Virus record (IMG/VR): IMGVR_UViG_3300042312_000318
Coordinates: 1 to 54,646 of that record
From: a virus
Taxonomy: Duplodnaviria > Caudoviricetes
DNA: 54,646 bases
Direction: 5' to 3' (one strand)
Position 1 is the stretch's first letter. Every line of letters begins with the position of its first letter. Positions 1 to 54,646 of the stretch are shown here, in pieces. The translations under genes and the position numbers were made by a program. The notes under the pieces were generated by a model. It ran no database searches and had not been told where the DNA came from. It worked only from the letters and a program-made list of their open reading frames with translations.

Positions 1-126
1 GGTCTTCTCAGCCAGCGGCCGGGGCCGGTCGAAAATCGTGCGGCATGGGATCGACCAATCAATGCAGTCGGCGGCGGACACAGCCGGCAGCAGGCCAACT
101 TGACGATTTGCGCAAGTTGCCGATTT
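1..126. repeat. Terminal direct repeat, identical to 54518-54643 (circular assembly overlap)
   Basis: Bases 1-126 match 54518-54643 exactly. Confidence 0.95.
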
Positions 127-225
127 GTCGAAAATCGTGCGGCATGGGATCGACCAATCAATGCAGTCGGCGGCGGACACAGCCGGCAGCAGGCCAACTT
201 GACGATTTGCGCAAGTTGCCGATTT
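28..225. repeat. 99-bp tandem duplication (28-126 and 127-225), probably an assembly artefact
   Basis: Exact in-frame duplicate at the contig edge; the copy at the other end continues with 'tcg' as the second copy does. Confidence 0.85.
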
Positions 226-978
226 TCGGCCATGCGTTGGCGCCGGCCACACGATGGGCGCGCCATCGCGGCGCGCGATCATGAACAGGCGTTCGCGCGT
301 GGTGCCCGCGCCGTAATCGCTGGCGACCAACCGCCGCCATTCGACGGCGTAGCCCATGCCGCTCAGCGCAGCGACGAAGGCGCGCCAAGTGCGGCCGGCG
401 TGGCGCTTGTCGGGAATCAGCCATTGCTGGCGCACCGGGACGCGCTCACCGCGCGCGGCAACCGTCCAACCGCCGGCGCCATCGCGGCGCAGCACGCGCC
501 CGGTCGCTGGGTCGCGCTTCGCGATCAGAGGCCCCCAGTGGAGGATTTGGCGGACGTTCTCAAGGCTGATGATCCGCGGCGCGCGGCCGGCGCGGTGCAG
601 GCTGCCGGCCCACTTGAGCACGACCCACGACAGCGAGCGTGTGGCGCGGTCGCGTGGCTGGCCGCCCTTCGCTTGGCTGAAATGGGTGCAATCGGGCGAG
701 GCATGCAGCCAACCCACCGGGCGACCTGCGACCTCAGCCACGGGGTCGGCATGCCACACGTCCTCGCAGTGATGGCGCGTGTAGGGGTGGTTGGCCGCGT
801 GCATGCCGATCGCGTCGGCGTCGTGATTGATCGCGATGTCAGGATCACGCCCGAGTGCTTGGCGAAGCGCCTCGGACGCGCCGCCCCCGCCAGCGAACAA
901 ATCGACAACGATCTCGCCCGGGCGTAAGCGGCTGGTGCCCGTCATGGGCATGTGAAATGCGTTTTGTGCTGCTGTCAT
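127..978 (-). CDS. C5 cytosine DNA methyltransferase, N-terminal part (continues across the circular junction into 54544-53411)
   Basis: Manual translation from ATG 978: DLFAGGGG (motif I), AINHD, ASPDC (catalytic Cys, motif IV), LENV (motif VI); ATGA overlap with the upstream ORF; absent from the ORF track because it runs off the edge. Confidence 0.9.
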
Positions 979-1223
979 GGATTGTTCTCGGTGCCCGGAC
1001 TGCCGCCGGGCTCGGTGGCCGGAGCGTCTGGCGCGGCGTAGATGCCGAGCGCGACGATCGCGGCGATGGCGAGGATGGGATACACCGTTAGGCTCAAGGG
1101 CCACAACCAACTGATCGCGGTCAGGTCGAACGCGACCAGCGCGCCGATGGTCAAGCCGGCGTGTATCGCCGGCTGGATCGTGTGCACGAGGGCGCGCGCG
1201 GTGAGCTTGGCGGCTTGTTTCAC
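975..1223 (-). CDS. Small membrane protein
   Basis: Two hydrophobic stretches; coupled to the methyltransferase start. Confidence 0.55.
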   Translation of the reverse strand: MKQAAKLTARALVHTIQPAIHAGLTIGALVAFDLTAISWLWPLSLTVYPILAIAAIVALGIYAAPDAPATEPGGSPGTENNP

Positions 1224-1364
1224 GACGCGGCCCTCAATGCGAAGTACAGCGGCGAGGAAGCGACCAGCACCGCGCCGATAATCGAGCCGATGCCGAAACG
1301 GTGCCGGCGGCGGCGGTAGTGTCCTGGATATGCATGCGGATGATGTCGGGATGGAGGCGCACGG

Positions 1365-1556
1365 TCAGCCCCCCCCTGCCCACGAGCCCGGCCCCGGTGA
1401 CGGTGTGAGCCGCACCGTGCGCACGAACCTCGGGGCGCCGTCTAAACCGCGGCTTTCGTGCTGCATCAGATTGATTTCGCTGATAACCATTTTCTGATCG
1501 CGCTCGACCTGACTCAATATCGCTTGGATGCGGGTCTGTGCCTCGGCGATGGTCAT
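1365..1556 (-). CDS. Hypothetical protein
   Basis: ATGA overlap with the upstream ORF within the leftward operon. Confidence 0.5.
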   Translation of the reverse strand: MTIAEAQTRIQAILSQVERDQKMVISEINLMQHESRGLDGAPRFVRTVRLTPSPGPGSWAGGG

Positions 1557-1909
1557 GCCCATGGCAGTTCTCCACGCCCTTCGCGCACTCGGTTCGCGAG
1601 GTCTTCGCTTACCACAAAGATCGCAGCGAACAGCGCCCAAGCAATCGCGGAAGCAAAGGCGCCATGCCAAGCCAAAAACAGCACGACAGCGATACGCCAC
1701 ACGTTGCCGCCGTGCTCCTCAATGGCCGAGGCCGGGTCGCGGTTTGCGCGATCCATGACGGCGCCCTTGGTCAGCATCAAGGGGCTAAGGACCGCGCCAA
1801 ACCACACGAAAAACAGCGCGATGTTGCGTGCCCCGCCCACGTCATGGACGAAGCCAAACCAGAGCAGCGAGGCAAAAATGGCACGGGACACCCAATTGAT
1901 CGCGTGCAT
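1553..1909 (-). CDS. Hypothetical membrane protein
   Basis: Several hydrophobic segments; tight operon packing. Confidence 0.6.
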   Translation of the reverse strand: MHAINWVSRAIFASLLWFGFVHDVGGARNIALFFVWFGAVLSPLMLTKGAVMDRANRDPASAIEEHGGNVWRIAVVLFLAWHGAFASAIAWALFAAIFVVSEDLANRVREGRGELPWA

Positions 1910-1911
1910 GG

Positions 1912-2907
1912 TCAGCCCTCCGCCGTCGAGAACTTGAACGGCCCGGCCAGCGTGCGGAACAACTGGCGCACTTCGCCCGACATCAGCGCGAACCGGGCAT
2001 CTAGTTCGGCGCGGAAGTCGTCGCGGTCGCCGGTGTCGAGCGATTCCAGGGCCGCGTCGAGGAACTTGAGCTTACGCACGACCAAGTCCTCGTCGAAGGT
2101 GAACGATAGGCGGTCGTCCAACGTGTCGCCCAGCGTCAGGCCGAGGCGCGTGCACTGCATGCCGGTTTCAATGTGTTGCCGGATCTCTTCTGCCCCCAAC
2201 TCCAGGCGGTCGAGTTTCACCACGCCGCCGTCGTCGCGCCCATCCTGCAGCGTCGCCGAGTCGTCGAGATACAGTGAGCCAGGGCCGAAGTTGCCCTGGG
2301 GCAGTTCGCCGGTCGTGAGCCATTCGGTCAAAATTGCGCGAGGCGGTGCTTCGGCATTCAGAGGCAGCGCGGGGAACGATCCCAGCGTGTGCCGCAGGTG
2401 AGATACGAACCCCTCGCCCGCCTTGCGACTGCCGGTGTCCACCGCCAGGAAGCATTCCTGCAGGTCGATGTAGCCGGTGATGCGGAACGGTTTGACCAGC
2501 GCGCGCGGCAGCAGGTCGTGCACGATATCGTCGCGCAGCGCCTTGCGGGCACGGCCGCCAAGCTTACGGCCTTCGCGCTGCTCAATCTCGGCGATGCGTT
2601 TCTGCACGGCCGCCTTGACCGCGGATCCGGGCAGTATCTTGTCCTCGCCGCCGAGCGTCAGCAGGATGCAGTCACCGATTTGCTGGAACATGGCATCGGC
2701 ATCGCCGCCGAAGGGCGAGACCCAGCCACGACTCGACAGCTCCATGGAACCGCAGGGCTTGGCTGCCAATTCGGACAGCAGCGCCTGCAAGGAGTACTGA
2801 TCGGGCATCGCCTGCGCGTCGTGACGCGGATCGCGCGCGGCGGCCTCGCGGATGGAATCGGCGGTAGCGGAGGGGAAGCGGAAAAACGTCAGGTTGCGAA
2901 AATACAT
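1912..2907 (-). CDS. rdgC: Recombination-associated protein RdgC
   Basis: MYFRNLTFFRF N-terminus, GWVSPFG, KILP, LLPRA, D.RFALM C-terminus. Confidence 0.92.
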   Translation of the reverse strand: MYFRNLTFFRFPSATADSIREAAARDPRHDAQAMPDQYSLQALLSELAAKPCGSMELSSRGWVSPFGGDADAMFQQIGDCILLTLGGEDKILPGSAVKAAVQKRIAEIEQREGRKLGGRARKALRDDIVHDLLPRALVKPFRITGYIDLQECFLAVDTGSRKAGEGFVSHLRHTLGSFPALPLNAEAPPRAILTEWLTTGELPQGNFGPGSLYLDDSATLQDGRDDGGVVKLDRLELGAEEIRQHIETGMQCTRLGLTLGDTLDDRLSFTFDEDLVVRKLKFLDAALESLDTGDRDDFRAELDARFALMSGEVRQLFRTLAGPFKFSTAEG

Positions 2908-2917
2908 GGTCAGGCCC

Positions 2918-3439
2918 TCAGTGGAATTTAACGCAACCGCCAGCAGCTACCTTTTCGAAAGCATGGCGCCACAGCGCGTATTTCTCGCGGAATCGAGCGT
3001 CAGGATGTGCGTCGGCCTTCGCTTGATGATCGGCAAAGTCGGCCGCGAGTTTCGCTGACACTGCAGCGCCGATGGTGCCCTCGCAATCGCTGAAATTGAT
3101 CAGCTCCGCGAAGGGGCCTGTCGTGCCGTTCCAGCATGAAACGCAGTGGCTTTCCCAGGGGCCTCCGTATTGCTCGTACTGGGCTTTCGGATAGCCTGCA
3201 AGCTCTGCGAGTTGGTCACGCCATACGTTGTAGCCGCGGTAGCTACCGGCCGCGAATGTACCGCTCTCCTCTGAACAGTAGGCCGCGCGACCCTCAATTT
3301 CGTCGGCGCGACCCGAGAAGTCGCCATTGATGTAAAGCTGGAACCAGTCGTCGTCGTAGCGCAAATCGCCGTGCTCGTCGAATGCTTCGTTGCCGACGGC
3401 CTTGGTCAGGTTGCGGTGCCAGGTGATGTCGAGGCCCAT
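2918..3439 (-). CDS. Hypothetical phage protein
   Basis: Protein-like 173-aa ORF in the operon (GSYRGYN, FSDCEG). Confidence 0.7.
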   Translation of the reverse strand: MGLDITWHRNLTKAVGNEAFDEHGDLRYDDDWFQLYINGDFSGRADEIEGRAAYCSEESGTFAAGSYRGYNVWRDQLAELAGYPKAQYEQYGGPWESHCVSCWNGTTGPFAELINFSDCEGTIGAAVSAKLAADFADHQAKADAHPDARFREKYALWRHAFEKVAAGGCVKFH

Positions 3440-3442
3440 AGC

Positions 3443-4102
3443 TCAGCCTTCCCCGGTCATCGTGGCCAGTGCCGGCGCCGTGAAAGCTTCGGCCGGAATG
3501 ATGCTGGTGATTGATGGCGGCGCGCCTTCGCGCAGCGGCATCACGCCGCCGAATATCCGGTCGCCGATCGTGAACATGCCGATGCCGGCCGCCTGATCGC
3601 GACCGCCCTTGTCGCGCCTAGTCCAGAACCGGACGTATTCGTACCGCCCCACTTCGTCGATCAGCTTGAGGTCGCAAAGCGCGAACGGCGACGCAATGCC
3701 GGGCTCGTACTGCTCGGCGCTGCCGAACACTTTCTGGATGTCAGGGAACTTGCCGTCGATCTGGCTTTCGGGAACTATGAAAGTCACCTCGTCGCCGACC
3801 TCGGTGAAAATGGCGCCTTCGTCGGTCATGCGGACGGTGCCGTTCTTTTTGAGAGCCGGCTTATTGCGCTTGCTCGTGATCGGAAGGATCACGGTCTGGC
3901 TGGCGAAGCCTTCCGGGTCGCGCACGCAGACGATCGCGTGCCCGTTCGTCGCAACCGCCAACACGCTGCCGGATGCAAGCGGGATCACGGCAATGCCGTT
4001 GAGGTAGGAACGTATATCCTGGTGTGCCGCGAACGGGGCGGCCTTGGTCAGCGCGTCTACGCTGACCTTGAGCGCGTGCGGCCTCTGCATGAGGTGCTGC
4101 AT
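3443..4102 (-). CDS. DNA polymerase III beta-clamp-like protein (short)
   Basis: DIRSYLNG...VATNGH and IDGKFPD resemble the DnaN central domain; AGGAG RBS before ATG 4102. Confidence 0.65.
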   Translation of the reverse strand: MQHLMQRPHALKVSVDALTKAAPFAAHQDIRSYLNGIAVIPLASGSVLAVATNGHAIVCVRDPEGFASQTVILPITSKRNKPALKKNGTVRMTDEGAIFTEVGDEVTFIVPESQIDGKFPDIQKVFGSAEQYEPGIASPFALCDLKLIDEVGRYEYVRFWTRRDKGGRDQAAGIGMFTIGDRIFGGVMPLREGAPPSITSIIPAEAFTAPALATMTGEG

Positions 4103-4230
4103 TTTTTGGTCTCCTGGTGGGGCCGCGAACGGGCCTCGGGTGGGATTGGTGCCGGGCTTGTGCAGACGACGGCCCGGCGCGCCGTGTGGAGACCCCTGCA
4201 CTGGGGCGCGGAACGTGCTGCGGTCAAGCC

Positions 4231-4746
4231 CTAAAACGGAATGTCGTCATCCGAGAAGTCGTCCATCGGCGGCGGCGCCGATTGCTGGCCACCGCTACGC
4301 TGGGCGCGGCCTTGGGTGCCGTAGCCCTGCTGCGGCGGCGCCTGCCGCTGCTGCCGGCCGCCGCCCTCGTCACGCAGCGCGCGCTGCTGACGTTCGCCGC
4401 CACCCTCGCCGCCGCGGCTGGCGAGCATCTGCATCTCGTCGGCCAGTATGTCGGTGGTGTAGCGCTCGATGCCCTCGCGGTCGGTGTACTTGTCGTAGCG
4501 CAGCGAGCCCTCGACGTAGACCTGCGAGCCCTTCCGCAGGTACTCGCCGGCGATCTCGCCGAGCCTCCCGAACATCTTGACGCGGTGCCACTCGGTGCGT
4601 TCTTGGGTGTTACCGTCGCAATCCTTTCGAACGCTGGTAGTGGCGAGGCTGATCGTGGTGATGGCCATGCCGCCTTGAGTGTACTTCGTTTCAGGGTCGT
4701 TACCGAGGTTGCCGACCAGAATCACCTTGTTTACGCCGCGGGCCAT
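4231..4746 (-). CDS. ssb: Single-stranded DNA-binding protein
   Basis: MARGVNKVILVGNLG, TEWHRV, YLRKGSQVYVEG, DDDIPF tail. Confidence 0.97.
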   Translation of the reverse strand: MARGVNKVILVGNLGNDPETKYTQGGMAITTISLATTSVRKDCDGNTQERTEWHRVKMFGRLGEIAGEYLRKGSQVYVEGSLRYDKYTDREGIERYTTDILADEMQMLASRGGEGGGERQQRALRDEGGGRQQRQAPPQQGYGTQGRAQRSGGQQSAPPPMDDFSDDDIPF

Positions 4747-4748
4747 GG

Positions 4749-6470
4749 TCAAGCCTCCACCTTGGCCGACGCGTCGCGCAGGACACGGGTCAGCGAATTG
4801 AAGATGTGCGGCAGGTCAACCCCCGCGTACAGCTTGGCCGAACGCTGGTTGCCCACCGGATTGATGCCGATGGATGCCAGACCCTCGGCGGTGACGGAGA
4901 GCGGGGCGATCAGCGTATTGATCTCGCCGAGCCTGATCGTGGCGCCGTCGGTGCAAGGCAGTTGTGCCTTGTCGCCGCCTGCCGCGACGGGAGAACCGGG
5001 TCTGCTCCAAGGGTCTGACGAGTAGACATCGCCATACGCCAGATCCATTGGATCGCGTGAAACTGTATTCCCGGGTTTCGCTTGTTCGCGAATTTGCTCC
5101 ATTTCCGCGTCCGCGGCGGCCTTGGCTTCCGCTTGGCGCTGCAGACGTTCGCGCTCCTCGTTCACCCGGGTCGCCGCGAGGTTGCGCAGATCATCCGGCG
5201 CCTTGGTTGCACAGAGCTGGACGCGATCCGCGAAAAGGTGCGCGTAGTCTTCGAACTCGGCGAGCACGGCGATGTTTCCCCGCACGCGCTCGGCCTGCTG
5301 GCTTGCCGTGATCTTGGCGTTCGCCGCGGCGGCATCGGCAGCATCGGTGATGCTTGACAGGGTCTTGCGGCCCTTGATCGCGGCGCCGATCTCGGCGGTG
5401 AGCGATGCGGGGATGCCGATGGCGTGCTCGCCGAGCGTGGCATTGATTGCTCCGATGTGAGCGATCACCGAATTGCGCGCGCGCTCGACAATCTCGGCGC
5501 GAATGGTTTCCTTTCGGGCCTTTACCAGCCTTTCGAGCTCCAGGCGCTTTGCGCGCGCCTCGTCCTTGATCTCGTCGATCGCGCGGAAAAGGGCTTCGAT
5601 GCTTTCGGTCTGCGCGAGCGCGGCGGACTTGGCGAGGTCCAGCTTGTCCTCAATCTCGCCGCACCACTTCACCGTCTGCTCGGCGTCGGCGAAATCCTGG
5701 TCGGTTTTGAGTTCGCTTCGGATGCCGCGGAATATCTTGACCGCGCGCTCTTTGAAATCCGTCAGGTTCGATTCGGTCACCATGCCGGTGAATTGGATGC
5801 GCAGCGCGGGCAGCGATTCCGGCGCACGACCGACTGCGACCGACGCCGTTACAGCCGCAGTAGGGTCGGGCTTGTAGGCTTCCAAGTCGGCGGCGAACTG
5901 CTCCCATCCGGCGATGATGCGCGCGCGCAGGTCGGGGTCGGGGTAGTACCAGCCCCAGTAGCGTTCGACCTCCTCCCCGGCCTGCTTCGATGCCATGAAC
6001 AGCACGCGCTCGGCGCCAGACACCATGCACTGATGCTCCATCTGTGCCCGATAGGAGATGTGCAGAAAATCCATGGCGATCTTCTCCACCCCATTCGGTT
6101 CCGTGAACACGGCAGAGCGGATAGTATCGTTCAGCGTCTTGTGCTCGAACGCGGTGTCGTAGAGCATCGTCAGGCCGTCGAAGCTGGCAGAATACCGGCC
6201 TTCGACGCCGACGCACGGATACAGGTCTTCGCCGATCGATTGCTCGGCGATGGGGCGCGCCAGCGCTTCCAGCCGGTGGCCTTCGTCAAACCGCCGCTGC
6301 GTGGTCGCATCGACTTCCTTGGCCACGCCGGTGGCGTGCTCGCGCAGCAACTCGGCACGCGACTTGTAGGGTGAAACGCCAAGCATCGCCGGCGCATCGG
6401 AAGCGTTGAAATGGGCCGCGCGGTGCGCGTGCCATTCGGGGGTGCCCTGGGTGAGGCTCACGATCTTCAT
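4749..6470 (-). CDS. YqaJ/lambda-exonuclease-family nuclease with coiled-coil C-terminus
   Basis: QGTPEWH..R...ASDA..LGVSPYK, GHRLE, ASFDG, EHK motifs. Confidence 0.88.
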   Translation of the reverse strand: MKIVSLTQGTPEWHAHRAAHFNASDAPAMLGVSPYKSRAELLREHATGVAKEVDATTQRRFDEGHRLEALARPIAEQSIGEDLYPCVGVEGRYSASFDGLTMLYDTAFEHKTLNDTIRSAVFTEPNGVEKIAMDFLHISYRAQMEHQCMVSGAERVLFMASKQAGEEVERYWGWYYPDPDLRARIIAGWEQFAADLEAYKPDPTAAVTASVAVGRAPESLPALRIQFTGMVTESNLTDFKERAVKIFRGIRSELKTDQDFADAEQTVKWCGEIEDKLDLAKSAALAQTESIEALFRAIDEIKDEARAKRLELERLVKARKETIRAEIVERARNSVIAHIGAINATLGEHAIGIPASLTAEIGAAIKGRKTLSSITDAADAAAANAKITASQQAERVRGNIAVLAEFEDYAHLFADRVQLCATKAPDDLRNLAATRVNEERERLQRQAEAKAAADAEMEQIREQAKPGNTVSRDPMDLAYGDVYSSDPWSRPGSPVAAGGDKAQLPCTDGATIRLGEINTLIAPLSVTAEGLASIGINPVGNQRSAKLYAGVDLPHIFNSLTRVLRDASAKVEA

Positions 6471-7243
6471 GCCGCGCTCTCCCCGGTGGCGGGCTTGGCA
6501 TTGCCAGCGGCTCGGATCTTCTTGCGCTGGTCGTCGCTTAGCTGGCCCTTCGTCTCGGCCAGCGCGATGATGTCGTCGGCGGTGCGCTTGCCGTCCGCGA
6601 TGACCTTCTGCCACTTCGGCAGGTTAGCTTCGAAGTCGGCCTCAGGGTATGCCGGGCGCGAATCGGTCACCGGAGTAGCGACCACGTCAATGACATCGGA
6701 CTCAATTTCGTCTGGGGTGTATACACCCAGCAGCGCCTCGGGCGCGTAGCGGCGCGCCCATTGGCGCGTTCCTCGGTATACAAGCATGTCCTCGGGCATC
6801 TTGTCCCATGCGTTGTCGATTCGGTTGCCCTGCTTGTCCTTCCCGTAGGTGCGCCAATCCTTGACCGAGCCGGTGACGGTTTGGGGGCCTTTGCCGCCCT
6901 TCGGCGTGCCGGTGACTGTTATGCTGGCGTTCTGGCCGCTGCCCTGGATGTCGTAGTGCAGGCGGCCGTCGAGGGCGCCCATGGCGTACAGCGCAGCGGC
7001 GACGAGCTTACCCTCGTAACATAGCTTGCCGTGCACGACGCTGGTGCTCTGGGCGACACTCACCGCGTCCATGCCCCAACGCTGGGCCTGCATCACGATG
7101 AGCAGGCAGTCGCCGGGCTTGCCTCGCAGATGGTCGGGGATGAGGTTGGCGGCCGACATGACGTTGGCCAGTTCCAGAGCCTCGCTGATGTTGCGCGGCA
7201 CGAGCGCGTTGGCGCTCTGCTGCGCGGTCACAAGCTGGTTCAT
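6467..7243 (-). CDS. RecT-like single-strand annealing protein
   Basis: IPDHLRGKPGDC...QAQRWGM...VVHGK, YAPEALLGVYTPDE; coupled to the exonuclease. Confidence 0.75.
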   Translation of the reverse strand: MNQLVTAQQSANALVPRNISEALELANVMSAANLIPDHLRGKPGDCLLIVMQAQRWGMDAVSVAQSTSVVHGKLCYEGKLVAAALYAMGALDGRLHYDIQGSGQNASITVTGTPKGGKGPQTVTGSVKDWRTYGKDKQGNRIDNAWDKMPEDMLVYRGTRQWARRYAPEALLGVYTPDEIESDVIDVVATPVTDSRPAYPEADFEANLPKWQKVIADGKRTADDIIALAETKGQLSDDQRKKIRAAGNAKPATGESAA

Positions 7244-7285
7244 TTGCATCTCCGCATGCCGAGGCACCATGCCCCGGGACGGATT

Positions 7286-7315
7286 TATACTACCGCCGGT
7301 AGAAAAGAAATGCAA
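7286..7315 (-). promoter_or_regulatory. Leftward early promoter (TTGCAT-17-TAGTAT) containing operator CTACCGCCGGTAG (7290-7302)
   Basis: Sigma70-like spacing; palindrome shared with four other promoters. Confidence 0.7.
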
Positions 7316-7370
7316 GCGGGTAGCACCCCGGGATTTAGGGGCTACCAGACGAACGGTCAGATGCTGCCGG

Positions 7371-7517
7371 CTATTCCGAGATCAGGGCGACGAAAGCCGC
7401 CAGCCCGAGGCCGGCGGCGACGCCGATCAGGAACAGCCTAAATCGTAGAGGGATTCGCCTCGATTCTTCGGCCACGAGCTCGGCCGCGCGCCGACGTAGC
7501 GCGTCTTCTTTCGACAT
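7371..7517 (-). CDS. 48-aa single-TM protein downstream of the repressor
   Basis: Manual translation MSKEDALRRRAAELVAEESRRIPLRFRLFLIGVAAGLGLAAFVALISE. Confidence 0.55.
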   Translation of the reverse strand: MSKEDALRRRAAELVAEESRRIPLRFRLFLIGVAAGLGLAAFVALISE

Positions 7518-7523
7518 TCTTGC

Positions 7524-7979
7524 TCACCTGTTCAGGGCTTTTAGGGTGGCCGCCACACTGGCCGCAGACGGCAAACTTCCGTCGCGCGCCTCCAGGTATA
7601 GGCCGGAAACCAGGTGTGCAAGGCTCTCGTTGCTCAGAGCTACCCCGGAGGTGCGTTGCGCGTCCGTGACGGCTTTGATACACGATTCAAGCAAAACAAC
7701 GTCCACGTCGCTTTTTGCGTCCATGCCGCCCTCGCCGTAGGCGAGCCATGCCGGGGAAACCCTGAGCCAGCGCGCAAGCAGCCGGATCGCCTCGGGCTTC
7801 GACGTCGCGAGCCCCTTGGCATAGCGGCGAGCCATTTCGTAACTGGCGTCGATCGCCGCGGCCAGGGCGACGACATCCACGCCCGACCGGCTGCGGCCCG
7901 AGGTCAGGCCGCGCGCGTGGGCGGCTTTCTGGAGTCGCTGCGCGAACTCCTCGGCCGAAACATCCCTGTTTATCCGCAT
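7524..7979 (-). CDS. CI-like Xre-family HTH repressor
   Basis: FAQRL...LA.....YEMARRY..G.......LA.WL.VSPAWLAYGEG; divergent from a Cro-like gene. Confidence 0.8.
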   Translation of the reverse strand: MRINRDVSAEEFAQRLQKAAHARGLTSGRSRSGVDVVALAAAIDASYEMARRYAKGLATSKPEAIRLLARWLRVSPAWLAYGEGGMDAKSDVDVVLLESCIKAVTDAQRTSGVALSNESLAHLVSGLYLEARDGSLPSAASVAATLKALNR

Positions 7980-8015
7980 CGGGCGGATGGTAGTTGAAAT
8001 TCCGGCGCCGGTCAT

Positions 8016-8028
8016 CTACCATCGGTAG
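8016..8028. promoter_or_regulatory. Operator CTACCATCGGTAG in the cI/cro intergenic region
   Basis: Perfect 5-3-5 palindrome. Confidence 0.75.
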
Positions 8029-8056
8029 CACTTCCACGCTACAAGGTAGGATTGCA

Positions 8057-8350
8057 ATGCCCCCGAAGATGCACATTCCCGCCGACGATAAACGCAGTCG
8101 GCTGATCCGCGCCGCGATCACGGCCATGGGCGGGATCACGAATGCGGCCAAGGCCCTCGGCTATAATACCGGCGAGCGCGTCCGGCACTTTTACGCCCCT
8201 GGTCTCCCGGTTCCCGCCGAGAAATGCCGCGACTTTGTCCGATTGTCGCACGGCATCGTCGATCTGCGCACCATCCGCCCGGACCTCTACGGCGACCTGA
8301 CGGCTCAGGAGCTGGGCTACGAAGTGCGCGCCGATCAGAGCGCGGCATGA
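8057..8350 (+). CDS. Cro/YdaS-like HTH regulator
   Basis: AITAMGGITNAAKALG HTH and IRPDLYG motif. Confidence 0.8.
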   Translation: MPPKMHIPADDKRSRLIRAAITAMGGITNAAKALGYNTGERVRHFYAPGLPVPAEKCRDFVRLSHGIVDLRTIRPDLYGDLTAQELGYEVRADQSAA

Positions 8351-8378
8351 TCGGGATACGCAAGCCCGGGAGGGCTCG

Positions 8379-9149
8379 ATGGGTCGGTTCTCAATAATCC
8401 CAGCATCAGCCGTCACCGACGAGCGTCTGAGCCTGCGCGACCTTTCGGTGCTGGCCGCGATAGGCCTGCACACTGACCGCGACGGATGGTGCTATCCGAC
8501 GCTCGGGCGCATCGGCGAGTTGCTGGGCGTCACGAGGCAGGCGGTGCAGAAGTCGATGCGCGTGCTCTGCGACTGCGGCTACATCGAGACGCGCGAGCGT
8601 CGCCGAGATGACGGCGGGCAGGCATCGAACCGCATGCGCGTGCTGTACGACACGGAGCATCCCGCGTCCGTGCTGCGCGCTATCGCATCGCCCACCCCTG
8701 CAACTCCTGAGGTTGCACCCCCTGCAACTCCTGAGGTTGCACCCCCTGCAACTCCTGAGGTTGCACATAACGTCCCATCTAACGATATCAACCCTAAGGG
8801 GTTGAACAAGGGCGCGCGCGCAACGTCTGCGCAGATGTTTGAACTGCCCGAATGGGTGCCCGCCGACCTGTGGGCATCATGGCTCGACGTGCGGAAAAAG
8901 ATACGCGCACCGAACACGCAGGACGCTATGCGTTTCAACGTGCGCGCGCTTGAGAAGTTGCGCGCCAATGGACAAGACCCGGCCGCCGTGCTTGAGCAGT
9001 CAATCGCACGCGGCTGGCGCGGCCTATTCCCCGTGAAACCTGAGACCCCTTCACATGAAACAAATCACCCCTCGGGCCGCCGCGAGAGCGTTGCGGAACG
9101 CGCGGAGCGAATCAACCGTGAGCACGACGCCCGCGAAGGCCTCTTCTGA
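8379..9149 (+). CDS. Replication initiator (lambda O-like, N-terminal wHTH)
   Basis: GWCYPT..I...LG..RQ.V....L...GYI; internal iterons; SIARGWRGLF. Confidence 0.8.
   Translation: MGRFSIIPASAVTDERLSLRDLSVLAAIGLHTDRDGWCYPTLGRIGELLGVTRQAVQKSMRVLCDCGYIETRERRRDDGGQASNRMRVLYDTEHPASVLRAIASPTPATPEVAPPATPEVAPPATPEVAHNVPSNDINPKGLNKGARATSAQMFELPEWVPADLWASWLDVRKKIRAPNTQDAMRFNVRALEKLRANGQDPAAVLEQSIARGWRGLFPVKPETPSHETNHPSGRRESVAERAERINREHDAREGLF
8695..8766. repeat. Three tandem 24-bp iterons (putative origin)
   Basis: (CCCCTGCAACTCCTGAGGTTGCAC)x3, each containing TGCAAC-N7-GTTGCA. Confidence 0.85.
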
Positions 9150-9765
9150 GCCGCCAGCGCCGCCGGTGTGGTTGCGCCGGCTGTGGGAGCGGATGATCTC
9201 GGCATACCCCCATCGTTGGGCTCCGACGATGGGCGAGAGCCCGCAGCATCCCGCAACGCTGCCCGACGGCCGGCCCCACCCGAAGGCCGGCCAGCTCACC
9301 GTTGCCGGCGACACCTGGGCGCGCGGCTTGGCCGGCTTCACCGGCGAGCAGATGGCGCGCGGTTTGGAGGGCTGTATCAACTCCGGCAAGGAATGGCCGC
9401 CGTCGCTCACCGAGTTCAAGATGCGAGCGCTCGGCATCCCATCCTTCTCCGAGGTCGCCGCAGACTCCGCGCGCGAGAACGCGCGACGCATGCCCTTCAC
9501 GATCGCCGTATTCCAGCGCATGGACCCCTGGAGCTATCGGCACGCGCCCGAGACGGGCGCCGAGAAGCTGCTGCGTCGCGCCTACGACGACACCGTCGAG
9601 GCGGTCATGAACGGAGCGTCGCTGCCCGATCCGTTGCCCGAGATCACACATCAGCCGGCGGCACCGAAGGCCCGCACCCCCGAAGTCGCCCGCGCCGCGA
9701 TCGACGAGATCCTGACGATGCTAAAGCCCGCCGCGGACGCAGAGCCGGAGACACCGAATGGCTGA
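9055..9765 (+). CDS. Replication protein P-like helicase loader
   Basis: Follows the initiator; WPPSLTEF motif. Confidence 0.6.
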   Translation: MKQITPRAAARALRNARSESTVSTTPAKASSEPPAPPVWLRRLWERMISAYPHRWAPTMGESPQHPATLPDGRPHPKAGQLTVAGDTWARGLAGFTGEQMARGLEGCINSGKEWPPSLTEFKMRALGIPSFSEVAADSARENARRMPFTIAVFQRMDPWSYRHAPETGAEKLLRRAYDDTVEAVMNGASLPDPLPEITHQPAAPKARTPEVARAAIDEILTMLKPAADAEPETPNG

Positions 9766-9825
9766 CCTTCTTCTGATTCTTGCGCTGATCGCGCTAATCC
9801 TGGGGACGTATCCCTGGGGCCGACG

Positions 9826-10302
9826 TTGAACGCGGTGACCTTCATCGTGCCCTTTACCCCGGTCGCGTGGCAACGAGCGGGCGTGACGTGGACGAACCAA
9901 GGCACGAAGCACTTCACGAGGCCGGAGACGCGCGCCTGGAAGCAGACAGTCGCAACCTATGCGCGATCCGCGATGCGCGGAGCGGTGCCGCTGAACGGCC
10001 CGCTCAAGCTTGAGCTCGCGTTCCTCCTGCCTATCCCTCCCAGCTGGCCGAACTGGAAACGCGAAGCCGCCGAGCGCGGCCAGATTGCGCCAACCGTCAA
10101 GCCGGATTTAGACAATCTTGAAAAGGCGGTCAAAGACGCGATGAACAAGATCGTGTGGATCGACGACGCGCAGGTCATCCGGTGCGAGAAGGAAAAGGCT
10201 TTCAGCGCGCGGCCCCGCGTCGTCATCACCATCACCACTCTACCCCTGCTGCCGGCCCAGGTCTCGCGCCGGCCCACGTCTGGAGAATGCAATGCGCAAT
10301 GA
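9826..10302 (+). CDS. rusA: RusA Holliday junction resolvase
   Basis: KPDLDNLEKAVKDAM...W.DDAQV. Confidence 0.9.
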   Translation: MNAVTFIVPFTPVAWQRAGVTWTNQGTKHFTRPETRAWKQTVATYARSAMRGAVPLNGPLKLELAFLLPIPPSWPNWKREAAERGQIAPTVKPDLDNLEKAVKDAMNKIVWIDDAQVIRCEKEKAFSARPRVVITITTLPLLPAQVSRRPTSGECNAQ

Positions 10303-10573
10303 AATCAAAATCACCTATGCTCCATTTGGGGCTAAAGCGGCATGCGTGGTGATAGCCAATCTATCCCACCAAATCCAAAGAACGCAAAGAAGGCTCCGAA
10401 AGTCAATCGAATCCACGAACGCAATGCGGCACGCTCTGGGCGCCGAGTGCATGGCGCGCAGGCTGCGGAACATGGGAGACATCCGTGCGGCTGAGGTCTG
10501 GGAACACCACGCCGCGCGATGCCGCCGCGTCGGCGCCCGCATCGACTTCGGGGGCGCGCCATGCACGCCGTAA
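10292..10573 (+). CDS. Hypothetical protein
   Basis: Overlap-coupled ORF. Confidence 0.5.
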   Translation: MRNEIKITYAPFGAKAACVVIANLSHQIQRTQRRLRKSIESTNAMRHALGAECMARRLRNMGDIRAAEVWEHHAARCRRVGARIDFGGAPCTP

Positions 10574-10860
10574 GCGAATTCGAACCGCGCACTCATGCGC
10601 GCGCCACCGACCCCGAAACCAGCCACGCAGCCGCGACGAGCGTCGCAGAATTCGCCGGCTCTCATTGCGACCGGATCATCGCGTGCCTGAAACTCTACGG
10701 GCCGCTGACCAAGGACGAGATCGCGACGCGCACCGGGCTGACCTCGGTGCAGGTTGACCGGCGCCTACCCGACCTGGAGCGTCAGGGTTTGGCCGAACCC
10801 ACCGGAGGCACCCGGCCATCGCACGCCGGCCGCGCCGAACGCATCTGGAGATCGGTATGA
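10561..10860 (+). CDS. Winged-helix protein
   Basis: ARATDPETSHAAA then GPLTKDEIA...RRLPDL. Confidence 0.7.
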   Translation: MHAVSEFEPRTHARATDPETSHAAATSVAEFAGSHCDRIIACLKLYGPLTKDEIATRTGLTSVQVDRRLPDLERQGLAEPTGGTRPSHAGRAERIWRSV

Positions 10861-10960
10861 CCGAAGCCCCACCGCCCGAGGTATCGAAGACGGCCGCTGC
10901 ACTTATCGATTATCTGCAGTGGCGCGATGCCGAAGGCCTCAATGGTGAGGCGTCAAAACC

Positions 10961-11329
10961 GTGAGCGCGAGCGAGATCGATCAAGTCATCGCCGTTATCG
11001 GCATGCCGGCTCTGATCGGCCTAACGCGGGTCTACGGTGGGGACATGCTCCGGGTGCCGGTGTCGGTTCGCGATGAGCATCCGCTGTGCGTGGCGATCGG
11101 CGTCGATGCCGCGCGCAAGCTGTGCGAGGCCTTCCCCGACGTGGAGATCTACGTTCCCGCCGAGCGCACCGCGCTGATTCGTGCACGCAATGACGCCATC
11201 GTTACCGCGTACCTCGCCCGCGAAGCAATCAGTAAGATCGCGCGCGAAAACCGGATAAGCCCGCGGATGGTGCGAAAAATCCTCGGCGCTGCAGGGGTTC
11301 AGGGGCGCGCGGCAATGGTCCCACCGTGA
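10961..11329 (+). CDS. Mor/C-family late transcription activator
   Basis: YGG...VP, IYVP, RNDAI......I..IA....IS.R.VRKIL; directly before the lysis genes. Confidence 0.8.
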   Translation: MSASEIDQVIAVIGMPALIGLTRVYGGDMLRVPVSVRDEHPLCVAIGVDAARKLCEAFPDVEIYVPAERTALIRARNDAIVTAYLAREAISKIARENRISPRMVRKILGAAGVQGRAAMVPP

Positions 11330-11354
11330 CCGGGACCAGTTCTTACGCTACCTT
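11314..11354 (+). promoter_or_regulatory. Putative late promoter (AATGGTCCCACC plus -10-like TACCTT)
   Basis: Same 12-mer and spacing recur before the protease gene. Confidence 0.6.
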
Positions 11355-11379
11355 CCGTAGCACTCCAGAGGACGTTGAC

Positions 11380-12363
11380 ATGCGCGACAAGCTGACCGCT
11401 GCAACCCGCTGGCTACGCACCCATATCGAACTGACCGCCATCCTGCCGCTATTGCTTGCGGGAATGGCGGGCGCATGGTTCGTGACCTGGGCGCGCGGCC
11501 TTCCCGTCATCGAGATCGGCCCGATCCTGGTCGATTACCTCGTCGGCTTGGTGCCGACTGCCCTGCTCGGCTACCTCGCGTGGCGATGGAAAGCCGAGTA
11601 CTGGCACGACCTGAGCGCCGACGAAGAGCGCGAACTGCACTCGGCCGCGCGCGACGGCAACCGCAGCGCGCTGTGGCTGATCGTCAAGGACCGGCTCGAA
11701 TGGATCACGATCTTCGTGCTGCTGCTGATCGCCTTCGGCACGTTCTCGGGCGCGGCGAACGCTCAGGACGGCGCGCGCGACCTGATCGTGCGATGGGAGG
11801 TCGGCGGCAAGGGCCGATACGTCGCGGACCTGCAGCGGCCCATCTGGCCGGGCGGCGCCTCGGGCGTCACCTGGGGCATCGGCTACGACGGCGGTCACCA
11901 GCACCCGGACACGATCCGGCGCGACTGGGCCACGCACCCGGCCGCCCCGCGGCTGGCTACGACCGCGGGCTTCACCGGCACCGAGGCGCGCGCCATCCTG
12001 CCCCGCTACCGCGACATCATCGTCAGCTGGGCCGACGCAATCCGCGTGCTGGATTCCAGCAGCATCCCCGTCTACCGAGCCCGCGCGCGACAGGCCTACG
12101 GCCGCGCCTTCGACATGGCGCCGATCGGTGTGCAGGACGCGCTGACCTCCGAGGTCTACAACCGAGGTCCGGGGATGGCGGGCAGCCGGCGCGAAGAGCG
12201 CCGGGTCATCCGGGACGTATGCTTGCCCGCCCGGGATGTCGAGTGCGTTGCTCGGCAGCTGGAGCGCAGCTGCCGGGTTTGGGCCGGTACGCCCAATGGC
12301 CGCGGCCTATGTGGGCGCCGGCAGGACGAGGCGCGCGTCGCCCGAGCGGGAGGTGTTGCTTGA
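11380..12363 (+). CDS. Endolysin (lysozyme fold) with N-terminal three-TM region
   Basis: WEV...Y...PIWPGGASGVTWGIGYD and YNRG after three hydrophobic segments ending in AANA. Confidence 0.85.
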   Translation: MRDKLTAATRWLRTHIELTAILPLLLAGMAGAWFVTWARGLPVIEIGPILVDYLVGLVPTALLGYLAWRWKAEYWHDLSADEERELHSAARDGNRSALWLIVKDRLEWITIFVLLLIAFGTFSGAANAQDGARDLIVRWEVGGKGRYVADLQRPIWPGGASGVTWGIGYDGGHQHPDTIRRDWATHPAAPRLATTAGFTGTEARAILPRYRDIIVSWADAIRVLDSSSIPVYRARARQAYGRAFDMAPIGVQDALTSEVYNRGPGMAGSRREERRVIRDVCLPARDVECVARQLERSCRVWAGTPNGRGLCGRRQDEARVARAGGVA

Positions 12364-12644
12364 ACTCCAACGAGATTAAGCCCCGCGACCGCTTTTACAT
12401 CACACGCGATCGGGCGATTGCTCTCGGCTTCACCCATGAGGGCAGCCTGTACGGCGCGCCGTCGTGGATGATCCCAGAGGGCGACGATGCCGGCGTCGGC
12501 GTGCCGAAGTTTGTCCCGATGTTGGCCTGGGTCTTCCTGTGCGAGGCCGTCGCCGATTTGTTCACTTGGTTCATGACCGAAGACCAAGTGCTTAAGCTGC
12601 CGATCCATGTGCGCGGACGCATCGACGGAGCCATTCAGGCATGA
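12360..12644 (+). CDS. Hypothetical protein in the lysis cassette
   Basis: TTG start overlapping the endolysin stop. Confidence 0.55.
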   Translation: MNSNEIKPRDRFYITRDRAIALGFTHEGSLYGAPSWMIPEGDDAGVGVPKFVPMLAWVFLCEAVADLFTWFMTEDQVLKLPIHVRGRIDGAIQA

Positions 12645-13075
12645 TCATCCCCGCCCTCGCCACCCTCACCACCGGCCAGCGCATCGCCGGCGCCGCCCTG
12701 GGCATCGCTCTGTGGCTGCTGCCCGCCCTCGGCGTTTGGCTCTACATGGCCGCCAAGGCCGACGCGGCCGAGGAACTCGGCAAGGCCACGGCGCAGGCCG
12801 AGTGCGCCGAGCGCCAGACCGAGGCGCTGGCCACCGCGATCAAAGAGGCCCGAGAGGAATGGGTGAAGACCCAGAAGGGCATCGACGATCGCGCCGAGCG
12901 CGATGCGCGCGAGATCGCTCGCTTCCTCGCCGACGCCCGCCGTTCCGCCGCCAGAATCTCTAAGGACATGCAGGCCCATGCACAAGCGAATCCCCTATCT
13001 CCTGGCTGCCGCGCTGACCCTGAGCGTGTCCGCATGTGGAACCAATCCCGTCGTGGTGACCCCCCCGAAGGCTGA
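12641..13075 (+). CDS. i-spanin (Rz-like)
   Basis: N-terminal TM, coiled coil, C-terminal Cys. Confidence 0.75.
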   Translation: MIIPALATLTTGQRIAGAALGIALWLLPALGVWLYMAAKADAAEELGKATAQAECAERQTEALATAIKEAREEWVKTQKGIDDRAERDAREIARFLADARRSAARISKDMQAHAQANPLSPGCRADPERVRMWNQSRRGDPPEG

Positions 13076-13295
13076 GCCGCTCGACCTGCGATGCGACGCG
13101 GATCAAGCCGCCATGTGCTCCGGCGACTGTGCCGAGCTGCCCATATGGCAGCCCGACGCAGACGGAACGGGCAATTTCGACAGCCTCCTGCAGCTTGGGC
13201 CGCAGGATCGCGTCGTGACCGCCGACTGCCGCGCGAAGCTCCGAGCGTGCCAGGCGTGCCTAGATCGCGGCCGCAAGGCGGGGGTGATCCGGTGA
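12978..13295 (+). CDS. o-spanin lipoprotein (Rz1-like)
   Basis: Signal peptide with lipobox VSAC; overlaps the i-spanin 3' end. Confidence 0.75.
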   Translation: MHKRIPYLLAAALTLSVSACGTNPVVVTPPKAEPLDLRCDADQAAMCSGDCAELPIWQPDADGTGNFDSLLQLGPQDRVVTADCRAKLRACQACLDRGRKAGVIR

Positions 13296-13669
13296 CCGAC
13301 AGCGTCCTGCATCATCGCGTGGACCACCTTGAGCGGTCGCATCAATCAATCGCGAAGAGCTTGGAGGCCCTCGTCCGCCTTGAACAGCACCATGCAGACA
13401 CCCGCTCGGGGCTTGAGCGCGCATGGAAGGCCATCGAGACCTACCGCGAGCGCATGGGCGAGATCGAGGACCGCATCCCGAAAAAACTCGACGACCGCCT
13501 GCAGGCCATTGAGCGCGAGATGCCCAGCCTCAAGGAGACATCCCGCTGGGTCAAGCTCGGCGTGCTGGCCGTGGTCAGCATGGCCGGGACTCTCGTCTGG
13601 TCAACGATCACAGAGCAAAAGGAAGCGGCGCCCCAGTCCGTGCAGGCTGCGCCCGCCCCCAAACAGTGA
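13292..13669 (+). CDS. Coiled-coil protein with C-terminal TM
   Basis: GTGA coupling; WVKLGVLAVVSMAGTLVW. Confidence 0.6.
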   Translation: MTDSVLHHRVDHLERSHQSIAKSLEALVRLEQHHADTRSGLERAWKAIETYRERMGEIEDRIPKKLDDRLQAIEREMPSLKETSRWVKLGVLAVVSMAGTLVWSTITEQKEAAPQSVQAAPAPKQ

Positions 13670-14154
13670 GCTGGCGCAACCGCATCGTAGGTGAGGCCGT
13701 CGTCGATCCAGGCGAGCTCGCAGACAACCCGGCAAACTTCCGCCGGCACGATGAGTACCAGCAGGCGGCCATGGACGGTAGCCTGACCGAGTTGGGATGG
13801 ATCCAGCGCGTCATCGTCAACCGCAACACCGGGCGCATCATTGACGGCCACCTGCGCGCGCAACTGGCGCGCGATGCCGGCGAGTTGGTGCCGGTCGTCT
13901 ACGTGGACCTGACCGAGAGCGAGGAACGCCTTGCGCTCGCCAGCATTGACCCGATCGCCGCCATGGCCGAGACCGACCAAGCCGCGCTCGACGAGTTGCT
14001 CGGCGGTATCGAAGTAGATCACGCCGGCCTTGCGATGCTGTTCGACAGCCTGCGTACCGCGGAGCCGCCGCAGAATCCCGGCGGCGAGGGCGACCAGGGC
14101 CGCCTTGACCGCAAGACGATGCACACCTGCCCAAACTGCGGGCATGAGTTCTGA
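13666..14154 (+). CDS. ParB-like N-terminal domain protein with C-terminal Zn ribbon
   Basis: NPANFRRH, IIDGHLR, CPNCGHEF. Confidence 0.75.
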   Translation: MSWRNRIVGEAVVDPGELADNPANFRRHDEYQQAAMDGSLTELGWIQRVIVNRNTGRIIDGHLRAQLARDAGELVPVVYVDLTESEERLALASIDPIAAMAETDQAALDELLGGIEVDHAGLAMLFDSLRTAEPPQNPGGEGDQGRLDRKTMHTCPNCGHEF

Positions 14155-14395
14155 CCTGCGTATGGACTGGGCGACCCACGCCGCCGCCGTGTACGCATGC
14201 CGACACTGGCACTACTCCGGCTGCATGCCGGCCGGAAAGACGGTTAAGGTCGGCGCATGGGAACTCGGCCGCTTCATCGGATGCGTCATCTTCGGCCGCG
14301 GGGCGAACAACAATTCGACACCGACCCGAACGCTCCACCCATCACAGTTCGCCGCGCTACCCGTGGAAGCCCGCGTAGGCTCCGTGCTACGTTAA
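14144..14395 (+). pseudogene. Truncated Mom-family DNA modification gene
   Basis: YACRHWHYS....GK.VKVGAWE..FIGCVIFGRGA, then similarity ends and a stop follows at about 83 aa. Confidence 0.6.
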
Positions 14396-14459
14396 AGCGG
14401 ACCCCAGGGGCGGCATAAGCCACCCGGGGGCGTGAACACCCCCATGCAGTGAACAGCCC

Positions 14460-14987
14460 ATGCCCGGCGAAAAGCGATCAAAGGCCCAGAAGATCAAGGA
14501 CCGCGAGACTATCTCGCGCCTGCGCCTGCGCGGCCGAACCCTGAGCGAGATAGCGGCCGAAACCGGCCTGAGCGTCATGACGGTGCGCCGGGAGTTGAAA
14601 GCGCTGGTCGGCGAATGGCAGAAAAGCGCGGCCGAGGACATCGCCGCGGTCAAGGCCCGCGAGTTGCGCCGGCTGGACGCAATTGAGGCCGAGACGTGGT
14701 CCGAGTGGGAGCGCTCGAAGAAAGATTACGTTAAGAGGGTCGCCGAGAAGGGCGGCAAGGAAGGCAGCAAGTCCAAGATTGAGACCGGAGGCCAGTGCGG
14801 CGACCCGCGCTACCTGACCGTTTTGGTCAACATCGGCGAGCGCCGGGCGAAGATCCTGGGCATGGACGCGCCGCAAAAGGTCGCCCCGACCGATCCGAGC
14901 GGCGAACGCGAATACTCGTCTTACTCCGACGCCGAGATTGAGGCGCGCATCGCTGAATTGACGGCGAAGTACGGCACGCCGAAGTGA
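14460..14987 (+). CDS. Terminase small subunit (HTH)
   Basis: HTH; RAKILGMDAP; directly upstream of TerL. Confidence 0.7.
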   Translation: MPGEKRSKAQKIKDRETISRLRLRGRTLSEIAAETGLSVMTVRRELKALVGEWQKSAAEDIAAVKARELRRLDAIEAETWSEWERSKKDYVKRVAEKGGKEGSKSKIETGGQCGDPRYLTVLVNIGERRAKILGMDAPQKVAPTDPSGEREYSSYSDAEIEARIAELTAKYGTPK

Positions 14988-16582
14988 GTGCGCTGGCGGC
15001 CAGCGACCGCCGGGACCGTGAGCGGCTGCTAAAGCTGCTGGAGGAGCGCCGTCGCCGGCTAGCCCGGGACGACCTGAACGCATACTGCAGGTACATCGAG
15101 ATCCCGGGGGCGCCGATCAATGACGAGGACCCCGACTGCGCCGAGTTCTATCGCGATACCGTCACGCCGGCCGAACATCACCAGCTGATCAATCGGACCC
15201 TGATGCGCGTCGAGGCCGGCGAGATGCGCCGGATCATGATCTTCATGCCCCCTGGCTCGGCCAAATCGACCTACGGCACCGTGACCTTTCCGACGTGGTT
15301 CATGGGCCGCAAGCGCGGCCGGCACGTCATCACGACCAGCTACGGCGCCGACCTCGCCCGCAAGTTCGGCCGAAAGTGCCGGCAGATCGCGCGGTCAAAG
15401 GAGTATCGCGAGGTGTTCGGCACCGGCCTCGTGTCGGACAACAAGGCGGCCGACGACTGGGCGCTTGATTCCGGGTCGAGCTTTATGGCGGCCGGTATTG
15501 ATGCCGGCATCACGGGCAACCGCGCCGACGGCATTGTGATCGATGACCCGCTCAAGGGCCGCCAGGACGCCGACAGCGAGACGATCAGGAATCGCATCTG
15601 GGAGGAGTACAAGGCCAGCGTGCGCACCCGTCTAAAGCCGGGCGGGTTTATCCTCATCATCCAGACCCGGTGGCACGAGGACGACATCGCCGGCCGCATC
15701 CTGCCCAAGGACTGGGACGGCGAGTCGGGTTGGGTGACAGCTCAGGATGGCGAAAAATGGTACGTGCTGTGCTTGCAGGCGCAGTGCGAGCGGCAAGATG
15801 ACCCGCTCGGCCGCGAGATCGGCGAATGGTTGTGGACCGACTGGTTCACGCCGGAACACTGGGAGCAGGAACGGCGCACGCAGGGCTCCCGCAACTGGGC
15901 CGCCCTGTACCAGCAGAAGCCGGCGCCCGATGATGGCGGGCTGTGGAAGCTGTCCTGGTTCGGTCGATACAAGGGCCTGCCCGAAGACCGCATCATGGTC
16001 GTCCAGTCCTGGGACACCGCGAACAAGGCGGCCGAGATCAATGACCCCAGCGTATGCACAACCTGGATCGTAAGTCGCCGCGGCAAGTTCATCGCGCACG
16101 TCCTGCGCGAGCGGATGGAGTACCCGGCCCTGCGCCGCACCGCGATCGCCCACGCCAAGGCATGGAACCCGGACGCGGTGCTGATTGAGGACAAGGCCAG
16201 CGGCCAGCAACTTATCCAAGACCTCAAGGACACGACCTCGCTACCCGTGATCGCGATTGAGCCCGAAGGTGACAAGGTCACCCGCGCGAGCGTGGTCAGC
16301 CCGACCATCGAATCGGGTCAGGTGTATCTGCCCGAGGAAGCCGACTGGTTGCTGGATTACGAGATGGAGGTCGGCCGCTTCCCGCTGTCGAAGCACAAGG
16401 ACCAGGTGGATAGCACCTCGCAGGCCCTGCGCTGGATGCAGGACCGCGTGAGCATCACGGGCGTCGCCACGTCAGGCGATCAGCGCGTCGGCTACGGCGC
16501 GGGCGCCTCTACTAGTTCCGGTAGCGCGTTCGGCTTTGGTAGTATCGGCGGCGGCACCGACACCTCGGGATTCATCGTATGA
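14984..16582 (+). CDS. terL: Terminase large subunit
   Basis: MPPGSAKS (Walker A), IVIDDP (Walker B), QTRWH, SWDTA, KDQVDS nuclease motifs. Confidence 0.93.
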   Translation: MSALAASDRRDRERLLKLLEERRRRLARDDLNAYCRYIEIPGAPINDEDPDCAEFYRDTVTPAEHHQLINRTLMRVEAGEMRRIMIFMPPGSAKSTYGTVTFPTWFMGRKRGRHVITTSYGADLARKFGRKCRQIARSKEYREVFGTGLVSDNKAADDWALDSGSSFMAAGIDAGITGNRADGIVIDDPLKGRQDADSETIRNRIWEEYKASVRTRLKPGGFILIIQTRWHEDDIAGRILPKDWDGESGWVTAQDGEKWYVLCLQAQCERQDDPLGREIGEWLWTDWFTPEHWEQERRTQGSRNWAALYQQKPAPDDGGLWKLSWFGRYKGLPEDRIMVVQSWDTANKAAEINDPSVCTTWIVSRRGKFIAHVLRERMEYPALRRTAIAHAKAWNPDAVLIEDKASGQQLIQDLKDTTSLPVIAIEPEGDKVTRASVVSPTIESGQVYLPEEADWLLDYEMEVGRFPLSKHKDQVDSTSQALRWMQDRVSITGVATSGDQRVGYGAGASTSSGSAFGFGSIGGGTDTSGFIV

Positions 16583-18081
16583 CGCAGATCGCCAAGCCGG
16601 TCACCGAAGAGCTGGCGCAGACCGATGCCGCCATCCTCGGCCGGACTATTCTCGGGGCCGCCCCCTACACCGACCTGCTCATCCCGAGCGACACGGTTCT
16701 GGCCCAGAAGGGCCGCGACTACAACGTGTACCGCGAGGTTCTGCGCGACGACCAGTGCAAGGCGACGTTCCAGCAGCGCCGCGACGCGGTGATCGCCTGC
16801 AACTGGGACGTCGAGCCCGGCGGCAAGCGCGCCATCGACAAGGCGGCCGCTCAGTTCATCAAGGAGCAACTGGAGGCCATCGACTTCGACCGGGCGACGA
16901 ACGGCATGCTGCATGGCGTGTGGTACGGCCACGCCGTGGCCGAATGCATGTGGCGCACCGGTGGCCGCTACGTCGAACTTGACCGCATCATCGTGCGCGA
17001 GCGGCACCGCTTCGCCTATGGCGTCGATGGTTCGCTGTGGCTCAATCGCCCCACGGGCTATGCGCAGATGCCCGAGCGCAAGTTCTGGACGCTCAACACC
17101 GGCGCCGATCACGACGACGAGCCCTACGGCCTGGGCCTCGCGCATTACTGCTACTGGCCGGTTTTCTTCAAGCGCAACGACATCAAGTTCTGGCTGGTGT
17201 TCCTGGAGAAATTCGCCTCTCCGACCGTGAAGGGCGCTGCGCCGAAGGCGATCATCGACGACCCGGTCGAGCGCAACAAGGTGCTGGCTCAACTGCGCTC
17301 GTTCGCCCACGACACCGCTATCCTGGTGCCCGAGGGCGTCGAGGTCGGGTTGCTCGAAGCGGCGCGCACCGGCGTCTCGTCCTACGAGGGCCTTTGCAAG
17401 GCGATGGACGCAGCGATCGCGAAGATCGTGCTATCGCAGACCATGACCACGGACAACGGCAGCAGCCGATCCCAGGCCGAGGTTCACGAGGGCGTGCGCG
17501 ACATCGTGGTCAAGTCCGATGCCGACCTGTTGTGCGGTTCGCTGAACCAAGGGCCGGTAAAGTGGCTCACCGAGTGGAATTTCCCCGGCGCGATGCCCCC
17601 GCGCGTATGGCGCAACGTCGAGCCGCCCGAAGACCTGAACAGCCGCGCCGAGCGCGATGCGAAGATTTACGCGCTGGGCTACGAGCCGACCGAGGACTAC
17701 ATCACAGAGACCTACGGCGAGGGCTGGCAGAAAAAGGCCGTGCAGCAAGGCGTTCTGCCCGATCAGCTGGGACAGATCCCGAGCCAGCTGGCCGCCGAGT
17801 TCGCGGAGCTGGGAGCGATCGCCGCGCTGCGCGGCTCCAAGCGTGCCGATCAGCAGCAGATTGCGGATGCCGCCCGCCGGTTCGCCGCCCGCTACGAGGG
17901 CGTGATCGGCGATCGCGTGTCGCAGATCCTCGCCTTCGCCGAGCAGTCCGGCGACTACGTGACCGCGCGCAAGCACCTGGCTGCGATGATGGCCGAGGCA
18001 CCGCCGGCGCAGTCGGTCGAGGCCGTCGCTGATGCCGGCATCCTGTCCCGGCTGCTCGGCTGGTTCCGCGGGCAGCGCTGA
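16579..18081 (+). CDS. Portal protein (Mu gp29/DUF935-like)
   Basis: PYGLGL...YWPVFFK...W..FLEKF, LSQTMT, S..QAEVH. Confidence 0.9.
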   Translation: MTQIAKPVTEELAQTDAAILGRTILGAAPYTDLLIPSDTVLAQKGRDYNVYREVLRDDQCKATFQQRRDAVIACNWDVEPGGKRAIDKAAAQFIKEQLEAIDFDRATNGMLHGVWYGHAVAECMWRTGGRYVELDRIIVRERHRFAYGVDGSLWLNRPTGYAQMPERKFWTLNTGADHDDEPYGLGLAHYCYWPVFFKRNDIKFWLVFLEKFASPTVKGAAPKAIIDDPVERNKVLAQLRSFAHDTAILVPEGVEVGLLEAARTGVSSYEGLCKAMDAAIAKIVLSQTMTTDNGSSRSQAEVHEGVRDIVVKSDADLLCGSLNQGPVKWLTEWNFPGAMPPRVWRNVEPPEDLNSRAERDAKIYALGYEPTEDYITETYGEGWQKKAVQQGVLPDQLGQIPSQLAAEFAELGAIAALRGSKRADQQQIADAARRFAARYEGVIGDRVSQILAFAEQSGDYVTARKHLAAMMAEAPPAQSVEAVADAGILSRLLGWFRGQR

Positions 18082-18089
18082 GCGTCGCC

Positions 18090-19901
18090 GTGAAGATCGG
18101 CGCCCTGCTCGAATTCCTAGACTCGCCGATCACGATCGGCTGGGACACGAAGCCGAAGGACGCGCTCGCGTTCCTGCGTTCGCGCGGGCTTTCCGAGTTG
18201 TTCAGCTACGCCGACATGGTGGGCGAGGAGCGCGCGGCCGCGTCCGTGATCGCGAAGATGATGGACACGGACCTCCTGGCGACCGTGCACCAAAGCCTGA
18301 TCGATGCAGCGGAGCGCGGCACGCCGTATCAGGAGTGGGCGCGCAGCATCACGCCGATGCTGCAGGAAAAGGGATGGTGGGGCCGGCGCGAAGTCATCGA
18401 CCCGGCCACAGGCCTCAAGGTCACCGCGCAACTGGGGGCACCATACCGCCTGCAGACGATCTTTCGGACCAACATGCAGACGGCCTACGCCGTGGGCATG
18501 TGGCAGCAGATCGCCGCCCAGGCCCAAGACGCGCCCTACCTGCTGTACGATGCCGTGGACGATCACCGCACGCGGCCTGATCACGCGGCGTGGGATGGCA
18601 CGGTGCTGCCCGTGTCGCATCCCTGGTGGCGCACGCACACCCCGCCGAACGGCTGGAATTGCCGTTGCAGTATCATCCAACTGTCTAAAGACGACCTGGA
18701 CGACCTCGGCCTGCAGGTCACGGCCGTGCCGGCGCAGGGCACCTACGACTGGACGAACCCGCGCACTGGCAAAGTCGAGCGCATCCCGCTCGGCATCGAT
18801 CCGGGGTTTGACCACAACCCGGGCGCGAAGCGGCTGGAGGAGTTGCGCCGGCTCGCGGGCGAGAAGATTGAGGCGCTGCCCGCGGAGATCCGCGAGGCTG
18901 GGCGGGAGGGGCTGCGGGCGGCGCAGCGCACGGCCGACCTGCAGTTCAATGCGTCAACCGCTGCCGGCGCCTGGCACGTCAAGTCGTGGCGCGGCGCGCA
19001 GGAATGGCTGATGCCCATCGTCGTGCGCGAGCAGGCGGTGAACGTGACCACGCTCCCCGGTGGCGCCTATGCGACCTTCGGCTCGTCGGTCAACATGCCG
19101 CCGGCCTACACGACCGCGAGCCTTGAACACCTCGCGACTTGGCGCCACAAGTTCGGCCACATCCTCGACGTGCGCATCGGCAGCCTGGCCAGCTCGGGCG
19201 GCACACGAGCGCTTGGCCGCGTCTCGGCCGGCGATGCGTTTACCAATGCGATGCGCGCCGATGCCCGCGACCTGATTAAACAGGCGCACATGGGCGGGGC
19301 GAAGGACATGCCGAAGCGTGCGGAGCTGGTCGAGACCTACCGCCGCCTGCAGCCGACCCTGATCGACATGACGCCCGAGGGCCGGCGCGAGTACCTGCAG
19401 CAGCGTGCCGGCGCCCTGGGCATTGATCTCGCCGCGCTCCGCGCCGAACTCAAGGCCAACAGCGCTGCCCTGTTCGACACGCTGGCCGGCGACATCCGCA
19501 TGGCGCGGATTCTGGAGGCGATCGAGCGGCGAGACGTTGAGCGCTTCGTCGCCGAGGCCGCGGGCATGGACACCACGGGTCAGCTGGTCGGTGCATCTGT
19601 CGATGATCGCCGCGCGCACTTCATCGCCGTCCGCGACAGTTGGAACAAGGGTATGCTCGGATCGTTCGCCGACCTGATCGGTGCCGCGACCCGCAACAAA
19701 CTGGCGAGCGTCGGGGCCGGCTTCCCCGGCCACACAGAGGCCTACTACCGTAAGCGCGCGGGCTTCGGACAGCAAACCGAGGCGTTCGCGAACCTGACGG
19801 CGTCCGCCGGTGCGCCGAGCGCGCTGTGGTGGGAGCTGGCCCGGCGCTTTTTCCCGCGCATGGCGCGCGAGTTCGAGAGGATTGTTCGCAATGGCGACTG
19901 A
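18090..19901 (+). CDS. Mu gpF-like minor head protein with C-terminal metallopeptidase-like extension
   Basis: RLQTIFRTN, D.RTRP.H, PPNGWNCRC; C-terminal WRHKFGH...TEAFAN. Confidence 0.85.
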   Translation: MKIGALLEFLDSPITIGWDTKPKDALAFLRSRGLSELFSYADMVGEERAAASVIAKMMDTDLLATVHQSLIDAAERGTPYQEWARSITPMLQEKGWWGRREVIDPATGLKVTAQLGAPYRLQTIFRTNMQTAYAVGMWQQIAAQAQDAPYLLYDAVDDHRTRPDHAAWDGTVLPVSHPWWRTHTPPNGWNCRCSIIQLSKDDLDDLGLQVTAVPAQGTYDWTNPRTGKVERIPLGIDPGFDHNPGAKRLEELRRLAGEKIEALPAEIREAGREGLRAAQRTADLQFNASTAAGAWHVKSWRGAQEWLMPIVVREQAVNVTTLPGGAYATFGSSVNMPPAYTTASLEHLATWRHKFGHILDVRIGSLASSGGTRALGRVSAGDAFTNAMRADARDLIKQAHMGGAKDMPKRAELVETYRRLQPTLIDMTPEGRREYLQQRAGALGIDLAALRAELKANSAALFDTLAGDIRMARILEAIERRDVERFVAEAAGMDTTGQLVGASVDDRRAHFIAVRDSWNKGMLGSFADLIGAATRNKLASVGAGFPGHTEAYYRKRAGFGQQTEAFANLTASAGAPSALWWELARRFFPRMAREFERIVRNGD

Positions 19902-20076
19902 GGCTTTCGCTGCCCTCATGGGGCGCTACATTGATGCTTTCGGGCAGGCTCCGCTTCACGTCATCGGCATGGATGACGACACGCTCGCCGGGCTCATGAC
20001 CGAGGCCCTGGACAGGGGCCGGCCGATCTCAGAAGAGGACTACGACCGCGACCTGCCCGAGGGCGCGGATCGCTGA
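19891..20076 (+). CDS. Small acidic protein, candidate MuF immunity protein
   Basis: 61 aa; overlaps the gpF stop. Confidence 0.55.
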   Translation: MATEAFAALMGRYIDAFGQAPLHVIGMDDDTLAGLMTEALDRGRPISEEDYDRDLPEGADR

Positions 20077-20080
20077 TCGG

Positions 20081-20374
20081 TCAGTCCTCGTCGTCCTGGC
20101 GCACGGGGTTCGGCGGCAGCAGGCGCTTCCGCGGCACGGGCGGCACGTCGAACCCGAGCGCGCGACACATATCATCGAAGGTCTCGGCCTCGTCCGTCGG
20201 CAACCAAGTACGCACGCCGATCGCCAGCTTGCGCACGCGCTCCGGCGACGGCCCAGCATGTTCGCTCGGCGTGTGGCCGCTGGCCGGCCATCGCCAAGAC
20301 ACAGCGGGGCGCGGCAGGAACATCACCGCGGCGATGATCGCACCGAATACCGCGATATAGACGATCTCGTGCAT
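20081..20374 (-). CDS. Hypothetical protein with N-terminal TM
   Basis: AAGGA RBS; last gene of the inverted island. Confidence 0.55.
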   Translation of the reverse strand: MHEIVYIAVFGAIIAAVMFLPRPAVSWRWPASGHTPSEHAGPSPERVRKLAIGVRTWLPTDEAETFDDMCRALGFDVPPVPRKRLLPPNPVRQDDED

Positions 20375-20586
20375 GGAATTTCCTTTCGCTTTTCTGCTGC
20401 GTATTCACCCTCACGAATGCGGCCGGCCCTCTCCGCGAGGGTAGCCTGTCGGGGCTGGTTAGGGACCGACATCCCGTATCCAACCGCATGCGTGAAGATG
20501 CTTAGAAGGTGCCCGGCATCTTGGGACCGGGCACCCATTGCAATGTGTTGCGTCATTCGTCTTTCATCGCGATCTCCTGCTGTGCT

Positions 20587-20740
20587 CTTTAGGGGGTCGG
20601 ACTCGGGCCGGTGCTGCTATCGACTTCTATCCGGCTTGATTGGATTCCCGACGTGTGGGACCTGACTGAAACAACCCACTCCGTACCGCTCGCCCGTCAC
20701 TACGCATCAGCCTGCGCATTCCGAATCCGCCCCCCTAAAG
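20587..20740 (-). ncRNA. Cloverleaf-like structured RNA candidate
   Basis: 20-bp near-perfect terminal inverted repeat enclosing the TGCGCA-GGCTGA-TGCGTA and GCCGG..CCGGC hairpins. Confidence 0.5.
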
Positions 20741-20839
20741 ACGCCACGATGGGGCGTGGCGTCCCTTGCTCTCTGCATGTTGCGGCGCTCATGCTGGCCG
20801 TTACGGTGTCTTCGGCGCTCTCCTTGGGATAAGTCGGGA

Positions 20840-21181
20840 TTACAGCGATTGCGCGTATTCTTTCAAATCTTCCCATGCAGCCGGACTGTGGTCGTACCAT
20901 CTGTCGCCTTCAAGATACCAATGCTGGCTGCCTTCGTCGTAATGGATACTCAGCTTGACCGCTCGGCCTTGCACATAATCGAGGCGTATTTTCTTGTGAT
21001 CGGTGAGCTTTGCTTCGTCAGCACTGGCTAAAATCCAGCTAAGCTCATCTTCTGGGATGGGGCCGGGCATGAAATGGAGAATTCCCATCCCCTGCGGCTT
21101 GGACAGGTCGAATGCCTTCGCGATGACCTTCGGGAGATTCTCGCGGTTGATCTGGATTCGTGTTGCTGTTTGTGTGCTCAT
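20840..21181 (-). CDS. Hypothetical protein
   Basis: GAGG RBS; DYVQGRAVK. Confidence 0.7.
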   Translation of the reverse strand: MSTQTATRIQINRENLPKVIAKAFDLSKPQGMGILHFMPGPIPEDELSWILASADEAKLTDHKKIRLDYVQGRAVKLSIHYDEGSQHWYLEGDRWYDHSPAAWEDLKEYAQSL

Positions 21182-21237
21182 ATCGCCCTCACTGGTTGGA
21201 ATAAGTGTCTAGATTGACGGCTGCGGCCGGCCATTTC

Positions 21238-21513
21238 TCAATGGTTAACCCTCCCGGGCTCTGTTGGGGCGGATGCCTCCGAATCGTCGCTGCCCAGGTG
21301 CAGCTTGAACTTCGGCAACTCGCCCGGCTTCGCGCGCCGGACTTCGAACGCCTCGACGGCGTTAACCCATGGTCGCCCCGCGCTGTCCTGGGTCATGATG
21401 TCGTAGCGCACGGAGCCGCCGAGCTTCATGTGCGTTTCGACGACATAGCCGATCGCCGACGGGGTTTCGGACACGCGGACGACGGGCGTCCCGGGTAGAT
21501 AGTAGTCGGCCAT
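21238..21513 (-). CDS. Hypothetical protein
   Basis: Tightly packed after the KTSC gene. Confidence 0.55.
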   Translation of the reverse strand: MADYYLPGTPVVRVSETPSAIGYVVETHMKLGGSVRYDIMTQDSAGRPWVNAVEAFEVRRAKPGELPKFKLHLGSDDSEASAPTEPGRVNH

Positions 21514-21515
21514 AC

Positions 21516-21776
21516 TTAGGCGTCCTCGGCGATGCGCGCGTAGCGGAACTTGCCTGGATACGGCTTGATGTGGCGGTAGAAGTGCGAGCCCATCGACTCG
21601 GCATCGCGGAACGCAGCCCAGTCCTCGGGCGACACGTCGTCGTAGTGGTAGAGCGATCCGGGCGAGTCGCCCTTGCCCTTGAACCGGATCGCGAGGGTCC
21701 GGCTGTCGGCGTCGTAGCCGATGGCGGCAATCTGCGAGGAATCGACGGGGGTAAGCGGGATATTGGGGTAGGACAT
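21516..21776 (-). CDS. KTSC-domain protein
   Basis: V.SSQI.AIGYD...TL.IRF...Y.Y..V....AF..A.S.G.HF..HIK. Confidence 0.88.
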   Translation of the reverse strand: MSYPNIPLTPVDSSQIAAIGYDADSRTLAIRFKGKGDSPGSLYHYDDVSPEDWAAFRDAESMGSHFYRHIKPYPGKFRYARIAEDA

Positions 21777-21815
21777 ATTGGCCTCGTGGTGTGCGGCTTC
21801 GCCGCGGTGGGTGAA

Positions 21816-22109
21816 TCAGGGCCGCTTATTCGCTTTGATCGCGAGCAGCTTCTGCGTCATTTCGACAGCCATCTGTTTTCCGTCGTGGCGGTCGGGGTGG
21901 CACAGCAATAACAACTTTCGCGGGTCATCGTCCGATAGCGATGGGTCGCCATGGACAATTCGCGCGCTTACAAGGAACCTTTCCCCGCCGAGATTATTGA
22001 TCCGCCCGACGAGCTTGTTCCATTCTTCCAATAGGCCTTTAAAAGCCGCGATTAGAGCGGAGTGCTCGGCACGTAGGCGATCGTACTTTGCAGACGAAGT
22101 CAGCATCAC
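21816..22109 (-). CDS. Small protein with J-domain-like HPD motif
   Basis: KLLLLCHPDRHDG at the C-terminus. Confidence 0.6.
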   Translation of the reverse strand: MMLTSSAKYDRLRAEHSALIAAFKGLLEEWNKLVGRINNLGGERFLVSARIVHGDPSLSDDDPRKLLLLCHPDRHDGKQMAVEMTQKLLAIKANKRP

Positions 22110-22582
22110 CCAGCCTCGGCGCCGCGCACCATGGTCCGGTCTAGGGATTCAATCGCGGCCACCGCCAGCGCGGCGATTTTCACCATTCGCTCACGGTAAT
22201 TGAGCGCTATGGGATAGTGGGAAAGTGCTGCATAGCTGGCCTGTTTGTCGATAAGCTTCAGCCAGTCAGCAAAGGTGTTGGCATTGTCGTTCTCGGAACC
22301 GCCCCACTGCCGGTCCTGGCGCACGCGCTCGGCGATCACCTCGTCGTACACCGTCGGATAGGCCCGCGTGACCGATCCATCTTCCGCGTTCACGATGAAC
22401 GCCGGCGGCTCCGTCGCACCCTGCAGTGCCACGACGACGGGCTTGAGCAGCAGGTTTGCGTCGCAGGCCTTGATTGCCTCGCGCGTGGTCTGGACGACTA
22501 GCCGCGGCTGGCCATCGTCGTCGTCGCCGATCTCGATCAGTTGGCCATGGATGGCGAAGGGGAGCAGGTTCTCGTTGGGCAT
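22106..22582 (-). CDS. Hypothetical protein
   Basis: ERVRQD..WG...MVKIAALAVAAIE C-terminal module. Confidence 0.65.
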   Translation of the reverse strand: MPNENLLPFAIHGQLIEIGDDDDGQPRLVVQTTREAIKACDANLLLKPVVVALQGATEPPAFIVNAEDGSVTRAYPTVYDEVIAERVRQDRQWGGSENDNANTFADWLKLIDKQASYAALSHYPIALNYRERMVKIAALAVAAIESLDRTMVRGAEAG

Positions 22583-22727
22583 GCGTGCGTTCTCAGAGGG
22601 ACGCCCCCGCCGCGGTCGGGGGCCGGGTGTCTACGCTACAGCCGCCACGGTCGGCTGCGCGGGGTACGGGCTGGAGAAGCCCGGCACGGGTGACGACTTG
22701 GCGGCCCCGCGTCGGCCTGGGGATGGG

Positions 22728-23117
22728 TTACGACGCTTCGTTCGCCTGGCTGCTGTAGCCGATCGCGTCGAGGCCGTAGGGCTCGGACGACGCCGGTTTG
22801 TAGGCCATGTAGTCGCCGACCACAAGGTAAAACGGCTCGCCCTCGCCCTCGGCTATGTGGGTCATGTCGAGCTTATTCAGATTTCCCTGGCTGTCGATCA
22901 GATAAAGATCGAGGCCGGCACCCGGCGGCACTCGCTGCCCGTTGGGCGCGGTCAGCATCATGCCGATGCGAGTGGGTACGTTCGCAAACGGATTCACGCC
23001 GCCGGCGGCGAGCTGCGGTGCAACGCGGAACGGGGCAGACCATGTCTCGGCAGTCGTCGGCGCAATAATGGGCGCGGCGAGCGCCGAGGGCTGTATGGGA
23101 TTTGGCGGTGGCAGCAT
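22728..23117 (-). CDS. Hypothetical protein
   Basis: GAGG RBS. Confidence 0.6.
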   Translation of the reverse strand: MLPPPNPIQPSALAAPIIAPTTAETWSAPFRVAPQLAAGGVNPFANVPTRIGMMLTAPNGQRVPPGAGLDLYLIDSQGNLNKLDMTHIAEGEGEPFYLVVGDYMAYKPASSEPYGLDAIGYSSQANEAS

Positions 23118-23158
23118 CGGGTGTTTCCTCAGTTGTGGCCCGGGTTTTCCGGGCGGGC

Positions 23159-23326
23159 TTATTTGGCGCCGGAGACGGCACCGATGACCAGCAGCAGCCA
23201 GAACGCATAAACGGCGAGGAAGCCGGCCAAGTCGCGGGCTGTAAAGCTGGGGTTCGGGTTGGCGCGGCGCGCGGCCTGGATCAGAGGCAGCAGCCAGCGC
23301 GGGCGGCGGATGGCCTTGGCGGTCAT
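23159..23326 (-). CDS. 55-aa single-TM protein
   Basis: Manual translation MTAKAIRRPRW...FLAVYAFWLLLVIGAVSGAK; ATGA coupling. Confidence 0.5.
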   Translation of the reverse strand: MTAKAIRRPRWLLPLIQAARRANPNPSFTARDLAGFLAVYAFWLLLVIGAVSGAK

Positions 23327-23676
23327 GGGGCGCGGTCCGTAAGCGTTTGAGCGATTCGACCTTTTTGATTCTTGCGGCCTCTTGCGGCCTTTGGTTTTCG
23401 CCTTTCGCTTATCGGCAAAGAATCCGCGGGCCGGAGAATCGTCATAAGCATGGTGCGAATGCCAGCCCCCACCTCGGGGCCACGCTTCATATTCACCTGC
23501 ATTGCTAAGCCTGCTTTCTCGGCTCGTTCGATATAGCGGTAGGTTGTGGCTCGGCCCAGCCCGAGGTCTTGACTAATCTGCTCTGGCCTTATCCATCCGC
23601 CGTTGGCTTGTGTCGGAGAAAGCACATAAAGCAGGAATTCAATCCACTTTTCTTGAGACACGGTCCGCTTCATCAT
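23323..23676 (-). CDS. HTH protein
   Basis: PEQISQDLGLGRATTYRYI; lower GC than its neighbours. Confidence 0.65.
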   Translation of the reverse strand: MMKRTVSQEKWIEFLLYVLSPTQANGGWIRPEQISQDLGLGRATTYRYIERAEKAGLAMQVNMKRGPEVGAGIRTMLMTILRPADSLPISERRKPKAARGRKNQKGRIAQTLTDRAP

Positions 23677-24137
23677 TTCGCCCCGTCCGTCAGTGTTTCA
23701 ACAGCTTCCCAAAGGGCGCAGAGCGCATCGCCTTCGCCTTCGCTGCCGAGGGCCTGCATCGAAGTTGCGTTCAGCGTGGCCAACTCCGCAAACACGCGGT
23801 CTTGCTCGTCCGCCAACTTCACCAATCGGGCCGCTAGGGCCGCGGCAACATCTTCATCTGGTGCGCCGGTCAGCAGCTCGGCAGCTTGGCGCGCAGCTTC
23901 GGTCAGGGTGGTTGGCCCGCTCACGGCCGCAACTCGACCGGCGCGGGCGACATGTTGCGCGATGCGCATCGCGTCAAGGGCGTAGCCCTGAGCGACTTTG
24001 GTGAGGCCTGCCCATGCGAAGGTTTCGGCGAAAGATGCACAGTGGCGCACGGCTACAATGGCTCGGCGACGAGTGATGCGCTCGCCTGCGTCGATCGCGG
24101 CGATGGTCGCAGTCGGCATATGGCTGTCGTGGATCAT
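23673..24137 (-). CDS. Hypothetical protein
   Basis: ATGA coupling on both sides. Confidence 0.6.
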   Translation of the reverse strand: MIHDSHMPTATIAAIDAGERITRRRAIVAVRHCASFAETFAWAGLTKVAQGYALDAMRIAQHVARAGRVAAVSGPTTLTEAARQAAELLTGAPDEDVAAALAARLVKLADEQDRVFAELATLNATSMQALGSEGEGDALCALWEAVETLTDGAK

Positions 24138-24328
24138 GCCGCAGCGCCTTCGGTTCTGTGCATCGCGTCCAGTCGCGCGGCGCGGCGCAAATGCAGAGGC
24201 CGGGCGTCGTTTTCCTCGGCTAGGTGCGCGTCGAGGCCGGCGCGGATGCGCGCGGTCAGTTCGGCATCGGCCTCGAATTCGAGCGGAACGCTGGGGTCGG
24301 GCGGGTCCAGCGGAAAAAAGGCTTTCAT
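24134..24328 (-). CDS. Hypothetical protein (first gene of the inverted island)
   Basis: AGGAG RBS. Confidence 0.55.
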   Translation of the reverse strand: MKAFFPLDPPDPSVPLEFEADAELTARIRAGLDAHLAEENDARPLHLRRAARLDAMHRTEGAAA

Positions 24329-24365
24329 CGTGATCTCCTGCCCGGTCCTGCCGGGCACGATGGAT

Positions 24366-24395
24366 AAGCTACCGTCGGTAGCATGCCAATGTCAA
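24366..24395 (-). promoter_or_regulatory. Promoter TTGACA-18-TAGCTT with operator CTACCGTCGGTAG
   Basis: Consensus -35; 29-bp block nearly identical to 48443-48471. Confidence 0.75.
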
Positions 24396-24420
24396 CTATC
24401 CGCCGCAACCGTCCGTCGGA

Positions 24421-24461
24421 AATGGTCCCACCTGTTAAATCTGCGACATGCGTGCGACATT
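24421..24461 (+). promoter_or_regulatory. Putative late promoter (AATGGTCCCACC plus GACATT)
   Basis: Shared with the lysis-gene upstream region. Confidence 0.6.
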
Positions 24462-24483
24462 TCGCGCGACCCCGGGAGGGCGC

Positions 24484-25584
24484 ATGCAGCACTTCGAAAT
24501 TTTCAAGCCGGGCAAGCACATCGCCGCCAGCGGTCACGCTCTCAGCTTCACCGAGTCGGACCTGGAGGCATCGATCCGTGCCTACGATCCGGCGATCCAC
24601 GAGGCGCCGATCGTCGTCGGACATCCGAAGGACAACGGCCCGGCCTACGGGTGGGTGTCGAAGTTGGAGTACGCCGACGGCGCAATGGTCGCTCATTCTT
24701 CGCAGGTCGATCCGCAGTTTACCGAGATGGTTGAGTCCGGCCGCTTCAAGAAGCGCAGCGCATCGTTCTACGCACCGGATGCCCCGAACAACCCGGTCCC
24801 GGGCACCTACTACCTGCGCCACGTCGGGTTCCTCGGCGCGATGCCGCCGGCGATCAAGGGCCTCAAGGACGTTTCTTTCAACGAGGACGAGGAGGGCGTA
24901 ATCGAATTCGCCGACTCGACACGTTGGGCTTGGTCGAGCGTCAGCGCGTTACTGCGTGGTCTGCGCGACTGGCTCATTGCCGAAAAGGGTGTAGAGATCG
25001 CTGATCGCACTCTGCCGAACTACTACCTGTCCGACCTCGATGCAGCCGCACGCGAACCGAGCGAGCCCAGCGAGTCGATCAGCAACCCCATCCCATCCTT
25101 TACCGAGGCCACCGATATGACCCTCACCCCCGCACAGATCGCCGAACTGCAGGTCAAGGCCGCGCGCGCCGATGCCGCCGAAAACGAACTCGCCAAGGTC
25201 AAGGGCGAACGCGACAAGGCCGTGGCCGACTTCTCCGAACTGCAGACCGAGCACACGAAGATCGTGAAGCAGGTCTCGCTCGCCGGCATCAAGGCCGCGA
25301 TCGATCCGCACGTCAAGGCCGGCCGCGTACTGCCCGCCGAAGTCGATCAGCTGGCGGAATTCGCCGCCACGCTCGACGACGGCTCCGCGACGTTCGACTT
25401 CGGCGAGGGCGACGGTGCGAAAAAGGTCACTGCGCGCGGCATGTTCCTGGCGCAGTTGGGCATGCGCCCGAAGGTCGTCGAGTACCGCGAGGTCTCCAGC
25501 CCCGAGCTTTCGGCCGAACAAAAGAGCATCGCCGACGCGCAGGCGTCGATCATGGCGCAGGTCACCGGCGCCGCGGCCAAGTAA
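24484..25584 (+). CDS. Mu gpI-like capsid maturation protease/scaffold
   Basis: EAPIVVGHP...PAYGWV, SASFY, LRHVGFLGAMPPAIKGL. Confidence 0.88.
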   Translation: MQHFEIFKPGKHIAASGHALSFTESDLEASIRAYDPAIHEAPIVVGHPKDNGPAYGWVSKLEYADGAMVAHSSQVDPQFTEMVESGRFKKRSASFYAPDAPNNPVPGTYYLRHVGFLGAMPPAIKGLKDVSFNEDEEGVIEFADSTRWAWSSVSALLRGLRDWLIAEKGVEIADRTLPNYYLSDLDAAAREPSEPSESISNPIPSFTEATDMTLTPAQIAELQVKAARADAAENELAKVKGERDKAVADFSELQTEHTKIVKQVSLAGIKAAIDPHVKAGRVLPAEVDQLAEFAATLDDGSATFDFGEGDGAKKVTARGMFLAQLGMRPKVVEYREVSSPELSAEQKSIADAQASIMAQVTGAAAK

Positions 25585-25629
25585 CCGCCGCCCGCTACTC
25601 CCGAATCACTCTTTCCCGAGGAACCCCTC

Positions 25630-26013
25630 ATGACGACTTACACCGAACCGCGCCGCCCGTTGGAGTTCCTCTCCTGGGAAGCCGAGCACCATCTGACCCG
25701 CGAAGAAGGCACCCTCGCCGCCAACCAGGGCGACCTGCTCGCCGGCACCGTGCTCGCAAAGCTCACCAGTGGCGGACAACTCGTGGTCTACGACAACGCC
25801 AGCGCCACCGCCGGGGTGGCCTACGGCATCCTCGCGTACCCGGTCGCAAACAGCAGCTCGACGCAGAAAGTGACGGTCATCGAGCGCATGGCCGTGGTCA
25901 AAGCTTCGCTCATCTCCTGGCGCACGAACGACGGCACCGGTATCGCCAGCGGCAAGACCGACCTGCTCGGCAAGAACATCCGCTTCATCGATCCCTCCGG
26001 CACCGGCGTCTGA
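25630..26013 (+). CDS. Head decoration protein
   Basis: L.AGTVLAK...G....YD......A.GIL; between protease and capsid. Confidence 0.75.
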   Translation: MTTYTEPRRPLEFLSWEAEHHLTREEGTLAANQGDLLAGTVLAKLTSGGQLVVYDNASATAGVAYGILAYPVANSSSTQKVTVIERMAVVKASLISWRTNDGTGIASGKTDLLGKNIRFIDPSGTGV

Positions 26014-26060
26014 CCGCCGCCTCACCTCATTCCTAACCCACCATCCAGCCGAGGACTCTC

Positions 26061-27029
26061 ATGGATATCTACCGCGACTATTTCACCCGCGAGGAGCTCG
26101 TCCGCGTCCTCGCGCAGACGCCCTACACCCCGGGACTCCTGGGCGAGCTGGGCCTGTTCGAGCCGGTCCCGCTCACCGGCACGACCTTCGCCGTCGAAGA
26201 AGAAACGAAGGACAGCGCACGCGTCCTGATCGCGCATCCGCGCGGCGCTCCGCGCGATCAGACGACTCTCGACAAGCGGAAGGTGCATAACTTCGCCGTG
26301 ACCGACGTCTACGGCGACCAGGGCAACGTGTTCGCGGACGAAGTGCTGGCCGCTCGCGGAGCCGGCACCACCGGCGCAAAGGAAGTCCTCACCGATCGCC
26401 GCAATCGTCTCGTGGCGAAGCTGCGCCGGGATATCGACCTGACGCACGAAAACCTGCGGATGCAGTGCATCCTGAGCCCGGCGAGCACCGAGTTCGGCGC
26501 CGCCGCGTCTTCGGTTGCGATCGCCGTGCAGACCGACACCACGAAGCTGCGCCAGGAGATCTTCAATAAGATCACCCTGCCGATGGAAGCCGCGCTGGAC
26601 GGCCTGTCGTTCGGCGAGCCGCTGGTGTTGTGTTCGAACGGCTACTGGGCCGATCTGATCGAAGCCAAGTCGATCAAGGATACCTATTTGAATTATCAGG
26701 CCGCGGCGGAACTGCGCGGTGCGGTGGCAGAAGAATTCGTGTTCGGCGGCGTGCGCTGGCGCCGTTACCGCGGCTCGGGCAACGTCAAGATCCCGGACAA
26801 CCAAGCGCGCGCGATCCCGACCGGCGTGAAGGGCACGTTCTGGCTGCCGATGGCCCCGAACGACACCATGGAATCGGTCGGCACCGGTGCGCTGGGCCAG
26901 CCGTACTACATGGGCAGCAAGCCGTTCGGCGACTCGCAGGGCACGAAGGGCTGGGAAGTTTCGATCCAGTCGCACGTTCGCGCCATCTGCGGCCGACCGG
27001 CCTGCATCATCCCGATCACCAAGTCGTAA
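26061..27029 (+). CDS. Major capsid protein (gpE-like)
   Basis: PGLLGELGLF, PRGAP, F.FGGV.W.RY; position. Confidence 0.85.
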   Translation: MDIYRDYFTREELVRVLAQTPYTPGLLGELGLFEPVPLTGTTFAVEEETKDSARVLIAHPRGAPRDQTTLDKRKVHNFAVTDVYGDQGNVFADEVLAARGAGTTGAKEVLTDRRNRLVAKLRRDIDLTHENLRMQCILSPASTEFGAAASSVAIAVQTDTTKLRQEIFNKITLPMEAALDGLSFGEPLVLCSNGYWADLIEAKSIKDTYLNYQAAAELRGAVAEEFVFGGVRWRRYRGSGNVKIPDNQARAIPTGVKGTFWLPMAPNDTMESVGTGALGQPYYMGSKPFGDSQGTKGWEVSIQSHVRAICGRPACIIPITKS

Positions 27030-27039
27030 CGGGATCGGG

Positions 27040-27450
27040 ATGCCGTACTGCACCGCCACCGCGTTCAAGGAGCGATTCGGGACCGAGGAGCACGATCAGC
27101 TGATCGCCTCGGGCTCGGACCGCACCTACGCCTCGGCGTCTGCGGATGCGGATTCGCTTATCGACGCGGCACTGGTCTCGGCGGGTTACGCCATCCCGAT
27201 CGCGACCGTGCCGGCCTTCATCGTCGGGATTGCGGCGGACCTCACCCGTTACGAGCTGTACGACGAGGCGCCGACGAACGAGGTGCGCGAGCGCCGTAAG
27301 CTGGCGATGGATCTGCTGCGCGACATTCGCGACGGCAAACTCTCGGTCGTCGGCGCGACGCGAACGGAGACCGTCTCGACGATTGCCGTGTCCGCCGCGC
27401 CGATCACCTTCGATACCGCGACGACCGATCGATTCATCGGGGGGCTGTGA
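27040..27450 (+). CDS. Head-tail connector (Mu gp36/DUF1320-like)
   Basis: MPYCT...RFG..E, ADL.RY.LY, LRDI.DGK. Confidence 0.8.
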   Translation: MPYCTATAFKERFGTEEHDQLIASGSDRTYASASADADSLIDAALVSAGYAIPIATVPAFIVGIAADLTRYELYDEAPTNEVRERRKLAMDLLRDIRDGKLSVVGATRTETVSTIAVSAAPITFDTATTDRFIGGL

Positions 27451-28055
27451 TGTCCCGCATCAATGTCTCTGCCGACACTCGCGAGGTCGATGCGACGCTG
27501 CGCGATTTGCGGGAACGGGCGCAAGACCCGACGCCGGCCTTCGAAGCAATCGGCCGCCTGCTGGTCAACCGCATCCGGCTGTGCTTCCGTCAGTCGCGCT
27601 CGCCCTGGGGCGTTCCCTGGTTGCCGATCAAGTTTCGCGCGCCCGCGGTGCAAAAGATCAAAAAGGACGGAACGCCGGCCTTCACTGCGTCCGGCCGCAA
27701 GCAGCTTGCAGCAAACAACCTCGCCGCTCAGGCAAAGGGTTCTGCCGGCAAGCCGCTCGTAGACTCCGGCGCGCTGCGCAACTCGCTGACCTATTCCGCA
27801 GACCGCGACGGCGTCGAGATCGGCACCGTCGCAAAACAGGCCCGACTGCAGCACTTCGGTGGACGCATCGTGCCAAAGCGCGCGAAGGTGCTGGCGTTCG
27901 CCGGACCAGGCGGCGAGCTGATCTTGTCGCGCGGCGTCACGATCCCGGCCCGACCGTTCATGCCGATCAATCCGCAGGGCCAGCTGATGCTCCCGCCGTC
28001 ATGGAGGAAGGGCGTGCTCGCCGAAATCGCCAAGCACTTCGAGGCCGTGTCGTGA
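27450..28055 (+). CDS. Virion morphogenesis protein (Mu gpG-like)
   Basis: F....SPWG.PW, LVDSG.LRNS, QHFGG, IPARPFM. Confidence 0.85.
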   Translation: MSRINVSADTREVDATLRDLRERAQDPTPAFEAIGRLLVNRIRLCFRQSRSPWGVPWLPIKFRAPAVQKIKKDGTPAFTASGRKQLAANNLAAQAKGSAGKPLVDSGALRNSLTYSADRDGVEIGTVAKQARLQHFGGRIVPKRAKVLAFAGPGGELILSRGVTIPARPFMPINPQGQLMLPPSWRKGVLAEIAKHFEAVS

Positions 28056-28504
28056 GCTGGTCCGAACTCGAAGCCGCCATTGTCGAGCGCCTGAAGGATC
28101 GCCTCGGGGCCGCCGTAAAGCAGGTCTACACGACCGCCGAATACGGCGACCTTGAGGAAAGTTCGCAGGTCACCCCGAGCGTCGCCGTGATTTATCAGGG
28201 CTACGCCCCCGTTTCGACGCCCGGCGCGGTGTACGGCGCCCGCGTGCAGCAGGTCGAGAAGACCTACTACGTCGTGGTCGCCGTGCGCAACGCGCGCAAC
28301 ACACGAACCCGCGAAGGCGCCCGCGAGGCATCGGCGCCGATCGTCGAGGCCGTGATGTCCGCGCTCACCGGCTGGCGGCTGACTGACCTTCCCGACGAGG
28401 GGCCGCTGCAATTGGCCCCAGCGCCGGGCGCTGCGTTCACGGACGCCGGTTACGCCTATTACCCCATCGTTTTCACCAATCGCCGCACGTACCGCGGCAC
28501 CTGA
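28052..28504 (+). CDS. Tail terminator-like protein
   Basis: Position; E.AIVERL, ALTGW. Confidence 0.65.
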   Translation: MSWSELEAAIVERLKDRLGAAVKQVYTTAEYGDLEESSQVTPSVAVIYQGYAPVSTPGAVYGARVQQVEKTYYVVVAVRNARNTRTREGAREASAPIVEAVMSALTGWRLTDLPDEGPLQLAPAPGAAFTDAGYAYYPIVFTNRRTYRGT

Positions 28505-28517
28505 CGAGGAACCCACC

Positions 28518-29267
28518 ATGGCCACCGACCACAGCTACATCGGCACCGGCAACATCCTGATCCGCGAATACGGTGCCGCGGCGCCCTTCGTCGGGGTCGG
28601 CAATTGCTCCGCGCTCACCCTGTCCCCTCAGGAGGACGTGAAGGAGTTGCAGGACTACACCACGCCCGGCGGAGGCAAGCGTAACGAGGTGCGTCGCCTG
28701 ACCGGCGTCGAGATCGGTTACACCTTCCACGACTTTTCTGCGGAAAACTTCGCCCGCGCCCTGCGCGCGCAGACCACGAACACCGCTTCGGGCAACGTCG
28801 TCGATGAACAGGTCGTCGCGTACAAAGGCGGATACACCCCGCTCGCACACATCGCGTCGTCGATCACCGCGGTGCGCCCGGCTGGCGGAATCACGCCGTT
28901 CGCGGCCGGCACCGATTACCAGCTGATCGACGGACAGCTCTATATTCCAAGCACTTCGACGGTCACTGATCCGGTCGCTGGCGCTGCGAACATCGAGGTG
29001 GACTACGCCCGCGCGGCGCAGAAAAAGGTGCAGGCCCTAGTCGATTCGAACAAGCAGTACGAGCTGGTGTTCATGGGGCTGAACGAAGCGCGCAGCGGCA
29101 AGCGCGTTCGCGTGCGGTGCCACAAGGTCAGCGGCGGCCTCATCTCGCAGTTCGCGCTGATCGGCGACGACTACGGCGCGGGCGAGGTCACCGGCGCGCT
29201 GCTCTCCGACACCACGAAGACCGGCAGCGGCATCTCGAAGTACATGACGGTCGAGATGGAGGACTGA
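28518..29267 (+). CDS. Major tail tube protein
   Basis: VGNCSAL.L, F.GLNEA.SGK; position. Confidence 0.8.
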   Translation: MATDHSYIGTGNILIREYGAAAPFVGVGNCSALTLSPQEDVKELQDYTTPGGGKRNEVRRLTGVEIGYTFHDFSAENFARALRAQTTNTASGNVVDEQVVAYKGGYTPLAHIASSITAVRPAGGITPFAAGTDYQLIDGQLYIPSTSTVTDPVAGAANIEVDYARAAQKKVQALVDSNKQYELVFMGLNEARSGKRVRVRCHKVSGGLISQFALIGDDYGAGEVTGALLSDTTKTGSGISKYMTVEMED

Positions 29268-29271
29268 TCGC

Positions 29272-29751
29272 ATGACCGATCGGGCCCATAGCGACGACAG
29301 CGCCGTCCTCGATCCGCCTGCGGTAGAGGTTCGGTTCTTGGGCGAGCAGGTCACCGTTCGCCCGCTGCAAATCCGGCAGATCCCGCCGTTCACGCGCCTC
29401 GTGCGGATGGCGGCCCCGGCGCTGATGCGGCTTTACGCTGCGCGCGGCGCCAAAGACGGGAGCTACGAGAGCGCCTTCCTCGATCTGATCGCGGACCACG
29501 GCGAGACGATAATCGCCGTATGCGCCGTGGCCGTCGATCGCGATGCGGCGTGGGTCGATACGGGCAACGTCGATGAGTTGCTGGCGCTGGTGATCGCGAT
29601 CGTCGAGGTGAATCAGGATTTTTTCGCGAAGCGGGTGGCGCCGATGCTGTCCAAGCTCCAGGCGTCCCCCGCGGCCCAAGCGATGGCCGAGGTCGTCGAA
29701 GCGGCCCACCCCTCCCAGAGTGGGGATGGGCCAACGCCATCGACCACCTGA
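29272..29751 (+). CDS. Tail assembly chaperone (gpG-like)
   Basis: Between tube and TMP; EVNQDFF slippery codons. Confidence 0.75.
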   Translation: MTDRAHSDDSAVLDPPAVEVRFLGEQVTVRPLQIRQIPPFTRLVRMAAPALMRLYAARGAKDGSYESAFLDLIADHGETIIAVCAVAVDRDAAWVDTGNVDELLALVIAIVEVNQDFFAKRVAPMLSKLQASPAAQAMAEVVEAAHPSQSGDGPTPSTT

Positions 29752-29939
29752 TCGCAGCAGGCCACCACCGCGAAGAAATCCTGCGTTACACCCTCGCCGA
29801 GTTCAGGGCCTACGGCCGCGCCGCAGCGCGCCGCCAGCAGCGCGAGCGCCTCAATCGAGCGCGCGACTTGCGCGCCGCACAGTACGACAGCGCGAACTGG
29901 AAGAAGTACCACAAGGCCCTGAGCGATGGCATCGAATAG
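29619..29939 (+). other. -1 programmed frameshift (T TTT TTC) and gpGT-like extension
   Basis: -1 frame is open from 29625 to TAG 29939 (WANAIDHLIAAGH...YTLAEF) with no ATG of its own. Confidence 0.75.
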
Positions 29940-32900
29940 CACCGAGTTCAAGTTCCGGTTCACCGGCGACCTGCGCGACCTGCAGAAGCAACTGCAGGAG
30001 CTGGGGCGCGACCTCGGCGATGCGAAGAAGCAGGGCGCGGGCGTTGCCACCGGCATGCAGACCGGCGTCAGCGGCATCAAGAACGCCGTCGAACAGGCCC
30101 GCTCAAACATCAAGGGGCTCGAAAGCGACCTGAAACGCGCGCAGGCCACTGCGGCGAAGACCGTCGCGGATGCAGGGGGCTCGCCGACGCGCCCACGCGC
30201 AGACTCTGCCGCCGCCATCGCCGACAGCGATGCGGCCCAGCGCCTACTGGAGATCAATCGCCGCGCCGATGGGCTGGAGCAGCGCCTGGCCGCCACCCGA
30301 TTGCGCGGTGCCGCCGCGTCACGCACGGCCGCCAGCGCTACGAAGCAGCAGGCCGCCGCGACCCGTGAGCTAAACCGCGACATCGCGCTCGCAGCGCCGC
30401 AGCTGACCGACATCGTTACGAGTTTAGCCAGCGGTCAGTCGCCGTTCCTTGTGGCGCTCCAGCAGGGCGGCCAGTTGCGTGACATTTTTGGCGGCCTGCG
30501 CCCCGCAATCGGCGCGCTTGGCGGCGCCATCCTCTCGCTCGTCAACCCGATCACCATCACCATCGGCGCGCTGGCGCTCGTTGGTGCCGGGTTCGTAAAG
30601 GGGCAGGAGGAAGGCCTGCGCTTCGCGCGCATCATTGAGCTGACGGGTGGGGCCGCTGGCGTTACCGCTGACGAGCTCGGCGACATGGCATCAAGCCTTG
30701 ACCGGCTTGAGGGCTCGACGCGCGCGTCGGCCGCCGAAACCCTGGGGCGGATCGCGGAGAGCGGAAAGTTCACGGCCGAGCAGTTTGGTCTCGTCGCGAA
30801 AGCATCCGAGCAGATGCGCAACGCGACAGGCCGAGACGTGCAGGCGACTATCGCCGAGTTCGAGAAGATCGCCGACAGCCCTGTCGATGCACTTGAACTG
30901 CTGAGCCAGAAATACAACATCGTCAACGGCAACATTCGCGACCAGATCACGACGCTGGTGGAGCAGGGTCGGGAGCAAGAAGCGTCCACGATCCTGATGC
31001 GCGAGTACGCGAATGCCGTTGACCAGCGCACGCCGGGAATCCGTCAGAACCAAGGCTTGATCCTGCAGGGATGGCGGGCGATCACCGAGTCGATGCGTGA
31101 TCTTGGCGACGCATTCTTGGACATCGGCCGCCAACAGACCGGACGAGAGCAATTTGATAAGTTGTTTCGCGAGCGCCAAAGTCTTCTAGACGAGGCGAGC
31201 TCGGGAAACAAATTTGCGCGCACGCGCATTGCTGACATTGAAACCCAGCTGCGGCAGTTGCAGGACGCCGAGGTAGAGGCTCAGAAAGACGCGCAGCGCA
31301 AGCGTGCGCAGCGCACGGCGGTATCGCTCTCGGCTGAACTCCAGAGCGAGGCAAAACAGTACGAGAGCAAGGAGCAGAAGCGCGCGCGTGCCCGCGTGGC
31401 CGCAATCAATCGCGCTAATGCCGCCATCGAAGCCGCCACCACTGCGGGCGATGCAAAGGCGGCCGAGCAGGCCAAGGCCGCGCGGGCGCAAATCATCGCC
31501 GGGCTCGACAAGGAGGAGGCCGAAGAGGCGAAGCGTCGCGCCGACGCGGGCGCCCGAACCTCGGCCGCCGCGGCAAAGAAATCGGCTGAGGCACGTCGGC
31601 AGGCCGCCGCCCTGGTGCAGATCGACGCTCAGTTGATCGTCGATGCGACCACGCGCGCGCTGGCAGAGCTCGACCGGCTCTATGCCGAGGGCCAGGTCAA
31701 GACCGCGGACTACTACGCGCAGCGCAGCGCGCTGCAGTTGCAGGCGATCGATGCCGAGATCAAGGCAGCCGAAGCCCAGCGCGATGCGGCGGTCGAGATC
31801 GACGAGCGTAAGCGTGCCGAGGCCGACTTGGTCCGCCTGTCGCGCGAACGTGCCGAGATCGGCCCCAAGGCGGCCCGGGAACAGGCGGCGGCCGAGCGCG
31901 AACTGAATCAAGAGCTAGACCGGCTCCGCGCGCGACTCGCGGACGCCACCGGCTCGCTTGGAGAAACCGATCGCGTGCGCCTGGAGCAGGAGCGCGACGC
32001 GCTACTGCAGCGATTCGGAGCCGCCGACCCGCGCGCGCAGGAGCTGGTGCGCCAGCTGTTCGACGTGGAACTGGCCCGCTCGCGTTCGGAGGCAATCGCC
32101 AGTGAATCCGACCGTTTCATCGGCCTGTTGACCACGCGCAGCCAGTTCCTCGCCTCGCAGGTGCAGGTGGGCGCGCTTACGCAGACGCAGGCCGAGCAGC
32201 AAATCCGTGTCGAACGGGAGGCGACGATCCGCCAGCTGGAGGATCTGCTGGTGAAGGCCCAGGCCGCGATGAACGCGAAGCCCTCGCCCGAGACCATCGC
32301 CGCGGTCGATCAGCTCAAAACCAAGATCAATGAGCTCAAGGCGGCCAAGCAAACGCTTGGCGATGCCGCCCAGGAATCGGGCATGAACGCTCTGCGCGGG
32401 CTGTTCACTGACCTCGCATCGGGCGCCGTGTCCTTTGAGGACGCGATGAAACGCGCCGTGGTCGCCTTTGTGCAGGGCATGGCTGAGATGGCGGCGGCGG
32501 CGCTGGCGAGGCAAGCCATCGAGGGCATCACGAGCCTGTTTGGTGGCGGACAGGGCGCGGGCGGGCCGGACATCGGCCAGTCGGCCGCCGCGGGCGCAGC
32601 CTACGCCGCGCCCATTACCGCGGCCGCCGCTGCGCTGGGCTCTGCCGCAACCGCTGGCTCGGCGGGCTTCCAGGCTGTCGCCTTGACCCTGCCGACGGCA
32701 GTGGGCACCTCTGCGAGCGCCCTGGGCGTCGCTGGCGGCGTTGTCACCAGCGGCGCGATAGCGCTGCAACTGGCCGCCGCGCAACTGCAGGTGGCCGCTA
32801 ACACGCTGCTGGTCGCGAATTCGGTCGGGAGCGCCACGGGCATCGCGCACTCGGGCGCCAAGGTCGGCGCGGGCTTCTCCGCGTACCGCCGAGTTCATCC

Positions 32901-33192
32901 GGCTGCCTTCATCGGTGCGCCGCGGTTCCATTCGGGAACGGGTGGCCCCATCGGGCTCAAGCAAGACGAGGTGCCGGCGATCCTGCAGACCGGCGAGCGC
33001 GTGCTGAACCGCAAGGAGACGATGGCCTACGAGCGCGCGCAGCGCGGGACGGCTGGCGGTGATGCAACTCGCGTCGTGAATGTGTTCGACTCCGCATTTG
33101 TGCCCGATCAGATGGACAGCGCGGCAGGTGAGCGGGTTATCCTGAATGTCATAGGCCGCAACCCTGGCCGCGTGAAACAGATGCTCGGATGA
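29926..33192 (+). CDS. Tape measure protein
   Basis: 1088 aa, Ala-rich; QLTDIVTSLASGQSP...QQGGQ; APRFHSG...EVPAILQ.GE. Confidence 0.92.
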   Translation: MASNSTEFKFRFTGDLRDLQKQLQELGRDLGDAKKQGAGVATGMQTGVSGIKNAVEQARSNIKGLESDLKRAQATAAKTVADAGGSPTRPRADSAAAIADSDAAQRLLEINRRADGLEQRLAATRLRGAAASRTAASATKQQAAATRELNRDIALAAPQLTDIVTSLASGQSPFLVALQQGGQLRDIFGGLRPAIGALGGAILSLVNPITITIGALALVGAGFVKGQEEGLRFARIIELTGGAAGVTADELGDMASSLDRLEGSTRASAAETLGRIAESGKFTAEQFGLVAKASEQMRNATGRDVQATIAEFEKIADSPVDALELLSQKYNIVNGNIRDQITTLVEQGREQEASTILMREYANAVDQRTPGIRQNQGLILQGWRAITESMRDLGDAFLDIGRQQTGREQFDKLFRERQSLLDEASSGNKFARTRIADIETQLRQLQDAEVEAQKDAQRKRAQRTAVSLSAELQSEAKQYESKEQKRARARVAAINRANAAIEAATTAGDAKAAEQAKAARAQIIAGLDKEEAEEAKRRADAGARTSAAAAKKSAEARRQAAALVQIDAQLIVDATTRALAELDRLYAEGQVKTADYYAQRSALQLQAIDAEIKAAEAQRDAAVEIDERKRAEADLVRLSRERAEIGPKAAREQAAAERELNQELDRLRARLADATGSLGETDRVRLEQERDALLQRFGAADPRAQELVRQLFDVELARSRSEAIASESDRFIGLLTTRSQFLASQVQVGALTQTQAEQQIRVEREATIRQLEDLLVKAQAAMNAKPSPETIAAVDQLKTKINELKAAKQTLGDAAQESGMNALRGLFTDLASGAVSFEDAMKRAVVAFVQGMAEMAAAALARQAIEGITSLFGGGQGAGGPDIGQSAAAGAAYAAPITAAAAALGSAATAGSAGFQAVALTLPTAVGTSASALGVAGGVVTSGAIALQLAAAQLQVAANTLLVANSVGSATGIAHSGAKVGAGFSAYRRVHPAAFIGAPRFHSGTGGPIGLKQDEVPAILQTGERVLNRKETMAYERAQRGTAGGDATRVVNVFDSAFVPDQMDSAAGERVILNVIGRNPGRVKQMLG

Positions 33193-33201
33193 GAGATTGA
33201 A

Positions 33202-34806
33202 ATGTCCACCAAGACCGGAACCGCCGCGAACTATGCCGCCCTCCTCGACGAGTTGGACGCCTTCCTCTGCACCACTGGCCACGCCTGGGGCCTGACCTAC
33301 GCCGGAACCGGCACCGGTCGGCTGACGGGCTACTTGGGCACAGCGACCACGGCCACCGAGACGATCACCGTGACCGCGACCAGCGCGACCAGTTTCACGG
33401 TCGTCGGCACCGTGTCCGGCTCGCTCGGCACTGCGACGGTCGGGACGCCGTTCGCGTCTTCTGTCATCAGCTTCACCATCACCGCCGGAGGCACCGCGTT
33501 CGTGGCGGGCGACGTTTTCCAGCTCAACACCGGGCCGAAGTGGACGCGCCTGCGCTATGGCGGGTGCATAGAATCAATCTACCGAACCGCGAACTTCTCA
33601 AACGTCGATCGGTTGTTCGACAACACGTTCAACACGACATCGACGATGACGACGACGACGGTGTTCCCCGCGACGGTCACGGTGCAGATGCACAAGGCGA
33701 CCGAGGTTCGCGCGTTTTCCATCTGGAACGGAAACTCGATTGCAAACTCGCCGGCTGCGTTTGGCCTGCAGTGGTCCGACAATGGCACCAGTTGGACGAC
33801 CGCGCAATCGTGGTCCGGGCAGACATGGACGCAGACCTACCAGCGTCGCGACTTCGTGCTGGCCGCCTCGGCCGGCGCGCATCTTTACTGGCGCCTAAAT
33901 ATCACCGCGGCAAATGCGGCGACGCTAAACCTGACCGAGGTCCGGCTGTTCGCGGATGCCACGCTGAAATGGGACGTGTCGTCGCGGTTCGAGTACGCAT
34001 GGGAGGCCCCGGGAGTCGATGGCTCGCAGGAGATCTACGTCGCCGGCTACACGGTCACCGAAAACGGGGCCGACCGTTACAACCTCGGCTTTCGTGGCTT
34101 CCGCTACTGGGTCGATCCGGCGTCGTCCGTCATCGACGTGCCGAACAACAGCCAGGACAAGTTCCTGCTGCTGTCGAAGACGCCGACAGCCTATTGGATC
34201 GTGGTTAACGGCGGTCGATTCGTGATCGCTACGCGCACGTCGTCCGTCTACGAGTTCGCTTACTGCGGATTCGGGCTGCCTTATGAGACCCCAAGCGCGC
34301 ACCCCTACCCCATGCTGATCGGTGCGCCGCACACCGACAACACGAAACGCTGGGACGCATCGAACGACGGCGGCTATCGCAATCCATCGGACCCCGGCGC
34401 ACAGTCGCCCACCGATGGGTCGAACACAACGCTCGCCGCATACATGCCCGACGCAAGTTGGTTGCAGATATCAAACCGCCTGCAGGGCACGGCGAGCGAG
34501 GGCAACTCCATGTCGGGTTCCGACACCCGTGGTCGGACTTGGCCCTACGCGCTTTCGGACACCGGGGCAGTGCAGACCGATCACCTTCGCGACTGCATCG
34601 ACGGCACAAAGCCGCTGCTGCCTGTTGTGGTGATGCGAATCAATGGTCAGCAGCATATGTGGGGCGAGTTCGACGGCGTCTACTGGACGACGGGCTTCGC
34701 GACCTCTGCCGAGGCCCTGATTCGAGACGGAGCGATTGATCACCTGATTGTTCCAAACGTCAATCGTTCCTCGATCAATTCCTTTTGCGCGATAGCGCTG
34801 GACTAA
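33202..34806 (+). CDS. Tail structural protein with internal discoidin/F5-8C-like domain
   Basis: LQWSDNG.SW, YWRLNI; GEFDGVYW C-terminus typical of D3112-like tail modules. Confidence 0.7.
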   Translation: MSTKTGTAANYAALLDELDAFLCTTGHAWGLTYAGTGTGRLTGYLGTATTATETITVTATSATSFTVVGTVSGSLGTATVGTPFASSVISFTITAGGTAFVAGDVFQLNTGPKWTRLRYGGCIESIYRTANFSNVDRLFDNTFNTTSTMTTTTVFPATVTVQMHKATEVRAFSIWNGNSIANSPAAFGLQWSDNGTSWTTAQSWSGQTWTQTYQRRDFVLAASAGAHLYWRLNITAANAATLNLTEVRLFADATLKWDVSSRFEYAWEAPGVDGSQEIYVAGYTVTENGADRYNLGFRGFRYWVDPASSVIDVPNNSQDKFLLLSKTPTAYWIVVNGGRFVIATRTSSVYEFAYCGFGLPYETPSAHPYPMLIGAPHTDNTKRWDASNDGGYRNPSDPGAQSPTDGSNTTLAAYMPDASWLQISNRLQGTASEGNSMSGSDTRGRTWPYALSDTGAVQTDHLRDCIDGTKPLLPVVVMRINGQQHMWGEFDGVYWTTGFATSAEALIRDGAIDHLIVPNVNRSSINSFCAIALD

Positions 34807-34809
34807 ACC

Positions 34810-35772
34810 ATGGCTTACGAAACCGCATCTGCTTCCGGTGTCGCCGACCTTCTCGACAAGTTGCGCGTCTTCGCGACGGCGAACGGCTGGACGCAGAACT
34901 ATTTCGGCGCCCGCACCTCGGGGGCGGGCACGGCCCTGCAACTCACGAAGGGCACGCAGTACGTCACTTTCATCGCTGACACCGGAGCGGGCTTATCGAC
35001 GGACCCGGGGCCGTTCTTCGGCGCGTACTCGCACAACGTATATTCCGCGGGCAACGGCACCGAGAACCAGGCGCAGGGCTCGACCAAGCTATACTCGAAC
35101 GCGATGAGCGGACCCTTTGTCGCCTATCACTTCATGACTGGCGCCGAGCGCGGGTGCGATTACCTATACGTTGTCATCGAGACAAGCTCGGGCGTCTACA
35201 AGCACACCGGCGTCGGTAAGCTGGTGAGCCTGGGCGCGCTGAATACGGGCATGTTTGCCTACGCCTGCAGATGGAGCTATTCGACCAGCAGCGATACGAT
35301 AAACACCCCGAACAGCACGCAGCACGGCGTGCCTTGGGACAGTCGTTGTACGAGCGTTGGCCAGAGCACGCAGGTGCGCGCAGACAGCGATGGCGTTGTA
35401 CCTCGCTGGTATGACGCGAACAGTGGTGGATCGTTTGGGAACCGCATGGGTGGCGGCGTCCGCGATGCTGGCCCGGCGAGCGCGGGCAGCGTGCGCGGCA
35501 CGCTCCAAACTGCGGGGCTGTGCGCAGCAAGCTCCATCACCGGGCGCACCGTGCTCCTGCCGCCATGGATGTACGGCGAGCGCACGTCGAACCTGGGCAG
35601 CCCGCTCGGCTACCCGCCCCACCTGCGGTGGGTGAGGCTTGATTACCTGTCCCCTGGAGACGTGCTGACGATTGGCTCGGATCAGTGGAAGGTGTTCCCG
35701 GTGATTCGGAAAGACGGTGGCGTGGGTCAGGTCAACAGCGGTAAGTACGGCTACGCTTACAAGGTCAATTGA
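34810..35772 (+). CDS. Tail structural protein
   Basis: MAYET....DLL.KL..FA..NGW; GDV.TIG.D.WKVFP. Confidence 0.7.
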   Translation: MAYETASASGVADLLDKLRVFATANGWTQNYFGARTSGAGTALQLTKGTQYVTFIADTGAGLSTDPGPFFGAYSHNVYSAGNGTENQAQGSTKLYSNAMSGPFVAYHFMTGAERGCDYLYVVIETSSGVYKHTGVGKLVSLGALNTGMFAYACRWSYSTSSDTINTPNSTQHGVPWDSRCTSVGQSTQVRADSDGVVPRWYDANSGGSFGNRMGGGVRDAGPASAGSVRGTLQTAGLCAASSITGRTVLLPPWMYGERTSNLGSPLGYPPHLRWVRLDYLSPGDVLTIGSDQWKVFPVIRKDGGVGQVNSGKYGYAYKVN

Positions 35773-35775
35773 GCC

Positions 35776-37440
35776 GTGCCCATCATCGGTTTCCTCTGGG
35801 ACTACTCGCCGGGTCCGCCCTTTCAGGCAGGGGCCTCGTTTGACCCCACCAAGGGTGCGGCGATGTCCTTGCGGGTCGCCTCCTCGGTGCTGACATTTGG
35901 CCGAACCGATGCGCCGCTGGCGCTCGCTGGCGCAACGCAGCCGATGTTCGGCATCGACTTCTACAACCGATTCCATTTCAGCGCGCTAGCGTTCGAGCTC
36001 GGGAACGTCGTAGGCGAGCAGCAGCGCACCGTCGTCGTCTGGAATGCGTACCGGCGCGCTCGCGTCCTAGAATCGCTGGTGAAGGAAAACGCGGCGGGTA
36101 TCTCCATCGGCGGCCATCCGCTGCCCCCGCTGCAGTTTGCCCCGCAGCAGGAGCGAACCTACACGATCACCATCGGCACCAATGGTCCGCCGGTCATCCT
36201 CGCAACGATCACCTTCGACTTCGATGAGGCGCAGGCGGTCAGCATTGAGCTGACCGGCACGCGCGTGACGGCGTGGTCGTGGCGCCCGAACTGGGCGAGC
36301 CCGATGCTTGAGCGGCTGGAGTGGCTGACGGACGTGTTGCGCGCGTACCGCGGCGAGGAGCAGTCTCGATCGCTGCGCCTGAACCCGCGCCAGTTTCTGG
36401 AATTCGGCATGCTGCCGGATGGTCAGGAGCGCCGGCACATGGAAGCGGCGATATGGTCGCTGGGCGCCCGTGTGTGGGCCGTGCCGCTGTGGTTTGACGG
36501 CGCCGATCTGACCGCACCGCTGCCGATCGGGGCGACCAGCATCCCGACCAATACGGCCGCCCGAAACTATCGCGCAGGATCGTTCGGTATGTTGCTGGGC
36601 GAGTCGTCGCGCGTGTTCGAAATCGTCGAGATCCAGTCGGTCAATCCTACCGAGCTGGTGCTGGCACGACCAACTGCAAAGGCTTGGCCGGTTGGGGCGC
36701 GCATCTATCCCGCGCGAGCCGCGCGCATCGACGATAACCTCATGCTGTCTCGCTTCACGGGCCGGGCGAGCGACCTGCGCGTGCGCTTCGAAATGATCGA
36801 GCCGGAGCAGTACGCGGCCAGCGCCGGCGGCGTGACCTATCGCGGATACCCGGTGCTGACCGCGCGCCCCGATTGGTCCGAAGACCCGACCGCGACCTAC
36901 GAGCGCAAGCTGGCCGTCTTCGATCCGGGCACTGGGCCGGCGGCCACCGAGGACGAGGCCGAGATGCCGATGGTCGAACAGAGCATGCGGTGGGTACTCG
37001 ACAGCCGCGCGGAGATTGATCGCCACCGCAAGCTCGCGTTCGCCCTCCGCGGCAAGGCCGGCCGTATCTGGGTTCCGACTTGGGCCGATGACCTGATCGT
37101 GGTCGCGGCGATCGGCGACAGCGCGCTGGCGATCAATGTCGAATGGACCGGGTACACGGAATACTACAAGATGGACCCGAACCGTCGCGACCTCCGTATT
37201 GAGCTTGTGAGTGGCGCTGTTTACTATCGCCGAGTCACTTCAAGCAGCGTCCTTGACGAGAACACCGAACGACTGGTGATCGACTCGGCGCTGGGTGTAA
37301 ATGTTCAGCCGCTAGAAATCGTGCAGGTGTCGTTCATGGCGCTCTCCCGACAGTCGGGAGACGCGGCCGAATTCGCTTATTTCAGCGGTGAGGTGGCCGA
37401 GGTCGCGACCTCCATGAGGAGCACACGTAACGATGTCTGA
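35776..37440 (+). CDS. Tail structural protein
   Basis: ERLEWLTDV.....G.EQ, GRIWVPTW. Confidence 0.7.
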   Translation: MPIIGFLWDYSPGPPFQAGASFDPTKGAAMSLRVASSVLTFGRTDAPLALAGATQPMFGIDFYNRFHFSALAFELGNVVGEQQRTVVVWNAYRRARVLESLVKENAAGISIGGHPLPPLQFAPQQERTYTITIGTNGPPVILATITFDFDEAQAVSIELTGTRVTAWSWRPNWASPMLERLEWLTDVLRAYRGEEQSRSLRLNPRQFLEFGMLPDGQERRHMEAAIWSLGARVWAVPLWFDGADLTAPLPIGATSIPTNTAARNYRAGSFGMLLGESSRVFEIVEIQSVNPTELVLARPTAKAWPVGARIYPARAARIDDNLMLSRFTGRASDLRVRFEMIEPEQYAASAGGVTYRGYPVLTARPDWSEDPTATYERKLAVFDPGTGPAATEDEAEMPMVEQSMRWVLDSRAEIDRHRKLAFALRGKAGRIWVPTWADDLIVVAAIGDSALAINVEWTGYTEYYKMDPNRRDLRIELVSGAVYYRRVTSSSVLDENTERLVIDSALGVNVQPLEIVQVSFMALSRQSGDAAEFAYFSGEVAEVATSMRSTRNDV

Positions 37441-37452
37441 TGGAGCGCGCCA

Positions 37453-38265
37453 ATGACCTACGACGGACGAGAGCGCAGCGCGGACCAGGCTCGCCCGGTC
37501 GAACTCTACACTTTCAATCGCGATTACATCGCGTGGCGCTACACCAGCGCGGACGCCGATCGCGTCATCGACTTCATTACCTACACGCGGGCGCCGATTA
37601 GGCGTTCGGACATCGAGCAGGGCCAGGAGTTGAATCGGTCCAGCCTAAAGCTGCGCGTGCCTCGCGACTTCGAGGTCGCTGCGCTTTACGCCATATCCCC
37701 GCCGTCCGACACGATCACGCTGACCTTGAGGCAGTACCACGAGGGCGACGCAGAGGTGGCGACCATCTGGACCGGGCGCATCCTGAGCGTCCGCTTTGAG
37801 GGCTCTGAGGCCGAGATCACGCTGGAACCGCTGCAGACGAGCATCCGCCGGAATGGCCTGCGGCGCTACTATCAGCGCATGTGCCCACACGTCCTGTACG
37901 GCGCTGGGTGCGGGTTGAACCGCAGCGCGTTTCGCCTAGTCGCCACGGCCGACACGGTTGCAGGCATCAAGATCACGGCGACCGAGATCGCGACGCAGCC
38001 CGATGGCTACTGGGCCGGCGGCTACGTCGAGTGGGCGGTGGCGACCGGGGTTTTCGACCGGCGCTACATCATCGCGCACGCAGGGCCTAGCATCGACCTC
38101 GACATCGCCCCAGTAGGGTTGACGGCTGGGATGCAGGTAAATATCTATCCGGGGTGCGATCGCACGGACACGACGTGCGACACGAAGTTCGACAACATCA
38201 TCAATTTCGGCGGCATGCCGTATATGCCTCTCAACAACCCGTTCGGAAATGAGCCTCTTTACTAG
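37453..38265 (+). CDS. Tail protein, DUF2163/BR0599 family
   Basis: C.H.LY...C, PGCD.T..TC..KF.N..NFGG.P. Confidence 0.85.
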   Translation: MTYDGRERSADQARPVELYTFNRDYIAWRYTSADADRVIDFITYTRAPIRRSDIEQGQELNRSSLKLRVPRDFEVAALYAISPPSDTITLTLRQYHEGDAEVATIWTGRILSVRFEGSEAEITLEPLQTSIRRNGLRRYYQRMCPHVLYGAGCGLNRSAFRLVATADTVAGIKITATEIATQPDGYWAGGYVEWAVATGVFDRRYIIAHAGPSIDLDIAPVGLTAGMQVNIYPGCDRTDTTCDTKFDNIINFGGMPYMPLNNPFGNEPLY

Positions 38266-38650
38266 AAAACTCGTCACGCTTCTCACCCGCGCGAACCGCG
38301 TAAGGTTGCCCTTGATCATGACGATTGTCGTGGTCTGGGCGGCAGTGGAGGAGATCACCGGCTATCGCCTCATGTCCGTCATCGACCCTGCGGCTGGCGA
38401 GAACGTGCACCGCGCACTGGGCTGGGTTGCCATGGTGATCGTGCTGATCGCCTCAACGGTCATCAGCTATGCGCTGCAACCGAAGCCACCGAACGCCCGC
38501 CCCGCGGCACTGGCCGACTTCGACGTGCCGACGGCCGAAGAGGGCCGCCCGATCCCCGTGATCTTCGGCACCGTCTGGGTCAAGGGGCCGAACGTCCTCT
38601 GGTACGGCGACCTAAACACCATCCCTATCAAGTCGAAGTCCGGTAAATGA
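38249..38650 (+). CDS. Small tail protein
   Basis: PTAEEGRPIPVIFGT.....NVLWYGD. Confidence 0.75.
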   Translation: MSLFTRKLVTLLTRANRVRLPLIMTIVVVWAAVEEITGYRLMSVIDPAAGENVHRALGWVAMVIVLIASTVISYALQPKPPNARPAALADFDVPTAEEGRPIPVIFGTVWVKGPNVLWYGDLNTIPIKSKSGK

Positions 38651-38874
38651 CCGAGCCCGTCGTCCATCTTCGCCACGTCCGCATGATGCTGCGAAACGGC
38701 CGAAAGCCGCTATGCGCGGACGGCATCCTCGCGTGGTGCGAACGCCACGGCGTAGACATCGAACAGCTCGGCACGACTGGGATCCCAGGCGAGCGCGCGC
38801 TGGAGATCGGCGACGCTTTCTCGCTGCGCGCGCTTGAGTTTGCACGGCAGGAGGCGGCCGATGGGCAAGGGTAA
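38647..38874 (+). CDS. Small tail-module protein
   Basis: C..G..AW.ERHG.D.....GIP. Confidence 0.7.
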   Translation: MTEPVVHLRHVRMMLRNGRKPLCADGILAWCERHGVDIEQLGTTGIPGERALEIGDAFSLRALEFARQEAADGQG

Positions 38875-41383
38875 GAAATTCGTTTCGGGCTACTGGTACA
38901 AGCTGGGCATGCACCTCGGCATTTGCCACGGGCCAATCGACGAGATTAGCGAGATTCGCATTGGTGGGCGCATGGCTTGGGCCGGCTCGGTCACGACCAG
39001 CACGCAAATCGTCATTGATGCACTCAATCTCTTCGGCGGCAAAAAGCGCGAGGGCGGCGTGCAGGGCACGCTCGACGTGATGATGGGCGCCGCCGATCAG
39101 GCGCCGAACAGCTACCTCGCAACCGCGCAGGGTGCGGGCTCTCTGCAGCCTGCGTACCGTGGAATTCTGGGCCTTGTCTGGCGAGGCGGCATCGTCTCAG
39201 CGAACAATCCCTACGTCAAGCCGTGGTCGTTTCGCTGCAAGCGCATCACGGCCGGATGGGATGGTGCGGTGTGGTATCCGGCGAAGGCGGCCGTCGATGT
39301 CTCCGAGGTCGGCACCGGCGCGCTATTCGCAGCCAACCCCGCCCACATCATTTACGAGTGCCTGACAAATTCGGAGTGGGGGCTGGGCTATCCGGCCGGC
39401 ACCATCGATACCGTGTCGTTCACGTCGGCGGCCGACACCTTCCACGCGGAAGCCTTCGGCCTGTGTATACAGTGGTCGCGCCAGGAGAGCATCCAGAACT
39501 TTATACAGTTGGTGTGCGATCACGCGGGCGCCGCGTTAAGCCAAGATGTCCGCACGGGGCTCTGGCGGTTGCGCGCGATCCGCGACGACTACGACCTCGA
39601 AGAACTGCCGGTGTTCAGCGAGGAAAACGGCACGATCATGACTATGGAGAGCTTCGAGCGTGCGAGCCCGAGCGAGACGATCAATGAGCTGACAATCAAG
39701 TTTAGCGACATCCTGCTGGCTAAAAACGGTGCGGTGACCGTCCATCATCTGGCGAATATCACCTCGCAAGGCTACGTCGTCGCGCAGACGCAGGAATACC
39801 CGGGGATTCCTACGCACAAGATCGCCGCGCGCATCGCGGAGCGCGACATCCGCACGTTCGGCTCGACGATCGCCCGCGTGCGGTTTTACGCCACGCGCGC
39901 GGCTTACGGCCTGCTGCCGGGCGACGTGATCCGCTTCTCGTGGCCCAGGCTTGGCATCCAATCCATGGTCTTGCGCATCGGCAAGATCAACTACGGCACC
40001 CTGACCGAGGGGAGAATTGAGATTGAGGCGGTCGAAGACTCGTTCGGCCTGCCGCTGAATAGCTACCTTCAGCCGCCACCGCTCGGCTGGCAACCGCCCA
40101 ACACGACCCCGTCGCCGGCCGAGCACTACACCGCCTTTGAGATCCCTTACCGTGAGATCGCCGCGACCGAGGGCGCGGCCAATGCCGCGGCGCTGCCCAG
40201 TACTTCCGGCTACATTGCGGGCGTTGCACGAAAGCCGCCGGTGCTCAGCTTTTCTTTCGAGTTGCGCACAAAGATCGGGGCCGCGGCCTACGAGGAGCAG
40301 GGAGAGGGGCCATGGACGCCGACGGCAACGCTGGCCGCCAACCTATCGCGCACCGCGACCACGGTGCAACTGTCCAACGCGATCGATCTAGACCAAGTAG
40401 ACACGGGAACCGCCTGCCTGATCGGAACGGAGATCGTGCGAATCGATGCGGTCAATACGGGCACGAACACCATCACCGTCGGGCGCGGTTGCGCGGATAC
40501 CGTTCCGCAGGCCTGGGCGACCGGCACGCGCGTGTGGTTCTACGACAGCTGGGCGGTCCCGGATCAGACCGAGTACGTGCTGGGCGATGTCGTCGATGCG
40601 AAATTTGTGACGATCACCGGCACCGGCGAGCTGGCAGAGGGCTCGGCACCGACTTCAACGGTAACTCTCAATCGCCGGGCCGCGCGGCCGTACCCGCCGG
40701 GCCTTTTCCGCATCAATGGCGCAGCCTATCCGGCCACGGCATACGCGCGCCTTGCGCTGACTTGGGCGCACCGCGATCGGCTCGTACAGCAGGATGACTT
40801 GATCGACCAGGGCGCGGTTAGCATTGGCCCCGAGGCCGGCACGACCTACACCGTTCGAATCTACCAGCAGCCCTCGACGCTGCTGCACACGCAGACCGGC
40901 ATCACCGGCACGGCCTTGACCTACGAGCACGAGCTGAATGCAGACCTGCGCGTCGAGGTTGAGGCGGTTCGCGACGGCCTCGCAAGCTGGCAGATACAGA
41001 GCCACGTAATCACCTGCACGGGTGGAACCGTGGTCGTCAACGGCTCATTCGCCGCGGACACGGACTGGACCAAGGGCACGAGATGGACGATCGCGGCCGG
41101 CGTCGCCACGAAGGCCGCAGGCACCGCCAGCGACCTATCGCAGGCGGTCGCATTCGTCGCCGGCGGTGTCTACCTCGTCGAGTTCACGGTGAGCGGCTAC
41201 AGCGCGGGCACGGTGCTTGCGCGCTTCGTCGGCGGTGCGCCGGTCAGCGGGGGCGCGCGCAGCGCGAACGGGACTTACACCCAGGAGCTCACCGCGGCCA
41301 GCGGCAACAATGCCCTGCACTTCGTGGCCGACTCAGCATTTGCAGGGAGCATCGACGCGGTGCGCGTGCGTCGCGTCGCGTGA
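38861..41383 (+). CDS. Tail tip/host-specificity protein with C-terminal CBM-like domain
   Basis: NPAHIIYECLT, LPGDV, RGCADTVP; VVNGSF..DTDW. Confidence 0.8.
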   Translation: MGKGKKFVSGYWYKLGMHLGICHGPIDEISEIRIGGRMAWAGSVTTSTQIVIDALNLFGGKKREGGVQGTLDVMMGAADQAPNSYLATAQGAGSLQPAYRGILGLVWRGGIVSANNPYVKPWSFRCKRITAGWDGAVWYPAKAAVDVSEVGTGALFAANPAHIIYECLTNSEWGLGYPAGTIDTVSFTSAADTFHAEAFGLCIQWSRQESIQNFIQLVCDHAGAALSQDVRTGLWRLRAIRDDYDLEELPVFSEENGTIMTMESFERASPSETINELTIKFSDILLAKNGAVTVHHLANITSQGYVVAQTQEYPGIPTHKIAARIAERDIRTFGSTIARVRFYATRAAYGLLPGDVIRFSWPRLGIQSMVLRIGKINYGTLTEGRIEIEAVEDSFGLPLNSYLQPPPLGWQPPNTTPSPAEHYTAFEIPYREIAATEGAANAAALPSTSGYIAGVARKPPVLSFSFELRTKIGAAAYEEQGEGPWTPTATLAANLSRTATTVQLSNAIDLDQVDTGTACLIGTEIVRIDAVNTGTNTITVGRGCADTVPQAWATGTRVWFYDSWAVPDQTEYVLGDVVDAKFVTITGTGELAEGSAPTSTVTLNRRAARPYPPGLFRINGAAYPATAYARLALTWAHRDRLVQQDDLIDQGAVSIGPEAGTTYTVRIYQQPSTLLHTQTGITGTALTYEHELNADLRVEVEAVRDGLASWQIQSHVITCTGGTVVVNGSFAADTDWTKGTRWTIAAGVATKAAGTASDLSQAVAFVAGGVYLVEFTVSGYSAGTVLARFVGGAPVSGGARSANGTYTQELTAASGNNALHFVADSAFAGSIDAVRVRRVA

Positions 41384-41705
41384 GGCCAAGAACGGCGAAC
41401 CGCGCGACGTGCCGCTATCGCCCCGGGCGCAGGAGGCCCTGCGGGCGATTCCCCGGCGCCTTGACGGTCTCGTGGTCGGGTTGACGGGCGACGGCCTCAC
41501 GCAGGCCTGGGCGCGCGCGTGTGCCGCCGCCGGCGTCACTGGGCTGCGCCTGCACGACGTGAGGCATGAGGCGATCAGCCGGCTATTCGAGCGCGGCTGG
41601 AGCGTGTCCGAGGTCGCGGCAGTCAGCGGTCACCGCACATGGACCCAACTCCGGCGCTACACGCAACTGCGCGCCGAGTCGCTGGCGCGCAAGCTGGCCG
41701 CTTGA
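41380..41705 (+). pseudogene. C-terminal remnant of a tyrosine recombinase/integrase
   Basis: KNG..RDVPL, HDVRHEAISRLFE, SGH.....L.RY; N-terminal domains and first catalytic Arg absent. Confidence 0.85.
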
Positions 41706-41771
41706 CTGTCGGCGATGCCGCGGGCATATTGATCCGGCGCCGCCCCCTTCGGCGTGTCCCGTGCAGTACCG

Positions 41772-41805
41772 CGCCCCCGGCTCCCCACCGGGGGCGTTTT
41801 CATTT
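41772..41805 (+). terminator. Rho-independent terminator
   Basis: CGCCCCCGG..CCGGGGGCG then TTTTCATTT. Confidence 0.75.
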
Positions 41806-41988
41806 GACCCCACGCTTGACGGCGATAGGATGCTGGCGGAATACTTGGCGCGCGGTAAGCCCCCAAGAATCGGCGAAGCGTCTGCAGCGCGAGGTCGGGA
41901 GATACGGGGCGCCTCGGTCGAAACGCGGGTCGCTCCCGCGCAGCCTAGCCCGACGCGGTCGCCCGTTGCGAAATACGGTCGAGAATTC

Positions 41989-42064
41989 AGCGAGTGTGGA
42001 GCACCGGCAGCTTGCCAGGCTCATAACCTGGAGGGACGGGGTTCGATTCCCTGCCTCGCTACCA
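41989..42064 (+). tRNA. tRNA with CAT anticodon (Met or Ile2)
   Basis: CCAGG-CTCATAA-CCTGG, GGTTCGATTCC, ACCA end; one extra nt in the acceptor stem. Confidence 0.85.
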
Positions 42065-42148
42065 AACGTGATGCGTCTGCGGCTTGAAACCGTTGACTGC
42101 CGGGGATGGGTAGGTGCCCGCCGGCGACGCACCTTGGCGCATTACTGA

Positions 42149-42178
42149 GCCCCGGGCACCCTCGGGGCGTTTTCATTT
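42149..42178 (+). terminator. Rho-independent terminator
   Basis: GCCCCG..CGGGGC then GTTTTCATTT. Confidence 0.7.
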
Positions 42179-42694
42179 CGGCCGGCGCCACCATCGGATC
42201 ACCGCCCAGCCGGTCACCGCGCCGCCCAGGTGCGCAAATTGCGCGACGCCCGGCTGCAGGGTCGCGACGATCAGCAGCAGCGCGATCGCCGCGAAGACCA
42301 GCCGGCGCAGTGGCCGAACCGGATGCAACGTGCCGTAGGCGATCAGCAGGCCGAACGCGCCACCGGACGCGCCGACGACCGGGTGAGTCGAGAGCGCGGC
42401 ATGCGCGAGGCCCCCGCCAGCCACGCAGGCGAGGAAATACTGCGCGAGGCGACGCGCTCCGATCGCGCGCTCCAGCGGCGCGCCGAGGGCGGCAATCGTC
42501 AACAGGTTCGGCGCCAAGTGTGCGAGGTTGACGTGCAGGAGGGCGTAGGTCAGCAGTTGCCACGGCATAAAGCCGGAGCCGGTCTCGCCTAGCGGCCACA
42601 GCATCAGCCGCTCGGTCGGCAGCGCGCGCTGCGCGGTAAAGGCCACCGCGATGACGATCAGCATCGTCGTAGTGGCTCTGCCCGCGGCTCTCAA
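42173..42694 (-). CDS. Rhomboid-family intramembrane serine protease
   Basis: PWQLLTYALLH...HL..N, GASG (catalytic Ser), AHLGG (catalytic His); start is TTG 42694 or ATG 42664. Confidence 0.9.
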   Translation of the reverse strand: MRAAGRATTTMLIVIAVAFTAQRALPTERLMLWPLGETGSGFMPWQLLTYALLHVNLAHLAPNLLTIAALGAPLERAIGARRLAQYFLACVAGGGLAHAALSTHPVVGASGGAFGLLIAYGTLHPVRPLRRLVFAAIALLLIVATLQPGVAQFAHLGGAVTGWAVIRWWRRPK

Positions 42695-43809
42695 ACGATC
42701 ACCGTGACGCGCTCGGATGCGCGCGTGATCCCGGTATACAGGTGCTTCTCGCGGTCTTCGCGGAACACCTGCGACTCGTCGAACAGGATCACGTCGTTCC
42801 ACTGCGAGCCCTGCGACTTATGCACGGTCAGCGCGTGGCCAAACGTGAACTGATCCGTCCCCCTGAGGTCGTCCCATTCCAGCTTCTTTTCTTCGCCGGT
42901 GAAAAACTCCTCGCGCACGACCACGTCGGTCTGCGGTATGGTTAGGTCGTCGATCGAATTTACTCGCATCTCAATGCGCGCGCCATTGGCCTTGACCTGC
43001 GTCGCCTCCCACAGCGAGCCATTCAGGACACCGTTTAGGCGGTTGTTCCGCAGACACACCAGACGCTCGCCCTTGACGGGGTGATGCGGCGCCGCGGTGC
43101 CAGCGTGGCCGCGCAGATGGCGAATCCGCGCGTTGTACGTCTGCCGCGTCATGTTCCGGCCGCACAGCAGTTGGTCGGCGCCCAGCACCAGCTCGCGCAT
43201 CTCGTCGCGGCCGATGCTGTCGCGCCGGATCACTCGGCTTTTGCCGTAGTCGCCGACTTGCAGTCCCCGCCCCTCGCGCACGTCCATGCTCATGCGGATG
43301 ATCGGATTCTCTGCCGCCTGCCGGTGCACCTCGGTCAGCATGACATCGGGGAAAGAGTTTATGAAATACCCTTCGCCCTTCACCGGCGGCAGCTGCGCAG
43401 GGTCGCCCAGCACCAGCACCCGCTTACGGAACGACAGCAGATCGGTAGCCAGATCCTCGCCGACCATCGACACCTCGTCGATGATAAGCAGGTCTGCGAA
43501 CGCGGCCGCGCTCTCGCGGTTCAGTACAAACTTCGTTTTCCTGGTCTCGGGGTCTTCGCGCGGCGTGTAGATCAGGCTGTGGATTGTTGACGCGCCCTCG
43601 CAACCCTTCGTGCGCAGAACCTGGGCGGCCTTTCCGGTGAAGCACGCATAGAGCACCGTACCCCTGACGCCGGCGGCGAGTTCCTTCGCGAGCGTTGTTT
43701 TGCCGGTCCCGGCATATCCGAACAGTCGGAACACCTGCGGCCCTTTCTTATTGGCCAGCCAGTCGCGCACGGCCTTGATTGCTTCCTCCTGTTGCGGGCT
43801 CCAAGTCAT
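42691..43809 (-). CDS. RecD/Dda-like SF1 helicase
   Basis: GYAGTGKT, IIDEVSM, GDPAQLPPV, TVHKSQGS, LYTGITRA. Confidence 0.92.
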   Translation of the reverse strand: MTWSPQQEEAIKAVRDWLANKKGPQVFRLFGYAGTGKTTLAKELAAGVRGTVLYACFTGKAAQVLRTKGCEGASTIHSLIYTPREDPETRKTKFVLNRESAAAFADLLIIDEVSMVGEDLATDLLSFRKRVLVLGDPAQLPPVKGEGYFINSFPDVMLTEVHRQAAENPIIRMSMDVREGRGLQVGDYGKSRVIRRDSIGRDEMRELVLGADQLLCGRNMTRQTYNARIRHLRGHAGTAAPHHPVKGERLVCLRNNRLNGVLNGSLWEATQVKANGARIEMRVNSIDDLTIPQTDVVVREEFFTGEEKKLEWDDLRGTDQFTFGHALTVHKSQGSQWNDVILFDESQVFREDREKHLYTGITRASERVTVIV

Positions 43810-43976
43810 GGGCTTCGGTTCTCCGAGGCGACATGCGTCACGCCGACGAGCGAAACGCGATCAAGCATCGCCTCCCATAGCCCGCGCTCTGCGTCGTTCG
43901 GCGCCAGTCGCAAACCTTCACGTATCGCAGCTTCGGCGGCGTCGCAGGCCTTGATGTACTGATTCGTCGCGCTCAT
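43806..43976 (-). CDS. 56-aa hypothetical protein
   Basis: ATGA-coupled on both sides (manual translation). Confidence 0.5.
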   Translation of the reverse strand: MSATNQYIKACDAAEAAIREGLRLAPNDAERGLWEAMLDRVSLVGVTHVASENRSP

Positions 43977-45475
43977 CGCTCCCCCTTGCCGGCTAGATGC
44001 CGGGCGTCGTCCACGATCGCGGCCAGAGGCTCAGTCGCGCGCGTCTCGTCCAAGCCGAGAGCCTCCAGCATGCGTTCGCTGCGACCCGTGGTGAGTTGGC
44101 CAAACAGGTCGGAAACAAAACGCCAGCGATTGGCATTGGCTAGGGTCTGCGCATCCGCTGGCGGCGCTCCGGCGTAGAGCGGAACGTCATGACCTCGGTC
44201 TCCAGCACAGACGCCGGCGGCTGCTCCTGTCTTTCCAGAGTTGGCACGCAAAAAGTCAAATTCCCGGCGACTCACCCACGCCACCGCCTCCCCGCTGCTA
44301 GCGGTCAAGATCACCCCGCCGATACGCTCCTTAATCCCTTCGATCGCGGCCTCGGCGTCGTCAAGGTACAAGCGATACCAGCGGGAATTCCCTTGGCGCA
44401 CCTGGCTAATCGCTTTTGCGGCGGACAGCGCTAGATCGGATTGTTCCACCGCCCCGCTGCCGGCGGGAGCGGCCATGGCGAGCTTTTGTTCCATCGCCAT
44501 GAAGGTCACGACCAAAGATTTCAGCAGGTCTTCGGGGCCGCCCCCTTCGCAGACGCGAATCGCATGCGGGCTGCGGTCAAGCAAGCAACGCGCATTCGCT
44601 TCCCAGCCATTGTCATCCGCCCCGCCCTCGGCGGCCTTGGGCTGCGCAATGTCTGAGAATCGCCGATCCACTGAGCGCTGCCACTTCGGCTTTGAATAGC
44701 CCATGCGCATAGCCCAATGTTCGGGGATAGAGCGCTTTCCGGTTAGAACACCAGAGACGTAGGCAGGGCTGACCTTGTACTCTTTCGCAAGTTCGGCCTG
44801 AGAGCCAAGAATCTTTGCATACGCCTTAAGATCGGCGATGACATCGGCGTCCGAATACTCTCGATCATCCACCCCCTCCTTGGCGTTGGCCTCTGGCCGC
44901 TCGCTTGCGTCGATGCCGGCGTATCCTAGCTTCCTGAGCTCGGTCTCGGCTCGCTGCGCGCGACGCTTCCATTCAAGCGGGTCTTCGCGTGCTCCCGCGT
45001 AGGCGTCGCGCATGTCCGCACCGGCGGCTTCGGGCTTGGGCTGCGCATGCCGGAACTGCAAAGATTCGTCACGATTATTTTCGCGAAAGTATTGGTCGGT
45101 GCATTGTTGCCACTGGGTCCACGCACCATCGCCGCTACACCATCGCCGCACTTCGTATGTTGCATCAGCCCCCGCGGTTTCGGGCTGCGCGTGCCAAGCC
45201 CCGCACGAACATGGGACTCCGCCATTCGGGGCATCACAGGGTTCCGTCGCTCCGTTGCTGTCCGGGTTGTGGGCGACCGCCTCCGCCTTGGCCTCGGGCT
45301 GCGTTCCGTATTGGCATACTTCTTCCGTTTCGCAATCGCACTCGGGGTATCGGTCTCGGCCATCGCGCGGCGCACCGCAGGCCATCTTGCTGTCCAAATG
45401 CTGCGCCGGATTCTCCGGGCACGGATGTTGCAAAGACCTATCACCGCCCGGGCATGTGCAGTTGTTTGTGGTCAT
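43973..45475 (-). CDS. Mosaic hypothetical protein with an internal Xre HTH
   Basis: SQAELAKEYKVSPAYVS.VL.GKR; repeated QP linkers. Confidence 0.65.
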   Translation of the reverse strand: MTTNNCTCPGGDRSLQHPCPENPAQHLDSKMACGAPRDGRDRYPECDCETEEVCQYGTQPEAKAEAVAHNPDSNGATEPCDAPNGGVPCSCGAWHAQPETAGADATYEVRRWCSGDGAWTQWQQCTDQYFRENNRDESLQFRHAQPKPEAAGADMRDAYAGAREDPLEWKRRAQRAETELRKLGYAGIDASERPEANAKEGVDDREYSDADVIADLKAYAKILGSQAELAKEYKVSPAYVSGVLTGKRSIPEHWAMRMGYSKPKWQRSVDRRFSDIAQPKAAEGGADDNGWEANARCLLDRSPHAIRVCEGGGPEDLLKSLVVTFMAMEQKLAMAAPAGSGAVEQSDLALSAAKAISQVRQGNSRWYRLYLDDAEAAIEGIKERIGGVILTASSGEAVAWVSRREFDFLRANSGKTGAAAGVCAGDRGHDVPLYAGAPPADAQTLANANRWRFVSDLFGQLTTGRSERMLEALGLDETRATEPLAAIVDDARHLAGKGER

Positions 45476-45632
45476 TGTCTCTTACCCTTGCGTTTAACCG
45501 GCCGGCTAGCGGCGCTGTGCCATCGAGTGATGGCGGTGTTTGCGATTACAAACTGCACACGAAACCAAAAAAAATAACGAGCTGCTCTGCGCCAAGCCGC
45601 ACGCGCCATCTGTGGTTTCTTGCTTCGAAGTC

Positions 45633-46766
45633 TCATGAATCACCGCCTGTCGAATTGTCCTTGGCGTGCCGACCATCGACGTTACGCAGGATGTCCGCCC
45701 GACCGCGAAGGGAATCGGCGACCCCAGCGGCGAAGTTCCCGGCGCGCGTGTCTCGCTCGATCAGCTCAGAGGCGATGCGGTCTAAAAAGTCTGGAAGAGA
45801 TTCCGGGCCGGGCTGCGGCTCCGCGTTACTTAGCGGCGCATCGGCCGCAGTAAGTAACGGCTGCGGCGAGGCGCGCACAGGCTGCCCGTGGACAGCGCCC
45901 GGCGGCTTGGAGTCATGGCAGCGGGGGCACGTTGCCCGTCTGTCGTGATTCACAGGGCACAAGTTGAGCCAGACCTCCGGCGCATCCTGTGCAACAGCCG
46001 ATGAATCCTTGGCAGCTGCGGGCTGCGGCGCGGCGGCGAGCATAAGGAACGCCTGAAGTGCCTTCCATTCGTGGTTTCTGTGGCCGCTTTCGACGTAGGT
46101 GCGATACAGGCCGCTGTGCTTGCGCTTTTCGTACTCGACGCGCTCTTTGGCAGCCTCATAGCTGAGGTACGCATCGACAAACTGCCACCTTGCCCTGTAC
46201 TCGATGCGCTCAAATCGCTCGGGTAGTGCCCAGCCGCGGCCTGATCGTCGCTCCAGCCTTGCGGCCTTACGCTCCTCGACTTCCTCGCCGTCTTCAACCC
46301 ATATGAAACCATCGCCCTCGCCGTCTTGCACGCGATAGATGCGATCCTCGCGCTGCACGGTGTAGATCGGGTCCGCCGTGAAGTGATCATTCTGCATTCG
46401 ATCTGCGATCAAGCGCCGACCGATTTCGATCAGCCCCTCCGGCACCGCCACAGCCGCAGCAGCGCGGGCGTCGCCGTAGGTGCGGAGTGAGTCGCGGCTG
46501 TAAAGGTAAGTAATTTCGGGGTATTGATCGAGGCCATGCGGGTCTGCCCCTTGGGCAAACAAGTTGAAGTCTTCTTCCTCGCTATCATAGAACCCGAACG
46601 GTTCCGGCAGCCCCACCTCGCCACCCGGCGCGGGCTGCGCGGCGAGGGCGTCCTCGATCTCTCGCGCAAGCTCCAACGGTTCATTGCTGCCGTCGTCGTC
46701 GTATTTCGCGCCCTCGTCTTGCAGGTACGGGATCGCCTTTTTCAGCAGTTCGCGCAGGTCAGTCAT
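45633..46766 (-). CDS. Mosaic hypothetical protein (Ead/Ea22-like style)
   Basis: TADPIY.VQ...YVESG.RN.E module; AAPQP linkers. Confidence 0.65.
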   Translation of the reverse strand: MTDLRELLKKAIPYLQDEGAKYDDDGSNEPLELAREIEDALAAQPAPGGEVGLPEPFGFYDSEEEDFNLFAQGADPHGLDQYPEITYLYSRDSLRTYGDARAAAAVAVPEGLIEIGRRLIADRMQNDHFTADPIYTVQREDRIYRVQDGEGDGFIWVEDGEEVEERKAARLERRSGRGWALPERFERIEYRARWQFVDAYLSYEAAKERVEYEKRKHSGLYRTYVESGHRNHEWKALQAFLMLAAAPQPAAAKDSSAVAQDAPEVWLNLCPVNHDRRATCPRCHDSKPPGAVHGQPVRASPQPLLTAADAPLSNAEPQPGPESLPDFLDRIASELIERDTRAGNFAAGVADSLRGRADILRNVDGRHAKDNSTGGDS

Positions 46767-47130
46767 GGTGAGGTTCCTTCGAAAGTTCCCTCGTCAATCG
46801 GTCAATCTCGTCCAACTTCCGCTGCCTCTCGGCCTTGGATGCCGCGTCCTTCCGTTCTTGCGCGCACTCTCGCGCTGCGGCGACAGGGTCATCTGCCGTC
46901 CAAACTTTCAGAGGGATGCGTGTCTCATGCTCGTAGGGACCACCGCTGCGGTGGTGCGTGTGCCGGATCGTGAAGAACCCAGCAGGCCACCTTTCGATGC
47001 TGTCGATGCAGTAGACGCCGCCGAAATGCTCTGCAATCGGTAGGATCGCTGCGCGCATTGCGTCATGTGCGCCTTCCGTGATCTCGACCATGCGCTCCCA
47101 GCGTTCGACTTTCTTGATGTGGTTAGCCAT
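46759..47130 (-). CDS. Hypothetical protein
   Basis: Overlap-coupled. Confidence 0.6.
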   Translation of the reverse strand: MANHIKKVERWERMVEITEGAHDAMRAAILPIAEHFGGVYCIDSIERWPAGFFTIRHTHHRSGGPYEHETRIPLKVWTADDPVAAARECAQERKDAASKAERQRKLDEIDRLTRELSKEPHHD

Positions 47131-47530
47131 GGCTTTCGGCCTCCGTGCTGGTCGGGTTCAGGGCGGCGGTGAGTGCGGCTTGGGCATCGCCCTTGTGCAT
47201 TTGCCACTGCACACAAAAAGTGCCGTCTGGATTCTTGGACCTGGTCATGGTGCCGGAGTAGTAGACGGGGGCGTCTGGATTCCAGCCGTTTGCTATGCAA
47301 ATTCCGCGAGCACCACGCTCCACCCTCGCCTCATCCACCTGCGGGCGCAACTGGCGGGCAAAGTCTGTGAGTTCTTGGGCGGTGAATGCGTACAACGGCG
47401 CGCCGAGATTGATTTTTCCCTCGGGATAAAAGATGCCGACTTTTGCGGCCAACGCCTCTACGCTGGTCTGGGCTGTGGGCTCGTCGGCCTTGCTTTCAGC
47501 GGCGATCGTGGTGAGGCGTTCGATGTGCAT
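47123..47530 (-). CDS. Hypothetical protein
   Basis: GGAG RBS. Confidence 0.6.
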   Translation of the reverse strand: MHIERLTTIAAESKADEPTAQTSVEALAAKVGIFYPEGKINLGAPLYAFTAQELTDFARQLRPQVDEARVERGARGICIANGWNPDAPVYYSGTMTRSKNPDGTFCVQWQMHKGDAQAALTAALNPTSTEAESHG

Positions 47531-47582
47531 TGTGTTCTCCGGGATGGGGTGCCCCGGCGGGAAACGGGGCGGCGGGGATGTG

Positions 47583-47669
47583 TGGTGGACGCGGCCGGGC
47601 TACGTAGTTACCGGCTCCGGCGTTCGCGTGCGCGCAACGCCGGCTGCATTGGACGTTCGCACCGCGCCC
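47583..47669 (-). ncRNA. tRNA-like RNA with CCA end and G3:U70/A73 acceptor
   Basis: GGGCGCG/CGCGTCC-A-CCA plus three hairpins; non-canonical loops. Confidence 0.55.
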
Positions 47670-47675
47670 GTGGGA

Positions 47676-48413
47676 TCAGTCGCGGCTGGCGATGCGGCGT
47701 TCGCGGCGGGCCTGCTGCGCGTCGAACGCCGCGCGAACCTGCGGATACAGCGGGTGCACCGGCAGCACCTGGATGCGGTCCTTCTCGAAATAGTCGGTCA
47801 TGCTGTCGCTTTCGTTCTTGACCTCAAAGCAGGTGCGCACCAGCGCTGAAAATCCGGTGTATTCGTGGCTGTAGATCGTGATCGTGTCGGCGGCCATTTC
47901 GGCCGGGACGTTCGTGTAGCCGCCCATCGAGTAATGCGCCTTCTGCAGCTTCTCGCCCTTGGCATCCTTGATGCCGTTCCAGAAGAAGACCGGCGCGGTC
48001 TTGATCACGACGCTGCGCTGCGCATCGGCCAGGTCGTGCTTTGCCTTCTCGCGGGCCAGCAGCTCGTCGGCTTCGCGCTTCGCGGCAGTTTTGCGGGCAA
48101 CTTGAATCAGCGCGTTGCAATGCACGCGATCGACGAGGCGGTAGCCGATACCGATGCCGCCGAAGCTGGACTGCTGCACGGTGGCGCGGCGGCCGTCGAA
48201 CAGGATCACTTCAACGTGGCAGTCGTTTGAGCGGATAACGCGGCGGGCGCCGCCGAGGGTCGTTTGCGCCGGCTCCGGGTTCGGCGTACCGTGCACTGCG
48301 ACGATCAAGCCGTCGCAGTCCTCGCCGAAGAGGCCTCCATGGAAGCGGACACGGCGGCCGACGGTGATAGCCTCGGCGGCCGCTTCGATCTCGGGCAGTT
48401 GGACGATGGTCAT
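47676..48413 (-). CDS. Hypothetical phage protein
   Basis: N.SDSMTDYFE.DRI...P.HPLY; first gene after the promoter. Confidence 0.7.
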   Translation of the reverse strand: MTIVQLPEIEAAAEAITVGRRVRFHGGLFGEDCDGLIVAVHGTPNPEPAQTTLGGARRVIRSNDCHVEVILFDGRRATVQQSSFGGIGIGYRLVDRVHCNALIQVARKTAAKREADELLAREKAKHDLADAQRSVVIKTAPVFFWNGIKDAKGEKLQKAHYSMGGYTNVPAEMAADTITIYSHEYTGFSALVRTCFEVKNESDSMTDYFEKDRIQVLPVHPLYPQVRAAFDAQQARRERRIASRD

Positions 48414-48440
48414 GGCGTGGTCTCGGGTGGCGATGTGGTA

Positions 48441-48470
48441 ATGCTACCGTCGGTGGCATGCCAATGTCAA
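48441..48470 (-). promoter_or_regulatory. Promoter TTGACA-18-TAGCAT with operator variant CTACCGTCGGTGG
   Basis: Near-duplicate of 24368-24396. Confidence 0.75.
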
Positions 48471-48501
48471 CCAGTCAGCACGCCGTTCGTCGGGTCGGCC
48501 C

Positions 48502-48531
48502 TTGACGATGGCATGCGCCCCCCGGTATCTT
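48502..48531 (+). promoter_or_regulatory. Promoter of the tRNA cluster (TTGACG-18-TATCTT)
   Basis: Directly upstream of the tRNAs. Confidence 0.55.
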
Positions 48532-48545
48532 GTAAGAGCTCGATG

Positions 48546-48617
48546 CGCTCGGTAGCTCAATGGTGGAGTACCTGTCCACGGAACAGATGGTTGCAGGTTC
48601 GAGTCCTGCCCTAGCGA
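48546..48617 (+). tRNA. Atypical tRNA, anticodon ACG (Arg-like)
   Basis: TAGCTCAATGG D arm, GCAGGTTCGAGTCCTGC T arm; loop CCACGGA; no encoded CCA. Confidence 0.6.
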
Positions 48618-48624
48618 TAGCGTC

Positions 48625-48700
48625 AGCCTGAATAGCTAAATGGCGAAGCGCCGGCCCAAAAAGCCGGAGGATGTAGGTTCGAGTCCTTCTCAGGTTGCCA
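48625..48700 (+). tRNA. Atypical tRNA, anticodon loop CCAAAAA (AAA; Trp-like body)
   Basis: AGCCTGA/TCAGGTT-GCCA acceptor, CCGGC/GCCGG stem, GGTTCGAGTCC. Confidence 0.6.
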
Positions 48701-48708
48701 GCTTCACC

Positions 48709-48794
48709 GGATCGCGTTACCGGATGGGCGCCGGGCCTGACTGTAAATCAGGCGAGCATGCTCTCGCATCGTTCGACTCGATGGCGATCCACCA
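48709..48794 (+). tRNA. tRNA-Tyr(GTA)
   Basis: GGATCGC/GCGATCC-ACCA, CCTGA-CTGTAAA-TCAGG, long variable arm. Confidence 0.8.
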
Positions 48795-48964
48795 ACTGCG
48801 GGTGCGGCGAATGCCGCGAGGACTACATGGCATTGATGTCCTCGCACAACTCGTCGCCGCGCCGGCTTCGGAAACACCGTGGCGAGCGAGTGGCACCGGC
48901 CTTGGATCAAAGGCTGACACCTGAGAAAGCGCAGGCGTTGCCGGGATCACGTAGCCCGGCCCCA

Positions 48965-49001
48965 AAGGCCCCGGAATTGTTCCCCGGGGCCTTCTTTTTT
49001 T
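48965..49001 (+). terminator. Rho-independent terminator
   Basis: AAGGCCCCGG..CCGGGGCCTT plus T run. Confidence 0.85.
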
Positions 49002-49168
49002 CCGACGAACGGCGATTGCAGATGCGCCCACGCGCGCGGCATGCTCAGGGCTCGACGCCGCCCCACCGCCACCGACCGGAGTCCGCCATGAAGTAGACGC
49101 AGCCGGCCCACCGACAAACCGGCACCCGAGACGACGACAGAGGCCCCGCCACGCGCGGGGCTTCTGCG

Positions 49169-49357
49169 TTATCGGGCTCGGTGCTCTCGGTCTTCAAGGA
49201 ACTGCAGCACACTCGTGCGGCGCCAAGCGAGCTTCGCGCCGAGTTTGAATCCCTTGGGGATGGCGCCGCTGCGGCGATAGTAGTGCCCACGCACCGCGGC
49301 CTCCGTCATGCCGAGCATGCGGGCCAGATCAGCAATGAAAAGGACTTCCGTGTCCAT
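49169..49357 (-). CDS. AlpA/excisionase-like HTH protein
   Basis: I.DLARMLG.T..AV......IPKGFKLG...AWR...V..FL; GGAGG RBS. Confidence 0.75.
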   Translation of the reverse strand: MDTEVLFIADLARMLGMTEAAVRGHYYRRSGAIPKGFKLGAKLAWRRTSVLQFLEDREHRAR

Positions 49358-49522
49358 CGTTCCTCCGTGTTCAACACACCGGGTCACTCTGCGAGCAAGG
49401 AGATCAGCGCTATTCCCCTACCCAGACGGGACAGAGCCCCGGCTGCCGGTGTTCGGGCGTGTCCTGCGCTTCACCCGTAGCACCTCCGGCTGGCCAGCGC
49501 GTGAAGTGCGCCACCCTTCGCA

Positions 49523-49879
49523 TTATCGGTACAGCATCAGCAATTCGTTCTGGTATTGCAAGAGCAGATCATCGCCGCCGTAGCGTTCCGTGAACGCGGT
49601 CGCATGGTGATGCCAGCTCGGCCCGTAGGACGCGGCCATGTCCTCAATCGACCAGCCCTCGCGGCAAACTCCTCGATGGTGCCAGCCACATAGGCCGATC
49701 GTGTCGTCGTGCCCGCGCCGGCGGCCGCCGTGCACCCCGCCCTCGTTGAGGTGATGCACCTCGCACGGCACCGCGCCCATCCCTTCCTTGCGGCAGCATA
49801 TGCAGCCGATGCGCTGGATCTCGAAGAATCTGAGTTCTTGGGCCGGCGTCGGCGTGCCGGTGCTGCGGCCCTTCCTCAT
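49523..49879 (-). CDS. Ref/DUF968-like HNH nuclease
   Basis: GCICC...EVHH...TIGLC.WHH. Confidence 0.75.
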   Translation of the reverse strand: MRKGRSTGTPTPAQELRFFEIQRIGCICCRKEGMGAVPCEVHHLNEGGVHGGRRRGHDDTIGLCGWHHRGVCREGWSIEDMAASYGPSWHHHATAFTERYGGDDLLLQYQNELLMLYR

Positions 49880-50082
49880 GATGGCACCCCAAGGCGGGCG
49901 CGCAACCCTGTAAGGATCTCGTCCTGCGCGCGATTGATCAGCTCGCGGTAGCGTTCCGGGTTGCCCGCACCCTCGCACGGCTCCGCGAGGTCACGGACGC
50001 ATCCAAGGTGCCCTATCCGCGCATCGTGCGCGATGATGTAGAGCGGGCAGTTCACCGGGCCTGGGCAACCGTCGTCGCTCAT
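49876..50082 (-). CDS. Small Cys-containing hypothetical protein
   Basis: ATGA coupling. Confidence 0.5.
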   Translation of the reverse strand: MSDDGCPGPVNCPLYIIAHDARIGHLGCVRDLAEPCEGAGNPERYRELINRAQDEILTGLRARLGVPS

Positions 50083-50247
50083 GCATGCACCCGGTTCAAT
50101 AGCGACGCGGGCCTCATGGGAAATTTACCTCTTTGCCGTTCAAGTAGTAGCGATAGCCCACGACGACCTTTACCCAAAGCAATCCGCGCTCGCGCGCGTA
50201 GATGTGCGGCCACCAGAATCGACGGTATACCTTCGTTATCTTGAGTT

Positions 50248-50487
50248 TCACGCATGCACCCGCAGTCCCAGCGAACACGCCAGCGGCCCGGACTCGGTCG
50301 GCAAGTGGATTGCCCACCGATTCAATCGTCGCACCCGCGCCCTCGCTCTTTGGCCGGGAGTGGGGCCGAACAGCGCCCACCTTACGTCTTTGGCGTAGAT
50401 GTTAAGATGACCTGCAATCTCTGCGATGCTGCACCCCTCGTGGTGGTGCAGGCGGCGGATCAGAGCGGCGCGGGTTTCTGTAGTCAT
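50248..50487 (-). CDS. Small HTH protein
   Basis: G.SIAEIA.HLNI....V. Confidence 0.5.
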   Translation of the reverse strand: MTTETRAALIRRLHHHEGCSIAEIAGHLNIYAKDVRWALFGPTPGQRARARVRRLNRWAIHLPTESGPLACSLGLRVHA

Positions 50488-50951
50488 TCGTCCTCCATCA
50501 TGCTCGCCAGCTCGGCCACCTGCGCCTCGGACATGCCGGGCAGGTAGTCGCGGGAGATCACGCGGTTCATTTCTTTGTGGAACAGGCTGAAGTCCCCCTC
50601 CTCCATCGCGTCGAACGCGATCGATTCGGGGATGTAGTAGACCTTGCCGCTCGCGCTGTCGATGAAGGTCTCCACGCGGCCCATCTTGATTTTCAGGATG
50701 CTTAGCAGCTGGTATTCGGTCATCGGGGTGTCGAGGTTGTCGATCACCTTGCGCAGCGTCGCGAATACTAGGCGGTGATGCTTCGGATACCTCGGCTTCG
50801 ACAGCTCCGCGCGCACCAAGTCGCCGACGCGGTACTTCTTCGCGCGCAGCATCTGCCGATACAGCTGCGATGCCGGCTCGAAGGTGCCCTGCGGCGTCAC
50901 TCTCAGATAGAGCGGCTCCTTGCGCGTTTTAGCTCGTGCTGGGCGGGCCAT
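50484..50951 (-). CDS. DUF1367/NinB-like protein
   Basis: PR.PKHHR..FA, P.SIAF..MEE..F. Confidence 0.6.
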   Translation of the reverse strand: MARPARAKTRKEPLYLRVTPQGTFEPASQLYRQMLRAKKYRVGDLVRAELSKPRYPKHHRLVFATLRKVIDNLDTPMTEYQLLSILKIKMGRVETFIDSASGKVYYIPESIAFDAMEEGDFSLFHKEMNRVISRDYLPGMSEAQVAELASMMEDE

Positions 50952-51189
50952 CGGGGCTCCCCTTCAATCGGCGGACGACGCGCATCCGGGCGGCAATGCC
51001 GCGCAGGTATTCCTCGGCGCCGGCACGGTGTTCCTCGGGCACCTTTTCGAGTTGCTCGCGCCATTTGGACATGTCGTAGCGGCGGTGGATATGCAGGCCC
51101 CAGCCGGTGGCGTCTTGGGGCTCTGGCCAAGGGTGGGCGTCAATAACGATCGCCGGCGCGGGCGCCTTCGCCTTGCGTGCGCGTGTCAT
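50929..51189 (-). CDS. Hypothetical protein
   Basis: ATGA coupling to the adenine methyltransferase. Confidence 0.55.
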   Translation of the reverse strand: MTRARKAKAPAPAIVIDAHPWPEPQDATGWGLHIHRRYDMSKWREQLEKVPEEHRAGAEEYLRGIAARMRVVRRLKGSPDGPPSTS

Positions 51190-51704
51190 CGCAGCAGACC
51201 CTCCGCTACCGGCACGGTCACCCATCCGCTCATGAACGATCCGCGAATGCCGGATGTCCGCAGCGCATCGGCATTCTCTGCGCCATAGGCGATCAGCACG
51301 CTGGGGGCGCCTCCGTTGGCCTCGGCTCGCCTGCCATCGACGTGATGAAAATGCAAGCGACCCTCAAGGAACAGCAGCGCGTCGGCTTTCAGCCAGACGT
51401 GCTCAAAAAACATCGCCGTCTCGGTGCGTGCGAAGATCAGGGCGATCGTGTTGCGATGCGCAGCGCAGCGTGCCAGCCACGCCGCAGCTTCTCGGCCGTA
51501 AGGCGGATTGCAGAAAACGCGGCCGTGCCAGTCCTTGACCAGGCCGTTGTCGAGCATGGTGTAGTGGTTCTTGGCCGTGTCCCATGGGCGATTAACCGGC
51601 GCGCAGGGATCAAGGTCGAACTCGCCAAGTGCTCGCAGTATTTCCGGTGGCGTCAGCCACTCGTCTTTGCCCATCCGGTGCGACTGGTGTCCGCCGATAC
51701 TCAC
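51186..51704 (-). CDS. Phage N6-adenine DNA methyltransferase
   Basis: DEWLTP, FDLDPC, FCNPPY, ARTET, GRL.F. Confidence 0.88.
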   Translation of the reverse strand: MSIGGHQSHRMGKDEWLTPPEILRALGEFDLDPCAPVNRPWDTAKNHYTMLDNGLVKDWHGRVFCNPPYGREAAAWLARCAAHRNTIALIFARTETAMFFEHVWLKADALLFLEGRLHFHHVDGRRAEANGGAPSVLIAYGAENADALRTSGIRGSFMSGWVTVPVAEGLLR

Positions 51705-53263
51705 GCCGGCATCCTCGCGACGTAGACGCAGACCTTGACCGACACGCCTGGAAATTTGATCGGATCAGACCAGTAGTGCGACTCGGCGCGGCCGATCTTG
51801 AACTTGCCCGCGAGGCTCGCCGGCAAGATCGCGCCGAGTCGTCCGCCCGGGGCCAAGAGGCCGGCCGCTGCGTAGGTGTGCGCCTCCGCGCGACCCTGCG
51901 AAAACGGCGGGTTCATCGCGATCACGTCGTACTTCGGCGCGGTCTTCGCCCACTCCAGGAAGTCGGCACGCTGAACGTCGGCGATGCCGCGCGCGGTCAG
52001 GATCTTGCAGTGCAGGGCGGACAGCTCGACGCAGGTCGTGCGGTCGGCGGGCAGCAGCTGCGCGATTGCGCCCTGGCCCGCTTCAGGCTCCAGGCACTTG
52101 TCGCTCGGGCCGATGTCCAGGCGCGACACCAGCTCGCGCGCCAAGTCCGCCGGCGTCGGGTAGTACTGGTGAGTCACCTCGTCGGGCAGCGTACCGACCA
52201 TGCGGATGTGCCGCAGGGCGTCGTCGGGGTCGTAGTCGTAGTCGTAGTCGCCGCGGCTGTTCTTGACGCCACCGATCGCCTGCAGCACGTCCTCGACCTG
52301 CGCGCGCAGGTGCTTGTCCTCGATCCATGGCACCTCTGCGGTGTTTGCCTTCTTGCTGACACACTTCCCGACATACTCGCGCACCTCGGCCGGCAGAGGG
52401 CGTTCGATGGTCGCGAAGTTGCGCGGTCTCGCCTTCGACGGCTCGCGGAACCGCGACGGGATCGCCAGCGGGTTAAGGTAGGCCAGCACGCGGTTCAGGC
52501 GCCACGCCATATCCGGGTGCACCTCGATGTGCGCATTGCCGTTGAGGTAGGCCCGGATGCGCAGCGTGCCGCCGTCCAGCGGCGCCCAGGTGCCGGTGCG
52601 CGGGATCGCGCACAGCAGGCTGTAGGTGCTGTCCCACGGCGGATCGGGCATGCCCATGAACCGGGCGATGACCATGCGCAGGTCGTGCATGTAGCCCTGG
52701 AAGCCATCGTAAGGGTAGCTGTGCATGCGCCCGCCTCTGAATGCGTATGTCAGAATGAACCTCTTACCGAATCCCTCGGGGCTGTTGGTCAGGTGCCCAG
52801 GTGACAGCCGTCGGAAAATGCCATCGACCTTTTCGGCGAAAAACCGCTCGCGACTCGCCAGCAGGTCGGCGATCGTCGGCTCGATCCATTCCGGCGAGAA
52901 GGGCGGCGTGGTCATCTTCTCAATGTCATCGTCCCAGCCGTCGCGACGCGCCTGCGGCATGATCTCGCGCACGCCGGTCAGGTCAAGGGCGCGGCGCCAA
53001 TAGTAGGCGTCGAGTGCTTTATAAGCCCCTTCGGACTTGAACAGCTCCTCGGTGGAAAGGCGGCCGCCGCGGCGGCCGCCGTCGCTGTTTGCTTTTAGGA
53101 AGTAGGGCACAGCGCCGCCCATCTCACCTTCCATCAGCGCGGCTAGGCTGCCGATCCGGTCGCGCATCTTGGCGTGCTCCATCAGCAACAATTCAATCGC
53201 GCCCTCCTTTGCGGGCAAGAAGAATTCGCCAATGTCGGAAGCGATGACGGCGGTATCTGTCAT
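51701..53263 (-). CDS. DUF4942-domain protein with C-terminal SAM-dependent (adenine-type) methyltransferase
   Basis: H.TNSP.GF, YLNGNAH, QYYPTP, LEPEAGQG, MNPPF. Confidence 0.8.
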   Translation of the reverse strand: MTDTAVIASDIGEFFLPAKEGAIELLLMEHAKMRDRIGSLAALMEGEMGGAVPYFLKANSDGGRRGGRLSTEELFKSEGAYKALDAYYWRRALDLTGVREIMPQARRDGWDDDIEKMTTPPFSPEWIEPTIADLLASRERFFAEKVDGIFRRLSPGHLTNSPEGFGKRFILTYAFRGGRMHSYPYDGFQGYMHDLRMVIARFMGMPDPPWDSTYSLLCAIPRTGTWAPLDGGTLRIRAYLNGNAHIEVHPDMAWRLNRVLAYLNPLAIPSRFREPSKARPRNFATIERPLPAEVREYVGKCVSKKANTAEVPWIEDKHLRAQVEDVLQAIGGVKNSRGDYDYDYDPDDALRHIRMVGTLPDEVTHQYYPTPADLARELVSRLDIGPSDKCLEPEAGQGAIAQLLPADRTTCVELSALHCKILTARGIADVQRADFLEWAKTAPKYDVIAMNPPFSQGRAEAHTYAAAGLLAPGGRLGAILPASLAGKFKIGRAESHYWSDPIKFPGVSVKVCVYVARMPA

Positions 53264-53290
53264 GGTCTTGTTCTTGTTTGGGTTGCGGGA

Positions 53291-53320
53291 ATACTACCAT
53301 CGGTAGTATACGGAGCGCAA
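53291..53320 (-). promoter_or_regulatory. Promoter TTGCGC-18-TAGTAT with operator CTACCATCGGTAG (53294-53306)
   Basis: Same operator and -10 geometry as the other early promoters. Confidence 0.7.
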
Positions 53321-53410
53321 GCCCCCTAATGGCTGAAAACTGCGCGGATTGGACGGGCGGTTTTTACTTGCTGGTCGCCTTTGGGTGAGAAGGGCGGTAT
53401 CTCTCGGCCG

Positions 53411-54646
53411 TCACGCTGCGATCCGCCCCGCATTAACGACGGGATCAAGATTCGCCTCAGCGATCGCTCGCAGCGGCGGCGGGCTTACGCTGTTGCCCAC
53501 CATCTTTACCTGCGCTGCTTTCGGCAAACGGCGGCCGTCGGCGGTCCGGTCGATGATGTATTCGGGCGGGAACCCTTGGGCGCGGTACAGTTCGTGCGGT
53601 TCCAGCATGCGCAGGCCGATATCGACGATCACGTAGGGCACGCCGCGGATGTGCACCGTGACCAGGGCCAAACGGTCCTTGGTGGTGATGGTGGCGAGCG
53701 GTTCGCGCAGGTCGCCGTGCTGACCGCCTTCGCCGTAATAGCGCATCAGGAATGCCGCCACGCGCAGCGCGCCGGCCTCGGCTTCCGGGCTCAGCTGGCA
53801 CTCGACGACCGCATGGTGCGTGCCGCCGGCAAGGATTGAACCGACCGGATCGCGCGCGGCGGCGCCCGGGCTGTGCTGCTGCATCGGTTGCATGTGCGCC
53901 GCCACAAGCCGCTGCAGGCCGCCTTGTGCGCAGATGGTCGGCTGTGGGTTGCGTAGGTCGCTGCCGGCGCCGGTGTAGTTGCCGCCGTTGGCTTGTTCAA
54001 GGAATGCGGTGGTCACGCCGAAGCGCGTCGCGCCGGCTAACACGGTCGGCAGCGGGTCACGTGCATCAATGCCAACGACGTTCTGCGCCATCGCGCACAG
54101 GTGCGCGGAGACCAAGCCCATCGCATGCGCGGCGCCCGCCGGCCGCGCCGCACCGGCACCGCTGGTAATGGTGGGCAGGGGTTCGTCTGCGGGCACGCCG
54201 CCGCTCTCGCCGCGGAATTTGACCAAGTGCGGGGCGCATAAGGCGAACGACCCACCACCGGCGGGAATAGTGCCGATCGGCGCGGCGGCATCGTGTGCGC
54301 CGCTTCCTCGGCGCGCGGTCGCGCCCTGGCCTTCGCCGTAAGCGGTCTGCACCAGCACGGGCGCGCACACGGCCGCATCAGCCTTGGCGGTGATGGTCTG
54401 CAGAGGGCCGGAGGCGGGCCGCTCTAAGGTGTCGCCTATGCGGCCGCCGACGCCCACGATAAAGGGCTCGGCCGCGCCGAGCACGAACCGATGCACGCCG
54501 CGCGCGATTCGGCGCATGGTCTTCTCAGCCAGCGGCCGGGGCCGGTCGAAAATCGTGCGGCATGGGATCGACCAATCAATGCAGTCGGCGGCGGACACAG
54601 CCGGCAGCAGGCCAACTTGACGATTTGCGCAAGTTGCCGATTTTCG
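53411..54646 (-). CDS. C5 cytosine DNA methyltransferase, C-terminal part
   Basis: AADCIDWS, LAEKTMRRIARG, DIGLRML.P.EL.RAQGFP, MVGNSV. Confidence 0.9.
   Translation of the reverse strand, partial: RKSATCANRQVGLLPAVSAADCIDWSIPCRTIFDRPRPLAEKTMRRIARGVHRFVLGAAEPFIVGVGGRIGDTLERPASGPLQTITAKADAAVCAPVLVQTAYGEGQGATARRGSGAHDAAAPIGTIPAGGGSFALCAPHLVKFRGESGGVPADEPLPTITSGAGAARPAGAAHAMGLVSAHLCAMAQNVVGIDARDPLPTVLAGATRFGVTTAFLEQANGGNYTGAGSDLRNPQPTICAQGGLQRLVAAHMQPMQQHSPGAAARDPVGSILAGGTHHAVVECQLSPEAEAGALRVAAFLMRYYGEGGQHGDLREPLATITTKDRLALVTVHIRGVPYVIVDIGLRMLEPHELYRAQGFPPEYIIDRTADGRRLPKAAQVKMVGNSVSPPPLRAIAEANLDPVVNAGRIAA

Follow-up and report, generated by a model that had tools for sequence, protein, structure and literature searches.

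The window analysed here is an entire virus record of 54,646 nucleotides from lake water (Caudoviricetes; IMG/VR record IMGVR_UViG_3300042312_000318) with a G+C content of 66%. Its ends overlap in a 126-nt terminal repeat, a methyltransferase gene spans them, and CheckV estimates completeness at 100%. The features surrounding the gene of interest, which encodes a rhomboid intramembrane protease, are as follows.

41484-41675, plus strand: 5'-truncated remnant of a tyrosine integrase gene, adjoining the tail gene and matching only profile positions 106-170 of the 172 in PF00589
41989-42064, plus strand: phage tRNA-Met (CAT), identified by ARAGORN and by Rfam (RF00005, 42.2 bits), convergent with the rhomboid gene
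42149-42168, plus strand: GC-rich hairpin followed by GTTTTCATTT, located by a terminator scan, 5 nt past the rhomboid stop codon
42173-42694, minus strand: rhomboid intramembrane serine protease gene, 173 amino acids (aa) from the TTG at 42694, assigned by PF01694, a sequence match to GlpG, an AF2 model, Foldseek and invariant columns
42230-42232, minus strand: codon of rhomboid His155, in AHLGG
42365-42367, minus strand: codon of rhomboid Ser110, in GASG
42506-42508, minus strand: codon of rhomboid Asn63, in the HxxxN motif of transmembrane helix (TM) 2
42518-42520, minus strand: codon of rhomboid His59, in the same motif
42691-43809, minus strand: gene for a RecD/PIF1-like SF1 helicase (AAA_30, E 4.7e-25; UvrD_C_2, E 1.2e-14)

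The open frame around the rhomboid extends from 42173 to 42802 on the minus strand. Translation from the ATG at 42664 would give 163 aa, the form held in the record (P0001), while translation from the TTG at 42694 gives 173 aa. Only with the TTG start do the alignments include residues in front of TM1 that line up with GlpG and with the N-termini of cellular rhomboids. The TGA of the helicase gene (42691-42693) overlaps this TTG (42692-42694) as TTGA. A preliminary description of this DNA had proposed that the rhomboid is translationally coupled to the helicase; the stop/start overlap, which is real if the TTG is the start codon, would favour coupling.

The protein was identified with Pfam as a member of family PF01694 (Rhomboid; MEROPS S54) over residues 43-166 (E 1.2e-22; 81.1 bits against a cut-off of 22.6), covering profile positions 3-137 of 143, and a sequence search with it retrieves GlpG (E 2e-8). 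Catalytic columns were judged in two alignments, one with 12 and the other with 37 cellular homologues. The GxSG motif at the top of TM4 (G108-A-S110-G-G) is invariant in 38/38 sequences (the phage protein and 37 cellular homologues), and the model helix begins at residue 111. The F-A-H155-L-G-G motif is likewise an invariant column among the 37 homologues and lies inside a model helix (residues 151-170). His59 and Asn63, on the oxyanion side, are also invariant and align with the TM2 motif of GlpG. The AF2 model contains six TM helices (residues 6-24, 57-78, 80-101, 111-123, 128-144 and 151-170) and a helix in loop 1 (44-50); its confidence is moderate (pLDDT 73, pTM 0.72), falling to pLDDT 51-66 over residues 31-60 and 141-150. 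Foldseek aligns it with Escherichia coli GlpG across the whole six-TM core with a TM-score of 0.72-0.77. The Ser/His dyad and rhomboid identity given in the preliminary description are thus borne out, and so is its word 'compact': the best 119 non-self homologues are 199-227 aa long. We conclude that this is an apparently catalytically intact compact rhomboid with predicted activity.

The nearest relatives by sequence are the chromosomal rhomboids of the Lysobacteraceae (Luteimonas, Lysobacter, Stenotrophomonas, Xanthomonas and others; approximately 199-227 aa), with 42-48% identity by BLASTP and 48-55% in the alignment. In a phylogeny, the phage gene is placed within a clade whose smallest starred set has 36 rows (31 Lysobacteraceae and 5 unlabelled; SH-aLRT 99), and this placement is unchanged when four long or odd rows are omitted; the trees are quick searches without bootstrap and the phage row is long. 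The gene is, on this placement, a derived offshoot of the Lysobacteraceae chromosomal rhomboid and not an orthologue in place. The phage copy has every catalytic motif in common with them and, in loop 1, the WQ found throughout the clade. It is approximately 45 aa shorter, having lost the basic C-terminal tail and two internal stretches, one of about 9 aa between TM3 and TM4 and the other of about 17 aa between TM4 and TM5 (an insert containing PPIPMKAR). The context differs too. On Lysobacteraceae chromosomes the gene often lies between an M13 peptidase gene (present at 12 of 17 loci) and a gene for an MGMT-type DNA-binding protein (at least 9 of the 17), whereas the phage gene follows a helicase gene. 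The chromosomal neighbours that we examined (phosphate transporter, PhoU-like protein, MGMT-like DNA-binding protein and M13 peptidase) gave no clue to a substrate.

The branch leading to the phage rhomboid is long (2.2 against a median of 0.31, approximately sevenfold), and 9 of the 48 residues invariant in the family are altered, including His152Gln (beside TM6) and Gly142Ile (in TM5). The long branch, the changed invariant residues and the lost loops and tail could reflect relaxed selection or a loss of activity. Nevertheless, the copy retains 39/48 of the columns invariant in the 37 cellular homologues against 32/80 of the variable columns (Fisher p 7e-6), as well as 27/32 of the columns with 97% conservation or more across 80 genomes. 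In these comparisons, substitutions have spared the conserved core despite the long branch. An absence of selection, which the preliminary description had listed as counting against its proposal, is therefore not what the single possible test indicates. Contigs from four runs show 0 differences and so provide no polymorphism with which to gauge selection inside the phage population.

The rhomboid gene is the last of a leftward unit of approximately 6 kb. The remainder of this unit and its control region comprise:

43806-48413, minus strand: upstream genes of the unit (43806-43976, 43973-45475, 45633-46766, 46759-47130, 47123-47530 and 47676-48413)
48436-48471, minus strand: predicted promoter/operator element consisting of TTGACA, an 18-nt spacer with the palindrome GCCACCGACGGTAGC, and TAGCAT, approximately 30 nt ahead of the unit's first gene

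The upstream genes have PHROG matches to families of unknown function or repressor-like families only. The product of 43973-45475 has a weak helix-turn-helix (HTH) match, a crude hydropathy scan of the upstream genes predicted no TM segment, and no relatives were found of the 377-aa protein of the unit. The promoter hexamers are our reading of the sequence. The 36-nt element is repeated at 24361-24396 with 89% identity, and the palindrome GCTACCGNCGGTRGC has 13 matches in the genome (both strands, up to two mismatches) where 1.44 are expected. These two observations give the 'operator-controlled operon' of the preliminary description support at the sequence level: the leftward unit would lie under a palindromic operator that overlaps a TTGACA promoter and recurs elsewhere in the genome. 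A candidate repressor is encoded at 7524-8015. At the other end of the unit, the hairpin at 42149-42168 is a predicted terminator of the convergent tRNA-Met and may also serve as a bidirectional end of the rhomboid unit. It has a near-twin at 41771-41797.

The locus is bounded by phage genes on both flanks, with a tail protein gene at 38834-41383 on one side and the helicase and early genes on the other. Contigs from three other lake metagenome runs (spanning 41400-43003, 41400-42848 and 41400-42685) bridge the end of the tail gene, the tRNA, the rhomboid and the helicase with 0 differences. The integrase remnant is the sole integrase match in the whole record. We considered whether the integrase remnant, the tRNA-Met and the rhomboid had been captured as a block by imprecise excision at a tRNA-Met attachment site, and rejected this. 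No tRNA-Met was found within 3 kb of the chromosomal rhomboid at 56 loci (the first 56 of 80), where other tRNAs occur at four (Val, Asp, Leu and Leu), and the opposite orientation of the rhomboid to the integrase remnant and the tRNA also counts against it.

Rhomboid genes are rare in phages, as had been supposed: only 10 of 50,697 phage records have a tblastn match. They are not new. Phages DLP5, DLP3 and Summit already have annotated rhomboids, and a PHROG family (phrog_16931) exists, to which our protein has a weak match indicating a distant relation only (E 3.1e-8; residues 10-163 on profile positions 33-206 of 217). No close relative (above approximately 50% identity) was present among 1.84 billion representative proteins or in a second protein library, and none of the 50,697 phage records contains a near DNA match to positions 41000-46800. 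A scan of IMG/VR with patterns from the rhomboid alignment matched 29 stretches, two of which contain relatives (one in a host flank, the other in a low-G+C fragment); the scan is restricted to its patterns and is not a census. The helicase has 377 relatives in IMG/VR. A search of 6 kb around it at 80 of these loci gave no rhomboid, and the genes nearby are not shared; a PF01694 search of four whole records sharing the helicase was also negative (0/4). Sporadic presence, the other observation that the preliminary description had thought damaging, is thus what we find. The terminase and tail protein of this phage are at most 42% identical to those of isolated phages. It is well supported that the gene is a new member of an already annotated kind of phage rhomboid, and a rare accessory gene of a freshwater phage that is itself an orphan.

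The interpretation that we favour, with modest confidence, is that the gene encodes a catalytically competent, minimised rhomboid that was captured by the phage lineage from a Lysobacteraceae-type host chromosome and kept as an accessory gene, is expressed early and cuts a host inner-membrane client. Family, fold, catalytic residues, phage location, host-clade origin and promoter/operator sequence are supported by the tools used; activity, expression timing and a host substrate we infer. The unit would start at a promoter with a strong -35 hexamer, and the palindromic operator overlapping it is found at two other control regions. Since the rhomboid is the last cistron of this operator-bearing early unit, it would probably be expressed only on release from repression, early in lytic growth, and translationally coupled to the helicase gene upstream. 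In the inner membrane, the Ser110-His155 dyad, with His59 and Asn63 on the oxyanion side, would then cut a TM segment of the client. The likeliest clients would be host inner-membrane proteins of the type handled by the host enzyme, because the phage enzyme appears to descend from the host's own rhomboid of approximately 215 aa. The missing TM3-TM4 and TM4-TM5 loop inserts and basic tail suggest a stripped-down and possibly less regulated enzyme.

Bacterial rhomboids are widespread, and few have known substrates. A host-derived mini-rhomboid expressed early might therefore be informative: a phage gene is pressed to do one useful thing in infection, and so could lead to a host-enzyme client of physiological importance. 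The protein may also be of use in structure-function work as a naturally minimised rhomboid (173 aa with short gate loops). A more specific version, which we regard as possible although doubtful, is that a host rhomboid stripped to its six-helix core and placed under early, repressor-type control is used as a membrane weapon against a host inner-membrane protein. Its target might be a membrane-anchored defence effector, a DNA-entry or receptor component (for superinfection exclusion), or a Tat or quality-control client; the preliminary description too had suggested defence effectors or receptor components. If this were true, a role in infection would have been defined for a virus-encoded intramembrane protease for the first time.

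It is somewhat unlikely, in our judgement, that the enzyme instead processes the phage's own membrane proteins, for example freeing or inactivating a membrane-anchored lysis protein to time lysis, or helping a small early membrane protein to mature. Candidate substrates would be available. The crude hydropathy scan indicates that the phage encodes several TM proteins, including a 345-aa protein (11326-12363) with N-terminal TM segments, located just after the late activator, and two adjoining one-TM proteins (12641-13075 and 13091-13669). Two single-pass proteins, 20081-20374 (N-terminal TM) and 23159-23326 (C-terminal TM), belong to another unit with the same promoter/operator element and would therefore be co-expressed with the rhomboid. 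Against this, the 345-aa protein, which the preliminary description had named as a multi-TM endolysin and a possible substrate, has no recognisable lysin domain and no Pfam or PHROG match and is at most a putative endolysin, and the major capsid protein (26061-27029), which matches Phage_cap_E from residue 12, has no hydrophobic leader. The rhomboid gene is distant from both the putative lysis region and the head genes. Its descent from a host housekeeping gene, and its absence from all 80 helicase-sharing loci, also count against a role in processing phage proteins.

That absence can be read in another way: the gene may be a passenger in decay, acquired from the host into a variable stretch of genome that separates the tail genes from the end of the early unit, and heading for loss. 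We think this improbable. The very long branch, the missing loops and tail, the nine altered invariant residues and the singleton lineage are all compatible with decay, the neighbouring truncated integrase is another relic, and a G+C content of 66% makes open frames easy to come by (the gene is overlapped by antisense ORFs of 120-192 aa). However, substitutions have spared the conserved core, as described above, and the entire catalytic set is retained. The deletions are all in-frame and confined to loops or tail, the six predicted helices superpose on GlpG, and the overlap of the start codon with the helicase stop resembles that of a working operon.

Less probable still is a client-binding pseudoprotease in the style of iRhom or Derlin, which would bind without cutting and might, for example, sequester a host factor. 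The TM5 and L4/L5 gate region is indeed changed (the loop deletion, Gly142Ile and His152Gln) and inactive rhomboids occur among the Foldseek matches, though with lower scores. The known pseudoproteases, to our knowledge, lack the catalytic Ser or His; here both are present, together with the oxyanion His and Asn.

Finally, host contamination or a chimeric assembly, in which the rhomboid would come from a bacterial chromosome flanking a prophage, is close to refuted: such flanks do occur in other 'viral' records (L003 has an integrase, then a host-type 206-aa rhomboid, then a host gene; in Ralstonia 'phage' YO382_2, one of two tblastn matches inspected, the rhomboid adjoins a LysR gene at the record end and is host flank) and an integrase remnant and a tRNA lie beside our gene, but the record is closed, the gene is flanked by phage genes, contigs assembled independently span the locus with 0 differences, identity to any chromosomal rhomboid is only about 50%, a 40-mer of the gene has no exact match in 185,579 species genomes, and the chromosomal loci have no tRNA-Met nearby (0/56).

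The closest parallels among named phages are DLP5, DLP3 and Summit (Delepquintavirus), which also carry rhomboids and also belong to Lysobacteraceae hosts; Summit is among the records matched by tblastn. In published accounts, gp93 of Stenotrophomonas phage DLP3 is given as a rhomboid of 175 aa and the rhomboid gene of Stenotrophomonas phage DLP5 is classed as a 'moron'. The DLP5 protein keeps the Ser (GASAG) and the His (PHLVG). These rhomboids give partial matches only to our protein (29-38% identity) and occur in phages of approximately 96 kb amid cell-envelope-modification genes. The placement of DLP5 in the tree is unreliable (branch 9.3), so independent capture and common descent are not separable. 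In the literature searched we found no functional study of phage-encoded rhomboids; the Tiamat preprint names rhomboids as an analogy only.

The phage protein and E. coli GlpG (PDB 2IC8, 2O7L, 3ZMJ and others) share the six-TM fold, the Ser/His dyad, the TM2 His/Asn and aligned residues before TM1, with 26-31% identity over the top GlpG matches. Unlike GlpG, whose loop 1 carries a WR motif and which has an N-terminal cytoplasmic domain, the phage protein lacks that domain, has only approximately 10 residues before TM1 and shorter loops, and carries WQ in place of WR, as do all 37 cellular relatives. We do not class it as a GlpG orthologue because the N-terminal domain and WR are absent. The best-known bacterial rhomboid with a defined substrate is AarA of Providencia stuartii, which cleaves TatA and offers a model for how small single-pass proteins with an N-out topology are clipped. 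The phage protein has six TM helices in the AF2 model, and AarA has seven.

The protein encoded at 42173-42694 (minus strand) matches the rhomboid family PF01694 of Pfam with 81.1 bits against a cut-off of 22.6 (E 1.2e-22), and a phmmer search of PDB sequences with it retrieves E. coli GlpG at E 2e-8. When the protein is aligned with 37 cellular homologues, the columns W45-Q46, H54, H59, N63, G108-A-S110-G-G and F-A-H155-L-G-G are invariant. This alignment served as input for an AlphaFold2 model (mean pLDDT 73, pTM 0.72) with helices at residues 6-24, 57-78, 80-101, 111-123, 128-144 and 151-170 and a short helix in loop 1. In Foldseek the model superposes on GlpG structures (TM-scores 0.72-0.77; alignments of some 175-185 columns). 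At E <= 0.001 it matches 31 chains, with the top scores for GlpG, lower scores for the inactive iRhoms and much lower scores for Der1. Together, these results bear out the preliminary description of a compact rhomboid with its serine in GASG and its histidine in AHLGG, and the protein is very probably an active rhomboid.

The reading frame (42173..42802, minus strand) has 209 open codons counted from a GTG. Two closer starts are available: TTG at 42694, giving 173 aa, and ATG at 42664, giving the 163-aa form on record (P0001). The gene upstream is:

42691..43809, minus strand: SF1 helicase (Pfam AAA_30, E 4.7e-25; UvrD_C_2, E 1.2e-14)

Its stop codon TGA (42691-42693) and the rhomboid TTG overlap by two bases (TTGA), and GGTGA lies 4 nt 5' of the TTG. 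We favour TTG as the true start, although not decisively, because the ten residues that it adds (two of them Arg) align with the pre-TM1 residues of GlpG and the cellular relatives, whereas the ATG form has its N-terminus straight in TM1.

The overall gene map is lambdoid-style:

7524-8015, minus strand: repressor-like gene
7994-8350, plus strand: Cro/YdaS-like gene, followed in order by genes for an O-like replication protein (three 24-nt iterons), a P-like loader, RusA and a late activator
Up to 41383: structural genes (terminase, portal, protease, E-type capsid protein, tape measure and tail genes)
Leftward: RecT, RecE-like exonuclease, SSB, exonuclease, three methyltransferases and NinB
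42149-42168, plus strand: GC hairpin at the end of the rhomboid unit, oriented as the terminator of a convergent tRNA-Met
48436-48471, minus strand: promoter/operator element of 36 nt, 89% identical to 24361-24396
48546-48794, plus strand: three clustered tRNA genes by ARAGORN: Arg-ACG, Phe (whose anticodon, AAA, is unusual) and Tyr-GTA

The repeats within the O-like gene (8695-8766, plus strand) are perfect and in tandem, and are probably origin iterons. The match of the capsid protein to Phage_cap_E begins at residue 12, and the protein is without a hydrophobic segment. Directly after the tail gene stop, 41384-41705 (plus strand) holds the C-terminal third alone of a tyrosine integrase (profile positions 106-170 of 172), the sole integrase match in the whole record. 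Since the repressor-like gene is kept and the integrase truncated, the phage may once have integrated and have lost its integrase since. Two similar GC-rich hairpins on the plus strand (41771-41797 and 42149-42168), each followed by GTTTTCATTT, enclose the tRNA-Met, which has promoter-like sites nearby (41702-41845) and looks like a self-contained inserted cassette.

A single transcript running from the immunity region to the rhomboid is ruled out because the tRNA cluster, on the opposite strand, interrupts the leftward stretch. The Rfam tRNA model is over threshold for only the first two genes of this cluster (Arg and Phe). The rhomboid unit most likely starts upstream of 48413. On the minus strand, both 36-nt elements carry TTGACA, an 18-nt spacer with the palindrome GCTACCG-N-CGGTAGC and a -10-like hexamer (the hexamers are our own reading); the palindrome copy at 48.4 kb has one mismatch. 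With up to two mismatches on both strands, the palindrome has 13 matches against 1.44 expected. Of its variants, one (8015-8029) lies precisely where the repressor-like gene starts and one (7289-7303) near the RecT start; together with the two 36-nt elements, these look like a single-repressor regulon. Besides the immunity region, one repressor would govern two units that run leftward, from 24358 to 20081 and from 48413 to 42173. Under such control the rhomboid would be an early lytic gene and not a lysogenic-conversion gene, and we consider its early expression reasonably probable.

As a whole, we lean slightly towards a minimal rhomboid, expressed early, which would cut transmembrane segments of host inner-membrane proteins. 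Its clients would be of the same class as those handled by the host enzyme from which it descends; for a host protein as the client, the chances appear even. The neighbourhood of the chromosomal rhomboid, recurrent among 17 Lysobacteraceae loci, held no substrate clue: a PhoU-like gene and a PHO4-type phosphate transporter gene lie upstream, the rhomboid is immediately preceded by a gene of the same orientation for a small MGMT-type DNA-binding protein (in at least 9 of the 17 loci), and a convergent M13 peptidase gene lies downstream (12 of 17). Processing of the phage's own membrane proteins is unlikely; its best candidates would be the transmembrane proteins of 11326-13669 and, in the co-regulated unit, two small proteins that span the membrane once. 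The product of the gene at 11326-12363 (plus strand), 3' of the late activator, is 345 aa long, has about three hydrophobic segments towards its N-terminus and was put forward earlier as a putative 'multi-TM endolysin'; it has no match in Pfam or PHROG.

Concerning origin, a word-based protein search gave 552 proteins at E <= 0.001 from 1,778 candidates. The self match (100% identity) occurs on 11 contigs, the next best protein is only 48% identical, and the named homologues are nearly all from Lysobacteraceae (Luteimonas, Lysobacter, Stenotrophomonas and Thermomonas). With HMMER, 1.84 billion representatives yielded 8,105 matches at E <= 0.001, of which 467 reach E <= 1e-10; the phage protein alone reaches E <= 1e-30 and is therefore a singleton lineage. 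At least 582 species genomes contain relatives; the best 80 of these, with four virus-labelled rows, were used for a tree. This places the phage protein within a 38-row clade, 33 of them Lysobacterales (SH-aLRT 99). In a second tree, without four long or odd rows (L165, L043, L004 and L166), it falls in a 36-row clade (31 Lysobacteraceae, 5 unlabelled; SH-aLRT 99) with an end branch of 2.21 against a median of 0.31. Both trees are quick searches without bootstrap and the phage row is long; membership of the Lysobacteraceae clade is likely, the exact sister aside. We read this as an old capture from a Lysobacteraceae-type host with fast change afterwards, which suggests that the phage's own host belongs to this group; the phage G+C content (62-70%) is consistent with such a host.

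The best 119 non-self homologues are 199-227 aa long, compared with 173 aa for the phage protein (TTG start). The phage protein is compact because it has lost loops and tail: the alignment indicates that about 9 residues are missing between TM3 and TM4, about 13+4 between TM4 and TM5, and the basic C-terminal tail of about 17 residues. All six helices are retained in the model despite these deletions.

There is no polymorphism among the contigs covering the region and no close relative, so that constraint is judged solely by where changes fell. Relative to the 37 cellular homologues, the phage copy keeps 39 of 48 invariant columns, 16 of 35 whose conservation is at least 90%, and 32 of the 80 that vary. 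That the gene is a decaying passenger is improbable, as the changes spare the conserved columns (39/48 versus 32/80; Fisher's exact test, p 7e-6), a pattern that argues against free decay. Among 32 columns at least 97% conserved in 80 genomes, 27 are kept and five are lost (M69A, F70L, A94G, G142I and H152Q). Judged by these columns, the phage copy truly departs from the family in TM2, TM5 and the start of TM6, the region of the substrate-entry gate in GlpG. A pseudoprotease, given the invariant catalytic columns, is very improbable.

Contamination is scarcely credible: the genome is closed, phage genes flank the rhomboid and contigs from other runs bridge it, confirming that it is phage-borne. 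The sequence is an entire IMG/VR record of 54,646 bp; CheckV estimates it as 100% complete and IMG/VR classes it as 'linear'. Bases 1-126 equal 54518-54643, the match breaking at one indel three bases from the record end, which probably accounts for the 'linear' call. A DNA methyltransferase gene exits the left end and re-enters at the right with consecutive profile positions; on this basis we take the genome to be either circular or terminally redundant. The same gene contains a 99-nt tandem duplication, 83% identical (terminal stretch 1-225/54518-54646). Some 12 kb separate the rhomboid from the record ends; it has the tail module on one side and the helicase on the other. Contigs of three other lake-water metagenome runs span 41400-43003, 41400-42848 and 41400-42685 with 0 differences, which excludes a chimeric assembly. 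Sampled words of the phage occur in 24 sequencing runs (at least half of the words in 15), 23 of the runs being labelled lake water metagenome and 5 flagged as possible sources; this is a freshwater phage that recurs and is clonal. In a set of 185,579 species, each represented by one genome, an exact 40-mer from the rhomboid gene does not occur, and the phage records searched contain no DNA-level match to the region.

A tblastn search of 50,697 phage records matched 10, none over 80% of the query: three Stenotrophomonas phages in four records (DLP5 twice, DLP3 and Summit), two uncultured phages of about 640 kb, two faecal contigs, a weak Staphylococcus phage match and Ralstonia phage YO382_2. 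In the last record (UNVERIFIED_ORG), the rhomboid (L166 3605-4468) lies next to a LysR gene at the record's end and is therefore host flank. A pattern scan of IMG/VR gave 29 pattern matches and two relatives. One, L003 7866-8486, is also host flank, with a prophage integrase followed by a host-type rhomboid that groups with Burkholderiales in the tree. Database counts of phage rhomboids thus need boundary checks. The other, L004, within a low-G+C viral fragment (G005; 51.6 kb, CheckV 7% complete), counts as a phage rhomboid in its own right; it encodes 243 aa (7962-8693) with GASG and AHLGG intact. A sigma-factor-like gene directly precedes it, and the gene that follows encodes a large acidic protein.

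PHROGs includes a matching family in its function-unknown category. A full-text literature search found no functional study of any phage rhomboid, and neither the DLP5 nor the DLP3 paper includes a functional test. The former lists a rhomboid among 'moron genes' and the latter describes gp93 (175 aa) as a rhomboid-family serine protease. While the preliminary description was right as to gene identity and location, the gene is less novel than supposed there, since rhomboids are already annotated in Stenotrophomonas phages ('rhomboid membrane protein' or 'rhomboid protease'). The DLP5 gene, one of two examined among the 10 records, is likewise internal to its phage and keeps Ser and His. Phage-encoded rhomboids as such are therefore already known; the present one is host-derived and unusually compact.
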